The translations under genes were made by a program, and so were the position numbers. From an uncultured bacterium (lineage in GTDB: Bacteria; Arandabacterota; Arandabacteria; Arandabacterales; Arandabacteraceae), in NCBI GenBank assembly GCA_964598025.1, contig CAZRAU010000006.1, positions 3,600-67,599 on the forward strand: a stretch of DNA of 64,000 nt, read 5' to 3'. Positions 1 through 64,000 of the stretch are shown piece by piece. The notes below the pieces were generated by a model, which was not told where the DNA came from, ran no database searches, and saw nothing but the letters and a program-made list of their open reading frames with translations. Numbering within the stretch: the first letter of the stretch is position 1; each line of letters starts with the position of its first letter.

Positions 1-1
1 C

Positions 2-1459
2 ATGATCGAACGAATTAGTGAGGAAGACGACAACCTGATGGAGAAATTCATAGATGGCGTGATCCCTGGGCGTGATGAGGCCGTCAGGGCAATGCGTAGG
101 GCCACGATAGACGGGAGAATAATCCCGGTTCTGTGCGGTGCCGCGCTCAAGAATAAGGGGGTAAGGCGGCTGCTCGACGCCATAATCGATTATCTGCCGT
201 CCCCGATTGATCTTCCTCCGGTTATAGGCACGCATGATACAACCGCGGAGGAAGTGATAAGAAAGCCGAGTGACGATGCCCCTCTGGCGGCCCTGGCCTT
301 CAAGATCCAATCGGATAAGCACATGGGTAAGTTGACCTATATCCGGATCTACTCCGGGACCTTGAATTCCGGTGATGTGGTTTACAACTCGACCCGTGAG
401 AAAAGGCAGCGAGTCGGCAGGATCTTCGAGATGCATGCAAACAAGCGCGAGATTGTGGAGTCACTTCATACCGGCGATGTTGCGGCGGTGATCGGGCTTG
501 GGGAGACGCAGACCGGGGATACCATCTGTAACGAAGCCCTCCCTATCGTACTGGAGTCGATCGAATTCCCCGCGCCTGTCATCGATGTCGCGGTGAAACC
601 CGAGAGCAGAGCTGACGCCGAGAAGCTGGGCAGGGGACTCAGCCGGCTGGCCGACGAAGACCCGACCTTTGTTGTGAAGAGCAATGCCGAGACCGGAGAG
701 GTCATAATCTCAGGGATGGGAGAGCTCCACATCGAGGTCCTAACCGATCGTCTCAAGCGGGAGTTCGGAGTAGGCGTGGAAGTGGGCAAACCACAGGTCG
801 CCTATCGGGAGACAATCCTCGGTTCGGTCGAACACAATCACAAGCACATAAAGCAGACGGGCGGACACGGCCAGTACGCGCATGTGGTCATGCGCGTCGA
901 GCCCGCGCCTCCGGGCACGGGCCTCAGGTATGAAACCCCGGTGGTCGGCGGTCGTATTCCCCGCGAGTACTTGCCGGCCGTCGAGCGCGGTATTGTCGAT
1001 GCCATGGCTGAAGGGCCTTATGCCGGGTTTCCGATGGTGGACATAAGGGTTGTGGTATTCGACGGGTCGGCCCATGACGTGGATTCATCCGAGCAAGCCT
1101 TTCGAACATGCGGATCTACGGCATTTCGGGAGGCCTGCAAGCGAGCCGGACTGGAGCTTCTTGAACCCGTCATGGATGTCGAGGTCGTAGCTCCGGAGGA
1201 CTATACCGGTGCGGTGACCTCCAGTCTGTGCAGCAAGCGAGGCAAGGTAGTGCGCATGGAGACCAAGGGGAAATCATGTATAACCGGAGCCCATGTGCCC
1301 CTTGCGGAGATGTTCGGCTACTCATCGGAGCTCAGGAACATCACAAGCGGCCGCGGTGAGTTCTCGATGCACTTCTACCACTATGAGACTGTGCCCTATG
1401 CCATAGCCGAGGAGATAGTGGAGGCCCGGCGCAAAGCCAAGGCGGGCGGACAGGCCTAG
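2..1459 (+). CDS. fusA: Elongation factor G (5'-truncated by window edge), probably a stand-alone paralogue
   Basis: EF-G motifs PVLCGAALKNKGV, LAEDPTF-like ADEDPTF, GMGELH, PQVAYRET, KQTGGHGQY, LAEMFGY; not followed by tuf. Confidence 0.95.
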   Translation: MIERISEEDDNLMEKFIDGVIPGRDEAVRAMRRATIDGRIIPVLCGAALKNKGVRRLLDAIIDYLPSPIDLPPVIGTHDTTAEEVIRKPSDDAPLAALAFKIQSDKHMGKLTYIRIYSGTLNSGDVVYNSTREKRQRVGRIFEMHANKREIVESLHTGDVAAVIGLGETQTGDTICNEALPIVLESIEFPAPVIDVAVKPESRADAEKLGRGLSRLADEDPTFVVKSNAETGEVIISGMGELHIEVLTDRLKREFGVGVEVGKPQVAYRETILGSVEHNHKHIKQTGGHGQYAHVVMRVEPAPPGTGLRYETPVVGGRIPREYLPAVERGIVDAMAEGPYAGFPMVDIRVVVFDGSAHDVDSSEQAFRTCGSTAFREACKRAGLELLEPVMDVEVVAPEDYTGAVTSSLCSKRGKVVRMETKGKSCITGAHVPLAEMFGYSSELRNITSGRGEFSMHFYHYETVPYAIAEEIVEARRKAKAGGQA

Positions 1460-1571
1460 GCCCCGGCCGCCGCCGTCTCCGTAGCGTTGCCACTCCTGTG
1501 GCAACGGCGATCGGGACTCCATCCCCAAGGCGCCATGCTTCGCTCCGGCGTTGAGTGGTTGGGGGGAGCGA

Positions 1572-2156
1572 ATGGGAGTGAAAATCGACATGGTCGGCCC
1601 CGAGCGGCTCGCCGACTACTCACAGATCCCGATAGCCTTTGAGGTCACGCATCACCTCACAGTTGAGCTTGTCGGCAAGGGCCTAGGCGGTATAAGGCTT
1701 CGGGAAGCGAAAGTCATGCCCCCATATGTGAAAGATTATGATGCCTCGGATGACGGCGGTCCGGACCGGTGGCATGAGCGCTTCGACACCGCCCACTTCG
1801 TTATCTTCCTTGCCGTTCAGGATGCGTCTTCAGTTGGTGGTGCCACCCTGGTCTATGACACTCCTGGCTTAAATATACTGGCGGGACGAAAGGACATTGT
1901 CGTGCTGTGGGACATCAGGGTTGTACCCGGGTGCCGTCGCGATGGGATAGGGACTAAGCTCTTCCGCCATGCTGCCGACTGGGCTCGGACCAGAGGCTTC
2001 AGACTGCTCAAAATCGAGACGCAGAACGTCAACTTGCCGGCCTGCCGGTTCTATCTTAAGCAAGGGTGCCGGTTGGGCGAGATCAACCGGCATGCGTATG
2101 ACGCCGACCCTGAAGTTGCTCGTGAGGTCATGTTGGTGTGGTATCTTGACCTGTAG
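1572..2156 (+). CDS. GNAT N-acetyltransferase, streptothricin acetyltransferase (SatA)-like
   Basis: LWDIRVVPGCRRDGIGTKL acetyl-CoA motif A; KIETQNVNLPACRFY and EINRHAY typical of the Sat family; GGGGAG RBS before ATG 1572. Confidence 0.8.
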   Translation: MGVKIDMVGPERLADYSQIPIAFEVTHHLTVELVGKGLGGIRLREAKVMPPYVKDYDASDDGGPDRWHERFDTAHFVIFLAVQDASSVGGATLVYDTPGLNILAGRKDIVVLWDIRVVPGCRRDGIGTKLFRHAADWARTRGFRLLKIETQNVNLPACRFYLKQGCRLGEINRHAYDADPEVAREVMLVWYLDL

Positions 2157-2283
2157 CCAGGCTGGTGAAAAACACCCGTCTGCTGCGTTAGCCTCGTCTC
2201 TCCTCACTGCGGCGTATGCAACTATACGCCTCGTTCCTCAAGACATCGTCTGCCTTGCATCCGGGCATTTTTGACCAGCCTGG
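2157..2283. repeat. ~127-bp REP/MITE-like element with terminal inverted repeats
   Basis: CCAGGCTGGTGAAAAA ... TTTTTGACCAGCCTGG (15/16 match); central hairpin GGCGTAT-gcaact-ATACGCC at 2211-2230; related copies at 47307 and 61656. Confidence 0.8.
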
Positions 2284-2309
2284 AATGAGGGCGGTCCCGG
2301 TACACCGGA

Positions 2310-3128
2310 TCAGCCGGTCTTCGTCTCCTGGTGCATATGCACATCCCGCTGCGGGAACGGGATGGTGATACCCGCCTTCTCCAGCTCGAGTTTGCCCTTC
2401 TCCGTCGTATCGAAAAAGACGCCCCAGTAATCTGCCGGCGTCGCCCAAGGCCTTACTACAAGGTTCACGCTGCTGTCGCCGAGCCCTGATACGGCGACTA
2501 CCGGTTCCGGATCCTTAAGCACTCGAGGATCGGATTTCACAAGCTCCATCAGCACGTCTTTGGCCTTCCTGATATCGTCATCGTAGGAGATGCCGAAGGT
2601 CATATCCACCCTTCGCTTGTCGACGGTTGTGAAATTGGTGATCTTGTCGGCTGTAATCTGTGAGTTGGGTATTATGATGCACCGGTTGTCCGGGTGATTG
2701 AGAATCGTATTGAATATCCTGACTTCCTGCACGCTCCCCGAGGTGCCTGCTATTTCGACGAAGTCGCCGGCCTTGAAAGGTTTGAAGACCAGGATCATAA
2801 TCCCTGCAGCGAAGTTCGAGAGCGACCCCTGAAGCGCAAACCCGACGGCCAGGCCGGCGGCTCCAATGAGAGCAACAAGCGAAGCTGTCTGGACGCCGAT
2901 CTTATCGATCGCGGCGACTATGGCGAAGGCCAGGATCAGGAAGTAGCACAAGCTCCTGAAGAACTTCGCCAGGGTCTTCTCCACGTTCGCCTTTATCATG
3001 ATCTTCTCCACGAGCCTGGACACCAGGCCGGCCGCCCATCTTCCAACAAGGAAGATCACAACCGCCGCGATTATCCTCAGCCCGTATGTCATCAGGTGGT
3101 CAGGGAGTTGTGCCATGAACTCATCCAC
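2310..3128 (-). CDS. mscS: Small-conductance mechanosensitive channel
   Basis: GLAVGFALQGSLSNFAAG, PFKAGDFV, IPNS, RRVDMTFGISYDDD, GITIPFPQRDVH. Confidence 0.95.
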   Translation of the reverse strand: MDEFMAQLPDHLMTYGLRIIAAVVIFLVGRWAAGLVSRLVEKIMIKANVEKTLAKFFRSLCYFLILAFAIVAAIDKIGVQTASLVALIGAAGLAVGFALQGSLSNFAAGIMILVFKPFKAGDFVEIAGTSGSVQEVRIFNTILNHPDNRCIIIPNSQITADKITNFTTVDKRRVDMTFGISYDDDIRKAKDVLMELVKSDPRVLKDPEPVVAVSGLGDSSVNLVVRPWATPADYWGVFFDTTEKGKLELEKAGITIPFPQRDVHMHQETKTG

Positions 3129-3407
3129 GCTATTCCTCCTTCCTCAAGTACAGTTTGACGGCAGAGACCCCATTCATGTTAGGGTCTCCAGACGATTCTC
3201 CTTGCCCTCCCACCCTCAGTCAACGCCAAACTCGATGCGGCGCGTGCCCCGGAAGGTGCGCGGACGGCCGGATAGGCTCCGGAATATCCCTGTTGTCACT
3301 TGGGCCGGCGGGTCTTATGCTTGGTGCGTAACGGGACCTGTGGGTGCCCGGCACCGTGGATTGGGTTATGCGGTCTCGTTGTCACATGTCAGCCCGGGAG
3401 GCGAGTC

Positions 3408-4349
3408 ATGGTGAGAAACCTGTTGGTTGCAGTGCTGGTGATGTTTTGTTGCTGTTCGGCTGAAAAGGACCAGGACGGGGCCGCGGGCCTGCCCGACTTC
3501 GATGCCATGTGGGACTATGACCATCCAGACACCACCGAGGCCAGGTTCAGGGAGCTGGTTCCGCTCGCGGAGGAATCCGGCGACCTGTCCTACCAGGCCC
3601 AGCTGATGACCCAGATCGCCAGGACGCAGGGCCTCCAGATGGAATTCGATGATGCCCACAGAACCCTTGACGGCGTGGAGGCTATGCTTACCGACGACTT
3701 GATTGTTGCCAGAATCAGGTACTTGCTCGAGCGAGGCCGGGTCTTTAACTCCGCAGGCCTGGCAGATAGTGCGCGGCCCGTCTTTCTGGAGGCCTGGGAG
3801 GAGGGGCGTCAAGCCAAGGAGGATTTCTATGCCGTCGATGCCGCCCACATGATGGCCATAATAGAACCCCCGGAGGACCAGCTGGTGTGGGCGGGCAAAG
3901 CCATGCAGATCGCCGAGCAGAGCTGGGACGAGCGGGCCAGGCGCTGGCTGGGGTCTCTGTACAACAATGCCGGTTGGACGTACCACGATATGGGGGATTA
4001 CGAGAAGGCCCTTGATCTTTTCGAAAAGGCCCTTGCCTGGAACATGGAGTGTGGAAACGAAGATCGAGTCAGGATCGCTCGATGGACCGTCGCCCGGGCC
4101 TATCGTTCGCTGGGGCGGGTTGAGGACGCCCTCGCGATTCAGGAGGATCTGGAAAGTGAAATCCGGGAAAAGGGTCTCGAGACCGACGGCTATGTCTTTG
4201 AGGAGATAGCCGAGTGTCTTCTCCTTTTGGGAAGAGAGGACGAGGCCAAGGTCTATTTCGCCCGGGCATACGAGCATCTGTCGCAAGATCAGTGGCTGGC
4301 CGCCAATCAAGCCGGTAGACTGACGCGCCTCAAGGATCTGAGTGAGTAG
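3408..4349 (+). CDS. Tetratricopeptide-repeat protein, probable lipoprotein
   Basis: GGAGG RBS before ATG 3408; hydrophobic N-terminus ending in CCCS; TPR-like helices (SLYNNAGWTYHDMGDYEKALDLFEKAL). Confidence 0.8.
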   Translation: MVRNLLVAVLVMFCCCSAEKDQDGAAGLPDFDAMWDYDHPDTTEARFRELVPLAEESGDLSYQAQLMTQIARTQGLQMEFDDAHRTLDGVEAMLTDDLIVARIRYLLERGRVFNSAGLADSARPVFLEAWEEGRQAKEDFYAVDAAHMMAIIEPPEDQLVWAGKAMQIAEQSWDERARRWLGSLYNNAGWTYHDMGDYEKALDLFEKALAWNMECGNEDRVRIARWTVARAYRSLGRVEDALAIQEDLESEIREKGLETDGYVFEEIAECLLLLGREDEAKVYFARAYEHLSQDQWLAANQAGRLTRLKDLSE

Positions 4350-4550
4350 GCCGCGCGGGCCGTCGGTCCTGCATTTCCGTATGGCATGAATGGTGTGGGC
4401 CGTGCCTTGGCAGGAAGGGAAAGCCTATGGGTGGGTATGCCCGTTGAAACAACGAAGAAGCATTACACGTCATCTATGTATGGATATCATCCTGGGAAGC
4501 AGTTGCCGCCAGGGTCACAGACCGGAGTAGCTCAACATTCGGAGGGGAAG

Positions 4551-6998
4551 ATGAAGGCTTTGCCGTTATTGGGTTTGCTGGTTGTCACAGCGGTATCTAC
4601 CGTCTGCGCCGATTCTGAGATTCCACGATATCACTCTCATTACGACTACCTCATGTCCTCGCCGGGCAGCATGCGTTACGGACTGTATGGATATGTGAAC
4701 CCGGCGGTGCTCAAACAGGCTCAGGATTTCGATCTCCTGTTTGCTTGGTCCGGCGCGTCGGACGATTTCGATGACTTCGACCGGTGGGGCCTCTTCACCG
4801 CCACACCGATGCCCAGACTGGGGTTTGGCGTGATCCGAAGCGATGGCGGCCCCGGTGCGGTGAACGACTACCGCCTGTCGGTTGCTTTCGGCGGCAAGAA
4901 ATCGAGTTTCGGTCTTGGTTACGGTTGGAGTGGAGGCGAAACCGCTGCATACAACCGCGGCAACGTCGTGACGGTCGGCACTCTTTCCCGGCCCTCGCGG
5001 TATCTGTCCCTGGGGTTGTCAGGCACGTTTGCGACCTCGGGCAACGCCAAAGAGGGATTGCTTGATGTGGGCATCAGGCCGTTCGGCAGCGAGCTGGTGA
5101 CCCTGTTCGCGGACTGCGCACCCCAGGACGCGGATGATCTCGACACCGCACCATGGAGCACGGGCGTTGTTTTGGAGGCTCTTCCGGGTGTAAGGCTTAC
5201 GGGGAGATACTATGACACCCATGCGGTGGCCGTGGGGCTTAATCTCAGTCTAGGCCATATGGGCCTGCAGAGTCAGGGGCATTCGGACAAGGACGGCAAC
5301 CGCAGCTACAACACCTATGGAATTCGGATCGGCGCCCTGGACCGGAGCGTCCTGAGGTCCCTGACCCAGCGGAACAAGAGGTATCTGAATCTGGATCTCA
5401 ATGGTCCGGTCAAGTATCAACGTTTCAAGATGTTCGACGGTTCAAAAACGCTGATCGGGCTTCTGGCCGCAATAGACGCCGCCCGGGAAGACGAGACCAT
5501 CGCAGGTATTGCCCTGAACACATCCGGCATGCAGGCGGACCCGGAGATGGCCTGGGAGATCAGGCAGGCCCTCAAGGCATTCAGGGCAGCCGGTAAGAAG
5601 GTCGTAATCTATGTCGATGGTGTCGGTATGGGGGAGTACCACTTCGCTTCCGTAGCCGACCGTATCGTGCTGGACCCGATTGCGGACATTTTCCTAACCG
5701 GCGCCCGTGGAGGCAGGTTCTATCTCAAGGGGACGCTGGAGAAACTGGGTATCGGCTTCGATGAATGGCGCTTCTTCAAGTATAAGTCCGCCTATGAGGC
5801 TTTCTCGAGGGACAGCATGTCGGAGGGCGATCGTGAACAGATCCAGGCCATTGTGGATGACTTCTACCAGCTCGCAAAGACCGAAGTCTGTGAGGGCAGG
5901 GGTATCTCCCATGCCGAATTCGATCGGCTGGTGAATGAAGAGATGCTTATTCTGCCCGAGGATGCTGTCGATCTGGGCCTGGCGGATACCCTGGGGAGGT
6001 GGGAAGTTGTCAAAGGTGTGATCGAGGACCTCGAAGGCGAAAAGAAGGGTATGGTGGGTGTGGGGGCGCTTGCGAAGTATGATCTTCCCGATGATGACTA
6101 CTGGGGCGAGAGGCCCAAGATCGCCGTCATATACGGGCTCGGCGTGTGTGCCATGGATGAAGGCATCAAAGCCCGGAGCCTCCAGAAAGTCTTCGACAAG
6201 GTGGCCGGCCGGAGCGACATCAAAGCCGTGGTTTTCCGCGTGGACTCCCCCGGCGGCGACGCTCTGGCGAGCGATGTCGTCGCTGAAGCCATGAAACGCT
6301 GCAAGGAGAAGAAGCCCCTGATCGTTTCCCAGGGCTACGTGGCCGGGAGCGGGGGCTACTGGATATCGATGTATGCGGATACCATCGTGGCATCGCCCGC
6401 TACAATAACGGGCTCCATAGGCGTGATCGGCGGTTGGTTCTATAATGAAGGCTTGAAGGAGAAGCTGGGGATGGCAACCGATATCGTCAAGGTAGGCGAC
6501 CATGCGGATCTCGGCTACGGCATCCCGCTACCCTTTGTCGGGCGTCTGCCTGACAGGAATCTTACGCCGGACGAACGGTCCAAGTTCGAGCACAACATCA
6601 AACATTACTACGACGCCTTTGTGGAGAAGGTCGCCTCGGGTCGTGACATGGCTGCCGAGGATGTATACAAGATTGCTCAGGGAAGAGTATGGTCGGGGAC
6701 CGATGGTCTGGAGATCGGGTTGGTCGATGTGCTCGGGGGCCTCGAGACAGCGATCATGATAGCCAAGGATAGGGCCGGGATCTCACCCGGTGAGGATGTG
6801 GATATCGTGGAGCTTCCGGAAGCGCCGCTCTTTAATCCGCAGATGTTCGCACCCACGCTCTTCGGTGTGGAACAACCCAGGAATGAGATACTGGAGCATC
6901 TCCGGTTCCGCATGGAGCACAACGGTGAAGTGATGCCGCTGCTTCCGGTGGATGCCATGGGCCCGTATCTCGAAGTCGGTCCCAGGAGCTTCGACTGA
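4551..6998 (+). CDS. sppA: Signal peptide peptidase SppA (S49) with N-terminal beta-strand-rich extension
   Basis: KYKSAYE (Lys), RVDSPGG, AGSGGYW (Ser), TGSIGV, AQGRVWSG; GGAGG RBS and signal peptide MKALPLLGLL. Confidence 0.92.
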   Translation: MKALPLLGLLVVTAVSTVCADSEIPRYHSHYDYLMSSPGSMRYGLYGYVNPAVLKQAQDFDLLFAWSGASDDFDDFDRWGLFTATPMPRLGFGVIRSDGGPGAVNDYRLSVAFGGKKSSFGLGYGWSGGETAAYNRGNVVTVGTLSRPSRYLSLGLSGTFATSGNAKEGLLDVGIRPFGSELVTLFADCAPQDADDLDTAPWSTGVVLEALPGVRLTGRYYDTHAVAVGLNLSLGHMGLQSQGHSDKDGNRSYNTYGIRIGALDRSVLRSLTQRNKRYLNLDLNGPVKYQRFKMFDGSKTLIGLLAAIDAAREDETIAGIALNTSGMQADPEMAWEIRQALKAFRAAGKKVVIYVDGVGMGEYHFASVADRIVLDPIADIFLTGARGGRFYLKGTLEKLGIGFDEWRFFKYKSAYEAFSRDSMSEGDREQIQAIVDDFYQLAKTEVCEGRGISHAEFDRLVNEEMLILPEDAVDLGLADTLGRWEVVKGVIEDLEGEKKGMVGVGALAKYDLPDDDYWGERPKIAVIYGLGVCAMDEGIKARSLQKVFDKVAGRSDIKAVVFRVDSPGGDALASDVVAEAMKRCKEKKPLIVSQGYVAGSGGYWISMYADTIVASPATITGSIGVIGGWFYNEGLKEKLGMATDIVKVGDHADLGYGIPLPFVGRLPDRNLTPDERSKFEHNIKHYYDAFVEKVASGRDMAAEDVYKIAQGRVWSGTDGLEIGLVDVLGGLETAIMIAKDRAGISPGEDVDIVELPEAPLFNPQMFAPTLFGVEQPRNEILEHLRFRMEHNGEVMPLLPVDAMGPYLEVGPRSFD

Positions 6999-7084
6999 AC
7001 GAACCGGAGCTAGGGTTTCTAGATGGCGCTACGTCGGGCATGGAATCCCGACGCTACTTCTCTAACCGGCCCGGGAGGATAGAA

Positions 7085-7113
7085 AAAGGGGTGTCGTCAG
7101 ACACCCCTTTCTT
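7085..7113. terminator. Bidirectional intrinsic terminator between convergent genes
   Basis: AAAGGGGTGTC-GTCA-GACACCCCTTT, 11-bp stem with A/T tracts on both sides. Confidence 0.85.
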
Positions 7114-7126
7114 AATGCCCTAACTA

Positions 7127-7981
7127 CTACTCGTACATCGACTTGATGTTGCCCCAGGTGCTGGGCTGAGTCGCGGTAGGACCACCACAAATCAGGTAGA
7201 TCCTCCACGCCAACTCGATACCACCAAACTGGCTGCCATCCGGAGTCGTGTCACGGCCGTCCGTGAACATAAGCGGCGGCCAGTACTCGAATGCATAGGT
7301 CCCGATGAAACCACCATGGACCTTAGGCTCCGGTCCGCCACACCAGCCTCTGGGATAGAGAGCCGGCAGACAGCCATAGTCGTGCATGATACAACCGGTC
7401 TCGAGCCCGGTCGAAATGTTGTCCATACCCCATGCGGGATAAGTACCGTTCGGACCCGTGTGTGTGGCTGTTACGACGATCGACATATTGTTCGGACTGT
7501 AGCAGTCGGTCAGACACAGCGGGGGATCTACAAGGAAGTAGTTCCACGCATAGCCTGTCTCCAGAGGACCGCTGTTCCAGAGATGCGTCATCGGGGCAGC
7601 CGTACCGCAGCATTCCTCACCGGCACAGTACACGTCGAACTCGATCGTGAACAGGCCCGGATAAACCGTTCCGTAACCCGCGAAATCGAGGATACGGAGC
7701 TGCTCGAGCTCATGGCAGATCGCCGGATCGCAAGGAGCAGCGCCAGCGGTTCCCTCATCGCCGATGTTGAAGCACATGCCGATGATATCCCCGGGTGTCC
7801 AGCCAGTGTATGACCAGAACCAGGAATAGGTCGGGCAGGGAATGTAGTAGTAGTAGTTGAGCGTGCAATCATAAAGCGGCTCGGTGCCAAAGTCTTCCTT
7901 CATCTGGTAAGCCTTCTTCTCGAGGGCGAACGCAGATGTGGCAAGCACCAGCACCAACGCGAGTACTATACAAAGCCTCAT
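7127..7981 (-). CDS. Secreted Cys/aromatic-rich hypothetical protein with C-terminal TWGxIK motif
   Basis: AGGAGG RBS; signal peptide MRLCIVLALVLVLATSAFA; ends ATQPSTWGNIKSMYE. Confidence 0.85.
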   Translation of the reverse strand: MRLCIVLALVLVLATSAFALEKKAYQMKEDFGTEPLYDCTLNYYYYIPCPTYSWFWSYTGWTPGDIIGMCFNIGDEGTAGAAPCDPAICHELEQLRILDFAGYGTVYPGLFTIEFDVYCAGEECCGTAAPMTHLWNSGPLETGYAWNYFLVDPPLCLTDCYSPNNMSIVVTATHTGPNGTYPAWGMDNISTGLETGCIMHDYGCLPALYPRGWCGGPEPKVHGGFIGTYAFEYWPPLMFTDGRDTTPDGSQFGGIELAWRIYLICGGPTATQPSTWGNIKSMYE

Positions 7982-8133
7982 CAGAAAACCTCCTGTTTTT
8001 CGGGAGACCCTGGTCACGCAACAAAGTGGTCTCCTGAAGGTCGCAACTAGAAATTCCTCCCTGACTTCACCTCCCTTCGAGCGAACTATCGCTCGCCAAA
8101 GCTAGACCATTGGAGCTTCCCTCGACGAAACGC

Positions 8134-8163
8134 ATTATATCATAGTGTAATTCCCGCAGTCAA
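8134..8163 (-). promoter_or_regulatory. Sigma70-type promoter of the 7127-7981 gene
   Basis: Minus strand TTGACT-18 nt-TATAAT with TGn extended -10. Confidence 0.75.
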
Positions 8164-8579
8164 GCATTAATTTGAGTGTAAGACGACTATATCTCAACAT
8201 ATATGCCATATCCTCCGCCTATTACACACAACGTATTGGTGGCGCGGCATCACTATTTCATTGGCGGATAATGAGATATCGGCGCGCAATATAGGCAGGA
8301 CCGGATTCCGACATGTAGTGTCGGCCGCCCTTTCGATCTGGATTGGCCAAAGCCTATCCGGCTGTCTGTCGCTTGCGGGTTCTTGCAGTCTGCATGCGGC
8401 CCTTCGGACCAGGAGGGTCGGAATCGCCCCATGGAACCACTCATTCCTGTTGATCAAGCCGCGGTGCGAGTATAGACTGATGGCGTCAGGCCATAAGGAC
8501 GGTCAGGTGAAATCGTTGATAGCGGGCTTCGGTTGTGTCGCCGCGACTCTTCAAGATCGAATTCCGGAAAGGAGTGGCC

Positions 8580-10643
8580 ATGCCCGGACGGAACGCACGG
8601 AGAATGAGAGCCGAGGATCTATATGGGTTGAAGCTGGTAAGCGGGTGCGAATTATCGCCCGATGGACGCCACGTTGTGTACAGCCTTCAGCGCGTAGCCA
8701 AGCAAAGCGAGAAGAAGTACTCGAATCTCTGGGTGGTACCTGTTTCCAATGGGGCCCCAAGGCAGTTCACCTTCGGGGATCAGGCTGATAGCGAGCCCAA
8801 GTGGTCTCCGGACGGCGGGCGAATCGCTTTTCTGTCGAACAGGGAAGACGAGAAACAGGCCCAGATCCATATCATACCTTTTAACGGTGGTGAAGCCAGG
8901 CGTGTAACGGATTTCAAGGGTACGATCGGGGCATTCGCATGGTCTCCGGACGGCAAGCGGTTCGTGTGCCAGATTCGCAAGCAAGATGCAGATGAGATAG
9001 AGCGAGGGCGAGACGAGCGGAAGAAGAAGCTCGGCGTGGTGGCCCGGCACATAGAACGCGTGTTCTACAAGGAGGACGGCGTCGGTTTCCTCCCCAAGGA
9101 GCGATGGCACCTTTGGACGGTGGAGGCGGGAAGCGGCAGGCGCAAGCAGCTTACCGACGGCGAGATCCACGATGAGATCGAACCCGCCTGGTCGCCCGAC
9201 GGCAAAGGCATAGTCTTTGTCTCCAACCGGACCGAGGCACCCGATCTCGATCCCGATGCCATGGATCTTTTCATGATTCCGGCCGGCGGAGGGAAAGCGC
9301 GCAAGATCCCGACACCTGTCGGCCCGAAAGGGACACCCGTCTTCTCACCCGATGGCAGATCGATAGCCTATTTCGGAATCGAAGGCAGGGGCAAGTGGTG
9401 GAGAAACTCCAGCCTGTGGCTTGTGAACGTGGCCGGGAAATCAAAGGCCAGGAACCTCACGGCGAAATTCGACATCAACTGCACAAGCTGGACCATCAAC
9501 GATCTGCCCGGCAGTCCTGCAATGAAGCCGCCGGTCTTCGCCAAGGATGGTGCCCGGATCTATTTCCAGGTTGCCCGCCACGGCAACACGCATCTCTATT
9601 CGATCGCACCTTCAGGGGACAGGCGGAGTCTTGAAACAGTGATAGGAGACAAGGGGGTCGTAGGGGCCTACTCCTTCGACCGCGTGCGAGGAGACCTTGC
9701 CTATTTCCATGCCGACATGGCCTATCCTGGTGACATCTGGTTTCGGAATGCGGCCGGCGGGAGCCCGAAGCGACTCACCCATGTGAACCACCGAGTGCTT
9801 GGGAGTGTAGATCTTGGTGCGATCGAGGAGATCTGGATCAAGGGGCCTGCGGGTAACAGGATTCAGGGCTGGATCCTTAAGCCCCCCGGCTTCAGGCGGA
9901 CGCGCAAGTATCCGTCCATACTGGAAATCCATGGGGGGCCTCGGGTCCAGTATGGGAATTTCTTCATGCATGAGTTCTACTACCTGGCGGCGCAGGGATA
10001 CGTGATTCACTTCTGCAACCCGCGGGGGGGGCAGGGATACGGCGAAGCGCACTCGAAGGCCATCTGGAATGCCTGGGGCACGGCCGATTATGCCGATCTC
10101 ATGGCCTGGACCGACTACATCAAACGCAGACCTTACATAGATGGACGGAGAATGGGGGTAACCGGAGGAAGCTACGGCGGATATATGACCAACTGGATCA
10201 TAGGACATACCGACCGCTTCAAGGCGGCCGTCACCCAGCGGAGCGTGAGCAATTATATCAGTATGTGGGGATCGAGCGACTTCAACTGGGCGTTCCAAAT
10301 GGAGCTTGGAGGCAAGCCGCCCTGGGATGGTTTCGCCGACTACTGGCGCCAGTCTCCAATGAAATATATGGGGAGGGCCGTGACCCCGACCCTGGTGATC
10401 CACAGCGAACAGGATCTCCGGTGTGCCATAGAGCAAGGCGAGCAGGTATTCGTGGCGCTCAAGCGGCTGGGTGTGGACACTGAGATGGTGCGTTTTCCGG
10501 ATGAGCCTCACGGGCTTTCGCGGGGAGGCCGGACCGACCGGAGGGTGGAGAGACTCCGCCACATCCTGGGTTGGTTCGACCGGTATCTCAAGGAAGGCCG
10601 GGAAGGCCGATCCTCCGGAAAGCGACGGGAAAGCCGAAAATAG
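8580..10643 (+). CDS. S9 family peptidase (acylaminoacyl/dipeptidyl aminopeptidase) with WD40-like propeller
   Basis: Repeated WSPDG (PD40) motifs, EIHGGP, GGSYGG nucleophile, HSEQD and EPHG triad motifs; AAGGAG RBS before ATG 8580. Confidence 0.95.
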   Translation: MPGRNARRMRAEDLYGLKLVSGCELSPDGRHVVYSLQRVAKQSEKKYSNLWVVPVSNGAPRQFTFGDQADSEPKWSPDGGRIAFLSNREDEKQAQIHIIPFNGGEARRVTDFKGTIGAFAWSPDGKRFVCQIRKQDADEIERGRDERKKKLGVVARHIERVFYKEDGVGFLPKERWHLWTVEAGSGRRKQLTDGEIHDEIEPAWSPDGKGIVFVSNRTEAPDLDPDAMDLFMIPAGGGKARKIPTPVGPKGTPVFSPDGRSIAYFGIEGRGKWWRNSSLWLVNVAGKSKARNLTAKFDINCTSWTINDLPGSPAMKPPVFAKDGARIYFQVARHGNTHLYSIAPSGDRRSLETVIGDKGVVGAYSFDRVRGDLAYFHADMAYPGDIWFRNAAGGSPKRLTHVNHRVLGSVDLGAIEEIWIKGPAGNRIQGWILKPPGFRRTRKYPSILEIHGGPRVQYGNFFMHEFYYLAAQGYVIHFCNPRGGQGYGEAHSKAIWNAWGTADYADLMAWTDYIKRRPYIDGRRMGVTGGSYGGYMTNWIIGHTDRFKAAVTQRSVSNYISMWGSSDFNWAFQMELGGKPPWDGFADYWRQSPMKYMGRAVTPTLVIHSEQDLRCAIEQGEQVFVALKRLGVDTEMVRFPDEPHGLSRGGRTDRRVERLRHILGWFDRYLKEGREGRSSGKRRESRK

Positions 10644-10670
10644 GAGAGCATAACCGGAAGAGGTGGACAA

Positions 10671-11654
10671 ATGGCTGATCTTTCAACCGAATACATGGGG
10701 CTTCCACTGCGCAATCCCCTGATCGTTGCCAGCTCTGGCCTTACCAAGTCGGCTGACGGCGTCCGGAAATGCGCAGACGCCGGCGCCGGGGCGGTCGTGC
10801 TCAAGTCGCTCTTCGAAGAGCAGGTCGCGGTCAAGGCCAAAGACATGGAAGAGCACCTGTGGCTATACGGTCACACCGAGGCCTTCGAGTACGTCAGCAA
10901 GATGGCCATGCCCCTTGGTCCTCGGGACTATCTCAGGCTCATTGAAGAGGCAAAGGCCGGGGTCTCCGTTCCTGTCATAGCGAGTCTCAATTGCATAACC
11001 CCTCGATGGTGGGTGGATTTCGCAAGCCAGATTGAAGCGGCCGGAGCCGATGGTCTCGAGCTTAATATCTCGGTGATGCCAAGCGACCCGGCCCGCACGA
11101 GCGAAGAGATAGAGAACATCTATGTTGATATCGTGGAATCTCTCAGGGGCCGTGTCCGGATCCCGATCGCCGTCAAGATGGGGCCCTATTTCACCTCCGT
11201 TGCCCGGATGGCTGCGGAGGTGTCGAGGTGCGGGGTCTCCGCGCTGGTGTTTTTCAACCGCTTCTATCAGGTCGACATAGACATCGAGAAGGTCGACATG
11301 GCACCCGGGATTCACCTCAGCTCGCCCGGTGAGATAAGTCTCCCTCTCCGTTGGATTGCCCTTCTGGCCGGGAGCCTGGAGTGCGATCTGGCCGCATCAA
11401 CCGGGGTGCACGACGGTGCGGGGTTTGTCAAGCAGCTGCTTGCCGGCGCCACGGCGGTGCAGGTATGCTCGGCGCTCTATGACAAGGGAATCGAACATAT
11501 CGGTACCATGCTCGGGGACGTCGAGGCCTGGATGCAAGGGCACGGCTTCGAGAAGGTCGGGGATTTCAGGGGCAAGCTCAGCCGGCAGGCGACAGAGCGT
11601 CCGGAGCTCTATGAAAGACTGCAATACATAAAGCTCTTTGTAGGCATCGAATAG
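10671..11654 (+). CDS. Dihydroorotate dehydrogenase-like flavoprotein
   Basis: LSTEYMGLPLRNPLIVASS, VVLKSLFEEQ, PIAVKMGPY, FNRFYQ, STGVHDG, ATAVQVCS. Confidence 0.88.
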   Translation: MADLSTEYMGLPLRNPLIVASSGLTKSADGVRKCADAGAGAVVLKSLFEEQVAVKAKDMEEHLWLYGHTEAFEYVSKMAMPLGPRDYLRLIEEAKAGVSVPVIASLNCITPRWWVDFASQIEAAGADGLELNISVMPSDPARTSEEIENIYVDIVESLRGRVRIPIAVKMGPYFTSVARMAAEVSRCGVSALVFFNRFYQVDIDIEKVDMAPGIHLSSPGEISLPLRWIALLAGSLECDLAASTGVHDGAGFVKQLLAGATAVQVCSALYDKGIEHIGTMLGDVEAWMQGHGFEKVGDFRGKLSRQATERPELYERLQYIKLFVGIE

Positions 11655-11812
11655 GGTCCGCCCCTCCAGTGGCCGACGGGTTCTGCCGCGCTCGCCGTCC
11701 GCTCGCCGTTCAGGCTCACATTCGCCGCAAAGCCACTCTTTTGGTTTAAGTCAGGCTCCCGCCGGGCCGTTCACATGGGGAGAGGGTGTGATTCCAAGAG
11801 AAGGGGGAACAA

Positions 11813-12367
11813 ATGGTATTTCTAATAGTGGTCGGCATCGTGGCGGCGCTCTTCGTAGGCGTCTATAACAGTCTGATTCGCAAGAAGAACCAGGTCAAGA
11901 ACATCTTCGCAACAGTGGATGCCATCCTCAAGAAACGGTACGATCTCATACCCAATCTTGTGGCTACCGCCCAGAAGTACATGGAGCACGAACAGCATGT
12001 TCTGACCGAGGTGACCAGGCTCAGAGCGAAGGCGCTCTCCGGTGATGCATCCGATGACGAGAAGATAGAGATAGACAGCCAGATGTCCAAGGCCATCCGG
12101 GGTATTCTGGTTGCGGTGGAGAACTACCCGGGCCTGAGGGCGAATGAGAATTTCATGCACATTCAGGCCACGCTCACCGAGGTCGAGGAGCAGATCTCGG
12201 CCGCTAGGCGGGCATACAATGCTACGGTCACCGATTACAATAATGCGGTTGAGATGTTTCCCACCAGCATAGTGGCGAAGCTCTTCGACTTTAACTGCAG
12301 GCACCTGTTCGAGATCGAGGTGGCGGAAAGAGAGACTGCGGACGTTCACGCGCTTTTCCAGAGGTAG
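11813..12367 (+). CDS. lemA: LemA family protein
   Basis: N-terminal TM, YNSL, KRYDLIPNLV, ENYPGLRANENF, RRAYNATV, FPTSIVA. Confidence 0.95.
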   Translation: MVFLIVVGIVAALFVGVYNSLIRKKNQVKNIFATVDAILKKRYDLIPNLVATAQKYMEHEQHVLTEVTRLRAKALSGDASDDEKIEIDSQMSKAIRGILVAVENYPGLRANENFMHIQATLTEVEEQISAARRAYNATVTDYNNAVEMFPTSIVAKLFDFNCRHLFEIEVAERETADVHALFQR

Positions 12368-12388
12368 AACGTTACGCCGGATCGAGCC

Positions 12389-13384
12389 ATGATAAGCAGG
12401 ACCGCCTCGGATTTCGCCCATTTCTTCGTCACCGATCTCGTCAAGGAGCTCAAGCGGCTCGAGGTCAGGCGAAGGACCATTCTTGGTAGGGTGAAGATAC
12501 TGATCGCGGTCACAGCCGGCGTTGTCGGGGTAAGTGTCGCGGTCGTTGTCGCATTCGGGCTCGGCATGACCCCCGTCTTCGTGACCGGTGTGATTTGCAT
12601 CGGCGGGGCATCGGCGCTGTATAAGTATCTCATTTCGGATTATGTTCGTGACTTCAAGACAAGCGTCATAGGAAGAATCGTGCGGTTCATAGATCCGGAT
12701 CTGGTCTATTGCGCCGAAGGGCATATCTCGCCGGTTGAGTTCAATTCCGGCAGGATATTCACGCAACGGCCCGACCGGATGCGCGGGGACGATCTGGTCC
12801 AGGGTAAGATAGGGCACACCAATATCAGGTTCTCGGAGGTTCACGCCGAGCGCAGGACCCAGAGCACCGACGGCCAAGGACACCGGCGTGAACGCTACAG
12901 CACGATCTTCAAAGGTCTATTCTTCAAAGCCGATTTCAACAAGAAGTTCTATGGGAGGACAGTCGTGCTTCCCGATAGCGCCGAGCGGCTTTTCGGCAGC
13001 GTGGGCTCTTTCCTCCAGTCGGTCAACAGGTCGCGCGGCGAGGTCATACGGATGGACAATCCGGAGTTTGAGAGATACTTCGTGGTCTATGGTGACGACC
13101 AAATAGAATCCAGATATGTTCTGTCCACCAGCCTGATGCAGCGAATCTTGGATTTCAGGCAGAAGACCGGCAGGCGGGTCTATATGTCTTTTGTGGACTC
13201 TGATGTCTTCGTGGCAATCCCCTATAAGAGGCCGCTCTTCGAACCAAGCATCTTCTCCAAACTTACGAGCTTCAAGGGAGCACACGAGCACTTCGAAGAT
13301 CTCGCTCTCGCCCTGGGAATCGTGGACGACCTCAACCTCAATACAAGAATCTGGGTTGGGGTGGGGTCAGATCTTGAAAATTGA
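12389..13384 (+). CDS. DUF3137-like membrane-anchored protein
   Basis: Two N-terminal TM helices; FKGLFFKADFNKKF, DNPEFERYFVVYGDDQIESRYVLS, DDLNLNTRIW; usual lemA neighbour. Confidence 0.85.
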   Translation: MISRTASDFAHFFVTDLVKELKRLEVRRRTILGRVKILIAVTAGVVGVSVAVVVAFGLGMTPVFVTGVICIGGASALYKYLISDYVRDFKTSVIGRIVRFIDPDLVYCAEGHISPVEFNSGRIFTQRPDRMRGDDLVQGKIGHTNIRFSEVHAERRTQSTDGQGHRRERYSTIFKGLFFKADFNKKFYGRTVVLPDSAERLFGSVGSFLQSVNRSRGEVIRMDNPEFERYFVVYGDDQIESRYVLSTSLMQRILDFRQKTGRRVYMSFVDSDVFVAIPYKRPLFEPSIFSKLTSFKGAHEHFEDLALALGIVDDLNLNTRIWVGVGSDLEN

Positions 13385-13406
13385 ATTCGATTCTCAAGAT
13401 CTGACC
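13365..13406. repeat. 42-bp near-perfect palindrome (REP-like or terminator) overlapping the DUF3137 stop codon
   Basis: GGTCAGATCTTGA...TCAAGATCTGACC, centred on GAATTC. Confidence 0.8.
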
Positions 13407-13411
13407 TCGGG

Positions 13412-13440
13412 TTGACACGGGGGCGCCCTGTGGCTAATCT
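13412..13440 (+). promoter_or_regulatory. Sigma70-type promoter for hflX
   Basis: TTGACA-17 nt-TAATCT. Confidence 0.65.
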
Positions 13441-13552
13441 TCCATTCGGGATGTTGTCCGGGGGGAGTGGATGAAGGGTGCGCGGGGGCTTCCATCTAAG
13501 AAGCTGGGCGGGTGAGAAGGAAGGCCGGGTGGCCGTGGGAAGGAGCTTAGGT

Positions 13553-14827
13553 TTGGCGGAACGTGAAAGGGTGTTGTTGGTGGGCCTGGTTCGGGGGCGG
13601 GGGGGGCGGAAGGAGGCCGAGGAGTCGATAGAGGAGTTGGCCTCGCTTGCCGAGACGGCGGGCGCTGAGGTGATTGATGCCGTGCTGCAGGAGAGGCGCC
13701 ATCCGGACACAGCGACGTTTGTGGGGAAGGGCAAGGCTGAGGAGATTGCTGCAATATCCGAAGACCGGAACATAGCCCTCGTTGTTCTGGACGATGACCT
13801 TAGCCCTGCCCAGGCCAGGAATCTCGAGGAACTTGTCGGCCGGCGAGTCATCGACAGAAGCCAGCTCATCCTCGACATATTCGCGCTGGGGGCAAGGACC
13901 AGCGTTGCGAAGGCCCAGGTGGAGCTTGCCCAGATCGAATACACCCTGCCCAGGCTTCGGCGTATGTGGGAGCATCTGTCGCGGACAGGGGGCGGCATCG
14001 GGACCAGAGGCCCGGGTGAGACCCAGCTCGAGGTCGACAGAAGGCGCATCCGGCGCCGCATGTTCACCCTGAAGAAGATGCTTGAAAAAGTCGAGAGAGA
14101 CCGTCAGGTTCGCACGGCCCGCAGGAAGGACTTCGCGAAGGTAAGCCTCGTCGGCTATACCAATACGGGCAAGTCCACTCTCTTTAACAATCTCACGCAG
14201 GCGGGGGTCTCCACGGGCGACCGGCTTTTCGAAACCCTGGATGCCACCACCCGGATGTTGCGGCTTCCGATGAATGAGGTTGTGCTTCTGAGCGATACCG
14301 TGGGGTTTATAAAGAAGATCCCGCATGATCTTGTGGCTTCCTTCCATGCGACGCTGGAATGCGTGGTGGAAGCCGACATCGTGGTTCAAGTGGCCGACCT
14401 GAGCTACCGGGACTATGATAGCCAGATCGCGACGGTAAGGTCTGTACTCGAGGAAATCGGGGCGGCAGGCAAGCAAGAGTTGCTGGTCTTCAATAAGGTG
14501 GATCTCGTTGAGGGCGACGATGCCATCGCGCTGGCGCTTCGCAAGTATGAGGACGCGATTCCGGCCAGCGCTCTGTACGGATGGGGAGCCGATGCCGTCA
14601 AGGAGCGCTTGCTCACCCTCGTGCTCGACAAGAAGGAACAGGTCCGGGTCAGCCTTCCGCCTCAGAAAGGCAAGCTGCTCTCTTACATACACCAATATGC
14701 CACTGTTCTCGACCGCGAGATGGTCGACGGCAAGGTCTCGCTTCTGATAAGGATCGAGCGCCGGTATATGAAACCGCTGGCGGAATACGTGGAGCCGGGC
14801 GGATCTCAAACGGAAGCGCCGCATTGA
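13553..14827 (+). CDS. hflX: Ribosome-splitting GTPase HflX
   Basis: GTRGPGETQLEVDRR, G1 GYTNTGKST, LFETLDATTR, DTVGFI, NKVD; start TTG 13553 chosen from AGGAG RBS (ORF open from 13478). Confidence 0.95.
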   Translation: MAERERVLLVGLVRGRGGRKEAEESIEELASLAETAGAEVIDAVLQERRHPDTATFVGKGKAEEIAAISEDRNIALVVLDDDLSPAQARNLEELVGRRVIDRSQLILDIFALGARTSVAKAQVELAQIEYTLPRLRRMWEHLSRTGGGIGTRGPGETQLEVDRRRIRRRMFTLKKMLEKVERDRQVRTARRKDFAKVSLVGYTNTGKSTLFNNLTQAGVSTGDRLFETLDATTRMLRLPMNEVVLLSDTVGFIKKIPHDLVASFHATLECVVEADIVVQVADLSYRDYDSQIATVRSVLEEIGAAGKQELLVFNKVDLVEGDDAIALALRKYEDAIPASALYGWGADAVKERLLTLVLDKKEQVRVSLPPQKGKLLSYIHQYATVLDREMVDGKVSLLIRIERRYMKPLAEYVEPGGSQTEAPH

Positions 14828-15720
14828 GTCCGCTCTCCTCAGCAGCACTTGTCACCGGGGCCAGCGGTTCGCTGGGGTGGGTGCTCAGCCGTATGCTGGC
14901 CGACCGCTCTCCGGTCATCGCCGCATACCACACCCATGCCGCCTATCCCGATGGGACCAGGGGTACTGAGTTGAACCTGGGCGAGGCCGGAGCCCTTGGA
15001 CGTCTGCTCGAGACGCACCGGCCCCGGATCGTATTCCACCTGGCTGCAGTTACGAATCCGGATCAATGTGAACGGGATCCGGAAACCGCGCGGAGAGTGA
15101 ATCTTGAGGCGACCAGAGAATTGGCCCTGTGGGCGGCCGCCTCAGGGGCGAAGCTGGTGTTTGCATCCACCGACCTGGTCTTTGACGGTAAGAAGGGCAA
15201 CTACGGCGAAGAGGATCCAGCGGTCCCGTTGAGCGTTTATGGCAGGACGAAGCTCGAGGCAGAGCGGGCCGTGCTCGAAGTATGTCCAGGTGCTGCGGTG
15301 ATTAGAGGTTCGCTCTTCTACGGGCTGGGTGGTCCGGCCGGCCGGACCTTCCTCTCAAGTATTCTGGATGCGCTCTCAAGGGGTGCGGCCATCCGGCTCT
15401 TCACCGATCAAAGGCGGAACCCGGTTCTGCTGGAGGATCTTGCAGGGGCGATGATCAGAGTTGCGGATCTTGATCTTGTGGGCCTCTACCATGTGGCGGG
15501 GAGGGACGTGGTGACACGCTATGAGTTCGGTAAGATGGTGTGTACGGCTTTCGGTTTTAGCAAGAATCTGCTTATCCCGATAAGCATGGCTGATTTTGAG
15601 TATGATGCTCCCCGCCCGCTGGATTCCTCCCTGAATATCGCCAAGTTCGCGAGCGCTACCGGTCTTGAGCCTACGCCGGTGGTGTTGGCTCTGGCAAGCC
15701 TCGCATCCAGGCGTCTTTGA
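14824..15720 (+). CDS. rfbD: dTDP-4-dehydrorhamnose reductase-like SDR
   Basis: LVTGASGSLG, HLAAVTNPD, STDLVFDG, YGRTK, FTDQRRNP, PRPLDSSL; TTG overlaps hflX stop. Confidence 0.85.
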   Translation: MSPLSSAALVTGASGSLGWVLSRMLADRSPVIAAYHTHAAYPDGTRGTELNLGEAGALGRLLETHRPRIVFHLAAVTNPDQCERDPETARRVNLEATRELALWAAASGAKLVFASTDLVFDGKKGNYGEEDPAVPLSVYGRTKLEAERAVLEVCPGAAVIRGSLFYGLGGPAGRTFLSSILDALSRGAAIRLFTDQRRNPVLLEDLAGAMIRVADLDLVGLYHVAGRDVVTRYEFGKMVCTAFGFSKNLLIPISMADFEYDAPRPLDSSLNIAKFASATGLEPTPVVLALASLASRRL

Positions 15721-15732
15721 CCGGCCCGACCC

Positions 15733-16092
15733 TTATTCTATAGTTATCTGAATCAGGCCGTCATCGGACTCGATGTCCACAATCTTCCCGATATTTTCGG
15801 AGGTCACCTGCGACAGGACCTCATCTATATCCACGCCTTCCTCAATGAGTTCCCTTTTCTTCTTGGGCGGTATGAACTTGGCCGCTATTTTCGCCAGGCC
15901 CAGAGGGATACGAAGGTTCACCTTCTTCTTGTTGGTGCCGGGCTCGGTCACTTGGATCCGGAGCATCTTGCGCCCCCTGGATTTCTCGCTTCCCGGCGTC
16001 TCGTTGAGGGTATCGAGGAGCCTCGCCGCCTCCTCGGCGGTCACCTTGCCTTCCTCGAGCATCTTCAGAATCTGCATTCTCTCATCCCACAT
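15733..16092 (-). CDS. SHOCT-like domain protein (DUF2089 partner)
   Basis: ERMQILKMLEEGKVTAEEAARLLDTL; KKVNLRIPLGL. Confidence 0.85.
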   Translation of the reverse strand: MWDERMQILKMLEEGKVTAEEAARLLDTLNETPGSEKSRGRKMLRIQVTEPGTNKKKVNLRIPLGLAKIAAKFIPPKKKRELIEEGVDIDEVLSQVTSENIGKIVDIESDDGLIQITIE

Positions 16093-16095
16093 CTC

Positions 16096-16479
16096 TCAGG
16101 CCTCCTTCGGTTCTACTCCCAGCTCAGCCACTGCCTCATCCACGCTGATCTCGCCCTTTCTCAGCCGCTCGAACACCTCCAGCCTGTGGACGGCCGGCGA
16201 TTCGCCGCCTGCATCCAGGCCCAGGCTGATAAGCAGCTCGTCCAGACGCTTTCTCACCGTGGGGTAGGAAATACCGAGGTCCTTCTCGACTTCCTTGATA
16301 TTGCCCCGTGCCTTGAGAAAAGCCCACAGAAAAGCAAGGGCGTCCGAAGGCAGATTGCAGAAGGGGCAGGTCTTAAGATCACTCACGATCCTGGTGCTGC
16401 ACGATGGACAAGTGAGCTCGGTGACCCTAAGCCGGGTCTCGCAGATAGGACACTTGCCAATTGCGGTCTTGCGTTTCAT
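16096..16479 (-). CDS. DUF2089 zinc-ribbon/HTH protein
   Basis: CPIC...CPSC, FLKARGNIKEVEKDLGISYPTVRKRLD; GGAGG RBS before ATG 16479. Confidence 0.9.
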   Translation of the reverse strand: MKRKTAIGKCPICETRLRVTELTCPSCSTRIVSDLKTCPFCNLPSDALAFLWAFLKARGNIKEVEKDLGISYPTVRKRLDELLISLGLDAGGESPAVHRLEVFERLRKGEISVDEAVAELGVEPKEA

Positions 16480-16498
16480 ATCCTGCCTCCTTGTTGAC

Positions 16499-16556
16499 AA
16501 TGTATTGATCATGATTGAGTATGTCAACCGTATAATTAATAAACTCAATCATCATC
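16499..16556 (-). promoter_or_regulatory. DUF2089 operon promoter with an inverted pair of 14-bp boxes
   Basis: Minus strand TTGACA-17-TACATT; ACTCAATCAT(G/C)ATC at 16507-16520 (-) and 16543-16556 (+). Confidence 0.65.
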
Positions 16557-16645
16557 TTGATAAAAGTGAAGAGTATGATAAGCTTGACAAGGTGTGTACA
16601 AAGCCGCTATGTTGCATGGGGCTCAGCAGGAGGAACAGGAACACT

Positions 16646-17782
16646 ATGGGTGACAAGTTCTCGCGGGCAAGACGGCTCTTCGAAGTGCAGAGGAAACATG
16701 TCTATCTGAACCATGCGGCGATCTCCCCATTCTCGGCGCCCGTGGCAGGCGCCATCAAGAAACAGGCGGACGAACAGGCGGCTCATGGTGTCTGCGCCGA
16801 GGTCCTGTGGGATGAAAGGGCGGAGGGGGCTCGCCTCGAAGCAGCCAGGCTGCTTAATGCAAAGCCTGCGGAAATAGCGTTCGTAGGTAATACCAGTCAC
16901 GGGCTCAATCTCTTTGCGCGGGGGATGAGGTGGAAGAAAGGTGACAACGTGGTGCTCCCCAAGGTGGAGTTCCCCGCCAACGTATATCCGTGGTTATCGC
17001 TTAAGGAGAAGGGGGTGCGGCTCAAGTTCGTGCCCGAGCGGAACGGCCGGATCCGCATCGAGGATATTGAGGAGGCCATGGACAGGCGGACGCGGGTAGT
17101 GGCCATAAGTTTCGTCGAGTTCTCGAGTGGTTACCGCAATGACCTGAGAACGATCGGGAAGCTCTGCCGTGAGCGGGGATGTCGCCTTGTGGTGGATGGG
17201 ATTCAAGGGGTAGGCGCTCTCAGGTTGGACGTCAAGCACTGTCTCATAGACGGACTCTCATGCGGCGGGCACAAGTGGCTCCTGGCTCCGCAGGGTACAG
17301 GGATATTCTATTGCTCGTCGCGCGTCCTAGGGGAGTTGTCGCATCCGATGCCGGGTTGGATGTCGGTCGTGGATTGGGGGGACTACTACCGGTTCGATTA
17401 TAAGCTCTTCCCCGACAGCCGCAGGTACGAATCGGCCCAGAAGAACTATCTCGGCATTACCGGCCTCCTCGAATCGCTGAAGATAATCAACCGGCTGGGC
17501 ATCTCCGATATCGAGAAGCGGATCATCGCTCTGACCGATCATCTGTGTGACCTGCTGGAGAAGCGGGGATTCCAGGTCTTCAGCCCCCGCGGGAGAGGTG
17601 AGAAATCCGGCATCGTGTCCTTTTTCCCCGGCGGCTGGGAGGCGGAGGTGGTTGCGGAGAGACTGTGGCGGAAGGGTTTCATCACGGTGGCCAGACAGGG
17701 CCGGATGAGGGTCTCACCCCACTTCTATAACACCTTTGGTGAAGTCGAGCGCTTCGTGAAGGCGCTGCCCCGGCCAACATAG
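16646..17782 (+). CDS. PLP-dependent aminotransferase class V (cysteine desulfurase-like)
   Basis: YLNHAAISP, EFPANVYPW, VDGIQGVG, GGHKWLLAPQGTG, RVSPHFYN; ATG 16646 after AGGAGG/AGGA; promoter TTGACA-18-TATGTT at 16584-16613. Confidence 0.9.
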   Translation: MGDKFSRARRLFEVQRKHVYLNHAAISPFSAPVAGAIKKQADEQAAHGVCAEVLWDERAEGARLEAARLLNAKPAEIAFVGNTSHGLNLFARGMRWKKGDNVVLPKVEFPANVYPWLSLKEKGVRLKFVPERNGRIRIEDIEEAMDRRTRVVAISFVEFSSGYRNDLRTIGKLCRERGCRLVVDGIQGVGALRLDVKHCLIDGLSCGGHKWLLAPQGTGIFYCSSRVLGELSHPMPGWMSVVDWGDYYRFDYKLFPDSRRYESAQKNYLGITGLLESLKIINRLGISDIEKRIIALTDHLCDLLEKRGFQVFSPRGRGEKSGIVSFFPGGWEAEVVAERLWRKGFITVARQGRMRVSPHFYNTFGEVERFVKALPRPT

Positions 17783-17857
17783 GCCGTGGAGGCCCCGTCG
17801 GGCGCGGAACCCCGATGCTGCGAAGGTGAGCTTGTGATATCGGTTGCCGGCGGTTTC

Positions 17858-19711
17858 CTACTGGGTGTAGCCTACGGAGCGGAGCTCGCGTTCGGTTTCC
17901 TCGTCAAGATTTATAGCGGATGCTTCCTGGTATTGTGATCGCTGCAGCCACAGCAAATAGTAAGGGCCGTCGGGGCGGCCGGCCGGGTTGCCGAGCTCGG
18001 TGGTTTCGCTCTCCGGGGGTGGGGCTTTCTCCGTAAAGGGCATTATCATCGGCTGTGCCAGGGTCTCGCCGATAAAGACGCGCCGGACCGCCGGGTGACC
18101 GTCGATCTTGAGATCGAATTCGATGGGAGCCTCAGTCTGCATCAGTTTGAATGCAAGGATGAGGGGTTCCTTTGCCTCCAAGTCTCGAATTTCGATCACC
18201 GAAGGTTCGATCGCGGCCGTGCCGACAGCGCCCGTTCTGAAGATGCTGCCTCTGCTGTCGATCATCTTGTGAAACCGGAAATGCCCGGCGCCACGTGCAG
18301 CTTCAGAGGTAACACGGAGGTCAAAAATGTGGGGCTCGTCTCCCCCCGCTATTTCCAAGAACCAGGTGTCGGAGATATTAAGCAGAGTTCTGTAGAGCGT
18401 CTGCTCCAGCAGGTCGAGGGATTCGATGGGTTCGCGGGAAAGGTCGGTGATCTCACCGGGATCCTCGGCCAAGTTGAAGCAAGCGATCTCGTCCTTATTG
18501 ATGTTATAGATCAGCTTCCAGGGAAACGCGGACAGGCTTGTTCGCTCGTCACCGTAGAGAGTCGCCTCGGACAAAGCGATCTCAGGAGGAAGAAGGGATG
18601 CCCCGGCCTGAGCCGGCCTCCCGCTGCCGGCAATCAAGGGTAATACACTTACGCCTTCAGGTTCGCCCCAGGGTGTAATGCCCAGCATCTCGAGAATTGT
18701 CGGCTGAACATCCAGTAACCTGATCTGCCGGGCTATTCTGCTTCCCTCAGGCAGCACATCGGGAAGAGAAAGCACCACGGGGACCTTTATGAGCTCGTCA
18801 TAGAGCGAATGGCCGTGCTCGAAACCGTGGTGTTCGAAGAACTCCTCGCCATGGTCGCTTAAGAAAACGATCAAGGTGTTGTCCGTGAGACCACGCTCAT
18901 CGAGTCCCCTCAAAAGATTCCCCACCGCCTCATCCATAAAGGCGATCTCGCCGTCATAGAGCGACCTGATGCGGTTCCAGTCGGCGTCCGAAAGGGATTC
19001 CATCTGCGCGAATTCCTCATCCCTGAACTTGGGGAGCTCCTTGGGGTTATAAGGGCTCTTGATCGTGCCGGTGTATTCCGGGTCGAAGATGGAGTCAAAC
19101 GGCGCCGGGGGGTCATATGGTATATGGGGATCAAAATAGTGTGCAAACATGAAGAAGGGCCGGTCGCTGTTCTCCTCTATCCACGCCAGGGCATCCCTGG
19201 TTGTGCCATCGGCGGCCCTGCCCTCGGGTGGTGTCATGTAGTAGAAATCGAACCCTCGGGCCACCCCGTGATGTCCTTTGAGATAGGGCGCGTTGACAAC
19301 GGCTCCGGTTGCATAGCCGTTTGCCTGAAGGAGTGCCGCAAGCGTGGGTATGTTCTCCCTCAAGGCTTTCCGGGAGCCGTTGGCCCCGTGTTGGGTGGGG
19401 TAAAGCGACGTGAAGACTGTGGCAAAAGACGGGAGTGTCCACGGAGACGGGGCCACCACATTCTCGAACAAGACCCCTCCCGCAGCAAGTTCATCGATAT
19501 TGGGACTGGTATTGCGCTCATAGCCGTAACAGCCCAGGTGGTCGCGTCTCAGCGTGTCCACGCCTATCAGCACAAGGTTCGGCCGGGGCTTTCCCTCACC
19601 GCATGCGAGACAAAGGCAAAGGCCCGGAAGCAGACACAGACGCAGGCCGAGCCTCAGCCCCGGTTTCAATCTCACTTGCAGGCCACCTTGTCCAGAGCGG
19701 AATGTCATCAT
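17858..19711 (-). CDS. Sulfatase-like hydrolase/transferase, probable lipoprotein, with extra C-terminal domain
   Basis: LIGVDTLRRDHLG, SPWTLPS, HYFDPH, YDGEI, SDHGE, HGHSLY, VPV; ends ELRSVGY; LACG lipobox. Confidence 0.88.
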   Translation of the reverse strand: MMTFRSGQGGLQVRLKPGLRLGLRLCLLPGLCLCLACGEGKPRPNLVLIGVDTLRRDHLGCYGYERNTSPNIDELAAGGVLFENVVAPSPWTLPSFATVFTSLYPTQHGANGSRKALRENIPTLAALLQANGYATGAVVNAPYLKGHHGVARGFDFYYMTPPEGRAADGTTRDALAWIEENSDRPFFMFAHYFDPHIPYDPPAPFDSIFDPEYTGTIKSPYNPKELPKFRDEEFAQMESLSDADWNRIRSLYDGEIAFMDEAVGNLLRGLDERGLTDNTLIVFLSDHGEEFFEHHGFEHGHSLYDELIKVPVVLSLPDVLPEGSRIARQIRLLDVQPTILEMLGITPWGEPEGVSVLPLIAGSGRPAQAGASLLPPEIALSEATLYGDERTSLSAFPWKLIYNINKDEIACFNLAEDPGEITDLSREPIESLDLLEQTLYRTLLNISDTWFLEIAGGDEPHIFDLRVTSEAARGAGHFRFHKMIDSRGSIFRTGAVGTAAIEPSVIEIRDLEAKEPLILAFKLMQTEAPIEFDLKIDGHPAVRRVFIGETLAQPMIMPFTEKAPPPESETTELGNPAGRPDGPYYLLWLQRSQYQEASAINLDEETERELRSVGYTQ

Positions 19712-19766
19712 CTCACCAACCCTAGAATATATTGTATGCCGCCCGTCTTCACACCCCTTTTTTGGC

Positions 19767-19795
19767 TTGACTTCCGCACAGGCCTGGGGTAGGCT
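19767..19795 (+). promoter_or_regulatory. Sigma70-type promoter of the LTD protein gene
   Basis: TTGACT-17 nt-TAGGCT. Confidence 0.6.
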
Positions 19796-19900
19796 CCTTA
19801 ACGGACCTCGGGGAAAGGAGGTGATGATGCGGAAGTGAGAGGTTCAACAACTGAATAAAGAGGGCTTGAGTAGCAAAGCAAGTGATGGGAGGTTGTGGAT

Positions 19901-21307
19901 ATGCGGTACGCTTTGCATTTTTGTATGTTGGCCCTCCTTGTAGCCTCCGCAGTATTCCCCTCGGCATCGGATGCCGGCCTTGCGATCAACGAATTCCTTC
20001 CCGCCCCGGGAAGTGATTGGGATGGTGATGCCGATGCCGACTCCAAGAAAGATGAATGGGCCGAAGTTGTGAACTCGGGCTCATCATCGCTGGACCTTAG
20101 CGGGTATCTCTTGCTCAACGGAACCGACAGGCGGCCGGTATATGGTTTCTCGGGGAGCCTGGGGCCCGGAGAGTTTGCGGCCGTCTATGGAAGTGAGGCC
20201 TCGGCCTGGGAGAGTGAGACCGGCCACTCTTCGATCGGGTTGAGCCTGAATAACAGTGGTGATATGCTCTGGCTTGTTTCCGTCTCAACAGGCGACACGG
20301 TGGTCGTTGATTCGGTCTCATATGCTTCAGGGGCCGTAGGCTACGATGTCTCGGTGGGACGCTTGCAGGACGGTACCGGTCCCTGGGCCCTCTATGACCA
20401 CTTCTTGCCCAAGGGCGGAACCGACGGTGACCCCACTCCTGGGGCGTCCAACTCCTCGGATCCACCGCCCCATATCTTCCGGGTTGCGCGGGATCCGTTG
20501 TACCCGACCTCGGCCGACAGCACCACAATGACGGTCGAGGCAGGCAGTGCATCGGGCATCCTCCAGGTCCTTCTGGCGTATGACATAAACCTGGAAGACG
20601 GGGAAGAACCGGTGATGGACCTGGTCTCAGGGGCGTCGGATCTGGGCACTTGGGCATACACCATCCTGCCGTGCGCGGCGGGTGACACTGTCCACTATCG
20701 GTTCTCAGTTCTTGGGCTTGCTTCATCGACCATCACGCCCTGGATGGGCTATCGGGTAAGGAGCGGGAGCCTCCAAGTGAGGCTCAACGAGATTCTGGCA
20801 GACCCGCCCGCGGACCTTGAAGGTGATGCCAACAGGGACGGTGCGCGCGATGCGGCCGACGACGAATTCATAGAGATCGTCAACTGCGGCGCGACGGAGG
20901 TGGACCTGTGCGGCTGGAGTCTGACCGATGCGACCTCGGTGAGACACGTCTTCTCCGATTCGGCTTCGGTTCTGGCTTCCGGCGAGTTTGTGACCGTTTT
21001 CGGCGGTGGTGCACCGACGGGCTTTGTAGGAAAGGTGTTCACCGCTTCAAGCGGAGGCCTCGGTCTGGCCAACAGTGGGGATGTCGTCTATCTCCTGGAT
21101 GATACCGGAGCGCTCGTCGATGTCCACTCCTATGGGGGCGAGGGGGGCGATGATGAGGCGATGCTAAGGTACCCGGACTGTGGGGATACCTGGATGTTGT
21201 GTTCCGAGGCGGGCCTGGATGCCGCCTTCACGCCGCAGGAGCCCAACGCCCCCCAAAGTGCGGTGTCCGGGACCACCTGGGGCAACATAAAGTCCTTGTT
21301 CAGGTAA
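19901..21307 (+). CDS. Secreted protein with two lamin-tail (LTD)-like domains and C-terminal TWGxIK motif
   Basis: Signal peptide; INEFL...DEWAEVVN and LNEILAD...DEFIEIVN repeats, LNNSGD/LANSGD, PTPG; ends SGTTWGNIKSLFR. Confidence 0.88.
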   Translation: MRYALHFCMLALLVASAVFPSASDAGLAINEFLPAPGSDWDGDADADSKKDEWAEVVNSGSSSLDLSGYLLLNGTDRRPVYGFSGSLGPGEFAAVYGSEASAWESETGHSSIGLSLNNSGDMLWLVSVSTGDTVVVDSVSYASGAVGYDVSVGRLQDGTGPWALYDHFLPKGGTDGDPTPGASNSSDPPPHIFRVARDPLYPTSADSTTMTVEAGSASGILQVLLAYDINLEDGEEPVMDLVSGASDLGTWAYTILPCAAGDTVHYRFSVLGLASSTITPWMGYRVRSGSLQVRLNEILADPPADLEGDANRDGARDAADDEFIEIVNCGATEVDLCGWSLTDATSVRHVFSDSASVLASGEFVTVFGGGAPTGFVGKVFTASSGGLGLANSGDVVYLLDDTGALVDVHSYGGEGGDDEAMLRYPDCGDTWMLCSEAGLDAAFTPQEPNAPQSAVSGTTWGNIKSLFR

Positions 21308-21341
21308 GCGCTGCGCCGGCTTCTGCCGGAATTCCCGGGCG

Positions 21342-21367
21342 AAAGGGGGACTGACGTCCCCCTTTTT
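21342..21367 (+). terminator. Intrinsic terminator
   Basis: AAAGGGGGAC-TGAC-GTCCCCCTTT followed by further T residues. Confidence 0.85.
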
Positions 21368-21456
21368 GCTTGAGACCTTCCTGTTCCGGTATATTATGGA
21401 GGAGGCAAGAATGCGGGATGCCACTACCATAGTGATCTTGCGGGAGGTGGTGAGAA

Positions 21457-21951
21457 TTGGATGCAATAGAAGCACTGAAGTCAAGAAGAAGTGTCAGGGT
21501 CTATGAGGAGAAACCTGTCCCCAAGGAGATAATCGTGGAGATCATAGACACTGCGAGGCTTGCCCCGTCCGCCAACAACATCCAACCGTGGGAGTTCGTG
21601 GTCGTGACGGAACCGGAGACCAGGAGGAAGATAGCCGCTCTTACCGATTACGGGACGTTCATCGCCCAGTCGGGTGCTTGTGTCGCGGTGTTCGCCAAGG
21701 GGGTGAAACACTATCTCGAAGACGGTTCGGCCGCGACTGAGAACATTCTGGTGGCGGCACATGCCTTGGGTCTAGGCACGTGCTGGGTGGCCGGTTATAA
21801 GAAGGACTATGCCGGACCCGTAGCGAGGCTTCTAGGTATCCCGGACGGCCATTATCTGGTAGCCCTGATCTCGTTGGGATACCCGGCGGAGAAGCCTGAG
21901 GCCCACGGCAAGCGGGAGCTTGCCGATGTGCTCCACTGGGAGAGGTTCTAG
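21457..21951 (+). CDS. Nitroreductase family protein
   Basis: SRRSVRVY, APSANNIQPWEF, ENILVAAHALGLGTCWV, LGYP. Confidence 0.93.
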   Translation: MDAIEALKSRRSVRVYEEKPVPKEIIVEIIDTARLAPSANNIQPWEFVVVTEPETRRKIAALTDYGTFIAQSGACVAVFAKGVKHYLEDGSAATENILVAAHALGLGTCWVAGYKKDYAGPVARLLGIPDGHYLVALISLGYPAEKPEAHGKRELADVLHWERF

Positions 21952-22006
21952 AGGCCCGGACTGTTCACGAAGCGTGTGTGAAGATCCGGGCCACAGGGGG
22001 TGGACC

Positions 22007-22303
22007 ATGGCGGTAGCGGAGATCAGCGTGGTTCCGGTAGGTACCGGAAACGCCAGCATAAGCGACTACGTTGCAAGGGCCTTCAAGATCGTGAAGGAAA
22101 GCGGTCTCAAGTACGAACTCTCCTCGATGGCCACGAATCTAGAGGGTGACATACCCGACATCATGGAGGTGGCAAGGAAGATCCACGAGAGCGCTTTCGA
22201 GCAAGGTGCGGTCAGAGTACTTACCTCGCTCAAAATAGACGACAGGCGCGACAAACCGCTGACCATGGACGGCAAGCGAGATGCGGTGATGAAAAGGGTG
22301 TGA
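22007..22303 (+). CDS. MTH1187/YkoF-like thiamine-binding protein
   Basis: AEISVVPVG, SGLKYEL, TNLEG, KIDDRRDK. Confidence 0.9.
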   Translation: MAVAEISVVPVGTGNASISDYVARAFKIVKESGLKYELSSMATNLEGDIPDIMEVARKIHESAFEQGAVRVLTSLKIDDRRDKPLTMDGKRDAVMKRV

Positions 22304-22437
22304 CCCGGTGCCCACCCCGCCACCTCGGCATTGCAGGTTTCTTGCCGAAGCATGACCGGCCACCTGCAATGCACGGGACTCGGGCGTTATCACACTGGGG
22401 TGGGGGCTATGCGAAGCTGCCTGAACCTCTATGGTCG

Positions 22438-23019
22438 TCAGGGTGTGGTGCCTGGCTTGAAGGTCCGGGTGCTCGTGAGCTTGTTATCCCGGAATATGAA
22501 CTGCTTACCGTCCTCCGCATAGATCCATCTCTCAACCACTGCTCCGGCTCTGTCCTCACGATAGCGATTTGAAGGGTTGCCATAGGTATCGTAGATTTCC
22601 TTCTTGTCGCCCTCGAGTCCCGCGACCCAGTACGCCGCCCTGAATTCCCGCCTGTCCCGTTTGCCGTGGACTTCAATCAGGGTCTCAAGCAGCTCTTCGC
22701 GAGTCATCTCCTTCGGAGGGGTTGGCCCTGCCTCTGCAGGCACCGCTTCCTCCTCCGTAGGGGTTACTTCAGCCTCGGAAGTAGTATCCGCTTTGGGATT
22801 AACCACATCTTCCAGATGGACTCCCTCTTCCGGGGCAATCTCCTCTTCCGGAGCAAGCTCTTCCTCGGGAGCGATCTCCCCTTCGGGGGTCACCTCCTCC
22901 TCGGCTGTAAGGTCCTCTTCTTCGGAGGGGCTTTTGGTGTCCCGGGCAAGGGACTGACCACAAAAGGCCAAACCAAGAATCAGCAGCAGAGACAGGAACG
23001 CGACTTCAAGCTTCATCAT
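22438..23019 (-). CDS. Exported protein with acidic hexapeptide repeats and a BamE/SmpA-like C-terminal domain
   Basis: Signal peptide; EEEVTP/EGEIAP/EEELAP/EEEIAP; YGNPS...ERWIY...FIFRDNKL. Confidence 0.7.
   Translation of the reverse strand: MMKLEVAFLSLLLILGLAFCGQSLARDTKSPSEEEDLTAEEEVTPEGEIAPEEELAPEEEIAPEEGVHLEDVVNPKADTTSEAEVTPTEEEAVPAEAGPTPPKEMTREELLETLIEVHGKRDRREFRAAYWVAGLEGDKKEIYDTYGNPSNRYREDRAGAVVERWIYAEDGKQFIFRDNKLTSTRTFKPGTTP
22825..22920. repeat. Imperfect 18-bp tandem repeat (about 5 units), coding
   Basis: ctcttccggggcaatctc / ctcttccggagcaagctc / ttcctcgggagcgatctc ... Confidence 0.8.
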
Positions 23020-23149
23020 GACTCATCCCTCCCACACCAGTAGGATATCACATCCGCCGGATCGGTTCAATGCTGTCCATCAAAGGTCTACTATGAATGA
23101 CATCGGGAATAGGAACAGACAACTTGACCCGATATGGCACATCCCCCAC

Positions 23150-23374
23150 TCACATGGCACCTCTCCACACCTGCGGGGATTCAGGCGGCTTCGGTTCCGG
23201 CTGCTCGTCCTGAGCGGGCTCTGCCGCAGTTTCAACACTAATGGGCTCTGCCGTGAGGACCATTTCCACCTCGGCCGGCCGCAATGACCTGACGACCGAC
23301 GAAATGAAGAGGTAGGACACCACGACCAGAGCGATGATGACCAGATATCCTCTGAAAGAGCTGCTCCTGCTCAT
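23150..23374 (-). CDS. Small single-TM hypothetical protein at the end of the pilin operon
   Basis: GGAGG RBS; 4-nt overlap with upstream stop; TM followed by Pro/Glu-rich tail. Confidence 0.6.
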   Translation of the reverse strand: MSRSSSFRGYLVIIALVVVSYLFISSVVRSLRPAEVEMVLTAEPISVETAAEPAQDEQPEPKPPESPQVWRGAM

Positions 23375-24996
23375 ACCTCCCTCCAGACTGTAGTATGCGG
23401 TACCGGCCTATCTATCTTGAACACAGAGGTGAGCGGGTAATATGGGGGTTCGAGGCCTCTACGGTCGTAGCTGAAGTGCCTTCCGTATCCTGTACTGGAA
23501 CCATAACTTGTGAATGTTCCAAAAGCGCCGTAGTACCGCTGCACGGCGCCGCCTCGCAGATGTACCTGGCCCCTGTAGCCACCGTGATTGTAATTGTCCA
23601 CTTTGAAAGCGCCGTCTTCGCCGGCCGCAAACACGAATGCATCGATCATCAGCTCGTTGGGTGCCGATGTGGTTATCCTGACATCACCCCCGGAGGAGTA
23701 AAGCCCGAGAATCCCGACCCCGTTCTCGATATCCTCGTAGACAATATCGCTCTCTACAAGTATGTCGTCCTCGGCGGTGACGGTCACCTGGGTATCTTCT
23801 TCTATGGTCGGGACCGGAGCGCCGCTCACCCTTGGCCCTCCTCCGACCTGTTGCATGCTCCCGGTGCCGTATATCATCCCTCGGGGTAGACCCGCATAGA
23901 ACGTGGAATCCGTGCCGGCATAAACCTTGGTTCGGTTGTTTTTCTTATCGAGGACCACTGTCTTTGTGGTGCCGTTGTCATGGATCAGCAGGTAGTTCTG
24001 GAATCCATCAGCATCGATTGAGAACTTGAGCTTGTCCAGATCGCCGACCACGTATATGCCGCCTTTGACGGACGTGGTGTCGTTCGGCACGTAGATCCCC
24101 TCAGGGATGGGCGCGGGATCGAGCGGATCCAACCCTAGCGCTGTCTTCCTCTGGGCAGTTGAGAGTTCCGCGGTATTCGTCGCTGAGTAACCGAGCGCCG
24201 CCCTCTCCTGACTGAAGGAGTTCTCAGGCAAAGCGATCTCGTCGACACCTCGGTCGAAGCCCCCATAAAAATTGGGCACATCCCGGTCTCCATTTCGGTC
24301 CGCATTGAGGTTTATGGGGTGGCCGTTATTGTAATAGGATGCCGTCAGAGGTACGGATGTCACAAGATCCTCGAAGGTCGGGAAGTAGGCGAACCTCAGT
24401 CTCCCGTTACTGTGCACACGACCGTCGAAGTAGCCGGTCGTGTGGAACCAGATCTCGGAGCCTTCCGGCGTATAGTGAACATCTGTGAATACCAGATAGT
24501 CGGCGAACGAGCCTCGGGACGCGCTGAGTCTGAGGACGCCCTTGGATACTATGTTGCTGCTGCCGCCGAGGAATGAGTTTCCCGTCGCAACCGAGACATA
24601 GTTGTAGTTAAATGTCTGGCTGGTCGAAATGAGCATGCTGTCGGCGAACTCGAACGTGGTGACTGCCCCGAAACCAAGATCATCGCTTTCATAGCTCAGC
24701 CCCCCGGAGGGAAAGAAATCAAGGGGGTCGGTTATTATCGGTCCGGTTCCGGACCAGACGCCCATCAAGCTCTCCATCCTGGCCTGGCTGAAGTCGGTCA
24801 TCTGTTGTTTGGCCACCTCGACGGCTGAATCGCAGCTATAAAGGGCCTGCTTCGCGACTCTGTCGTTAAGCGTTATGCCCTTCTCCGTAACGGACAGGCT
24901 TACGATGGCCACGACCATGCCGGAGATGAGCATGGTGAGGACGAGCGCGATGACGAGCGCGGTGCCCGATTCCCCTTTGAGTACTGAGTGTCCCAT
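23371..24996 (-). CDS. PilX-like minor pilin with large DUF4900-like C-terminal domain
   Basis: GESG|TALVIALVLTML, KQALYSCDSAVE PilX-N motif; FDGRVHSNG, LRGGAVQRYYG, RHFSYDRR. Confidence 0.85.
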   Translation of the reverse strand: MGHSVLKGESGTALVIALVLTMLISGMVVAIVSLSVTEKGITLNDRVAKQALYSCDSAVEVAKQQMTDFSQARMESLMGVWSGTGPIITDPLDFFPSGGLSYESDDLGFGAVTTFEFADSMLISTSQTFNYNYVSVATGNSFLGGSSNIVSKGVLRLSASRGSFADYLVFTDVHYTPEGSEIWFHTTGYFDGRVHSNGRLRFAYFPTFEDLVTSVPLTASYYNNGHPINLNADRNGDRDVPNFYGGFDRGVDEIALPENSFSQERAALGYSATNTAELSTAQRKTALGLDPLDPAPIPEGIYVPNDTTSVKGGIYVVGDLDKLKFSIDADGFQNYLLIHDNGTTKTVVLDKKNNRTKVYAGTDSTFYAGLPRGMIYGTGSMQQVGGGPRVSGAPVPTIEEDTQVTVTAEDDILVESDIVYEDIENGVGILGLYSSGGDVRITTSAPNELMIDAFVFAAGEDGAFKVDNYNHGGYRGQVHLRGGAVQRYYGAFGTFTSYGSSTGYGRHFSYDRRGLEPPYYPLTSVFKIDRPVPHTTVWREV

Positions 24997-24997
24997 T

Positions 24998-25864
24998 TCA
25001 CAAACACCTCGGTTTTGCAGTGGAAGAAAGCCTCGTTGTCGGTTTGTCAAGACTCGAATCTGACGACGCCTCTATGGTCAGTATTACCGACTCTATGAGC
25101 GATGGGTTGGAGGGATAGGTCACTATGGTTTGATCCTTGAGCCCGTACTGCAGTTCGAGATGGCGTACATGGTCGCTGATCACCCTGGGTTCCTGTCCTT
25201 CTACATGCCGCATGATACTGCTGCGGTTGCTATCGGAGGTATCGATGTAATAGCTCACCATCTGCATCTTGATGACCTGGCTGTTGACGGGATACCCCCC
25301 CGGCGGCCAGTGGCTGTGCCCGCTTACGATGTTGTAAGGTGAGCTTGTGTCGTGAAAGAGATCTCTCCCTTCTATGCCGGTGATCTGGAAGAGATTCGCA
25401 AAAGGGCCGCTTGTCACGGCTACGAGAGCACCGACCTCGAAGCCGTCATTGCTGTGGACCTCAATGGCATTCTGGGGCAGGAGCATGGGTTGACGGAGGG
25501 ACGTCTCCACGTCGTCGAGTTGTCCGAGAATCGTGAGATTCCCGGAGGTATCCGGGTTCACCGGGTACAGAGTCAGCGAATCACCGGATGCATCGGAGGT
25601 GACTATGGGTATCGCAAGCCCGCTCCCGGCCATACGGATCTCGCGGATCAGGAAATCGAGGGCGGATCTCGCGTTCTGCCTTGCCTCAACGGCATTGTAG
25701 GTTTTGTCACGGGACTGCTCGTTTCTGCCCAAAATACCCATGAGAACCCCAATCACCGTCACGAATACCAGCCCGGCAATCATGACTTCAATCAGGGTGA
25801 ACCCATGTTCGTTCAAGCGCATGCGATGCGTGAATCTGCTTTCGTGTCTAGTCATTCCAATCAC
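24998..25864 (-). CDS. PilW-like prepilin
   Basis: HG|FTLIEVMIAG N-methylation motif; ARSALDFLIREIRMAG; exact start uncertain (25864/25855/25822). Confidence 0.88.
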   Translation of the reverse strand: MIGMTRHESRFTHRMRLNEHGFTLIEVMIAGLVFVTVIGVLMGILGRNEQSRDKTYNAVEARQNARSALDFLIREIRMAGSGLAIPIVTSDASGDSLTLYPVNPDTSGNLTILGQLDDVETSLRQPMLLPQNAIEVHSNDGFEVGALVAVTSGPFANLFQITGIEGRDLFHDTSSPYNIVSGHSHWPPGGYPVNSQVIKMQMVSYYIDTSDSNRSSIMRHVEGQEPRVISDHVRHLELQYGLKDQTIVTYPSNPSLIESVILTIEASSDSSLDKPTTRLSSTAKPRCL

Positions 25865-26265
25865 CTTCCGGCGCTAGCGAGCACCGCCCAGAGGCTGACG
25901 CTGTCCTGGGAATAAGTGTACCAGGCTATCTTGACTATCACCTTCTTACATCCTGCAATGGGTTGGTCTTCATAGACAGTCCAAGTCCTGTCAAAGACGC
26001 CGTTGATTGGATTGGCAATGTCATCATGCACGTAGGTGGCGTCAAGATCGGGGTCATCATATGCAAGTGTGTGGAGATCCTCCAGCTTCTCCTGGGCCAT
26101 CTGCAGCGCTTTGGTCGTCACTCCGGACTTCCCCACATCGCGAGTGGTGCTGGGGAAGATAATGGAGAGCCCCATTATACCGATGGCCACCACAGTGAGT
26201 GCGACGACCACCTCTATCAATGTGAACCCCTGCTGATTCTTCGTTATCTGCGGTTTTCGCATCAT
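25861..26265 (-). CDS. PilV-like prepilin
   Basis: QG|FTLIEVVVALTVVAIG; ALQMAQEKLE. Confidence 0.88.
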   Translation of the reverse strand: MMRKPQITKNQQGFTLIEVVVALTVVAIGIMGLSIIFPSTTRDVGKSGVTTKALQMAQEKLEDLHTLAYDDPDLDATYVHDDIANPINGVFDRTWTVYEDQPIAGCKKVIVKIAWYTYSQDSVSLWAVLASAGR

Positions 26266-26271
26266 GACGGA

Positions 26272-26769
26272 TCACTCCACTCTTGTTTGACCGCTGGCCG
26301 TAATCGACACTTTTCTCCTGCTCATGTGTTCGCTATCCGAGATCTCCACATATCCACCGGTCGTCCCGTCCTTAAGTGTTCCTCTTGGGAAGAAGATCAC
26401 CACGCCCGCCGGATCCAGGTTGATGTCGGTAAGGGAGAAGTCGCCACGGAGTTCCCTTGTCCTCACCACTTCCTCACCCGTATCAATCTGCCCGTTTCCG
26501 CTGTTTGCCGGCGTACCGGAACCGTCGTCTTTGAACTCCGTGTAGCTATTGTCGTCAGTATCGAATAGGACCGAATAGGGTACGGAGCCGGCAATCGCCT
26601 TCTGCCTGGCGTGCCAAAGATCGGCGGACAGTTGCTTCGTGGTCGCCTTGAGCCCCGCGGATCTGCCGAAAGAGCCCATCGCCATTACCGAGACAGCTGC
26701 CAGTATTCCCATTATTGCTACGACGACCATCAGCTCGATTATCGTGAAACCTCGCTGTCCTCTTTCCAT
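26272..26769 (-). CDS. FimT/GspH-like prepilin
   Basis: RG|FTIIELMVVVAIMGILA; ADLWHARQKAI; IFFPRG; GGAGGT RBS. Confidence 0.88.
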   Translation of the reverse strand: MERGQRGFTIIELMVVVAIMGILAAVSVMAMGSFGRSAGLKATTKQLSADLWHARQKAIAGSVPYSVLFDTDDNSYTEFKDDGSGTPANSGNGQIDTGEEVVRTRELRGDFSLTDINLDPAGVVIFFPRGTLKDGTTGGYVEISDSEHMSRRKVSITASGQTRVE

Positions 26770-26797
26770 TTGATTCCACCTCCGCTCAGCATGATAA

Positions 26798-26813
26798 TGC
26801 AAAGTTCATGCCT
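26798..26813 (-). promoter_or_regulatory. Sigma54 (-24/-12) promoter of the pilin operon
   Basis: Minus strand AGGCATGAACTTTGCA: GG-N10-GC with TTGC, about 30 nt upstream of the ATG. Confidence 0.75.
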
Positions 26814-27291
26814 GGTAGGTCACAGGGATATCCCGCTCTGGGACATCCCTCGCGTTCGCCAATCGCCCGGGGCCGATGAGTCCGGCACATCCGAACATGA
26901 TGTCGGGATTTTTGGCGGTGAATTGCAGTCCTGTTGGTATTCTTGGTGAAGTCTGCCCCGAATCGCCGACGTCCGGCACCAGCTGGCTCAGCTGAGCAGG
27001 CCAAAGGGATCTGCGCCGGTACGATCGTGGGCCGTGCTCTTCGCACTGCAGCAGTGCATAATGCATCTGCCCTCATCTCGCAGATTGCATCGCGACTGAG
27101 TGCAGTCTGACCGTGAGGCATCATCCGAGCGGGCCGACAGGAAGGCCGGGCACCGACGTGACAATCCCGATTGACACGCCGTGCTTCGGAATGTTCTTGA
27201 CTGAAGGCGTCCCCTGGTGGAACATAATCAATGTCGGTAAGAAGGAGGACCAGTCCTGCCCGGAGGAATCCCCAAAGAACTGAGAGTAAGT

Positions 27292-27837
27292 GTGCTCACC
27301 GTCTTCGGAGTGCTCTCCACGATCGGCATCGGACTGATGCTCCACCGTATCCCGGCCCTTGGCCGGTTGGTTCTCAAAGGTCAGAACGCATTTGTGATCT
27401 TCAACATCTATGGGTTGGCCTTCTCCCTGATCGGCTCCGCCTCAACGGTTATGCGCAGGAGGGACACGACCATCCTGATTCTCGCAGCAACTGTAATGTG
27501 GGGCATCTTTATGGCTAGAGGGATGTCCTCAGAAATGATACGCTTCCTTCTCTTCGCCGCGCTCATAACCATAGGGCTTCGGATCGGTGGGCGACGAGTG
27601 GCGATGGCTTCGAGTGCGGCCAGGATAGGTTTGAACACCCTGATTGGAGGCGCAATGGCGGGGATTGGTGGCATGATATACTACGGTGTGGGGGGGCTTC
27701 TTGGGGCGCCCGATGCTGCTACTGCCGGGGGTGTGGCCGTGGGCCTTCTCTGGGGTCTCTCACTTGGGGTGGCGGTCAACCTGGGTGTGGTTTCAGGCAG
27801 CGAGGTGGTGGATTGCATAGCCGGGAAGGCAAGATAG
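27292..27837 (+). CDS. Hypothetical polytopic membrane protein
   Basis: About 5-6 hydrophobic Gly-rich segments; frame is open back to 27241, so the start is uncertain. Confidence 0.7.
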   Translation: MLTVFGVLSTIGIGLMLHRIPALGRLVLKGQNAFVIFNIYGLAFSLIGSASTVMRRRDTTILILAATVMWGIFMARGMSSEMIRFLLFAALITIGLRIGGRRVAMASSAARIGLNTLIGGAMAGIGGMIYYGVGGLLGAPDAATAGGVAVGLLWGLSLGVAVNLGVVSGSEVVDCIAGKAR

Positions 27838-28604
27838 TAGTCGGGACCTCCGGTTACAGCTTCGATGACTGGGTGGGGACCTTCTATCCCGAACGGACCA
27901 AAAAGGGAGACATGCTGAAGGAGTATTCGAAGCACTTCAGTTGTGTGGAGGTCAACTCGACCTATTACAGAATCCCACACCCTGTGGTTCTCAGGCGAAT
28001 GGAAGAGAAGACCCCGCCCGGGTTTGAATTCGTCATAAAAGCCAATCAAGAGATGACTCATAAGGGGTCCAGGGATATTGCTCTCTATCGGGGTTTCATG
28101 GATGCAATCCGGCCGATCATAGAGGCCGGCAAGTTCCAAGGCGTGATTGCCCAGTTCCCCTGGGGCTTCAAGCATTCAGTCGAGAATCTCGCCCATCTCA
28201 AGTTCCTCAAGGATCGGTTCAGCGATTGCCCGCTATTTGTGGAATTTCGTAACCGCAGTTGGATCACGGAAGATGTCTTTGGGGAACTGGAGAATACCGG
28301 TATCGGATACTGCTCGGTTGACGAACCGCGGCTCACAACTCTGGTTCCGCCGGTAGCCAGGGTGACCACAAACTTGGGGTACGTGAGGCTCCACGGCAGG
28401 AATGCTAAGAACTGGTGGGGTCGGGGTGGTGGGGACAGATACGACTATCTGTATAGTGAAGAAGAACTCAAGGAATGGGTGGCGAAGATACAGACAATGT
28501 CACAGAAGGCCGGGAAGACTTTCGTTTTCTTCAACAACTGCCATGCCGGGCAGGCTGCTCGCAATGCCCAGCTGATGAAGGATCTTCTGGGCCTCCCACT
28601 CTAG
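27813..28604 (+). CDS. DUF72 (YecE/YunF) family protein
   Basis: VGTSGYS, VEVNSTYY, VEFRNRSW, YVRLHGRN, YDYLYSEEEL, FFNNC. Confidence 0.93.
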   Translation: MHSREGKIVVGTSGYSFDDWVGTFYPERTKKGDMLKEYSKHFSCVEVNSTYYRIPHPVVLRRMEEKTPPGFEFVIKANQEMTHKGSRDIALYRGFMDAIRPIIEAGKFQGVIAQFPWGFKHSVENLAHLKFLKDRFSDCPLFVEFRNRSWITEDVFGELENTGIGYCSVDEPRLTTLVPPVARVTTNLGYVRLHGRNAKNWWGRGGGDRYDYLYSEEELKEWVAKIQTMSQKAGKTFVFFNNCHAGQAARNAQLMKDLLGLPL

Positions 28605-28620
28605 CCACGTTCAAAAAGCA

Positions 28621-28645
28621 AAGGGAGCCGAATGTCGGCTCCCTT
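28621..28645. terminator. Intrinsic terminator between convergent genes
   Basis: AAGGGAGCCGA-ATG-TCGGCTCCCTT; T-rich tail on the minus strand. Confidence 0.75.
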
Positions 28646-28670
28646 GACTTCTTGTCTTGTGACCCGGCGA

Positions 28671-29258
28671 CTATGGGCAGGCGTGCAGGTAATGCGACGC
28701 GAAAGTGACGAAATCGACCAGGTCCACAATACCATCGCAGTTATAATCACAGCAGGGATCCGCTGTCAAATAGGCAGATGCGAAATTAACGAAATCGACC
28801 AGGTTGACAATGCAGTCCCCATTGTTGTCAGGGCTCGCGATGAATATGATGTTGCTGGGGTTGAAGACTATTCCTTCGGAGTCTGCACCCCACTGCATAT
28901 CTCCGCAGCCACCGAAATCAGTGTAATAGAAAATGGCCTCCCCGTTTATGTCGGTAGTGCCGGTCTGAGGATCCTCACCGGGGCAGAAACAGAAGGGGCC
29001 TCCTGTCACAGGGATGGCATAGCAGTTGACAATCTTACCCGGAAGCGGGTCGCCGTAGATGTTTCTCACCGTAACGGTTACCTTGACGCGTCCCATGTCG
29101 CTTGCCGGGCAAACCACCGCAGTATTGGGATTGCAAGTGGGTGTGAGTTCTCCGACTGCCACGACGGTGGAGGTGCTAGCCGAAGGAATTCCCGCGGATG
29201 CGGCTGTCGCAACCGCCAGACTCAGTACAGCCAAAATCGAAATCAGAAGAGTTCTCAT
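28671..29258 (-). CDS. Secreted protein with Ig-like (Big_1-like) domain and twin EF-hand/dockerin-like C-terminal repeats
   Basis: GGAGGT RBS; signal peptide; VTVTVRNIYGDPLPG; DNNGDCIVNLVDFVNF and DYNCDGIVDLVDFVTF. Confidence 0.85.
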   Translation of the reverse strand: MRTLLISILAVLSLAVATAASAGIPSASTSTVVAVGELTPTCNPNTAVVCPASDMGRVKVTVTVRNIYGDPLPGKIVNCYAIPVTGGPFCFCPGEDPQTGTTDINGEAIFYYTDFGGCGDMQWGADSEGIVFNPSNIIFIASPDNNGDCIVNLVDFVNFASAYLTADPCCDYNCDGIVDLVDFVTFASHYLHACP

Positions 29259-29370
29259 TACTTTACCTCCATCTTGGTTGCCCTTTCCCAAAGTTCCCTG
29301 TCCTGGATACGCACCTCCCTTCCGCCAATTACAACTCGAGAATCGATATCTCTATTCAATGTCATTTTAA

Positions 29371-29400
29371 AGCATACCATAATTAAACACGTATTGTCAA
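29371..29400 (-). promoter_or_regulatory. Sigma70-type promoter
   Basis: Minus strand TTGACA-18-TATGCT with TGn extension. Confidence 0.65.
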
Positions 29401-29806
29401 GCGTTCCAGGCTGCTACGGCCTACTCTGTTTCACGGGATAACCCTGCACAATCGCCACCGGTTCTTCGGTGCGGGGTCACCCATTATATCGGCCGGCCCG
29501 ATCACCTCCTTTCGATGCCAAGCAAGGCTCCCTGGTTTTGCGCAATGAATGATGCTGATAGCCTCGCTTACTACTATCACTGCAGACTTCATTCTGCCGG
29601 ATGGATACAGATCGCGGCTACAGCTCTATTCCCATAGGACGAAGCCAGTGTACCAGATTGTGTCATGCAAGTCAAGGCAATCACGCGGTTACCCTGCAAT
29701 GCTATTCCAGTGTTGACCCCGGGGGAGCTCCGCTGGTAGCATCTCGTTGTACCGACCGGGACGCCGATCCCATGGGTGTCCCGAGGGTATCAGGAAAGGG
29801 GCTAAC

Positions 29807-31771
29807 ATGGTCACGGACGTATTCAGTCGGGTAGCACTTGAGGCCTCCGCCGACAGGGCCTACGATCACCTTGTTTCCATTTGCAGGTTCCACCGTATAC
29901 AGGCGAGCCCGGGATATCGGGCGGCCTCGGAGTATTGTGTGGACCGCATGCTCGAGGTCTCCGAAAACGCCCGGGTGATTCACTACCCGGCGGATGCGGC
30001 GGTCAGATTCTGGCACCTCCCGTCTTTCGAAGAATGGTCCGCCAAACAGGGTATACTCGAGATTGCAGGTGTCCCGGGTTTAGCGGGCAAGCTCTCGGAT
30101 TACCAATCCTGTCCAATCTCGCTGATCCAACGCAGCAAGGCCACTCCGCCGGGGGGCGTCAGCACGGAAATCATCTATGCGGGTGAAGGGACGTCGTTGA
30201 AGGACTACCGCCGGGCTAAGGGCAAGATTGCCATATGTGATTCTCACTGCCCGCGGCACGTGTACGATGCCGCAGCGAAGGCTGGTGTCGCAGGCATCAT
30301 CCTCTATCGCCACCGCCCCATACCCGAGTTGCGGACGGGCTTCGGTGTGACAGGCGTGCGGCAGTATAACTCCTTCTGGTGGAATGAGAGGGACCTCTTC
30401 GGTTTTGTGCTGACGCCCGAGGACGGCCGGCAGATTGTCTCGTACCTGTGCTCGCCGGAGGGAAAGAGGAAGCCGGTAAGGGCGTGGGCGCTGGTGGAGA
30501 GCGAATCCTATCCGGGGTCACTCGAGGTTGTGACTTCGCTTGTACCCGGGCGAGAGCCGAAGGAGATTCTAATAATAGCACATCTCTGCCATCCGAAACC
30601 CTCGGCTGGAGACAATGCCTCCGGTGTCGCCGTTGCTCTTGAGACCCATCGTGTGATCGCTCACCTAGTGGAAAAGGGAATCCTGCCTCAGCCTCGCTAT
30701 GGGATACGCTTCATGCTCGTTCCGGAGATGACCGGGACTTTTGCCTATCTCTCCCGAGAACCCGGCCTCAGCCGGCGCCTCCTTTTCGGCTTGAATCTGG
30801 ACATGGTGGGGCAGGATCAGGAGACGACCGGCGCTACCCTGTGTATAGAATCTCCGCCGCTGGCGTCGCCATCCTTTACGCCCTATCTATTGGAGGCGAT
30901 TGTGAGAGAGGCATTCTCGCGCGGGGCCAACCCCGCAGGGACCGCCGGTTTGCCGTCCATCAGAATGCAAGCCACCCCATTCTCGGGGGGGAGCGATCAC
31001 TATATACTGTCGGATCCCACGGTCGGGGCGCCGACTCCCATGCTCATGCAGTGGCCTGACAGATACTATCATACCAGTGGAGACACCATCGACAAGGTGT
31101 CTCCCGATGTCATGCGCAGGATGGTCATCGCCGCTTCTGTCTATGCGTACACATGTGCCCGGGCCTCCGAGGATGACCTGATGTGGCTCGCCGGTCTCAC
31201 GGGTAGGGGGCTGCGGAAGTGGGTAATCGATGAAATAGGCAGGTTCTCCGAATCCGGTCGGCCGCAGCCTGTTACGCCTGAGTATATGGCAGACTTCCTT
31301 CTCAAACGCAGTAAGGAAGCCCTCAGGAGCATAAGCAAGTTATCGCCCCGTTCCAAGACGCTGCGGGCTCGGATCAAGGCCGAGGAGAGAATGCTCGCTC
31401 GCTGTATCAAGGCCGAAGCCGTTATGACGTCGGCCAGGTTAAGACGCGGGGCCGGCAGGGCGGTGTCCTCAAAGCTGGGGGATCGGTCAGGAACAGTCTA
31501 CAGGCGGACGCTCCCGGGCCCGGTCGACATGGGCGCGCTTCTCATGGATCTCGGCCCCAGGTGGAAGGCCCGCTACCGGAGGTGGCTGACGAAGGAGAAG
31601 GCGGCATACGTAATGCAGCCGCTAACGCTCTACTGGATGGATGGCCGGAGGCCCTCGGAGGAGATCTGTCGGCTCCTGGCTGCGGAGACAGGTCATTGCA
31701 ATCCAGAGTTCTTGGGGTTCTATCTTGACCTCCTTGAGGAAGCCGGCATCATCGAGCCCGTAGAAGTCTGA
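29807..31771 (+). CDS. DUF4910/M28-type metallopeptidase with PA-like insert and C-terminal wHTH-like tail
   Basis: [55 protein letters not shown]. Confidence 0.9.
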
Positions 31772-31837
31772 CACCGCATCGTTCACGAGGGGCGAGTGTC
31801 TCGGCAGCAGATGGGTATTTATCACCAGGCTGCGCCA

Positions 31838-31982
31838 GGATTTCATAGGCTCAAAGCTACCTTTGGGTGCTCCGCAGATCGGGCAGACCCAATCGCCGGG
31901 CAGGTCCTCGAATTTGGTGCCTGCCGCTATGTTATTGTCGGGATCACCTACCGCGGGGTCATAGACGTAGCCGCAATGACAT
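31838..31982 (-). pseudogene. Rubredoxin with disrupted start and missing stop
   Basis: [40 protein letters not shown]; the RBS-supported ATG at 31982 is out of frame; no in-frame stop until 31622. Confidence 0.75.
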
Positions 31983-32102
31983 GCGAACTCCTGATTCCCA
32001 GATTGATTTATGCTTGACAGCGTCCACGGGTGTGTGGTTAGTATGTGTGAGTCGGTCCGAGCATGTGGAAGCGCATGGACGGCTACCACCGGAAGGGGGA
32101 AG

Positions 32103-33317
32103 ATGCGGAGCCGAGCGGTCTTGATCGTTCTATTGGCTGTTGTCTTTCTCCTGCCGGCGTTACTTTGGTGCCAAACCCCTGATTCGGCGGTCGTCGAGCC
32201 GATCTCTGTACGCCCGCCTTCCGGGTTCCGGGTCTTCGATACTCCGAGCGATCATGCTCAGAGCCTGACCCTCGAATGGGGTCTTTCCCCTGATGACGGC
32301 GGGGGCGCGGACAATGTTGTGGGCTACCGGATACTGCGTTCCGAATCCGCCGACGGGGAATTCACCGTGGTAGGTGAGGCGCCGGCCGGCGAAAGCGAAT
32401 ATGCCGACCGGGGCACGACCGGCGGGACCGCGTATTACTACAGGATAATGGCTGTGGCCGCCGGTGGGGTGAGCGAGATGGTAGGGGCGGGCCCCGCCAC
32501 CCCCAAGCAGAATTGGTTTAGCCGGGACCGGGCGAATCTCATGGTAATCGCCATAATCCTCGTCTTCGCGATAACTTACTTCATATATTTGAGCACTACG
32601 GGCCGGGATCTTTACATACGGAAGATCGCCGGACTGGAAGCCGTAAACGAAGCGGTGGGACGGGCCACCGAGATGGGACGGCCCATTCTTTTCGTCCCGG
32701 GTATCCAGGATATGGACAACGTCCAGACGGTGGCCGGGATCGCCATACTGGGCCATATTGCCCAGCGGACCGCCACCTATGAAACCCAACTTGAGGTCCC
32801 CGTGTCACGTTCCATCACCATGAGCGTTGGCAGGGAGACGGTCAAACAGGCCTATCTGGAGGCAGGGAGGCCGGACCTCTACAATGATGACATAGTCCAC
32901 TATATCACCGACGAGCAATTCGGATACGTGGCTGCCGTGGACGGGATCATGGTAAGGGAGCGGCCTGCAGCATGTTTCTACCTGGGAGCCTTTTTCGCGG
33001 AGTCGTTGATATTGGCCGAGACCGGCAACTCCATCGGGGCCATCCAGGTGGCCGGCACGGCGATGCCTACTCAGCTCCCCTTCTTCGTCGCTGCCTGTGA
33101 CTACACCCTTATCGGCGAAGAGCTCTTCGCGGCCAGTGCGTATCTCACGGAAGACAAGAAGATGAAGGGCAGCCTCAAAGGTCAGGATGCCGGAAAAGCC
33201 GTTGCCATGTTCTTCGTAGTCCTGGGAGTAGGACTGGGGACGCTGGCCCTAGTGACCGGCAGCAGCGGGCTTAAGTCGGCGTACGAGTTCATACTTAGTT
33301 TCTTCAGTTTGAACTGA
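32103..33317 (+). CDS. Fibronectin-III domain + DUF6754-like membrane protein
   Basis: Signal peptide, FN3 (LTLEW...GYRILR...YYYRIMAV), [42 protein letters not shown]-terminal TM. Confidence 0.85.
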
Positions 33318-33327
33318 GAGGGATTGC

Positions 33328-34014
33328 GTGAAGAGAACCATACCGCTGCTGATCACCTTCTTTGTAGGTCTCGCCCTCATCATCGCGATGTTTATTCCCC
33401 ACTCGCCTTTCCACGAGTTGGACAGCCAATTCTCGATCTTCTATGATGTCATAGCTGTCTTTGCCTTCATACTGGGAGGCGGCAACCTTCTGAAAGTCCA
33501 TCTCAACAAGATCCAGCATAAGCGCAGGGACTGGGGATACAGCATCGTCACAGTGAGCGCCTTCATGCTGATGCTCATAGCCGGGCTTTTCAAGATCGGG
33601 GTTCCGGAAGGATGGACCGGGGACTACCAGGCGACAGGAAGCCTGTTCAAGTATCTTTATGACACGACCTTCCAACCGCTACAGGCCACGATGTTTTCGC
33701 TGCTGGCGTTCTTTGTGGCCTCTGCTTCCTATAGAGCCTTCCGGGCCAAGACCCGGGAGGCCACGATTCTCCTGGTGGCGGCATTCGTGATCCTGCTGAG
33801 GCCGACACCGCTGGGCTATTATCTTACTTTCTGGCTGCCGGGGCCTCTCAAGTTCCTGCATATACCCAATCTCAGCACATGGATACTCTCAGTTCCCAAC
33901 ATGGCCGGGCAACGGGCCATCATGATCGGGATCGCTCTGGGTATCGTTTCGACATCGCTGAGATTGATACTGGGCATAGAGAGATCTTACTTGGGCGGCG
34001 AGGGCCGGAGTTAG
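33328..34014 (+). CDS. Polytopic membrane protein (about 6 TM), subunit 2 of the DUF6754 operon
   Basis: TMFSLLAFFVASASYRAFR; VPNMAGQRAIMIGIALG; ERSYLG. Confidence 0.85.
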   Translation: MKRTIPLLITFFVGLALIIAMFIPHSPFHELDSQFSIFYDVIAVFAFILGGGNLLKVHLNKIQHKRRDWGYSIVTVSAFMLMLIAGLFKIGVPEGWTGDYQATGSLFKYLYDTTFQPLQATMFSLLAFFVASASYRAFRAKTREATILLVAAFVILLRPTPLGYYLTFWLPGPLKFLHIPNLSTWILSVPNMAGQRAIMIGIALGIVSTSLRLILGIERSYLGGEGRS

Positions 34015-34017
34015 AGC

Positions 34018-34893
34018 ATGGCGAAAGAGGACAAGAGGACTTTACTCGAACGTTTGAGCAATCTGGATAGAAGAGTTATCTTCCTCCTGATCGCCCTGGC
34101 AGTGATCATCCCGCTGATCATGCACTATACCACGTCCATACCGCCCAGCCTCATAGTCCAGACCCTTTACGACAAGGTGGATGGCATGCCCCCGGGTGCC
34201 AAGATCCTCATGAGTTTCGACTACGGCCCGAGCACGGCGCCCGAAAACCAGCCCATGGCCAATGCGCTGATCCGCCATGCACTTGAGAAGGGTCATCGTG
34301 TCTATCTCATGGCGCTCTGGCCCACGGGCGCAAGGCAATCACAGGAGCTGATAGACGAGATAATAAGCGTGGAGTATCCGAATAAGGTCGAGGGAGAGGA
34401 TTGGATTCATCTCGGCTACAAGGCCGGGAACCAGGGGCTCATAAACACCCTGATGTCGAACATAAGGGCCATGTACACAACAGACATTTCAGGCCGATCC
34501 GTCGATGAGTTTCCCATGATGGATGGCATAAACACACTTCGGGATTTCGATCTGATTCTGGCCCTGGGGTCGGGTTTCCCGGGCACCAAGGAGTGGATCC
34601 AGTTCGCCGGCGACCCGGGCGACATACCCGTGGGTGGAGGCACAACCGCAGTCATGGCGCCGCTGTTGTTCCCGTATTATCCCAAGCAGATGGTGGGACT
34701 CATGGGCGGTCTGCAGGGGGCGGCCGAGTACGAAGCGGCTCTGATCGAAAACTATCCGCAGCTGCGGCAGAGATCGCGGATTGCAAGCACGACCATGGGA
34801 CCTCAAGTCACGGCGCACCTTGTTATCATAGCCTTTATAATCGTAGGCAACATGACGTATCTCTTCGAACGCAGGCGTTCCAGGAAATACTAG
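34018..34893 (+). CDS. Membrane-anchored alpha/beta-domain protein, subunit 3 of the DUF6754 operon
   Basis: IDRRVIF-like LDRRVIF + TM; SFDYGPSTAPENQPM; GLMGGLQGAAEYE; C-terminal TM. Confidence 0.85.
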   Translation: MAKEDKRTLLERLSNLDRRVIFLLIALAVIIPLIMHYTTSIPPSLIVQTLYDKVDGMPPGAKILMSFDYGPSTAPENQPMANALIRHALEKGHRVYLMALWPTGARQSQELIDEIISVEYPNKVEGEDWIHLGYKAGNQGLINTLMSNIRAMYTTDISGRSVDEFPMMDGINTLRDFDLILALGSGFPGTKEWIQFAGDPGDIPVGGGTTAVMAPLLFPYYPKQMVGLMGGLQGAAEYEAALIENYPQLRQRSRIASTTMGPQVTAHLVIIAFIIVGNMTYLFERRRSRKY

Positions 34894-34904
34894 GAGGGAG
34901 CATT

Positions 34905-35612
34905 TTGGAGGGGCAACCGTTTTTCGCATCGCCGCTTGCGAATGCCATAGGGGTGTGGATCGGGGCTTTTATGACCCTCATGATCTTCAGCTTCCTTTAC
35001 AAGGACAATCCTTTCTATAAGTTCGCGGAGCATCTGTTTGTAGGGATTTCAGCGGCTTACTGGATGACGGTTGCCTTCTGGACCACTTTGATTCCCAATA
35101 TGATCGCACGGTTGTGGCCCTCTCATATGGGTGGCGTGCTTCCTTCCGCCGTAGGCAACCACTGGCAGTGGCAGTACCTGGTCCCCTTGATACTCGGGCT
35201 AATCCTCCTCACGCGACTGGTCAGCCGGATAGCGTGGCTATCCCGGTGGGCAATGGCATTCGTCATAGGATACGCTGCCGGGACCAACTTCACCCGGTAT
35301 CTCCAGTCGGATTTCGTGAGCCAGATACACAACACGATGGTCCCGCTCTATGAGCCCGGGAAGACTGTGGGGGCTACCATTGGAACCATCTTCTCAAGTC
35401 TCGTGATCGTGGGTGGGGTGATCTGCGCCATCGTCTATTTCTACTTTTCCAAGGAGCACAAGGGCGTGTTCGGCAAGGCGGCCCGGGTGGGTGTATGGGT
35501 GCTTATGACCGCGTTCGGCGCGTCATTTGGTTACACGGTGATGGCCCGGGTGTCGCTTCTCACCGGCCGCATGCGCTTCCTCATAGAATGGGCCTCAGGG
35601 CAGTCCTGGTAG
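34905..35612 (+). CDS. Polytopic membrane protein (about 6 TM), subunit 4 of the DUF6754 operon
   Basis: AGGAGG RBS + TTG; FSFLYKDNPFYKFAEHLFVG; FGASFGYTVMARVSLL. Confidence 0.85.
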   Translation: MEGQPFFASPLANAIGVWIGAFMTLMIFSFLYKDNPFYKFAEHLFVGISAAYWMTVAFWTTLIPNMIARLWPSHMGGVLPSAVGNHWQWQYLVPLILGLILLTRLVSRIAWLSRWAMAFVIGYAAGTNFTRYLQSDFVSQIHNTMVPLYEPGKTVGATIGTIFSSLVIVGGVICAIVYFYFSKEHKGVFGKAARVGVWVLMTAFGASFGYTVMARVSLLTGRMRFLIEWASGQSW

Positions 35613-35784
35613 TCACCGCGTCTGCCCTTGCATTCACAGCAAATCGGCGTTTCTCGACTGCCTGATTGCCTGCTTTCTTGCGTACACCCATGTCCCGGTC
35701 TGAAACCGGCTATTGCGTTGGGGCCGAAATCAGATAGACTTAAGAAACAACTGTCTGGTCAGGGCCGAATATCCGGAGGTGTGT

Positions 35785-36684
35785 TTGAAGGGAGAACTCT
35801 GCAGGACCGTAACCGCCGATGGACTGGAGCTTCAGGGATTCCTTGCTTTGCCTGACGGCGATGCTCCCGAGGCCGGGGTGCTTCACATACATGGTCTCGC
35901 GGGCAATTTCTATGAGAACCGTTTCATAGACAATGTCGCCCGTACGATTGCGAATTCGGGGCTTGGCTTTCTCACGGTTAATACCCGCGGTCGGGATTAC
36001 CTATCCGACTTCATCTGTGAGAAGCCGGACGGCACGAAGGAATACAGGCAGATAGGTGGGATCCACGAGATCTTCGAGGAGTGTGTCGAAGACATAGGTG
36101 CGTGGATCGCCTACCTCCGGTCAAGGGGAATGCGGAGTATCATCCTTCAGGGGCACAGTCACGGGGCGCTCAAGGTGACCTACCACCTTTACAGCAAAGC
36201 CGACCCCGGCGTGGCCGGCCTTGTGCTTCTGTCTCCCTCAGATGATTTCGGGTGCCAGCGATCCAGGCTCGGTGACAAGTTCGCCGAAGCTATCGGTGTG
36301 GCGCGCGCCATGGTCGCGGAGGGTCGGGGCAGCGACCTAATGCCCGCTCGGTACTTCCATTACCCCGTCTCCGCCTGCACCTATCTCGACATTTTCGATG
36401 ATGGCTCCAGGCTCGGGATATTCAATCTGTCGCGGACGGACAGCCGGGACTTCCCGGAGCTCCGGGCGATTCGGGTGCCGGTACTTGCGATTGTAGGCTC
36501 GGTGGACGAGGCCTTCCTGGGGACACCGGAGAAGTATCTATCGCTCATAGAAGCTGAGCTTGGGGCAGCTCCGGATTTTGTGGGGGAGATCATACAGGGA
36601 GCGCCTCACAACTACCTGGATTTTGAGGACGAGGTCGCCCGGCACATAGGTAAGTGGCTACGCTCCGGCGTGGTGACATTCTGA
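35785..36684 (+). CDS. Alpha/beta hydrolase (DUF1749-like)
   Basis: HIHGLAGNF, GHSHG nucleophile elbow, LLSP, GSVDE, GAPH; GGAGG RBS + TTG 35785. Confidence 0.85.
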   Translation: MKGELCRTVTADGLELQGFLALPDGDAPEAGVLHIHGLAGNFYENRFIDNVARTIANSGLGFLTVNTRGRDYLSDFICEKPDGTKEYRQIGGIHEIFEECVEDIGAWIAYLRSRGMRSIILQGHSHGALKVTYHLYSKADPGVAGLVLLSPSDDFGCQRSRLGDKFAEAIGVARAMVAEGRGSDLMPARYFHYPVSACTYLDIFDDGSRLGIFNLSRTDSRDFPELRAIRVPVLAIVGSVDEAFLGTPEKYLSLIEAELGAAPDFVGEIIQGAPHNYLDFEDEVARHIGKWLRSGVVTF

Positions 36685-36779
36685 TCAGTCGGGCAGCTCA
36701 GACTGACAGGAGTGCCGCCTGCGATGGGGCGGGCACAGATGGCATGCACCGGCTAACCGGTTAGGAGGACACCGATCTG

Positions 36780-37592
36780 ATGAGCGAGATCTATGACATT
36801 CTTCGGGATCAGGCTCTTAAGAAGACGAGGGACTTCAAGGACGACGATTTCCTGATAAGGGGTCTTTGGAAGATCGACCTGGCATTTCGGCCGAATGTGC
36901 ACGAAAGGACATTCCGCTATGCGTTCCTGGTGAGCCAAACCGTCGGCCAGGGGTCTTGTTACTGTGACACGGAGCTCGTGATCGACGATACCCTTATCGG
37001 GAAAGACGCACGGGAAGTCATCGAGGAGAGAGACTGTTACAGTATCTCCGTGCTCGATTCGCTCTATGCCTCAATACCCAAGAAACCGTTTCGTGTGCAC
37101 GAGATACGAGGCAATTCGATTCAGAAGACCGCCCTCCGGAACGAAATCCTCATGAGTGAAGTCGAAGCGGTCCTGGGATCGGTGAGGGCTGAGAATCCCC
37201 GAATCCTCAATGTGGGCGTTCTCGGCAACCTGATCAAGGGACTGGCGGACAAAGGTTATTCGGTGGTGGCCACCGATCTGGAGGAAGGGATCATAGGCAC
37301 TTCGGTTCATGGCACCAGTATCGAACACGGATCCAGGACCTACCACCACATCGCCGATTCGGATGTGGCGGTAATCACCGGGATGACCCTTACGACGGAT
37401 GCCATGGGAGATATCATCGAGACTTGCAAGACCCATGGGACCAAGATAGTGATCTTCGCGGAGACCGGCGCCAATTTCGGGGAGGAATACTGCACCACAC
37501 TGGGCGTCGATTCGGTGGTGTCGGAGCTCTTCCCCTTCTATATCTTCCAGGGCGTGAGCACGATTGAGGTCCACAGGAAGGGTGTGGCATGA
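36780..37592 (+). CDS. DUF364-like Rossmann-fold protein
   Basis: GQGSCY, VLDSLY, NVGVLG, AVITGMTLTTD, FAETGAN, ELFPFY. Confidence 0.7.
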   Translation: MSEIYDILRDQALKKTRDFKDDDFLIRGLWKIDLAFRPNVHERTFRYAFLVSQTVGQGSCYCDTELVIDDTLIGKDAREVIEERDCYSISVLDSLYASIPKKPFRVHEIRGNSIQKTALRNEILMSEVEAVLGSVRAENPRILNVGVLGNLIKGLADKGYSVVATDLEEGIIGTSVHGTSIEHGSRTYHHIADSDVAVITGMTLTTDAMGDIIETCKTHGTKIVIFAETGANFGEEYCTTLGVDSVVSELFPFYIFQGVSTIEVHRKGVA

Positions 37593-38851
37593 TTGAGAAG
37601 TATTTCATCAAGAACAACACGTTCTGCGCCGATGGGGTCGGGATCGATGAGGTTGTGTCAACCTGCGGCACACCCTGTTATCTCTATGCTGCAAGCGTAA
37701 TCGATGAGAAGTATAAGAGAATCACATCCGGTTTCCCTGGGTTCGACATATTCTACTCCTTCAAGGCCAATCCGAATGTTGCAATCGCCCGAAGATTGCG
37801 CTCACTGGGGGCCTGCGCCGACATAAGTTCCATGGGTGAGCTCGAGGCCGCTATCGAGGCGGGTTTTGAGCCCGGGGATATTGCCTTTGTGGGACCGGGC
37901 AAGACCGAGCGGGAAATCGACGCGGCAATCCGGACAGGGGTGTATGCCGTAGCTGCTGAGTCGGCACAGGAGCTGGCTCTGATCGAAACCGTATCACGCA
38001 GGCTATCCGTGCCGGTGGATGTCTTGCTCAGGATCAACACACTGGAAAAGCCGTCCTCGCCCGAGATGATGGTTGGGGGCCCGAGCAAATTTGGGTTCGA
38101 TGAGGAGTCGGTGGTCCAAGCGGTGCGAGGAGTGAAACTCGACGGCGCCCGGCTTGTCGGCATCCACGTTTATTCCGCGAGCCAGGTCTTGGATTCAGGC
38201 TTCATCTCGAAGCACCTTGATTACGTTGCCGGCCTGGCCCTGAGCCTTTCAAACGAACTGGACTTCGAGCTCCGTTGCATCGACTTCGGAGGAGGCTTCG
38301 GTGTTCCGTACGAGAATGACCAGTCCGATCTGGATCTCGTACCCATATCACTGGTCGCTGCAGGCGTGAGACGGAGGCTGGCGGAACAAGCGCCGGGTTG
38401 CCGGCTTATTCTCGAGGTGGGACGGTATCTGCTTGCCGAGTCCGGCGTCTTCGTTACCAGGGCGCTTCGGATCAAGGAATCCAGGGGGACATGCTTCATC
38501 ATAACCGATGGAGGCATGAACCACTTCAGCAGACCGGTCTTCATGCGCGTGAAGCACGCTGCCCGGATTCTGAACAAGCTTGCGCTTAGAAGTGACACCA
38601 GGTGCAGCGTCGCAGGTCCCATCTGCACGCCGATCGATGTAATGGCGACCGATGTGCTGCTGCCCCGTCCCGAGGCCGGTGATGTGGTGGGGATCTTCCA
38701 TGCCGGAGCCTACGGATATACGATGAGTATGATGGACTTCATGAGCCTGGGTGCACCCGCCGAGGTCCTGGCCGATGCCGGCCGGCTCCGCCTGATACGC
38801 AAGCCCAAGCCGCCGGCCCATGCCCTGGACGGCCAGATCTTTCCCGGATAG
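37589..38851 (+). CDS. PLP-dependent group IV decarboxylase (LysA/BtrK-like)
   Basis: YSFKANP (PLP Lys), GPGKT, SKFG, DFGGGFG, LEVGRYL, GPICTPID, GAYG; ATGA overlap with the upstream gene. Confidence 0.88.
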   Translation: MIEKYFIKNNTFCADGVGIDEVVSTCGTPCYLYAASVIDEKYKRITSGFPGFDIFYSFKANPNVAIARRLRSLGACADISSMGELEAAIEAGFEPGDIAFVGPGKTEREIDAAIRTGVYAVAAESAQELALIETVSRRLSVPVDVLLRINTLEKPSSPEMMVGGPSKFGFDEESVVQAVRGVKLDGARLVGIHVYSASQVLDSGFISKHLDYVAGLALSLSNELDFELRCIDFGGGFGVPYENDQSDLDLVPISLVAAGVRRRLAEQAPGCRLILEVGRYLLAESGVFVTRALRIKESRGTCFIITDGGMNHFSRPVFMRVKHAARILNKLALRSDTRCSVAGPICTPIDVMATDVLLPRPEAGDVVGIFHAGAYGYTMSMMDFMSLGAPAEVLADAGRLRLIRKPKPPAHALDGQIFPG

Positions 38852-39001
38852 TCACCGTTTGTGTAGCGCAGGGATTCCACCCCCGACGGCGACCTGCCGC
38901 CCCATCGGTACAAGGTGGAAATGGCGAGCCAAGTGTGGTATACTATAGCCACGACAGTAGACGATTATCTGCCGGCGGGCTTCTTAATGAAAGGAATGAC
39001 C

Positions 39002-41467
39002 ATGAACGGGCGGAGGCGTCTTTGCGTCTTGACGGCAGTTGGAATCCTGCTTGCTGTGGGGCTAGCCCCGGCTCTTGGCAACACCGAAGGGGCTGAGGCA
39101 AGCCTTGAGGAGATCAGGGACAGGATCGAAGCGGAGGGGCTCTCCTGGGTCGCGGGTGAAACCGATATTTCCAGGCTTCCTGCCGAGGAACGACAGAAGC
39201 TCCTAGGACTTATCATACCTGAGGACTACGAGTCCAGGCTAGAGGCAATTCGGGCCGAAGGGCCGGCATACGCACCGCTTTCACTTCCGTCGCGCTTTGA
39301 CTGGACGGATTCGGCCGGTGTTTCCCCCGTCAGGTATCAGCAATGTGGAGACTGCTGGTGCCAGTGCGCGGTCGCAGCCATAGAATCCAAGATTCGCATA
39401 TTCGACGGCGACAACACCCGGCTTTCGGTCCAGCAAGGGATCGACTGTAACTTCGGTGGTTCCAGTTGCGACGGTGGCTGGATGGAGGACGTCTATGACC
39501 TGTTCAGAGTGGTGGGTGCAGTGTCCCAAGCCTGCTTTCCCTACCGGGGTGGAATCAACGGGGACTGCGACCAGGACACATGTGATTTCCTGCTGAATGT
39601 CGACGGCTACGAAGAGATCGATACAAGCGTAGCCAGCATAAAGACCCACCTTATGACAAACGGACCTATCGCTGTCGGGATGACCGTATTCAACGATTTC
39701 TACTACTATGATAAGGGCTGCTACGAGCATGACGAAAGCGGCGCCGTGAATCACGGAGTTTTGATCGTCGGCTGGGATGACAGCAAGTGCAGCGGTCAGG
39801 GCGCCTGGCACATAAAGAACAGTTGGGGAACCGGTTGGGGGGAGTCGGGATTTGCATGGATGAAGTACGGGGCGGCCGGCATCGGTGAGGGGGCCTCGAT
39901 TGTCCATTACACGCCGCGAAACCGCGCCAAGCTCTTGGTGGATTCCTTCGTGATTGATGACTGCGCCGGTGACGGTGACGGCACCCCTGAAGCCGGCGAA
40001 TCGATCTCCCTGCCCCTGACACTCGAAAACACAGGCTGGGAGAATGCTACGGGCATTACCGCGGCCTTAACCTCCACGGATCCGGACGTTTTCATCACCA
40101 TTGCATCGGTCTCGTTCCCGGATATAGCCGTCGGCGGAGCCGAGCAGTCCGACCCACCTCATTTCGCATTTACCATAGACAGCGCCGTCCCCTGTGGACA
40201 GCGGCTCCATTTCATCATCTCGGTGGATTCCGATCAGGGCATCTCGACCGATATCTTCGAAATGTTGGTGAGTGAGGCCCAGACGGTCTTCTTTGACGAC
40301 GCGGAAAACGATTTGGGTTGGTCCCTCGGGGCACCCGGTGATGATGCGTCCCCTGGGGATTGGAGATGGCTGAATCCGAGGGGAAGCTTCCAGGACAGTT
40401 TCCTGGTCCAGACGGAGCTCGATCATACACCTGGTATCTCGACTAGGGCCTTCGTGACTCAGAACGCGAACCGCGCCTTTGCTCCCGATCTCAACGATGT
40501 GGATGGCGGCAAGACCACGTTGACATCGCCTCTCCTAGACCTATCCGATTATGCCTCTGCCTTGCTCCGTTATTGGAGATGGTATACCAACGATACGGGC
40601 GAATACGTCGATGACACCTGGCAGGTGGATGTGTCACAGGATGCCGGCGTTTCCTGGGTGAATCTGGAAACCGAATCGGCGAGTGCTAGAGCCTGGGAGC
40701 CCGTGGAGTACGATCTCGGACAGCATATCCTGCTGACCGATGAGGTCTTGGTGCGATTCATTGCCAGTGATTATGGGGATGACTCCACCGTCGAGGCGGC
40801 GGTCGATGATTTCGAGATAACGGGTTGCCCGGCCTCGGTCGATGTGATACCGGCGTCCATCCAGGTGCTTGCTCCCAATGGCGGGGAATTGATCAATGAA
40901 GGCTCCGAGTATGAGATTACCTGGATTGCTCTGGATGATTACGGTATCAGGCATCTCACGATACTGGCATCTTATGACGGTGGTACGACCTTCGACGACA
41001 CTGTGGGTGTGGTAGGCGGCTTCGACACCTCCGTAATGTGGGATGTGCCGACGGGCGATAATGCGGCCTGCAAGATAGGAGTCGAGGCCACAGACAGAGG
41101 GTACAACACGACGTTCGACGAAAGCGATGCCCCGTTTTCTATTGTGCGGGATGTCTCGGGTGTGGAGGAGCAACCCCTTGAGGCCCCCGGTGATGTCATG
41201 CTCGTGGGCAGTGAGCGCAATCCCTTCACGGGTTCGACGCACATCTTCTTCGGCGTACCCCGGAGGATGGACGTAAGCGTGCGCGTATTTGATGCCCAGG
41301 GAAGGCTGAGCAGAGAGCTGGTCCAAATGACCGCGGGGGCAGGTTATCACTCCGTGCTGTGGGATGGGAAGTCCGGCTCGGGAAGCCGCGCCGCACCCGG
41401 CGTCTATTTTGTTAGGCTTGATACCGAGGCCGGCGGCCGTACATCCAAGGTGGTGTTGGCCAGATAG
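39002..41467 (+). CDS. Secreted papain-family (C1A) cysteine peptidase with accessory domains and FlgD-like C-terminal domain
   Basis: LPSRFDW, QQCGDCW, NHGVLIVGW, IKNSWGTGWGESG; C-terminus VFDAQGRL...WDGKSGSG...PGVYFVRL. Confidence 0.9.
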   Translation: MNGRRRLCVLTAVGILLAVGLAPALGNTEGAEASLEEIRDRIEAEGLSWVAGETDISRLPAEERQKLLGLIIPEDYESRLEAIRAEGPAYAPLSLPSRFDWTDSAGVSPVRYQQCGDCWCQCAVAAIESKIRIFDGDNTRLSVQQGIDCNFGGSSCDGGWMEDVYDLFRVVGAVSQACFPYRGGINGDCDQDTCDFLLNVDGYEEIDTSVASIKTHLMTNGPIAVGMTVFNDFYYYDKGCYEHDESGAVNHGVLIVGWDDSKCSGQGAWHIKNSWGTGWGESGFAWMKYGAAGIGEGASIVHYTPRNRAKLLVDSFVIDDCAGDGDGTPEAGESISLPLTLENTGWENATGITAALTSTDPDVFITIASVSFPDIAVGGAEQSDPPHFAFTIDSAVPCGQRLHFIISVDSDQGISTDIFEMLVSEAQTVFFDDAENDLGWSLGAPGDDASPGDWRWLNPRGSFQDSFLVQTELDHTPGISTRAFVTQNANRAFAPDLNDVDGGKTTLTSPLLDLSDYASALLRYWRWYTNDTGEYVDDTWQVDVSQDAGVSWVNLETESASARAWEPVEYDLGQHILLTDEVLVRFIASDYGDDSTVEAAVDDFEITGCPASVDVIPASIQVLAPNGGELINEGSEYEITWIALDDYGIRHLTILASYDGGTTFDDTVGVVGGFDTSVMWDVPTGDNAACKIGVEATDRGYNTTFDESDAPFSIVRDVSGVEEQPLEAPGDVMLVGSERNPFTGSTHIFFGVPRRMDVSVRVFDAQGRLSRELVQMTAGAGYHSVLWDGKSGSGSRAAPGVYFVRLDTEAGGRTSKVVLAR

Positions 41468-41548
41468 ATGTTCGGGTCCCTATAGTGTCTGCTCTTTGTG
41501 GCCGACCCTGGTCGGCATAGACGGCCGGCCGAGGCGCGCCGAAAGCGA

Positions 41549-41577
41549 TTGAGTACAGCCCCTGCGGCTGTTATGCT
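41549..41577 (+). promoter_or_regulatory. Sigma70-type promoter of ilvE
   Basis: TTGAGT-17-TATGCT with TGn extension. Confidence 0.55.
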
Positions 41578-41625
41578 TACCCGGTATCTCAAAGTCAACG
41601 ATCCCTGTCGAGGGAGGAGGGTAGC

Positions 41626-42537
41626 ATGCCACAGTACGCCTACTTCAAAGGAGCGATCGTCCCCATCGAGGAAGCCAAGGTCAGCATCATGACCCACGCA
41701 CTCAACTATGGTACAGGCGCATTCGAGGGCATACGGGCATACTGGAACGACAAGGAGAAACGGCTCTTCGTCTTCAGAATGCCCGAGCATTATGACAGGA
41801 TGCACAAGTCATGCTCGATACTGAAGATCAAGCTTCCCCACACCACCAAGCAATTGTGCGACATAACATGCGAGCTTCTGAGGAAGGAAGGTTGCACGGA
41901 AGATACCTATATCAGGCCCCTGGCCTACAAGGCCTCGGAAGGAATCGGTGTCAGGCTGCACGGCCTGGAAGACGGTTTCTGCATCTTCGCCGTCCCCTTC
42001 GGCAGGTACATCGAAAAGGAGGAGGGGGCCCGTGTCGCAGTATCCTCATGGCGGCGGATCGATGACAATGCCGCCCCGGCAAGGGCGAAGGTGACCGGCA
42101 TATATATTAACTCGGCCCTTTCCAAGACCGAGGTCATGGAGCGGGGTTTCGATGAGGCCATAGTGCTTAATCATGACGGCCATGTCTCGGAAGGGAGTGC
42201 GGAGAACATCTTTCTGGTGCGGGAAGGGAAACTCGTGACTCCATCGCCGGCCGACAATATCCTTGAGGGGATCACGCGCGCGACCGTAATGCAAGTAGCC
42301 GGGGATGATCTGGGCATAGGGACGACTGAGCGGCAGATAGACAGGAGTGAGCTCTACATAGCCGATGAAGTGTTCTTCTGTGGTACCGGTGTTCAGGTCG
42401 CCGCCGTGATAGAAGTGGATGGAAGACCGGTGGGTGACGGCAAGATAGGTCCGGTGACCGAAAAGATCAGGGACCTCTATTTCGACATCGTCAAAGGCAA
42501 GGTGGCCAAGTACAAGAATTGGTGCACTCCCGTATAG
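41626..42537 (+). CDS. ilvE: Branched-chain amino acid aminotransferase
   Basis: HALNYGTGAFEGIRAY, YIRP, AKVTG.Y, EGSAENIF, ILEGITR, CGTG. Confidence 0.95.
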   Translation: MPQYAYFKGAIVPIEEAKVSIMTHALNYGTGAFEGIRAYWNDKEKRLFVFRMPEHYDRMHKSCSILKIKLPHTTKQLCDITCELLRKEGCTEDTYIRPLAYKASEGIGVRLHGLEDGFCIFAVPFGRYIEKEEGARVAVSSWRRIDDNAAPARAKVTGIYINSALSKTEVMERGFDEAIVLNHDGHVSEGSAENIFLVREGKLVTPSPADNILEGITRATVMQVAGDDLGIGTTERQIDRSELYIADEVFFCGTGVQVAAVIEVDGRPVGDGKIGPVTEKIRDLYFDIVKGKVAKYKNWCTPV

Positions 42538-42610
42538 CAACGGCTTCGCTCCGTCCCCGTGTAGCGTCGGGTCTCCGTGCCCGACGTGGTCTGCCTCGCG
42601 GGTGCTGAAG

Positions 42611-44041
42611 CTATGGGAGTTCTCCAAGGAGTCGGCGGAGGATTGCAGCCTGGGTCTCGGGGCCCGTGTCGTCCGTGACTAGTCTCGCGTCACAGGTGCT
42701 GAAGGTGTCGGCGAGTGACCGGTAGCATGTGACCAGTACGGATACTCGTGATGCTTCTATCATCCGGCGGATGGCCTCCATGGAGTGCTCTAGCCTGAGC
42801 GGTTCCATAAGCCAGAGGATGAGCAACTTGCCCGCTGCTTCCTCCTCGGTGCCGATCTCCTTTATGTGCTTCGGGTGCCGTCGGGTCTGCTCAAGCAAGC
42901 CCGGATCGGTTGTGACACATGTCAACTCGCCATCCCTGAGCGGAAGCATGCCACAAGGATCCTCCACATGGACGGATGCAGTCATCACCCGTTCTCGCAA
43001 TTCAAGGTAGTGTCCACGGGAGATGCCTTCCATGGGCCGCCGGCCGGATGAGATTCTCTCAAGCAAAGCCTGTCGCCTCGAGACAGATTCCATGAGCCGG
43101 GCCCGGTCAAGCCTTCCGGATACGGCATCGGCCGTCATTGCCTCAAACGCTTCTTCGAATCTAATCGAGTTCTCGGTGTATAACAGGCTATCCACTCCGG
43201 CATCCAATGCCGCCCTTGAACTCTCGGCTGGACTGCTGTTCCGGGTCACGGCATCCATGTCGAGCGAGTCGGTAATGACCAAGCCGTCAAAGCCGAGAGC
43301 GCCCCTCAAGAGGTTTCTGATAACCTGCCCCGAGAGCGACGCCGGGAGGCGCCTAGCCTCAAGGGCATCATAGTGGCAGTGGCTTATCATGATGCCGTCC
43401 ACCCCGGCCCGGACGGCCGACACGAAGGGAGGGACATGGATGGATTCCAGGATCTCTCGCGACGTACTCACCACAGGCATATCAAGGTGGGAGTCAACCG
43501 TGGTCATGCCGTGCCCGGGGAAGTGCTTGGCAACGCATCCGGTATACTGCCTCGATGCCTCTATGAACGCCTTGCCATAATGCTCGACGGCGTCCCGCTC
43601 GCTTCCGAATGCGCGGCACCCGATGATTGGATTCACAGGCTCGGTGTTGACATCCATGCAGGGAGCAAGGTTGATGTCGATACCGAGGTCGGCCAGGGCT
43701 TCCGACATATGCCGGTAAAACGTCCGGGCCTCAGGCGGTTCCAGATGTCTTGATACCGCGGCGGCGCTCGGAGCCGACGGGAAGAAGCCCGAGATCTGGG
43801 TGACTCTTCCTCCCTCCTCATCCATCATTAGGATCGGTTGGACGCGATGTTGTCTTATTTTGCTCTTGGCGTCTTTGATCTGCTGTATTGAATCCTCAAA
43901 CGACGCCTTCAAGGCATCCTTGAAGACGATATAGTTGCCGACAGGAAAGCGGTCGAGGTCGAGATCACCCAAGTCCCGCGGCAGTCTCATGGTGAAGATC
44001 CGGCCGAGGAGAAGCCTGGCGTCTTTTTCGTTAAGTCCCAC
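42611..44041 (-). CDS. nagZ: GH3 beta-N-acetylhexosaminidase
   Basis: DEEGGRV, LAPCMDV, IGCRAFG, KHFPGHG, DSH, ITDSLDM. Confidence 0.88.
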   Translation of the reverse strand: MGLNEKDARLLLGRIFTMRLPRDLGDLDLDRFPVGNYIVFKDALKASFEDSIQQIKDAKSKIRQHRVQPILMMDEEGGRVTQISGFFPSAPSAAAVSRHLEPPEARTFYRHMSEALADLGIDINLAPCMDVNTEPVNPIIGCRAFGSERDAVEHYGKAFIEASRQYTGCVAKHFPGHGMTTVDSHLDMPVVSTSREILESIHVPPFVSAVRAGVDGIMISHCHYDALEARRLPASLSGQVIRNLLRGALGFDGLVITDSLDMDAVTRNSSPAESSRAALDAGVDSLLYTENSIRFEEAFEAMTADAVSGRLDRARLMESVSRRQALLERISSGRRPMEGISRGHYLELRERVMTASVHVEDPCGMLPLRDGELTCVTTDPGLLEQTRRHPKHIKEIGTEEEAAGKLLILWLMEPLRLEHSMEAIRRMIEASRVSVLVTCYRSLADTFSTCDARLVTDDTGPETQAAILRRLLGELP

Positions 44042-44050
44042 CGTTATCTC

Positions 44051-46180
<2,130 letters not shown>

Positions 46181-46257
46181 GTGCTCCACCTCGGTTATAC
46201 TACATACGAAGGTAGATGGTTGCTCGGCGTTTCCATCTGTTTCGGGCAAGAGCTTAA

Positions 46258-47304
46258 ATGGGGTTTTGGCCGGTGTCCAATGAAAAACCTCTTGTTTCAG
46301 TAGTGATACCCAATCTCAACGGCAGAGAGATTCTGGCGGCCTGTCTCCGCTCGCTCGAGCGCCAGACCTTCAAGGATTTCGAGGTGATCATCGTCGATAA
46401 CGGGAGCACCGACGGTTCGGTCGAACTGGTGAGGTCGGAGTTCCCATGGCTGGGGACCATAATCGAAAACACGGCGAATTTGGGGTTCGCCAAAGCCTGT
46501 AATCAGGGGATCGAAGCGGGAAGCGGAGAGTTGATCGCGCTTCTTAATAACGATACCGATGCGCACCCCGCTTGGCTAGCCGGGCTGGTCAGGGCCGCAG
46601 GGGAGAATCCCGGCGCCGGCATGTTTGCCACTAAGACCCTGCTCTTTGACAGGAGGGATACGATAGACACTACCGGGCACCTTATCTATCGCGACGGCCT
46701 TAACCGCGGCAGGGGAAGGCTCGAGATCGACCGGGGCCAGTATGACGACAAGACCGACATCTTCTTCCCGAGCGGCTGCGCTGCCCTTTACAGGAGGAAG
46801 ATGTTCGACGAGATAGGCCTCTTCGACGAGCATCACTTCGCATACGGGGACGATACCGACATCGGCATACGGGGAAGGCTTGCAGGGTGGGCGTGCGTGT
46901 TTGTGCCCGGTGCCATCGTCTACCACATGTACTCAGCCACAACCGGCAAGTACTCTCCCATGAAGATCTATCTTGTTGAGCGCAACCGGCTGTGGATTGT
47001 GCTTAAGTACTTCCCGATGAAATACGTGCTGCTCAATCTCTTCTATACCAAGATCAGGTACATCTATCACTTCTATGGTGTGGTCCGCGGCAAAGGATCT
47101 TCAGGCAGATCGGTCTCGGAGCACTCCTTCTGGGAGCTCGCCCGGAGTGTCTACAGGGCCTATTGGGATGCATTCAAAGGTTTCCCGCGCGTTTGGCGGG
47201 AGCGCAAGCGCATGATGAGACTGAAGAAAGTATCCGGCCGGGAGATAGACCGCTGGTTCCGCGACTATGGGATATCGGCCAGGGAGATCGCCCTCCGCGA
47301 ATAA
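46258..47304 (+). CDS. GT2 family glycosyltransferase
   Basis: VSVVIPNLNG, VDNGSTDGS, NLGFAKACN, LLNNDT, DDTDIG, ERNRL. Confidence 0.93.
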   Translation: MGFWPVSNEKPLVSVVIPNLNGREILAACLRSLERQTFKDFEVIIVDNGSTDGSVELVRSEFPWLGTIIENTANLGFAKACNQGIEAGSGELIALLNNDTDAHPAWLAGLVRAAGENPGAGMFATKTLLFDRRDTIDTTGHLIYRDGLNRGRGRLEIDRGQYDDKTDIFFPSGCAALYRRKMFDEIGLFDEHHFAYGDDTDIGIRGRLAGWACVFVPGAIVYHMYSATTGKYSPMKIYLVERNRLWIVLKYFPMKYVLLNLFYTKIRYIYHFYGVVRGKGSSGRSVSEHSFWELARSVYRAYWDAFKGFPRVWRERKRMMRLKKVSGREIDRWFRDYGISAREIALRE

Positions 47305-47306
47305 CC

Positions 47307-47400
47307 CCAGGCAGGTGAAAACCGACCGCCTGCTTTGTTATGCTCGCCCCTCGTCACCGCGAAGTGGCCTCATTACACCTCGCTCCTGCGGCCTACGCAA
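47307..47400 (+). repeat. Degenerate copy of the 2157-2283 element (right TIR missing)
   Basis: 42/56 ungapped identity to the first 56 nt of the 2157 element by manual alignment, plus TACACCTCGCTCCT vs TACGCCTCGTTCCT. Confidence 0.7.
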
Positions 47401-47414
47401 GCTTTGAAAAAAGC

Positions 47415-47444
47415 TTGACTTACTGCACAAATGTGCAGTACGCT
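47415..47444 (+). promoter_or_regulatory. lexA promoter with a palindromic SOS box in the spacer
   Basis: TTGACT-18-TACGCT; TACTGCACA-AA-TGTGCAGTA at 47421-47440. Confidence 0.8.
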
Positions 47445-47450
47445 CAAAGC

Positions 47451-48053
47451 ATGGGGAAAAAAGACCGCATATACGAGTACATCCGGCAGGAGGTAGCCAA
47501 GAGGGGCATCCCGCCTACCATCAGGGAGATAGGCGAGCGCTTCGAGATCTCCTCCACAAACGGGGTGAGATACTTCCTCGACAAACTGGAAAAAGACGGC
47601 CTTATCAAGCGCCAGTCCAGGACCGCCAGGGGTATTGAGATAGTGGGAAGGGGTATGGCAGGTGAAGGCAGAACCGTGCCAATCCTGGGAAGAGTGCCTG
47701 CAGGAGAGCCCACCTTCTCGGAGGAATACAATGAGGGCATGCTGCTCCTTGATGACAACATCGCAAAGGGGGAAGGTATTTTTGCAGTCAGGGTCAAAGG
47801 GGACAGCATGATAGGTGCAGGCATAAACGACGGCGATCTTGCGATTGTAAAAAAGAACCCAACCCCTCAATCAGGAGAGATTGTTGTGGCCCTTATTGAG
47901 GATGAAGTGACCCTTAAGAGATTCATTCGCAGGGGAGGCAAGGTGATTCTAAGACCTGAAAACGAAGCCTATACCGATATCGATTTAACCAGTCTAGGCC
48001 ACGACAGGATAAGCATAATAGGAACGGTTCAAGCTTTGGTAAGAAGGTACTAG
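47451..48053 (+). CDS. lexA: SOS repressor LexA
   Basis: GIPPTIREIG wHTH, VPAG cleavage site, GDSM Ser, TLKR Lys. Confidence 0.95.
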   Translation: MGKKDRIYEYIRQEVAKRGIPPTIREIGERFEISSTNGVRYFLDKLEKDGLIKRQSRTARGIEIVGRGMAGEGRTVPILGRVPAGEPTFSEEYNEGMLLLDDNIAKGEGIFAVRVKGDSMIGAGINDGDLAIVKKNPTPQSGEIVVALIEDEVTLKRFIRRGGKVILRPENEAYTDIDLTSLGHDRISIIGTVQALVRRY

Positions 48054-48055
48054 GA

Positions 48056-49225
48056 ATGGACAGGGTTATCTTCCATATCGATATGGACGCCTTTTTTTCA
48101 TCGATTGAGCAGCTGTCCAACCCCAACCTCAGGGGTAAGCCGGTCATTGTGTGTGGCGATCCCAACAGCAGGAGTGTTGTAGCCACAGCATCCTATGAGG
48201 CAAGGCTGTTCGGACTCAGATCGGGTATGCCGATAGGCAGGGCGCGCCGGCTTTGTCCCCACGGCATTTACATCCCCGGTAATCCGAAGAAGTATGTTTA
48301 CACCTCCGTTCAGATCTTGGGAATCCTCAGGCAATTTACTTCCAGGGTCGAACCCTTCAGTGTCGATGAAGCGTTCCTTGAGTTCGAGGATCTCGGATAT
48401 TTAGACGCGCCCAGGGTGGCAAGGAAGATCATGCAGAGGATCCATAAGGAATTCGGTCTGACATGCTCGATAGGGATCGGTCCCAATAAGATCGTTGCCA
48501 AGATGGCATCGGAACTCAATAAACCCGACGGGCTGACGCTTATTGAAGATGGAAAGTTCCTTGATTTCTTTGGCGAAAAGGATGTCACTGCACTGTGGGG
48601 CATAGGTGAAAAGACAACCGTAAAGCTCAATAACCTGGGTATTAGAAAAGTAAGAGACCTGGCGCTATTCCCAGAGCCCACGCTGCGGAAGCTCTTCGGG
48701 GAATACGGCACATATCTCAAGATGACCGCCAACGGCATTGATGACTCGCCGGTCATTCCCTACTACAAGGGCATCGAGCCTAAATCAATAGGGCACGAAC
48801 GCACACTCCCCTTTGACACCGATGATCCCGATCACATCATGTCCACGCTTCTCAGGCTATGCGAGCAAGTTGCAAGGCGTATGCGAAAAAGCGGTTATGT
48901 AGGTGATACCGTAACGGTGAAAATTAGGTATGGAAATTTCAATACATTCACCAGGCAAAAGAAACTGGATAAGTGCTTCGAGAGGGATGATGTCCTTTAT
49001 GAAACGGCGAAGAAACTGTTCCTGAGCAACTTCAATGGAGATGAAATACGGCTTCTAGGGGTCAGTGCTTCGGGGTTGGTAAAAAAGGAGGAGATGCTCT
49101 CCGATCCTTTGTTTCCGGTGGATATAGTGCATCGTAATTGTCTTGAAGTAGTGGATTCGATCAGGGATAGATTCGGAGAAGATTCTATCAAGCGCGGAGG
49201 CTCTATAGGGACCGGAGGCTTATAG
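48056..49225 (+). CDS. dinB: DNA polymerase IV (Y family)
   Basis: HIDMDAFF, SYEAR.FG..SGMP, SVDEAFL, KPDG, LWGIG, KSIGHERT, RLLGVS. Confidence 0.95.
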   Translation: MDRVIFHIDMDAFFSSIEQLSNPNLRGKPVIVCGDPNSRSVVATASYEARLFGLRSGMPIGRARRLCPHGIYIPGNPKKYVYTSVQILGILRQFTSRVEPFSVDEAFLEFEDLGYLDAPRVARKIMQRIHKEFGLTCSIGIGPNKIVAKMASELNKPDGLTLIEDGKFLDFFGEKDVTALWGIGEKTTVKLNNLGIRKVRDLALFPEPTLRKLFGEYGTYLKMTANGIDDSPVIPYYKGIEPKSIGHERTLPFDTDDPDHIMSTLLRLCEQVARRMRKSGYVGDTVTVKIRYGNFNTFTRQKKLDKCFERDDVLYETAKKLFLSNFNGDEIRLLGVSASGLVKKEEMLSDPLFPVDIVHRNCLEVVDSIRDRFGEDSIKRGGSIGTGGL

Positions 49226-49296
49226 GGAGAGCGCGCCTCACAAGGAGTTGTAGGGAATAGACCTTCCTGAGGTCTTCCTTGGAGCATAATCGGGCA

Positions 49297-51627
49297 ATGG
49301 AGAAAACCACTCGTATATCCGATTTCCTCACCTATGTTCAGACGTCCGACGGCTATCGCGGGCAGATCACACATATCCAACACCTCCCATCCAGGGAGCC
49401 TGTCTATAGAGATCCCGTGACACCCATCTCCCCGACAATCAGAAGGGCCCTGGAGTCTATGGGTATCACCTCACTCTATTCTCACCAGGCGGAAGCCATC
49501 GATCTCATCTCCGGGGGGAGGAACACCGCCATAGTCACATCCACCGCCAGCGGCAAGACCATCTGTTACAACATACCGGTGCTGGAAGCCCTGCTCGATG
49601 ATCCCGAGGCTACGGCCCTTTTCCTGTTTCCGACCAAAGCCCTTGCCCAGGACCAGCTTCGCGTCCTGGGCAACTTCTGTTCGGCGGACCCCGCCCTCAT
49701 GGATCTTGTGCGTGCCGGCACCTACGACGGCGATACACCGAGGGAAACCAGGCGAAAGCTCAGAAACCACGCCAACGTGATCCTGACCAATCCTGATATG
49801 CTGCATCAGGGCATACTTCCTTATCACTCGCGGTGGAGCCGTTTCTTCGCGAGGCTTCGCTACGTTGTCATCGACGAGATGCACACCTACAGAGGTATAT
49901 TCGGGTCCAACGTGGCCAATGTTCTGCGACGGCTCGGGCGGATCCTCAACCACTATGGAAACGACCCCACCCTGGTTTTGTGCTCAGCCACGATAGCGAA
50001 TCCCGGGGAGCTGGCCGAGGCGCTTGTCGGGGAAACCTGTGCGGTGGTCTCCGATGATGGCTCACCTCGGGGGCCTAAGATGTTTGTACTCTGGAATCCC
50101 AACTTCATCGACTCTCACCGGATGGAGCGGAAGAGCTCCAATGTGGAAGCCCATGATCTGATGGTTGGATTGATAGAGGCCGGCATTCAGACTATCACCT
50201 TCACCAAGGCGAGGGTGGTGGCGGAGCTCATTCTCCGCTACGTGAGGGATGCGCTTTCGCGCAGGAACCCGCAACTTGTTAAGAAGGTGAGCGCCTACCG
50301 AGCCTGGTATCTTCCGGAGGAGAGGCGGCAAATCGAAAAAGCGCTCTTCTCGGGTGAGCTTCTGGGAGTGGCCAGCACCAATGCTCTCGAGCTCGGGATA
50401 GATGTGGGGAGTCTCGACGCCTCGATCATAGTCGGTTTTCCGGGCACAATAGCTTCTACCTGGCAGCAGGCCGGGCGTGCCGGCAGAAAGACCGATGAGG
50501 CTCTTGTCGTCTTCATAGCCTACAACGATCCCATAGACCAGTACCTCATGAGATACCCCGACTACTTCTTCGGCCAGAGTCCGGAGAATGCCGTAATCGA
50601 TCCGGCCAACCCTTACATATTGGCCGGGCATCTCAGCTGCGCGGCCTTCGAGCTTCCCATCTCCGAGGAAGATGAGACCATATTCGGCAGTCTCACGAAG
50701 CCTGTGTTGACGGTGCTGGAGGATGTGAAGCGCGTAAAGACCATAGACGACCGAACCTACTGGGCTACGACCGAATTCCCCGCTGCCGGTGTCGGCCTCA
50801 GGACTATCTCGGACGATACCTTTACCATCGTGGACGCCACGGCCGCCGAAAAAGTGATAGGCAATGTTGATGCCATAAGCGCTCCGGAATTGGTTTACCC
50901 GCAGGGGATCTACATCCACGGCGGGCTTACCTATCAGGTGAGAGACCTGGACCTGGAGGGGAAGGTCGCCTTTGTCGAACGGAAGGAGGTAGACTACTAT
51001 ACCCAGCCCATTCTCGAATCCTCCATCAGGGTGAAGGACGAGAAGAAGGAGACCGCCCGCGGGGATCTCCTTGTGTTTTTCGGGGACGCCACCGTCAGCT
51101 GGAAGACCACCTCTTTTAAGAAGATCAAGTTCTACAGTCTCGATTCCATCGGTTACGGGTCCGTCGACATCCCGACACAACATCTTGAGACCGTTGCCCT
51201 ATGGATGTATCCTGACGCGGAGATCGTCTCGCTCATAAGGAAGAAGGGAATGAATCCAGTCGAGGGCCTGGTAGGGTTCAAGAATGTGCTGATAAACATC
51301 CTGCCGCTTTTCGTGATGTGCGATCGGCAGGATATAGGCGGGCTGGTCGAGTCCAGCAACGTGGGAAAACCGGCCATCTTCCTTTATGACCGGTACAAGG
51401 GGGGCCTGGGCTTCTGCGAGAAAGCGTATGATCTCCTGCCGCGGATTATGGAGGGTGTGCTCCAGGTAATAGAGGATTGCCCTTGTGAGACCGGATGCCC
51501 GTCGTGTGTGGGGCTCCCGGTTCTCAGGCCCCCTCAGCACCAGGACCCCGATCCCGGCCACGGCTATCCCATCCCCGACAAGGAAACGGCCAAGCTTCTG
51601 GTACGGAGAATCCTCGAACGTGCTTGA
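49297..51627 (+). CDS. DEAD/DEAH-box helicase with DUF1998 zinc domain (MrfA/YprA/SftH-like)
   Basis: TASGKT, PTKALAQDQ, TNPDMLH, DEMH, SAT, TNALELGID, QQAGRAGR, CDRQD, CPCETGCPSC. Confidence 0.93.
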   Translation: MEKTTRISDFLTYVQTSDGYRGQITHIQHLPSREPVYRDPVTPISPTIRRALESMGITSLYSHQAEAIDLISGGRNTAIVTSTASGKTICYNIPVLEALLDDPEATALFLFPTKALAQDQLRVLGNFCSADPALMDLVRAGTYDGDTPRETRRKLRNHANVILTNPDMLHQGILPYHSRWSRFFARLRYVVIDEMHTYRGIFGSNVANVLRRLGRILNHYGNDPTLVLCSATIANPGELAEALVGETCAVVSDDGSPRGPKMFVLWNPNFIDSHRMERKSSNVEAHDLMVGLIEAGIQTITFTKARVVAELILRYVRDALSRRNPQLVKKVSAYRAWYLPEERRQIEKALFSGELLGVASTNALELGIDVGSLDASIIVGFPGTIASTWQQAGRAGRKTDEALVVFIAYNDPIDQYLMRYPDYFFGQSPENAVIDPANPYILAGHLSCAAFELPISEEDETIFGSLTKPVLTVLEDVKRVKTIDDRTYWATTEFPAAGVGLRTISDDTFTIVDATAAEKVIGNVDAISAPELVYPQGIYIHGGLTYQVRDLDLEGKVAFVERKEVDYYTQPILESSIRVKDEKKETARGDLLVFFGDATVSWKTTSFKKIKFYSLDSIGYGSVDIPTQHLETVALWMYPDAEIVSLIRKKGMNPVEGLVGFKNVLINILPLFVMCDRQDIGGLVESSNVGKPAIFLYDRYKGGLGFCEKAYDLLPRIMEGVLQVIEDCPCETGCPSCVGLPVLRPPQHQDPDPGHGYPIPDKETAKLLVRRILERA

Positions 51628-52393
51628 GGAAGACATAAGACGGCGCATAGCGAACCTCCGGCTCATGCTGCTCGAGAACCTCACGCAGCCGGGCCTCGAG
51701 CGTCCGGAGGCGAGGCATCTGGCGATAGATGACATCGAGGGTGTAACCGAAGCGGAGAACCGGTTCGGAACCTATGTGGTCATCGAAAAGCCTGCTGAGG
51801 ACTATGTCCGGACCTGCGACCTCGAGGAAGCGGCCCGGATCCACCTGGGCGAGGGGCGGAGCGCACCTTCGTTCGTCTTCATGGACCTCGAGACCACCGG
51901 GTTTTCATCCACTCCCCTATTTCTCGGCGGGACGGCTTTCATTCGTGATGGGGCCGTAAGATGCACCCAGATGCTTGCCCGCGACTACTCCGAAGAGAGG
52001 GCGGTAATAAGGGCCCTGGATGAGATCCTTGCCCGTCATGAATTCTGCGTCACGTTTAACGGTAAGTCCTTTGACGTACCTTACCTTAGAGAGCGGGCCA
52101 AGTACCACAAGGTTGAGCTTGTCTCCGCGCCGCAGCAGTTCGATCTTCTGCATGCGGCCAGGCGCAAGTGGAAGCACAGCCTTCCTAATTGCAGACTCGT
52201 AACCCTGGAAAGGCATATCCTGGGCAGAAGAAGGATTGGAGACATTCCGGGTTGGGAAGTTCCTTGCATTTACCATGAGTTTGTGCATACTAAGGATGCG
52301 AGAAGAATAAGAGGCGTGTTGAGGCATAATCTTGTGGATGTTCTGTCCATGGCAGAACTCTTTGTCAGCCTGGCGGAGGCGACCATATGCTGA
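51620..52393 (+). CDS. RNase H-like/DEDD exonuclease (MrfB/YprB-like)
   Basis: FMDLETTG, TFNGKSFDVP, DLLHAAR, NCRL, HNLVDVLS; GTG overlaps the helicase stop. Confidence 0.88.
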   Translation: MLEEDIRRRIANLRLMLLENLTQPGLERPEARHLAIDDIEGVTEAENRFGTYVVIEKPAEDYVRTCDLEEAARIHLGEGRSAPSFVFMDLETTGFSSTPLFLGGTAFIRDGAVRCTQMLARDYSEERAVIRALDEILARHEFCVTFNGKSFDVPYLRERAKYHKVELVSAPQQFDLLHAARRKWKHSLPNCRLVTLERHILGRRRIGDIPGWEVPCIYHEFVHTKDARRIRGVLRHNLVDVLSMAELFVSLAEATIC

Positions 52394-53017
52394 TGTTCTT
52401 GGTACGGCATGCCGAGTCGACTTGGAATCGCATGAAGAAGATCCAGGGGCAGCGCGACCCCCAGCTCAGCAAGTATGGGAGAAAGGAAGCGGGACTGCTG
52501 GCCAAGAGGTTCAAAGGGCTTTCCTTTGATGGTGTCTACGCGAGCCCCCTTAAGCGTGCATATCAGACGGCCGAAATCGTTGTGGGCAAGAAGACCCCGG
52601 TGATACGTAAGGCAGGGCTCAATGAGATCTCGCTGGGCGAGTGGGAAGGCAAGACCCTCCGGGGCATAAGGAAGGAATATGGGGAGATGTTCGACCGTTG
52701 GGCGGTGAGGCCCACGCGGATGCCGGTTCCCGGCGGGGAGGATTTCAAGATGTTCGTAAAACGGGTCGGACGGACCCTCCGGACGATCGAAGCCTCACAC
52801 AAAGTGGGCAATGTGCTTGTCGTCTGCCACGGAGGAGTGATCTCGACGTACGCCACCTTGGTGCTCAACCTTCCACCGGATGATGTATGGTGTCTAACAG
52901 TGAAGAATGCCTCGCTGACAATCGTGGAGGTGGCTGCTAATCTCCATAAGCTGATTACTTTCAATGACATAAGCCATCTCATGGGCCTCAAGGAGCTAAG
53001 GGCCACCGACATCACAC

Positions 53018-53028
<11 letters not shown>
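52387..53028 (+). CDS. Histidine phosphatase family protein
   Basis: LVRHAES, SPLKRAYQTA, EISLGEWEG, PGGE, VCHGG. Confidence 0.92.
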
Positions 53029-55251
<2,223 letters not shown>

Positions 55252-55282
55252 ACAAGCCGGCGATTGCCGTGGAGTCTTGTCC

Positions 55283-55954
55283 ATGACCCCCGAAGCAACC
55301 AGGGAAACCCTCGAACATATCGCGCGCACGGGCGGGGCCGTACTCTTCGGTGTGGCCCACCTCCCGGAGGTTGAGGACGTGCCGGGTGAGGTGCGGTTCA
55401 CGGGCCTCAGGACCGGCATAAGCTTCGGGTACAAGCTGAGCGACGTTGTGCTCGACGGCATCATCGATCACCCGACGCGAACCTATCAGTATCACTATCG
55501 TCAGGTCAATATCCTGCTCGATCAGATAGGGCTCCGTATTTCGGGCTGTATTCAGGAGGCCGGGGGCCGGGTGTTTCCTGTGCCCTCATCCCAGGTGGTT
55601 GATTGGGACAGGTTCACCGGTCACATCTCCCATAAGGCGATTGCAAGACTCGCCGGTCTGGGCTGGATAGGCCGAAACAATCTCCTCGTCAATCCCGATT
55701 TTGGTTCGAGGGTCCGGTATGCCAGTGTGCTGACCGACTTGGTGCTGCCCCATGACCACCCGGTCGAAGCGAGTTGTGGGACCTGCAGGCGCTGTGTCCA
55801 GACCTGCCCCGGCGGCGCGATCGGGGAGTCCCCGTCCGACTATGACCTTCAGAAGTGCGTCGAGACCATGGACCGTATCAAGAAACCCGCCAACATCGGG
55901 TCTCGTATCTGCGGGATCTGCGTCAAGGCTTGTTTCGGCAAGAAACAAGCCTGA
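55283..55954 (+). CDS. Epoxyqueuosine reductase-like 4Fe-4S protein
   Basis: SHKAIARLAGLGWIGRNNL, FGSRVR, CGTCRRCVQTCP, C...CGICVKAC. Confidence 0.85.
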   Translation: MTPEATRETLEHIARTGGAVLFGVAHLPEVEDVPGEVRFTGLRTGISFGYKLSDVVLDGIIDHPTRTYQYHYRQVNILLDQIGLRISGCIQEAGGRVFPVPSSQVVDWDRFTGHISHKAIARLAGLGWIGRNNLLVNPDFGSRVRYASVLTDLVLPHDHPVEASCGTCRRCVQTCPGGAIGESPSDYDLQKCVETMDRIKKPANIGSRICGICVKACFGKKQA

Positions 55955-56027
55955 GGGCCCGGTCTGCGTAGCATCGGGTCTCCATGCCCCATGTTGGCAG
56001 CGTCTCCGCGGACGGTATTCGGCAGCC

Positions 56028-56591
56028 TCAATCCCCTTTTATTATGGGCACCAGCCTCTCCCTCGCGAGAATCACATTGAAGCCGAGCATTGCCATCGCA
56101 GGCAAAGCCACCCAGATCCGCGAGACGTCCAACACCCAGGCGAGGGTCTCGGGTTCGCCGCCGAGGCGGAGAAGGGGGATCACGGCATAATATATGGGAT
56201 CGAGGACGAGACTCACGTAAGAGGCCATGCAGAGAAAATGCAGGACCTTCGAGGGTATGCGATTGCCCTGGTAGCTTATGAGCACCAACAAGAGGTACCC
56301 GGCGAGCAAGGCGCAAGCCGGGCCTGCCAAGATGAGGGCGGCGAGCCGTGGCGGTGCCATCTCCCAGGCATTTGAGAAGACATCAAAGCCAGGGAGCACC
56401 TTGTAGATGATGACGGGTTTTGCCGGCAGCCCCATGATGATTGCCGCCAGCGCGCGTCCCAGACCTCTCAAGACGTAGAATACGTAGATTGCACCCAGGA
56501 TCGAGAGGATTGTCAGAGGGTTTCTTCGCATCTCCCGACTTCCAAGCGAACGTAGAACGACAAAGGCGCCGGCGGCCGTGAACCCGTCCAT
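56028..56591 (-). CDS. Membrane protein resembling M50-family peptidases but lacking HExxH
   Basis: AGGAG RBS; LRGLGRALAA in place of LHExGH; ILAGP; about 4-5 TM. Confidence 0.6.
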   Translation of the reverse strand: MDGFTAAGAFVVLRSLGSREMRRNPLTILSILGAIYVFYVLRGLGRALAAIIMGLPAKPVIIYKVLPGFDVFSNAWEMAPPRLAALILAGPACALLAGYLLLVLISYQGNRIPSKVLHFLCMASYVSLVLDPIYYAVIPLLRLGGEPETLAWVLDVSRIWVALPAMAMLGFNVILARERLVPIIKGD

Positions 56592-56823
56592 GCCCTCACT
56601 CCTGTCACTCCCGGCCGGCCACCGAAGAGAAACATCGGGTCTCTTTGAACGGTAGGCCTCCACGGCCATGATGTCAACCCATTCATCGGCGATTCCAGGG
56701 AACGCAAAGGTCCACGGTCAGGATCGGCCGGTCAGGACCCGCCCCGGGAAGAGGATACCGGTGCAGTTGGGAATGTCACCTGTCCTCATGCCGGCAGCCC
56801 CTGGTTCCACCCGACCGGACGGC

Positions 56824-56852
56824 TTGACTTCATGCCGGGCCCGTTATATCCT
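56824..56852 (+). promoter_or_regulatory. Sigma70-type promoter
   Basis: TTGACT-17-TATCCT. Confidence 0.55.
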
Positions 56853-56887
56853 CTCTTCGACCTTTGCCGGAGGGTAGGAGGTAGGTC

Positions 56888-57316
56888 ATGGCGCATAGAC
56901 CTTGTTATGAAGACGGTCATCTCATTGTCGCGGCGGTGAGGGTACTTTCCCATAAGGCCGACAAACCACCCACGCCGGAGGATGTCGCCGAACTGTTGGG
57001 GTTGGCCCCGGATTTCGTAAGGAACCTGATCATCGGGCTTGGCGACGAGGGCATACTGAAGGTAGTCGAGAATCCATTTGAGATAAGGACGGAAGTCAAG
57101 AACCACATCAAACTCGAGGAGCTCCCGAAAGAGGCTCAGGGGCCGTCGATCCAGGACGAATTGGATGAGTTTGTGAAGAAGAAAAAGAAGGAGGTTGAAG
57201 ATACCGAAAAGATGTTCACGATGGATGAGATTGAGAAACAGAAGCAGGAGAAGATTTCGAAGTTGGACGAAGAGATGAAAAGAATGAAGGGGAAAGGCCG
57301 CTCACCGTTCGCATAG
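56888..57316 (+). CDS. Hypothetical winged-helix-like protein with charged coiled-coil tail
   Basis: GGAGGT RBS; PTPEDVAELLGLAPDFVRNLI; K/E-rich C-terminus. Confidence 0.75.
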   Translation: MAHRPCYEDGHLIVAAVRVLSHKADKPPTPEDVAELLGLAPDFVRNLIIGLGDEGILKVVENPFEIRTEVKNHIKLEELPKEAQGPSIQDELDEFVKKKKKEVEDTEKMFTMDEIEKQKQEKISKLDEEMKRMKGKGRSPFA

Positions 57317-57407
57317 CCCGCCCCGCCAATGCCCGGCTGGGGCGACCTCATCTGATGTCGGACCGATTTTTGCCTTCGAGCCTCCGCCAGTCGCCACAAT
57401 ACTCAGG

Positions 57408-57530
57408 TCACGGTTCCCGCTTCCTCGCGAGCACCAGGCAGATCACAATGCCGCCATAGAGTATGACGCCCGTCACTATACCCATGGCAACAGCCGATGC
57501 AGGGAGTCTCGCCAGTATGCCTGTAAGCAA
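57408..57530 (-). CDS. NSS transporter small subunit (MetS-like), 40 aa, absent from the ORF track
   Basis: Manually translated MLTGILARLPASAVAMGIVTGVILYGGIVICLVLARKREP; TTG 1 nt after the NSS gene stop. Confidence 0.75.
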   Translation of the reverse strand: MLTGILARLPASAVAMGIVTGVILYGGIVICLVLARKREP

Positions 57531-57531
57531 C

Positions 57532-59013
57532 TTAGGCTGTCCTCCTTCCCTTGGATCTCATCAGAAGGAACGCGACTATGGGCAGAGCTATCACTATAGC
57601 CCAGCCGGCAGCGAATTCGGCCCATCTTGGATAGCCCTCGTAAGAGGCGAATATGCGGGCCTTGATCTCCAGTGCGACCGAAACGCCAAGGACGGCCGGG
57701 GTCACAAACATGATCATCGCGTCCCACCACCGCCCGATGGAGAACTCAGACTTGGAATTGACATAGTCGCGTAATGACCGGGCTCCATAGAAGTATCCAA
57801 TCACAATGCACTCGAGCAACCCCACTATGGCCAAGCCGAAACTATTCATGAAATGGTCCACGATGTCCAGCCAGTAATATCCCGCCCGGGTGGCGAAGAT
57901 AAGTGCCAGAATGAAACCCACTATGCCGACGCTCAGGTTCACCTTGAGCCGCTTGGCGTTGTACTTGTCCATGAAACCCGCCGCAACGGCTTCGACAAGT
58001 GAGAAAGCCGAATCGATGGCCAGGGTCAAGAGCATGATGAAGAAGAGAATCCCGAAGAAGACCGCGGCCTTGCCGAGCGTGCTGATGATGCTGGGATATG
58101 CGATGAAGGCCAGGCCGAAACCTACCGCCTGGGACGAGCCCAGCACTTCCTTGACATCAACCCCTGTCCGGCCTGCGTAATAACCAAGCGCACCGAAGAC
58201 TGCGAAGCCGCCAAGAAAGGAAGTGCCACAATTGGCAAGCGATACGATGAACGCGTTATTGACAATGTCCGAGCGCTTCGGCAGGAAACTGGCATAGGCG
58301 ATCATCACACCGAAGCCGATGGACAGGGAGAAAAACACCTGGGTGTAGGCTGCCAGCCAGACCGCGCTGTCCTTGAGGGCCTCGAAGTTCGGCGTGAGAT
58401 AGTATGCTATGCCGGCCTCCGCACCCGGCAGTGAGACACCGCGGATAACGAAGACCACCAGGCAGATCCAGGGCAGGGGAACAGTGAGATATACCACCCT
58501 CCCAACGGTCTTTGCCCCTTTCCATATGCAGAGGACTATGAGCGTCCATGAGACAGCCAACCCCAACAGGATCCTAGGGCTTATCGAAAAGATGTCCTTG
58601 AAGTTCGTAGTCCTGTTGAGGAACTCGTTGTGGAAGAAGCTCTGGGCGTCGGCTCCCCAGGAGAGGTTGAATGAGAACCCCAGGTAATTCACGCACCAGG
58701 ACATTATGACGCCGTAGTAGGTGACAATTATGAATCCCACGCCTACGGCCAGCCATCCCAACCATTCCTTCCGTCGGCCCGTTCCCGCAAATGCCGCCGG
58801 CGCCGAGGCTCCCATCTTGTGGCCGATACCCATCTCAAGGATCATGAGAGGTATCCCTGCGGTGAATAGAGCAACCAGGTAAGGAATCAGGAATGCGCCG
58901 CCTCCGTATTTGAAACAGATATACGGAAAGCGCCAGACGTTTCCCAAACCGATCGCTGAACCAATCGCGGCGAAGACGAAGGATATCCTTGAAGGCCAAT
59001 ACTCCTTTTCCAA
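57532..59013 (-). CDS. Sodium-dependent NSS/SNF family transporter
   Basis: GSAIGLGNVWRFPY, GGGAFL, QVFFSLS, GLAFIAYP, LAIDS. Confidence 0.95.
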   Translation of the reverse strand: MEKEYWPSRISFVFAAIGSAIGLGNVWRFPYICFKYGGGAFLIPYLVALFTAGIPLMILEMGIGHKMGASAPAAFAGTGRRKEWLGWLAVGVGFIIVTYYGVIMSWCVNYLGFSFNLSWGADAQSFFHNEFLNRTTNFKDIFSISPRILLGLAVSWTLIVLCIWKGAKTVGRVVYLTVPLPWICLVVFVIRGVSLPGAEAGIAYYLTPNFEALKDSAVWLAAYTQVFFSLSIGFGVMIAYASFLPKRSDIVNNAFIVSLANCGTSFLGGFAVFGALGYYAGRTGVDVKEVLGSSQAVGFGLAFIAYPSIISTLGKAAVFFGILFFIMLLTLAIDSAFSLVEAVAAGFMDKYNAKRLKVNLSVGIVGFILALIFATRAGYYWLDIVDHFMNSFGLAIVGLLECIVIGYFYGARSLRDYVNSKSEFSIGRWWDAMIMFVTPAVLGVSVALEIKARIFASYEGYPRWAEFAAGWAIVIALPIVAFLLMRSKGRRTA

Positions 59014-59217
59014 TCCGGCTGGACCTCCCTTCGAACCTGGAGTTGTCTGAGTAGTATTCGGTTACCACGACATATGATGTGCTGTCAATCGAAAAGGGGT
59101 GGAAAGGGGCCAAGTCTGCGTTTCTTGTGGCAGCATCTTGAAACTTGAATCCTCGCAGAGATTCAGTTTGCAGGATCCGGCCCCAAGGGTGTCTGCGCGG
59201 AGTCGACCGTTTGTTTC

Positions 59218-59637
59218 TTAATCCCGGCAGAAGGCGTAATGAATAGCTCCGCCGGCGCTGCCTCCGCCGCCGGCGATGCTCCGAGCGGCGCTCTCTATGA
59301 GGTGTACTATGGTCTTGAGGTCGAACGGCTTGGAGATCTTGGTAACGGCTCCGCAGCTGATGGCCTCGTCCATCATCCTGTCCTCGGAATAACCACTCAT
59401 CATGACCACCTTCACGGCGGGGTCAAGATTGAGAATGGTCCTGCACGCGTCGAGGCCGTTCATGTGAGGCATGCGCATGTCGAGGAACACTATGTCGTAG
59501 TGATGTCCGCGGCACTTCTCCACTGCGACATCGCCGTCTTCGGCGGTCTCGACATTGCCCCCAAGAGATCGGGCAACGTCCAAAAAGAAGTCGCGGACTA
59601 TCTTCTCATCGTCAACAACCAGTATGTTCCCGCTCAT
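59218..59637 (-). CDS. Single-domain response regulator
   Basis: ILVVDDE, FLDMRMPHMNG, MMSG, KPF. Confidence 0.92.
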   Translation of the reverse strand: MSGNILVVDDEKIVRDFFLDVARSLGGNVETAEDGDVAVEKCRGHHYDIVFLDMRMPHMNGLDACRTILNLDPAVKVVMMSGYSEDRMMDEAISCGAVTKISKPFDLKTIVHLIESAARSIAGGGGSAGGAIHYAFCRD

Positions 59638-61532
59638 GGCACGGCTGTCTCCTCTACGTCACAACATTCGGAAAGAGGGGTCAGGGATTTACGCTTGTAT
59701 ACGCTACAGTTCCGGCAATTGGGCGGCAGTGGATCACCTGTCCTTCGATGTCTCTTGGCGATCTCCTCCCAACATGAGTGGCCCTTCTGGTTCTTGTAGG
59801 CGGGGCAGTCCTCCTTCTCGAATCCACAGGTAATGAGGCAATCGACCAGCTCCCAGCAAGTTGGAGTCCTGACGACGGGAAAACATATCCTGAATACCGT
59901 TCCGCGGTCCTTGACGCTATGGACCTCGATCCGGCCCCCGTGGTCCTCGATTATTCCAAGGCTGATGGAAAGCCCCAGGCCCGTGCCCTTGCCGACATCC
60001 TTGGTTGTGAAGAATGGGTTGAAGATGTCGCTGACGGTGGAGCTGTCCATCCCCGTACCGTTGTCGATGACCAGAATCTCGACGAAATCCGCCTTTTCGG
60101 CCTGTCTCGATATGATTGTTATGTTGCCGCTGCCCTTGGGGTCTATGGCGTCTTTGGCATTCGAGATGAGGTTGAGGAACACCTGCTCCAGCTGGTTGGC
60201 ATCGGCGAGCACCCTCGGCAGGTCGGAGGTCAGCTCACGTTTGACCTTGATGTTGTGGGACCTGAGCTGCTCACCCAGAAGCATCAGAGCGTCATCTATG
60301 GGCTGGTTAACGTCGGTCTCAGCATATTCAAACTTGGACTGGCGCGCGAACGTCCTGAGGTTGCTGACTATCTTGGTCATGCGCACGCATTGGTCCTCGA
60401 TCTTCTTGGCGTATCTCCATTCGGATGTCTCTTTTCCCATTTTAAGCAGAAGAAGGTCGGTATAGCCGCTTATGCCGGCCAGCGGCTGGTTGAGCTCGTG
60501 GGCGACTCCGGCTCCGAACTGCCCCATGGCCGCCATTTTGCTTGCCTGTATCAGCTGTGCCTGGGTTTCTCTCAGCGTTTTGTTGGCTTCTTCGAGGTCG
60601 ACAGTTCGCTCGCGGACTTTCTCCTCGAGCGTCCGGCTGTAATTCTCGACCTCCTCGTGATATCTTCTAAGATCCACGACCATGTGGTTGAATGACCTCG
60701 CCAGTTCCGCGACCTCATCTCTACCCTTTGCCTCTACCATATGGCTGAGATCCCCGGAGGCTATCTTCTCTGTCGCGCGTACCAATCGCTTTATGGGGAT
60801 AACAACGGCCCGGGACATGCCGTAGACGGCGATGACCGACGCACATCCGATACCCATCGCCAGAATGGCGACTATCACCTTGACCCTGGCCATCGTCTGC
60901 TCTATTCCAAGAAGCGACACTCCAACAACGGCTCTCCCGATCTCCTCCACCTTGGCGTCTTTCCTGCTGGAGTATGGGTTGGATATGTTCGCGACGTCGT
61001 CGTCGGGCAGCAATAGCTCTTCCCGGGATAGATCCTGCTTTATAGTCTCGACGGATGTCACGAAATGAACAAGGTCCTCGTTTGGGCCTCGGCCGGATGC
61101 GCTCCAATCGGAATCTACCACGAAGCCGGTCAAGTCGGGGGGGATCGTCACCTTCTGGTCAACCCGGGAGGATAGGCTGTGTCCCAGGATGGTGCCGTCC
61201 TTGTCAACGACCATTGCATAAACTATGTCTTCCTCCATGGCTACGCCGGAAGCCAGCTCGCTCAGCCCCCGCGTGTCCCGCGCCAACACTCCTAGCTTGC
61301 TGTTGTAGGCGAGGTTGGCCCCCAGGCTCCGGGCCCTCTTGAAGAGAGCCTCTTTGATGATGGTCCGTTCATGATGGATGAAGAACCAGGAGAAGCCCAG
61401 CACTGCCGCGACGATAACCGCGGTGACAAGGATCTGGAACTTGCCTTGGATCCCCAGACCGGATTTGGCCAGAAGGGAAAGGCAAAAAGACAGCCGGCTG
61501 TCGGTTGTTGTTTTGTCCGAGGTTTTAGCCAT
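59634..61532 (-). CDS. HAMP sensor histidine kinase with C-terminal Cys-rich (two-CW-like) domain
   Basis: 2 TM + periplasmic domain, HAMP (GRDEVAELARSFN), HELNQPL, NLISNAKDA, DNGTG, FFTTK, GTGLGL; tail CWE..C...CPAY...CWE...CRNC. Confidence 0.92.
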   Translation of the reverse strand: MAKTSDKTTTDSRLSFCLSLLAKSGLGIQGKFQILVTAVIVAAVLGFSWFFIHHERTIIKEALFKRARSLGANLAYNSKLGVLARDTRGLSELASGVAMEEDIVYAMVVDKDGTILGHSLSSRVDQKVTIPPDLTGFVVDSDWSASGRGPNEDLVHFVTSVETIKQDLSREELLLPDDDVANISNPYSSRKDAKVEEIGRAVVGVSLLGIEQTMARVKVIVAILAMGIGCASVIAVYGMSRAVVIPIKRLVRATEKIASGDLSHMVEAKGRDEVAELARSFNHMVVDLRRYHEEVENYSRTLEEKVRERTVDLEEANKTLRETQAQLIQASKMAAMGQFGAGVAHELNQPLAGISGYTDLLLLKMGKETSEWRYAKKIEDQCVRMTKIVSNLRTFARQSKFEYAETDVNQPIDDALMLLGEQLRSHNIKVKRELTSDLPRVLADANQLEQVFLNLISNAKDAIDPKGSGNITIISRQAEKADFVEILVIDNGTGMDSSTVSDIFNPFFTTKDVGKGTGLGLSISLGIIEDHGGRIEVHSVKDRGTVFRICFPVVRTPTCWELVDCLITCGFEKEDCPAYKNQKGHSCWEEIAKRHRRTGDPLPPNCRNCSVYKRKSLTPLSECCDVEETAVP

Positions 61533-61629
61533 GGTAAGCCAGCCCAAGGAGCATGGATTTCGCCAGAGCACACTCCTATTCCTATGTCTTGTATCGGCAG
61601 GCTGATTGGGCTTCTTGAGCCGCTGTGAC

Positions 61630-61690
61630 GGGGTTGTTGAAAAAGTCGACCATGTCAGGCTGGTCAAAAACACCCAGATGTGGGGGCCTG
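61630..61690. repeat. Fragment of the REP/MITE-like element (one terminal end)
   Basis: CAGGCTGGTCAAAAACACCCAGATG at 61656 matches the reverse-complemented right end of the 2157 element (first 15 nt identical); preceded by GGGTTGTTGAAAAAGTC. Confidence 0.6.
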
Positions 61691-61781
61691 TGAAGCCTCC
61701 CGGGGCGTGAAGAAAAAAGGCCACGCCTGCTCTTGAGGCCAAAAACAGGTGTGGCCCCTTTTCTGCGCGGGGGCGCTCCGG

Positions 61782-62285
61782 CTACAGGTAGAAGTAGAAC
61801 CTAACGCGTGTTGTGGTCAGCACATGGGTCGGATCGGTACCAAAACTGAAGTTCAGCTCGGCGCTCAAGCCGATTCTCTTCATGATTATGTATTCGACGC
61901 CACTTGCTGCTTCGACGGTACCGGATGTTTCAGCCTGGCCGTCACCGATCATGGAGAGTATGAAGCGGCCGCCGACATATGGCGTTATCTGGTTGGCCGG
62001 CGCGAAGTCGTATATGAAACCGGCACCGACGTCGAGTTGCGTTACATCGCAGTCGCCCTCGCCGTGTTCGCAATCCTTGGAGATGTGTTCCATCCCGAAA
62101 ATGACTTCGGCTCCGAGGTTTTGGGTCACACCGAGGCGGCCCAACCAATGATGGGGACCATCCAGTTCTCCGCCCACCCCGTACCACTTGATTTGCTCAT
62201 CGTCTTGGGCCGGGGCTGCCTGTGCCACGGCCAGTACCAATAAGAACATGATCACAGGGGTTCTGGCCGCCGATAATGACCTCAT
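61782..62285 (-). CDS. Small outer-membrane beta-barrel protein
   Basis: Signal peptide, alternating hydrophobic strands, PYVGG, ends RFYFYL. Confidence 0.8.
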   Translation of the reverse strand: MRSLSAARTPVIMFLLVLAVAQAAPAQDDEQIKWYGVGGELDGPHHWLGRLGVTQNLGAEVIFGMEHISKDCEHGEGDCDVTQLDVGAGFIYDFAPANQITPYVGGRFILSMIGDGQAETSGTVEAASGVEYIIMKRIGLSAELNFSFGTDPTHVLTTTRVRFYFYL

Positions 62286-62301
62286 CTATTCAACCTCCTC
62301 T

Positions 62302-63489
62302 TCAGGGGCCGGTTTTCACTTCTCTTCGCCAGGCCTCGATAGCGGACACCGATAGCGACAGACCATAGACTGTCTCGCTGAGATCGCTCGTGCCCTCGGC
62401 TTCCCGCCGACCGAATTCAAGTGCGAGTGAAACGGCCGCCCGATCCTTGGCTATTGGTATAGACGTGCCGACCGAGAAGATCCGTTCGACGATTTCTCCG
62501 GTCTCGGGACTCTGCCAGTCCAGAGGCTGTCTGTAGTAACCGGCACAAAGGGGGTATTTCTCGGCGTCCCAGGGGATGTGTCCCCTGTATTCTAACCCAG
62601 CAGACCAGCGGTAAACATCGTCGTCGGCAATCGGCCGGCCATCAAGCCGCATCCCGGACCATGGGCTGGTTTCGTAGTCCACCTCGACCGCGAAGTAACT
62701 GTGAGGTTTCACACGCAGCCCGAGCTTGTAGGATTCTCCTGATGTCAGACTCACGTCTTTGGAGTCCCAGACATCGGCATACCGGCTCTCCCTGTCCAGT
62801 GCCCCGTCTAGATCGATCTTGCTCCTGAACAAGGCGGCCACACGCACTATGTCAAGATCGAGCATAAAACCAGCTGCTAAGGCACGTCCGCTGGCCGAGA
62901 TGTCGGACGCATCCACAGCGTCGGTCCTGTTGTCGGAGGCGAAGTCCACCGTGTGTGTCTCCCTCGTATCAAAGGCGGAGAAAAGGATGCCCGCCGAAAC
63001 CAAGAGTCGCCTGTGGATACTTGACGATACGAAGAGAGGGACGGTGTGAATAGAGGTCTCCCGTCTGTACTCCAGGTCATAAGCCTCGTCACCATAGGCA
63101 CTATCGGTGAGAGCAAGCGTGAGCCTTCCTTCCTTCTCCAAATAGAGTCCCGTCATGAAGGCGACTCCCTTATAGGGTATGATCGCAGTCACTGACGGGA
63201 AGAGTGTGGTAAGAGTGCGTTTCTTTTCCCCGAGGTTATCGCTTCGTGTGTTCATATGAGCAAAGCCGACCGTTATGGTGACTCTATCGACCAGGGCCGA
63301 TGCAAAGGGACTCATGACGGCGCAGTCAAGGGGATCACGGCTTGCTGCGACCGCTCCCCCCATGGCCCGGCTGACCCCGGCTACGGGGATGACGTCTTTG
63401 CCTGTACCACGCACGTCGAATATGGAGTCACCATGTACGGTCGATACCAGAAGCAGGGTGACAATGGCGATCCGGATAAGCCACCTCAT
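62302..63489 (-). CDS. FadL/Toluene_X-like outer-membrane protein
   Basis: Signal peptide; SRAMGGA plug motif; about 14 amphipathic strands, WSAGLEY, FSVGTSIP, LALEFGRR; the ORF-track extension to 63810 overlaps the upstream gene. Confidence 0.75.
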   Translation of the reverse strand: MRWLIRIAIVTLLLVSTVHGDSIFDVRGTGKDVIPVAGVSRAMGGAVAASRDPLDCAVMSPFASALVDRVTITVGFAHMNTRSDNLGEKKRTLTTLFPSVTAIIPYKGVAFMTGLYLEKEGRLTLALTDSAYGDEAYDLEYRRETSIHTVPLFVSSSIHRRLLVSAGILFSAFDTRETHTVDFASDNRTDAVDASDISASGRALAAGFMLDLDIVRVAALFRSKIDLDGALDRESRYADVWDSKDVSLTSGESYKLGLRVKPHSYFAVEVDYETSPWSGMRLDGRPIADDDVYRWSAGLEYRGHIPWDAEKYPLCAGYYRQPLDWQSPETGEIVERIFSVGTSIPIAKDRAAVSLALEFGRREAEGTSDLSETVYGLSLSVSAIEAWRREVKTGP

Positions 63490-64000
63490 GGCTGGCGAAC
63501 CTCCGAATAGGGGAGTTCCGGCGGGATGACATAATCCACCACCAGCCTCGGTCTGAGCGCGGAGTCGGGCTGCGAGTGCGACCAGAATCTCATGAAATCC
63601 AGGTCGAAAGCCTCGTTGGATGCTTTTACGGCGAAACCCGAGTTCGCCTCCTCCCTTGCAACCAGGGGTTGCACCAAGGCCGTGATGTCCATCTCGAGAA
63701 TACCGCCGCATATGGTCATGGAATCGGCTTTGACGGTGATGGTCGTTATTCCGCTGGCCCCGATCGAGGTGTCGAAGCCCTCCCACGGTTCCTCCAAGAC
63801 TGCATGGCACGTAACGCCCATCGAGTCAAAGGAGGATGTCAAGGTGTCCATGGCAAGGCTCATTATAGACTTGGTGACAGTGCACCCTTCGGGTATACCG
63901 TCCAAATCGAACTTGACCAGGGCCCTTGAAGGAAAGCCGCTTCCGCAGAGAAGATGCCAGCTGTCATCGGGGAAAGGCGTCAGGAGCGTGTCCGCAAACA
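63486..64000 (-). CDS. 3' part of a secreted protein with DNRLRE/DUF4270-like beta-sandwich (runs off the window)
   Basis: Frame open to the window edge (…GFPSRALVKFDLDG…); FWSHSQPDSALRPRLVVDY. Confidence 0.65.
   Translation of the reverse strand, partial: FADTLLTPFPDDSWHLLCGSGFPSRALVKFDLDGIPEGCTVTKSIMSLAMDTLTSSFDSMGVTCHAVLEEPWEGFDTSIGASGITTITVKADSMTICGGILEMDITALVQPLVAREEANSGFAVKASNEAFDLDFMRFWSHSQPDSALRPRLVVDYVIPPELPYSEVRQP

Follow-up and report, generated by a model that had tools for sequence, protein, structure and literature searches.

A short C-terminal TWGxIK tag on unrelated exported proteins of uncultured FCB-related bacteria: a candidate sorting or surface-docking signal

Two exported, otherwise unrelated proteins encoded in a 64-kb stretch of DNA from an uncultured bacterium—the whole stretch analysed here, hereafter called the window—finish in the same peptide, TWGNIKS[ML][YF]x. 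This peptide belongs to a C-terminal unit, hereafter called the “tag”, which, to judge from its distribution among protein sequences, most likely serves in sorting or surface docking. The analysis supports the proposal of an earlier sequence-only reading of the window, that the tail would act as a lineage-specific secretion or surface-attachment signal. In the specific form to which we assign a probability of about one half, the tag would be an autonomous module of about 18 residues that sorts Sec-exported cargo, via a receptor, to the outer membrane, the cell surface, or the medium. We infer all three elements of this picture: the sorting role, the destination at the surface or outside the cell, and the dedicated receptor.

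The first carrier of the tag is an exported, Cys-rich β-sandwich protein of 284 amino acids, encoded at 7127..7981 (-) with the stop codon at 7127-7129. Its open reading frame extends over 7127..8017 (-), the ATG at 7981 is the likely start, and the translation ends in ...GGPTATQPSTWGNIKSMYE, directly followed by the stop. The signal peptide, MRLCIVLALVLVLATSAFA (7925..7981, (-)), was recognised by eye, with a predicted cleavage after AFA and before LEKK, and is kept across the homologues. A family search, in which 593 homologues of about 285 residues were collected, placed the protein in no Pfam or NCBIfam family. The AF2 model has a mean pLDDT of 82.6 with a confident core at residues ~40-265, and a fold search with it against the PDB returned no significant match (best E=0.02). 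The second carrier, encoded at 19901..21307 (+) with the stop codon at 21305-21307, is an exported protein of 468 amino acids with two lamin-tail domains (Pfam LTD PF00932, E=4.4e-29, in two stretches). Its open reading frame spans 19895..21307 (+), with the start ATG at 19901, and terminates in ...SAVSGTTWGNIKSLFR before the stop. The signal peptide MRYALHFCMLALLVASAVFPSASDA (19901..19975, (+); also assigned by eye) is followed by the residues GL and is likewise kept in the homologues, of which 264 were found; a syntenic orthologue is present in GCA_029933125.1. The mean pLDDT of the AF2 model is 86.9.

How far does the similarity between the two carriers extend? BLASTP aligns only their last 16 residues, and when the profiles of the two families are compared, the alignment is confined to the last 24 columns (E=2.4e-6), which bears out the claim of two unrelated signal-peptide proteins with a common TWGxIK tail. 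According to the ORF translations, the tag unit is PTATQPSTWGNIKSMYE in carrier 1 (7130..7180, (-)) and QSAVSGTTWGNIKSLFR in carrier 2 (21254..21304, (+)). The pattern WG.[IVLM]K occurs three times in the six frames of the window, and two of these occurrences are those of the carriers, each exactly nine residues from the stop of its long ORF. Within the family of carrier 1, all 120 of the homologues listed (593 in all) have the tag at their very C-terminus, and Trp276, Lys280, and Tyr283 are invariant in the alignment. In the family of carrier 2 it persists down to 39% identity, including variants such as SWARVKALYRD, and Trp460 and Lys464 are invariant; the Gly, Ile, and Tyr of the motif are nearly invariant in both alignments. 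In the AF2 model of carrier 1, the pLDDT falls below 50 at residues 271-274 and 280-284, with a detached helix at 276-283, and in that of carrier 2 it does so at residues 452-459, ahead of a detached helix at 460-467. In both models, the tail is thus predicted to be detached from the fold, behind a disordered or low-confidence linker.

The tag was followed across genomes by a DNA scan with the pattern TWGxIKx[LMV]Y, in which a stop codon was not required. Among the 126 matches listed, 106 sit 0-3 residues ahead of a stop codon, and exactly one residue follows the Tyr in 83 of them; the full range between the Tyr and the terminus is 0 to 6 residues. In 96 related loci (622 kb), the tag is C-terminal 82 times and internal zero times. 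The carriers, 102-120 proteins, fall into 57-58 unrelated BLASTP clusters. Across 57 clusters, Trp and Lys are invariant and Gly, Ile, and Tyr nearly so, although this conservation is partly pre-set, as the pattern from which the sample was drawn requires T, W, G, I, K, and Y. The conserved unit reads P-[TV]-[PA]-[VT]-E-x-[ST]-[ST]-W-G-x-I-K-[AS]-[LM]-[YF]-[RK], usually with 0-2 residues more. TWGxIK, the motif first proposed, is therefore the core of the unit but not its extent, and the supposed Ser/Thr/Ala linker before it is really part of the conserved unit, namely the stretch ahead of the Trp. Hydrophobic residues occupy positions -2, -3, -6, and -9, and the terminal residue is Arg, Lys, Glu, or Gln in most carriers, typically a single Arg.

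The cargo is diverse, with β-helix, NHL, LTD, PMP-repeat, DUF11, and cupredoxin domains among others. One presumed TolB carrier, which if real would have argued for periplasmic residence, is a PD40 propeller whose score lies far below the TolB cutoff. By a crude heuristic, signal-peptide-like N-termini occur in 60 of 69 carriers versus 105 of 331 non-carriers (Fisher p=9e-18), and together with the position of the scan matches near the stop this supports an enrichment of the motif at the C-termini of secreted proteins. The tag clusters come nearly all from Eisenbacteria, Krumholzibacteriota, Latescibacterota, Fermentibacteria, and Gemmatimonadota-labelled or unnamed MAGs, and the suggested restriction to uncultured FCB-related phyla agrees with where the scan matches fall. 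No credible Bacteroidota record with a C-terminal tag is found among the scan matches listed, and the search for a cultured carrier was negative, the long-contig homologues all being MAGs. The tag is present in several complete or nearly complete genomes, among them OY969801.1, OY970178.1, OZ244990.1 (Eisenbacteria), CP070677.1, CP070631.1 (Latescibacterota), OY970370.1 (Fermentibacteria), CP070727.1, and GCA_029933125.1. Two copies lie in the window, and several MAGs have at least 3-6 carriers among the matches listed (for example CBDVBX01, JAPEKQ01, JASFEA01, and CAWHYG01); the carrier density is about one extra per 35 kb, which by rough extrapolation gives tens to more than 100 per genome. 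No Pfam or NCBIfam model matched the tag, and no description of the tail was found in the literature on Eisenbacteria secretion, the T9SS of Gemmatimonadetes and Latescibacteria, or CTERM domains; the tag is apparently undescribed.

Could the shared tail be no signal at all, but instead a coincidental resemblance, an element of DNA or RNA that marks gene ends, or the final structural element of a common domain? In favour of this, the motif is short and is encoded by almost identical codons in the two window copies, ACCTGGGGCAACAT[CA]AAGTC. However, the WGxIK DNA pattern was observed twice in the window, versus 0.13 times expected from shuffles. Across genomes, every synonymous codon and all three stop codons occur, and since the synonymous sites vary, selection acts on the peptide. 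Moreover, the tail recurs on some 57 unrelated clusters and AF2 integrates it into neither carrier fold, so that the tail does not belong to a folded domain common to its carriers; had it done so, the sequence-only reading would have been refuted. The off-lineage pattern matches that lie away from a C-terminus show what chance matches look like. The absence of any signal is therefore a very improbable explanation, and we consider it effectively refuted.

We then compared the tag with the known C-terminal sorting signals, beginning with the C-terminal domains (CTDs) of the T9SS (type A/B; PF18962 Por_Secre_tail). The two are alike in that each lies at the extreme C-terminus of Sec-exported, unrelated cargo, occurs in many copies per genome in FCB-related lineages, and is attached at the same place to passenger domains that are homologous. 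The T9SS CTD is a compact, Ig-like seven-stranded (3+4) β-sandwich of about 70-100 residues, with an invariant Lys near its end, and tolerates a few extra C-terminal residues (PMC11285876). The invariant Lys of the tag and the 0-6 residues after its Tyr resemble these features, which does not in itself demonstrate homology. In contrast to the CTD, the tag has only about 18 residues, lacks the seven-stranded β-sandwich—AF2 gives a disordered linker and an eight-residue helix—and bears a signature, W-G-x-I-K-x-L-Y, that is unrelated to the CTD motifs. Nor could homology be detected between the tag and the CTDs of these lineages: an HMM made from the CTDs of 20 neighbouring genes matched, at a cut-off of E<0.01, none of 120 carriers versus 20 of 417 neighbouring non-carrier ORFs (p=0.011), and neither window carrier has a PF18962 or PF13860 match.

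The long CTD and the short tag are nevertheless found side by side. A papain-family (C1) protease encoded in the window at 38915..41467 (+) (Pfam Peptidase_C1, 2.3e-45) ends in a long FlgD_ig/T9SS-like CTD, ...GVYFVRLDTEAGGRTSKVVLAR, with a FlgD_ig match of 7.3e-07 at residues 785-838 and a match to the CTD HMM at E=1.3e-25; the two signals thus coexist in one genome. The FlgD_ig-type CTD, PF13860, is common in the tag-bearing phyla. Distant LTD homologues of carrier 2 have PF18962 or PF13860 at their end instead of the tag, and in two related loci one of two adjacent paralogues bears the tail and its neighbour the CTD (1359-2015 and 2019-3506 in L042; 3496-4212 and 4263-6011 in L071). The tail and the long CTD are mutually exclusive in any one protein, and interchange on homologous passenger domains.

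The second comparison concerns the CTERM domains (LPXTG, PEP-CTERM/exosortase, GlyGly-CTERM/rhombosortase, PGF-CTERM, and MYXO-CTERM). Like these, the tag is a small C-terminal homology domain with a near-invariant signature, repeated many times in a genome on otherwise unrelated proteins with a signal peptide, and it shows five of the seven attributes of Haft's C-terminal sorting domains (1, 2, 3, 6, and 7). Some of its passengers even match NCBIfam families that bear CTERM or other anchors elsewhere and the tag instead here: choice-of-anchor V and J, ScyF and PepA (PEP-CTERM), ExeM (GlyGly-CTERM), and a MYXO-CTERM family. Unlike the CTERM domains, the tag has no transmembrane helix (over the C-terminal 25 residues of 120 carriers, the longest apolar run is 8 and the median 4) and no Arg cluster or 2-5 basic residues, the mean being 1.6 Lys/Arg in the last five. 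Accordingly, it cannot be retained within the inner membrane so as to be accessible to an intramembrane sorting protease. The proposed comparison with T9SS-CTD and PEP-CTERM signals stands as a functional analogy only, because the tail lacks the defining structural features of both classes. The best reading of its class is a new post-Sec sorting or anchoring tag outside both architectures.

The C-terminal β-signal of outer membrane proteins, recognised by BAM, provides a third comparison. This signal is the last strand of a β-barrel, with a terminal aromatic residue and alternating hydrophobic residues. The tag is likewise short, contains an aromatic residue, and forms the very end of exported proteins of diderm bacteria, but it usually ends in Arg, Lys, or Glu, its hydrophobic residues do not alternate, and its cargo consists of soluble β-sandwich, β-helix, or propeller proteins rather than barrels.

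The last system considered is that of dockerins and cohesins. Dockerins are folded, Ca-binding, duplicated modules of about 60-70 residues. The tag resembles them in being portable, usually C-terminal, connected by a flexible linker to diverse exported proteins, and occasionally present in more than one copy, but differs in being a linear peptide. This likeness raises the possibility, which we hold as a tentative alternative, that the tag is a docking or anchoring peptide, that is, a ligand bound non-covalently by a scaffold, outer-membrane protein, or envelope polymer, with no role in crossing the outer membrane. A specific protein pocket is suggested by the constant spacing of the invariant Trp, Gly, and Lys, and in both AF2 models the tail forms a short helix on a flexible linker. 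An amphipathic character of this helix is favoured only by the low-confidence AF2 helices; the hydrophobic moment of the tail is not significant (permutation p=0.15), which leaves amphipathicity without statistical support and counts against docking.

Docking agrees best with the multi-copy carriers. An exhaustive search with the tail profile gave 12 matches at E<=0.001, a number kept small by the shortness of the motif and no basis for prevalence. Four tandem tag units were found in P0255, two in P0262, and a decaying series in P0254, while in P0256-P0260 a domain has been duplicated together with its tail and the internal units are retained. Of the remaining matches, P0261 is a repeat that arose by chance, and P0263 matches the linker of the profile's first sequence, because all 30 columns had been kept. 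Tandem amplification and internal units fit avidity-based binding, and are not predicted by a once-only translocation signal. Furthermore, some multi-copy carriers have lipoprotein-type N-termini and are thus already membrane-anchored. On the other hand, proteins with 2-4 tandem or internal units are rare, internal units are absent among the 82 occurrences in the related loci, and the summed scoring of the profile favoured multi-copy proteins. The interchange and mutual exclusivity with the long CTD, a known secretion-plus-anchoring domain, point at least equally to export.

What machinery would read the tag? The T9SS core components SprA/Sov, PorV, PorU, and GldKLMN were seen neither in the window nor beside the carriers, in agreement with the sequence-only reading, which had identified no machinery in the window. 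The neighbourhood analysis revealed no receptor or translocon gene linked to the carriers, which weighs against a sorting signal, and nothing recurrent in the flanks of multi-carrier clusters. The only recurrent neighbours are CTD proteins and heterogeneous TPR proteins. A “7-locus family” considered as machinery consists only of such TPR proteins, including several kinase-STAND-TPR proteins of the cytoplasm. Against docking, no scaffold with repeated receptor domains was found near the carriers, and no cohesin-like partner was identified among their neighbours beyond a faint Cohesin match next to the L128 carrier, the sole scaffold lead.

The window also encodes envelope peptidases of families S49, S9, and M28, although none is linked to carriers elsewhere. 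They would suit a processing or turnover tag, in which a C-terminal-specific protease or chaperone would recognise periplasmic proteins by the tail during maturation, zymogen control, or quality control; the tail is C-terminal and exposed on an unfolded linker, and the conserved P-x-P-V-E upstream could be a cleavage site. We regard this explanation as unlikely. A single such tag for tens to more than 100 unrelated cargo proteins per genome, as roughly extrapolated, would be unusual, the variable motif-to-terminus distance (0 to 6) is unlike the free-carboxylate recognition by PDZ-type tail-specific proteases, and the swap with secretion CTDs on homologous passengers is left unexplained.

We therefore return to the sorting signal as the preferred reading, and propose the following mechanism. 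Sec export and the subsequent removal of the signal peptide would leave the tail exposed and unfolded. A conserved protein receptor would then read the exposed tail and route the cargo from the periplasm onward to the outer membrane, the cell surface, or the medium. The T9SS CTD has this role for other cargo in the same genomes. The route may be the lineage's T9SS-like apparatus or a separate one. If the T9SS is involved, the recognition must be lineage-specific, because the Bacteroidota matches lack the tag. A separate receptor or translocon, operating in Eisenbacteria, Krumholzibacteriota, Latescibacterota, Fermentibacteria, and their allies in parallel to the T9SS-type CTD route and serving some hundred cargo proteins in each genome, is conceivable, though we would not favour it at present.

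The LPXTG, PEP-CTERM, and T9SS CTD signals have repeatedly opened the way to new envelope machineries. The tag has the bioinformatic hallmarks of a C-terminal sorting signal, follows neither known architecture, and is common in phyla with almost no functional annotation. It may serve as a predictor of the exported and surface proteome, in which most carriers are “hypothetical proteins”, and as a sharp phylogenetic profiling query for the cognate receptor. Related passengers, even adjacent paralogues, are given two different C-terminal signals in one cell, which raises the question of what separates their destinations. If a linear 18-residue signal works, it would be a compact, portable targeting tag, and if it proves to have its own pathway, no smaller linear signal would be known that directs proteins to or across the bacterial outer membrane.

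One protein with the tail is encoded on the minus strand (ORF 7127-8017; the likeliest start, the ATG at 7981, gives 284 residues) and ends in ...GGPTATQPSTWGNIKSMYE, and the other is encoded on the plus strand (ORF 19895-21307; ATG at 19901, 468 residues) and ends in ...SAVSGTTWGNIKSLFR. Both proteins, hereafter called proteins 1 and 2, begin by eye with a typical Sec signal peptide, in a window with a G+C content of about 57-58% throughout. The pattern WG.[IVLM]K occurs three times in the six reading frames of the window, and two of these occurrences are the tails of proteins 1 and 2, each exactly nine residues from the stop of a long ORF. The WGxIK DNA pattern was observed twice, as compared to 0.13 times expected from shuffles. 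The sole BLASTP alignment between the proteins covers the last 16 residues, and the profile-profile alignment of their families is likewise confined to the last 24 columns (E=2.4e-6). The common tail on two otherwise dissimilar signal-peptide proteins, noticed in the sequence-only reading, is therefore real and statistically far above chance.

Protein 1 matched no family in Pfam or NCBIfam, and has 593 homologues of about 285 residues each, one of them labelled Candidatus Eisenbacteria. Its AlphaFold model, based on the family alignment, confidently predicts a beta-rich core (mean pLDDT 82.6), and a search of this fold against the PDB gave nothing significant (best E=0.02). This Cys-rich beta-sandwich family is present as a single copy in the window, and often as two tandem paralogues in relatives (contig loci L055, 3596-5433, and L102, 335-2257). 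Protein 2 contains two lamin-tail domains (LTD; PF00932, E=4.4e-29) and has a syntenic orthologue in GCA_029933125.1, where the synteny comprises a sulfatase, the LTD protein, a nitroreductase, a thiamine-BP-like gene, pseudopilins, and DUF72. The tail persists in both families: [ST]W[GS]x[IV]K[SAR][MIL]Y[ERK] stands at the extreme end of all 120 protein 1 homologues listed, while members of the protein 2 family as little as 39% identical still have the tail, with variants such as SWARVKALYRD. The Trp and Lys are invariant in both alignments.

How general is the tail? The DNA pattern ACNTGGGGNNNNATHAARNNNNTGTAY (TWGxIKx[LMV]Y), deliberately free of any stop-codon constraint, was scanned against one genome per GTDB species and found at at least 119 loci. 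Among the 126 matches listed, 106 end 0-3 residues ahead of a stop codon, and exactly one residue, mostly Arg, follows the Tyr in 83. The 111 listed matches that end at most 6 residues before a stop are labelled Eisenbacteria (29), Krumholzibacteriota (13), Latescibacterota (5), Gemmatimonadota (5), Fermentibacteria (2), unnamed “bacterium” MAGs (54), and odd bins (3). Nearly all of the 15 listed matches away from a C-terminus belong to unrelated taxa, among them Lachnospiraceae, Haemophilus, Veillonella, and Mucilaginibacter, and many sit in very short ORFs, which is the picture of chance matches. In a sample of 96 true loci (622 kb), the relaxed core motif was C-terminal 82 times and never internal. 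The expected enrichment at C-termini is thus borne out, and the tag is widespread across a set of poorly known phyla. About 17 further carriers, beyond those seeded by the pattern, lie in these loci; this density of about one per 35 kb is comparable to the two per 64 kb of the window and suggests tens to more than 100 carriers per genome, a rough extrapolation biased by carrier clustering.

Typical tag units also occur on contigs binned as Woesearchaeota (L083), Verrucomicrobiota (L119), Patescibacteria (L063), and a beta-proteobacterium (L124). The reading frame continues beyond the motif in L063 and L124, and all four are probably misbinned contigs or frameshifts, not a broader host range. 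Two IMG/VR contigs have genes ending in typical units: L006 (IMGVR_UViG_3300010391_000416; about 7669-7807, minus strand; ...CEPTPVESKTWGTIKQLYRR) and L007 (12449-12952, minus strand; ...AVPVGATTWGRIKTMYR). Since a phage portal protein (phrog_12, 1.9e-54) is encoded on L006 as well, a phage of tag-bearing bacteria may make use of the tag of its host; L007 has scant viral signal.

The carriers are diverse. Once the signal peptide and tail are trimmed off, 102 carriers fall into 58 BLASTP clusters, and 120 carriers, including relaxed matches, into 57. Their Pfam domains include beta-helix, NHL, LTD, PMP repeats, DUF11, Laminin_G_3, Big_5, the PD40 propeller, and cupredoxin, and the majority have no Pfam family. 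Some match NCBIfam families that bear different C-terminal anchors elsewhere: choice-of-anchor V and J, ScyF and PepA (PEP-CTERM), ExeM (GlyGly-CTERM), and one MYXO-CTERM family. Tandem runs of carriers are common, with four consecutive ones in each of L126 and L020. By one crude heuristic applied to both groups alike, a signal-peptide-like N-terminus is present in 60 of the 69 complete carriers, as compared to 105 of the 331 complete non-carrier ORFs of the same loci (Fisher p=9e-18), consistent with the proposed association with secreted proteins.

We aligned one representative per cluster on the Trp (n=57). The preferences are G or C at position -9, P at -8 (22/57), T/V/S at -7, P/A at -6 (39/57), V/T at -5 (44/57), E at -4 (31/57), S/T at -2, and T/S at -1, followed by W-G-x-I-K-[AS]-[LM]-Y-R at positions 0 to +8. 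The positions fixed by the pattern are invariant partly by construction, and the two family alignments show their conservation independently. The conserved unit extends well upstream of the TWGxIK core first proposed. Synonymous sites vary freely: all three stop codons occur, as do four codons each for Thr and Gly and several for Arg; hence selection acts on the peptide and not on a nucleic-acid element. In the AlphaFold models, the linker and tail of protein 1 and residues 452-459 of protein 2 have pLDDT values below 50, and a detached helix (276-283 and 460-467, respectively) coincides exactly with the WGxIKxx[YF] stretch. Because these helices are of low confidence and a test of the hydrophobic moment fell short of significance (p=0.15), we make no claim on the bound conformation. 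This detachment and the 57-58 unrelated clusters place the tail outside any shared folded domain. That it arose by chance, acts at the DNA level, or belongs to a fold is extremely improbable.

The tail had been likened to the T9SS CTD and PEP-CTERM signals. The likeness holds for its C-terminal placement on unrelated signal-peptide proteins, and fails for the structural hallmarks. The T9SS CTD folds into an Ig-like beta-sandwich of seven strands (PMC11285876), whereas the tag is not one and has no detectable homology to CTDs. The invariant Lys close to the end and the fact that a few extra residues may follow it at the C-terminus recall the CTD, and a report cited by PMC11285876 mapped the HBP35 targeting signal to the final 22 CTD residues; these are leads only. 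Among the seven attributes that Haft gives for small CTERM sorting domains (bioRxiv 10.1101/2023.06.07.544157), the tag shares five (it lies near the C-terminus, recurs within a genome, has invariant signature residues, and sits on carriers that have signal peptides and are otherwise unrelated) and lacks the TM helix and basic cluster: carrier tails contain no transmembrane segment (longest apolar run of 8 within the last 25 residues) and no Arg cluster. Accordingly, we classify the tag in neither class, and only under the general kind “C-terminal protein-sorting signal”. No model in NCBIfam (June 2026) or Pfam covers it, and our literature search found no paper describing it; it is apparently undescribed so far.

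In line with the sequence-only reading, no machinery was found in the window: no T9SS core component was recognisable among the ORFs scanned. Only CTD proteins and heterogeneous TPR proteins recur next to carriers, with no machinery found among them, and nothing recurs in the flanks of multi-carrier clusters. In L128, a relative of the window, the second gene upstream of the LTD carrier encodes a 1003-aa protein (1468-4479, plus strand) with faint matches to Cohesin, Por_Secre_tail, and FlgD_ig, a weak lead to a putative scaffold-type partner. The window also contains a pilin/pseudopilin-like cluster (23371-25864, minus strand; PilX_N and DUF4900, with a neighbour bearing a prepilin-type N-terminus), and L128, in the syntenic stretch, encodes a pseudopilin-like protein of 979 residues along with GspH and N_methyl genes; we found no link between either cluster and the tag. 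Elsewhere in the window are a LemA-DUF3137 gene pair (11813-13384, plus strand), over which a 353-aa antisense ORF was rejected as spurious, and a DUF6754 membrane protein (E=6.7e-119) and, next after it, a membrane protein of 228 residues without a family (32010-34014, plus strand).

When 1.84 billion representatives were searched exhaustively with a profile, under summed scoring that favours multi-copy proteins, only 12 matches reached E<=0.001. One protein ends in four tandem units (P0255), another in two (P0262), and a third in a decaying series (P0254); in P0256 to P0260, “domain + tail” is repeated with one copy left internal, and P0264 has a copy close to its N-terminus. Several have lipoprotein-type N-termini. 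P0254 partially matches DUF4440 below threshold (E=0.002, 18.9 bits against the 25.2-bit cutoff), and the others matched no Pfam family. Multiple and internal copies are easier to explain by a binding peptide than by a pure translocation signal, and we therefore keep as a strong, if tentative, rival that the tail is a docking or anchoring peptide with no part in translocation. Such proteins are nevertheless rare, as the locus sample with its lack of internal copies indicates.

Tag-bearing genomes are also rich in proteins with the long FlgD_ig/Por_Secre_tail-type ending (PF13860/PF18962). The window genome itself employs this long CTD alongside the short tag, in a papain-family (C1) cysteine protease of 850 residues that ends in a FlgD_ig/T9SS-like domain (38915-41467, plus strand). 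An HMM built from the CTDs of the carriers' neighbours matched 20 of the 417 non-carrier ORFs (19 strongly) and none of the 120 carriers (p=0.011). Distant Bacteroidota LTD homologues end in PF18962 and one homologue in PF13860, and the window LTD protein resembles an Eisenbacteria protein bearing the long CTD. In two loci, a tag-bearing gene is directly followed by a long-CTD paralogue (L042, 1359-2015 and 2019-3506; L071, 3496-4212 and 4263-6011), each pair sharing 29% identity across about 200 residues and a common passenger domain. The tag and the long CTD thus exchange on homologous passengers and behave like alternative sorting modules, which is the strongest indirect evidence for the tail as a sorting signal. 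From this comparative evidence, we propose, with a probability of about one half, that the tail would act after Sec export as a sorting tag, in parallel with the T9SS CTD; a role in processing or turnover is quite unlikely. The adjacent paralogues of L042 and L071 form a natural pair for finding what separates the two routes.

Follow-up and report, generated by a model that had tools for sequence, protein, structure and literature searches.

A DUF364-like enzyme and a PLP decarboxylase constitute an obligate pair, adjacent or fused, in many phyla. In the stretch of DNA analyzed here (64,000 nucleotides; hereafter the window), the pair is preceded by a hydrolase gene, and we tentatively propose that the three genes may work together as a cassette that makes a small-molecule amine instead of completing lysine synthesis, the product being most likely a small amine rather than lysine. 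All three genes are co-directional by ORF reading, with the following layout.

35785..36684, + strand: DUF1749-type alpha/beta hydrolase, predicted, 299 aa from a TTG start (Pfam, upstream GGAGG, orthologue alignment)
36780..37592, + strand: DUF364-superfamily enzyme, predicted, 270 aa, with an enolase-N-like and a Rossmann-like domain (Pfam, AlphaFold model)
37589..38851, + strand: group IV (alanine-racemase fold) PLP decarboxylase, predicted, of the BtrK/TIGR03099 "CTP" clade, 420 aa (NCBIfam, motifs, tree)
37589..37592, + strand: ATGA start/stop overlap between the DUF364-like gene and the decarboxylase gene (direct sequence reading)

The initial annotation had described the ATGA overlap that couples the DUF364-type gene to the decarboxylase gene, the decarboxylase motifs HVYSASQ and GPICTPID, and the lack of a carrier protein or ligase nearby. 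The overlap is present, the translation contains GIHVYSASQ and AGPICTPIDV, and neither a carrier protein nor an adenylating enzyme occurs among the ORFs scanned from 27.8 to 46.2 kb. An AGGAGGA lies upstream of the DUF364-like gene. The longest hydrolase ORF extends from 35713 to 36684, and the TTG start at 35785, 5 nt after the GGAGG, agrees with the alignment of the orthologues, which begins at about residue 25 of that ORF.

The trio occurs with unchanged gene order in 12 of 12 family-level relatives, and a search for related loci with a 16-sequence alignment recovered the hydrolase-DUF364-decarboxylase order in Zixibacteria, WOR-3, Planctomycetota, Armatimonadota, and Thermotogae as well, an arrangement that is far beyond chance. 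A DUF364-like gene adjoined the decarboxylase gene in 49 of 53 loci, distributed over more than 10 phyla; of the four exceptions, three have room for a decarboxylase and the fourth is truncated at the end of its contig. Furthermore, the two activities are joined in a natural fusion, P0082 (944 aa), which combines a GNAT-like region, a DUF364-like domain, and a decarboxylase, and at one further locus a DAO-decarboxylase fusion adjoins a DUF364-like gene. The coupling of the two enzymes is thus real and deeply conserved. The hydrolase is the commonest third member and accompanies the pair in 33 of the 53 loci. The other partners vary (an AMP-binding ligase with an MFS protein, a methyltransferase, a KamA-type radical SAM protein with an EamA protein, or a GNAT protein) and are tailoring or export genes. 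The initial annotation had named complementation of lysA together with unconserved neighbors as the refuting outcome; because the cassette neighbors are conserved across phyla, this refutation fails. The proposed connection with the upstream membrane complex did not hold up: that complex accompanies the cassette in Eisenbacteria only and is absent from the loci of Zixibacteria, WOR-3, Armatimonadota, Planctomycetota, and Thermotogae. We rejected a functional link to this four-gene complex, and likewise to ilvE, the GH3 gene, and the P-type ATPase gene, all of which lie beside the cassette in Eisenbacteria loci only. Outside Eisenbacteria, ORF clustering revealed no further recurrent neighbors beyond lineage-local synteny.

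The earlier suggestion of an amine, polyamine, or metallophore pathway is still a plausible one, and our working model for the cassette is as follows. The DUF364-like enzyme would bind an adenosyl cofactor, most likely SAM, and transfer its 3-amino-3-carboxypropyl group to a nucleophile, probably an amine with a distal carboxylate, giving a gamma-substituted 2-aminobutyrate adduct. The PLP decarboxylase would then strip the alpha-carboxylate of the adduct to leave a 3-aminopropyl group, and thereby an aminopropyl-type amine. The serine hydrolase might take off a protecting acyl group or free the product, a step at which we can only guess. SAM, the most likely donor, is extrapolated from one distant member of the family, Orf5, the only characterized DUF364 enzyme, which attacks the C-gamma of a SAM derivative in an SN2 reaction with release of MTA (PMC12930334). 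Orf5, the cis-4-methylazetidinecarboxylate synthase of the bonnevillamide cluster, is likened here to the window protein by DUF364 superfamily membership and published reaction, not by sequence. Its partner is a radical SAM C-methyltransferase, whereas that of the window protein is a decarboxylase, and an azetidine product of the Orf5 type could not serve as the substrate of a PLP decarboxylase.

The middle protein matches the DUF364 Pfam model with 25.3 bits (cut-off, 23) and, in hhalign, a Streptomyces DUF364 protein with 99.5% probability; the language-model clusters nearest to it consist of actinobacterial DUF364 proteins, and its family comprises 292 representative clusters. AlphaFold gave a usable model only with a 54-sequence alignment (pLDDT of 96.6, against 33.5 from the single sequence). 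Over residues 1-267, VIA-align superposed this model on 3NPG (Z of 20.4, rmsd of 3.0 over 220 residues) and on 3L5O (Z of 19.4). As modeled, it has both domains of a genuine DUF364 enzyme, one enolase-N-like and one Rossmann-like. Adenosyl binding in DUF364 proteins is marked by a Gly that follows Rossmann strand 1 and by an acidic residue that follows strand 2 (Miller et al. 2010); in the family, G146 never varies and D166 hardly does, and both lie at the expected places in the predicted model, as candidate counterparts of Gly129 and Glu148 of Dhaf4260.

NAD(P) binding by the Rossmann-like domain is equally possible, and an alternative can be built upon it, in which the DUF364-like enzyme would join an amine to aspartate semialdehyde or a keto acid at the expense of NAD(P)H, as in a pair like carboxy(nor)spermidine dehydrogenase and decarboxylase (CANSDH/CANSDC) or of the opine/SbnB type, and the decarboxylase would trim the adduct. 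This scheme and the SAM model would share the type of intermediate but differ in the donor. We regard this scheme as unlikely, even though several observations point to it. The nearest structural neighbors of the domain include the NAD-binding domains of TrkA/KTN (Z of 9.4) and dipicolinate synthase A (Z of 9.1), and the DAO-decarboxylase fusion described above sits beside a member of the DUF364-like family. Moreover, on a Streptomyces plasmid, a DUF364 gene lies with an ATP-grasp ligase gene on one side and the gene of an SbnA-like PLP enzyme on the other, the place that the NAD-dependent SbnB takes beside SbnA in staphyloferrin B clusters. However, the DUF364-like protein lacks the classical GxGxxG motif, precorrin methyltransferases are equally close structural neighbors (Z of 8), and Orf5 works with a SAM derivative and without a nicotinamide cofactor.

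The decarboxylase matches the Pfam models Orn_Arg_deC_N (138.6 bits) and Orn_DAP_Arg_deC (61.5 bits). Its top NCBIfam match is TIGR03099, with 308.1 bits (under the cut-off of 478.45), and its best solved relative is BtrK (7RU7/2J66), with 232 bits versus 198 bits for the best LysA. Where LysA has HxGSQ, CE[ST]GD, and RPxxY, the window enzyme reads YSASQ, CTPID, and RPVFM, so that at the DAP-binding positions Tyr, Thr, and Met replace the LysA His, Glu, and Tyr, and only the Arg of the H/E/R/Y signature (the RP arginine) is kept. The four residues, which we take to have the DAP-binding roles assigned from LysA structures, are all present in the aligned sequences of the 13 canonical LysAs and of E. 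coli LysA. The window enzyme thus shares with LysA the fold, the PLP lysine, an EPGR-type arginine, and the RP arginine, and with BtrK and TIGR03099 proteins an aromatic residue replacing the LysA His together with GPxCTPxD in place of GPxCE[ST]GD; the BtrK motifs are GIHVYTGTQ and AGPLCTPED. The resemblance to LysA extends to overall TIGR01048 scores, which in orthologues come within 10 to 25 bits of the model's cut-off. The tree (quick IQ-TREE, LG+G4, unrooted) excluded BtrK, MccE, and Orf5, BtrK being compared through a pairwise search alignment only. Within it, a branch with 99% SH-aLRT support separates 46 cassette and 4 carrier-linked decarboxylases from the 13 canonical LysAs, which form a single group (97% SH-aLRT). 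The partner decarboxylase of locus L022 is a long-branch outlier in this tree. Motifs, best solved relative, and tree all agree with the earlier description of the enzyme as BtrK-like and not LysA-like, and its sequence places it, as no LysA, in a BtrK/TIGR03099-like clade. Known members of this clade act on gamma-substituted L-2-aminobutyrate skeletons.

BtrK itself decarboxylates an L-glutamyl-[BtrI carrier protein] in butirosin biosynthesis, and the closest cultured relatives of the window decarboxylase adjoin carrier proteins and adenylating enzymes, which counts against our model by hinting at thioester-bound substrates; the window has neither gene type. By analogy, an aminoacyl group (e.g., gamma-glutamyl) could be decarboxylated while tethered to a carrier or to the DUF364-like protein itself, with the hydrolase as the releasing thioesterase or esterase, for which it would be a natural fit. 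Besides the relatedness to BtrK, this scheme, which we judge improbable, can draw on the clustering of the cassette decarboxylases with PCP-linked ones in the tree and on the AMP-binding ligase gene directly downstream of the pair in a few distant loci. Yet no carrier protein or loading enzyme recurs in the 33 loci with all three genes, just as none is found near the window cassette, and DUF364 proteins are not known to act as carriers. The proteins themselves also differ. The TIGR03099 (exosortase A-associated) and PCP-linked "type III PLP-dependent enzymes" lie on the same side of the tree as the window enzyme and share its CTP motif, but their genes adjoin those of phosphopantetheine-binding proteins and adenylating enzymes, and they have a loop insertion and no RP arginine, whereas cassette enzymes have the LysA-type RP arginine and lack the insertion. 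BtrK likewise lacks the RP arginine, and its partners are a carrier protein and an ATP-grasp ligase, where the window enzyme has a DUF364 protein.

That the decarboxylase could be the divergent LysA of its phylum, or an N-acyl-DAP decarboxylase whose product the hydrolase deacylates to lysine, with neighbors that are lysine-pathway helpers or unrelated, is in our opinion very improbable, since the DAP-binding His, Glu, and Tyr are all substituted, the protein falls outside the LysA clade, and obligate coupling or fusion to DUF364 has no role in lysine synthesis. The genomic evidence is more divided. The decarboxylase is the best LysA-like gene of a 95.7% complete genome that contains dapF-dapA-dapB, and it keeps the arginine for the DAP carboxylate. 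Neither a canonical LysA (0 of 16 genomes) nor another lysine-forming decarboxylase was found in the phylum, and the alpha-aminoadipate route was ruled out, as its marker LysX had no match above the cut-off in the phylum. A second LysA-like gene, on contig C119, was rejected as the real LysA because of its ODC-type motifs, FHVGSQ and GPTCDSFD; it comes after a 422-aa gene that appears deoxyhypusine-synthase-like by eye, without a family scan. The window enzyme scores 287.8 bits (287.3 in the genome search) against the lysA model TIGR01048, under its cut-off of 297.9, and since its orthologues range from 289 to 343 bits, some of them pass that cut-off, several just above it; public records name them LysA. 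Nevertheless, at least five phyla have a canonical LysA alongside the cassette (Armatimonadota, Thermotogae, Victivallales, Clostridia, and one WOR-3 genome), and two Eisenbacteria genomes without the cassette have no LysA-like gene either. In a sample of 61 WOR-3 genomes, 49 have neither the cassette nor LysA; LysA is thus missing from 49 of the 58 cassette-less genomes, showing that LysA is generally lost, whether or not the cassette is there.

In the preferred amine cassette, the third protein is, on sequence criteria, a cytoplasmic alpha/beta serine hydrolase of the DUF1749 type. It matches DUF1749 with 33 bits (cut-off, 24) and also Hydrolase_4, and has the nucleophile motif GHSHG (Ser149) and the catalytic His299. 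Across 31 orthologues, identity at the HxHG...NFYEN block, at the GHSxG motif around Ser149, and at His299 is 95% or higher. A sequence search of solved structures returned no relative of the hydrolase, and a literature search on DUF1749 yielded nothing useful.

The order of events that we propose has precedents. In microcin C biosynthesis, MccD and MccE carry out a 3-amino-3-carboxypropyl (ACP) transfer followed by decarboxylation by an alanine-racemase-fold enzyme (PMC10491745; PMC7857480). The cassette is likened to this system by its logic, not by the sequence of MccE; MccD is class I methyltransferase-like and not a DUF364 protein, and no peptide-nucleotide genes occur at the cassette. 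We also take MccE to have a GNAT domain and MccF to be a hydrolase, which would match the association of the cassette with GNAT proteins and a hydrolase. The CANSDH/CANSDC and carboxyaminopropylagmatine routes to spermidine follow the same logic for attaching an aminopropyl group, in that a Rossmann enzyme carries out the condensation, a decarboxylase acts next and, in the agmatine route, a hydrolase comes last. However, their proteins are not homologous to those of the cassette, the hydrolase of which is a serine alpha/beta enzyme and not a ureohydrolase.

Neither AdoMetDC nor CANSDC was found in the genome, the CANSDC/NspC model TIGR01047 having no match there at E ≤ 0.001. A Thermotogae genome that bears the cassette also encodes SpeD and SpeE, which means that the cassette is not simply their replacement. 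A bolder and rather doubtful extension of our proposal is that the DUF364-like enzyme and the BtrK-like decarboxylase perform a previously unrecognized aminopropylation, independent of SpeD/SpeE and of CANSDH/CANSDC, in which the ACP group of SAM is transferred first and decarboxylated after. This might be a housekeeping, polyamine-like route in Eisenbacteria, Zixibacteria, and part of WOR-3, and the DUF364 family might be one of general ACP transferases.

Our results point to a systematic misannotation, in that a distinct, DUF364-coupled clade includes hundreds of metagenomic proteins that bear the name diaminopimelate decarboxylase. As the orthologues named LysA are members of this clade, the lysine prototrophy inferred from them is probably wrong in Eisenbacteria, Zixibacteria, and WOR-3. 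For the DUF364 family, which has one characterized member, they provide a second and much wider genomic context, together with a two-enzyme hypothesis. If this hypothesis is true, the cassette would give several uncultured phyla a novel enzymatic means of aminopropylation or of making amines.

The three genes of the cassette lie on the same strand of the window, at 35785-38851, in an assembly that is 95.7% complete:

35785-36684, plus strand, alpha/beta hydrolase (Pfam DUF1749, 33 bits; also Hydrolase_4)
36780-37592, plus strand, DUF364-like gene with AGGAGGA upstream (weak match to Pfam DUF364, 25.3 bits for a cut-off of 23)
37589-38851, plus strand, group IV PLP decarboxylase (Orn_Arg_deC_N, 138.6 bits)

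The longest ORF of the hydrolase begins at 35713; we set the start at 35785 because a TTG at this position sits 5 nt past a GGAGG and because the alignment of orthologues begins at about residue 25. An ATGA overlap joins the DUF364-like and decarboxylase genes, the coupling pointed out in the initial annotation.

The cassette genes form a unit. All 15 of 15 other genomes of the order have the DUF364-like gene, the same three-gene order recurs in 12/12 fetched loci, and a scan of species-representative genomes yielded 49 loci with a DUF364-like gene, in Eisenbacteria (the lineage of the window's relatives), Zixibacteria, WOR-3, Planctomycetota, Armatimonadota, Thermotogae, Chloroflexota, Clostridia, Halanaerobiales, Victivallales, and a Bathyarchaeon. 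With four metagenomic loci included, 49 of 53 loci have the decarboxylase right beside the DUF364-like gene, a contig end accounting for one of the four exceptions, and the hydrolase is adjacent in 33. Furthermore, a natural fusion protein of 944 aa (P0082) combines a GNAT-like region, a DUF364-like domain, and the decarboxylase in one chain, and an AMP-binding ligase gene comes after it. The neighborhood survey envisaged in the initial annotation thus found the neighbors conserved. The suggested link to an upstream membrane complex did not hold, since that complex, like ilvE, a GH3 gene, and a P-type ATPase, accompanies the cassette only in Eisenbacteria, outside of which we found no further recurrent neighbors. 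In the window, the GH3 glycosidase and the heavy-metal P-type ATPase (HMA domain) occupy 42611-46249 on the minus strand, and they are syntenic with ilvE and the cassette throughout Eisenbacteria.

The partner sets comprise an AMP-binding ligase with an MFS exporter, a methyltransferase with the DUF1749 hydrolase, a KamA-type radical SAM enzyme with an EamA exporter, a DAO-decarboxylase fusion with a GNAT protein, and a GNAT protein with the hydrolase where the decarboxylase is absent. The last set is seen in Bathyarchaeia (L052) and Phycisphaerae (L054), with a GNAT protein of 271-273 aa encoded upstream of the DUF364-like gene and the DUF1749 hydrolase encoded downstream of it on the other strand; neither the link to the hydrolase nor that to GNAT therefore depends on the decarboxylase. 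On a metagenome contig (L022:8001-12188), a distant DUF364-like gene (31% identity) lies behind a TrmB-type regulator gene. Next come genes for an atypical decarboxylase of the alanine-racemase fold, a radical SAM enzyme resembling KamA-family aminomutases, and an EamA exporter; here another small pathway is built on the same pair. The HxHG...NFYEN and GHSxG motifs and a C-terminal His are all kept in 31 hydrolase orthologues, which predicts a serine hydrolase that is active and has a specific pocket.

The middle gene encodes a genuine DUF364 enzyme, from a family of ∼270 residues with 292 representative clusters in an exhaustive search. Its AlphaFold model, built from a 54-sequence alignment (pLDDT 96.6), matches the two solved DUF364 proteins over its full length (3NPG, Z 20.4; 3L5O, Z 19.4), after which structural neighbors drop to Z 9. 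When profiles were compared, a DUF364 protein of Streptomyces gave 99.5% probability, with motifs in common. G58, D93, K116, R120, G146, D166, a TGM segment, E249, P252, and Y254 are invariant or nearly so, and the model would place G146 and D166 at the glycine-loop and ribose-binding-acid positions of adenosyl-binding Rossmann folds. A second, more canonical DUF364 gene of this genome lies at C1:7662-7988 (243-aa ORF, 63 bits to PF04016). Orf5, the only characterized DUF364 enzyme, converts 4''-methyl-SAM to methylazetidinecarboxylate and MTA by attack on C-gamma in the methionine moiety of SAM (PMC12930334).

Sequence comparisons indicate that the cassette decarboxylase is not a LysA. It passes neither the TIGR03099 model (308.1 bits; cut-off, 478) nor the lysA model (287.8 bits; cut-off, 297.9), and its closest solved relative is BtrK (7RU7/2J66, 232 bits), the top LysA (2P3E) scoring 198 bits. 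We aligned 47 decarboxylases encoded beside a DUF364-like gene with four plasmid carrier-protein-linked enzymes and 13 canonical LysAs, the latter mostly from genomes that also have a DUF364-like gene, plus E. coli LysA and one from an unrelated genome. The cassette enzymes carry G[IV][HQ]xY[STA][AG]SQ, RPxx[MVI], and GPxCTPxD, whereas the LysAs carry HxHIGSQ, RPxxY, and CE[ST]GD; the carrier-linked enzymes resemble the cassette enzymes in the aromatic residue and CTP but carry an inserted loop that lacks RP. In LysA, the Arg and Tyr of RPxxY hold the carboxylate at the distal end of DAP, and the Glu of CE[ST]GD holds the ammonium there. By this logic, the cassette enzymes would have retained the distal-carboxylate site and lost the site for a free distal amine. 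In an unrooted maximum-likelihood tree from a quick search, which left out BtrK, MccE, and siderophore decarboxylases, the 13 LysAs form a single group (97% SH-aLRT), and a 99% branch parts them from 46 cassette enzymes, including that of the window, and the four carrier-linked enzymes. Motifs (GIHVYSASQ and AGPICTPIDV in the translation), best solved relative, and tree all agree with the initial description of a BtrK-like enzyme with HVYSASQ and GPICTPID.

Known members of the decarboxylase clade act on L-2-aminobutyrate skeletons with a gamma substituent, a gamma-glutamyl thioester for BtrK and a 3-amino-3-carboxypropyl phosphoramidate for MccE (PMC10491745; PMC7857480). These substrates and the SN2 chemistry of Orf5 at C-gamma of SAM lead us to propose transfer followed by decarboxylation: the DUF364-like enzyme would attach the 3-amino-3-carboxypropyl moiety from SAM to a nucleophile, and the decarboxylase would turn the resulting adduct into a 3-aminopropyl derivative, by analogy with the MccD/MccE route. 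A possible adduct, an N-(3-amino-3-carboxypropyl) amino acid, is an aza-analogue of 2-aminopimelate and would fit the retained Arg and lost Glu of the decarboxylase. Speculatively, the GNAT and hydrolase partners might serve a protect-and-deprotect scheme. We found no DUF364-decarboxylase link in the searched literature mentioning DUF364, and public records call the orthologues "diaminopimelate decarboxylase," "alanine racemase," or "hypothetical protein." The enzyme families are already known; the conserved pairing and the cassette are undescribed in that literature, and the cassette would follow a two-step amine-forming logic of known kind.

The main alternative is an NAD(P)H-dependent synthesis of the same intermediate, starting from an aldehyde or a keto acid. 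In its favor, the predicted structure of the DUF364-like protein has NAD-type neighbors, and a Streptomyces angustmyceticus cluster on plasmid p1 (NZ_CP104318.1 47811-64245) has a DUF364 gene beside an SbnA-like PLP enzyme, which we take to be the position that SbnB has beside SbnA in clusters for staphyloferrin B. This cluster also encodes an ATP-grasp ligase, a dipeptide epimerase, an MFS exporter, and a methyltransferase. A third option is a tethered, BtrK-like mechanism; as initially annotated, no carrier protein or adenylating enzyme was found among the ORFs scanned (27.8-46.2 kb of the window).

As regards the proposed SAM-based route, we found neither AdoMetDC nor CANSDC in this genome, and Spermine_synth domains occur only within very large ORFs (five matches, on C78, C52, C22, C7, and C3; 691-1104 aa), so an aminopropyl-forming role would not be redundant there. 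In a Thermotogae genome, however, SpeD/SpeE occur along with the cassette. The other LysA-like gene of the window's genome was ruled out as a LysA by its ODC-type motifs (FHVGSQ, GPTCDSFD). It directly follows a 422-aa gene, deoxyhypusine-synthase-like as read by eye (C119:243-2661); the two may be a putrescine/homospermidine pair, which would then be the only recognizable polyamine genes seen in this genome.

That the cassette decarboxylase is itself the lysine-making LysA seems very unlikely, even though it is the top LysA-like gene of its genome, canonical LysA was not found in any of the 16 genomes of the phylum despite a dapF-dapA-dapB cluster (C81:2875-5359 in the window's genome), and no match to LysX, the marker searched for the AAA pathway, reached its cut-off in the 16 genomes. 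Indeed, the cassette decarboxylase occurs together with canonical LysA (340-486 bits) in Armatimonadota, Thermotogae, Victivallales, several Clostridia, and one WOR-3 genome, while the two cassette-less Eisenbacteria genomes (96% complete) have not one LysA-like gene. Among 61 evenly sampled WOR-3 genomes, 10 have canonical LysA, 3 the cassette, 1 both, and 49 neither. This distribution shows that LysA loss is common in these lineages, independently of the cassette; they probably make DAP for the cell wall (peptidoglycan) only and import lysine, and may be lysine auxotrophs.
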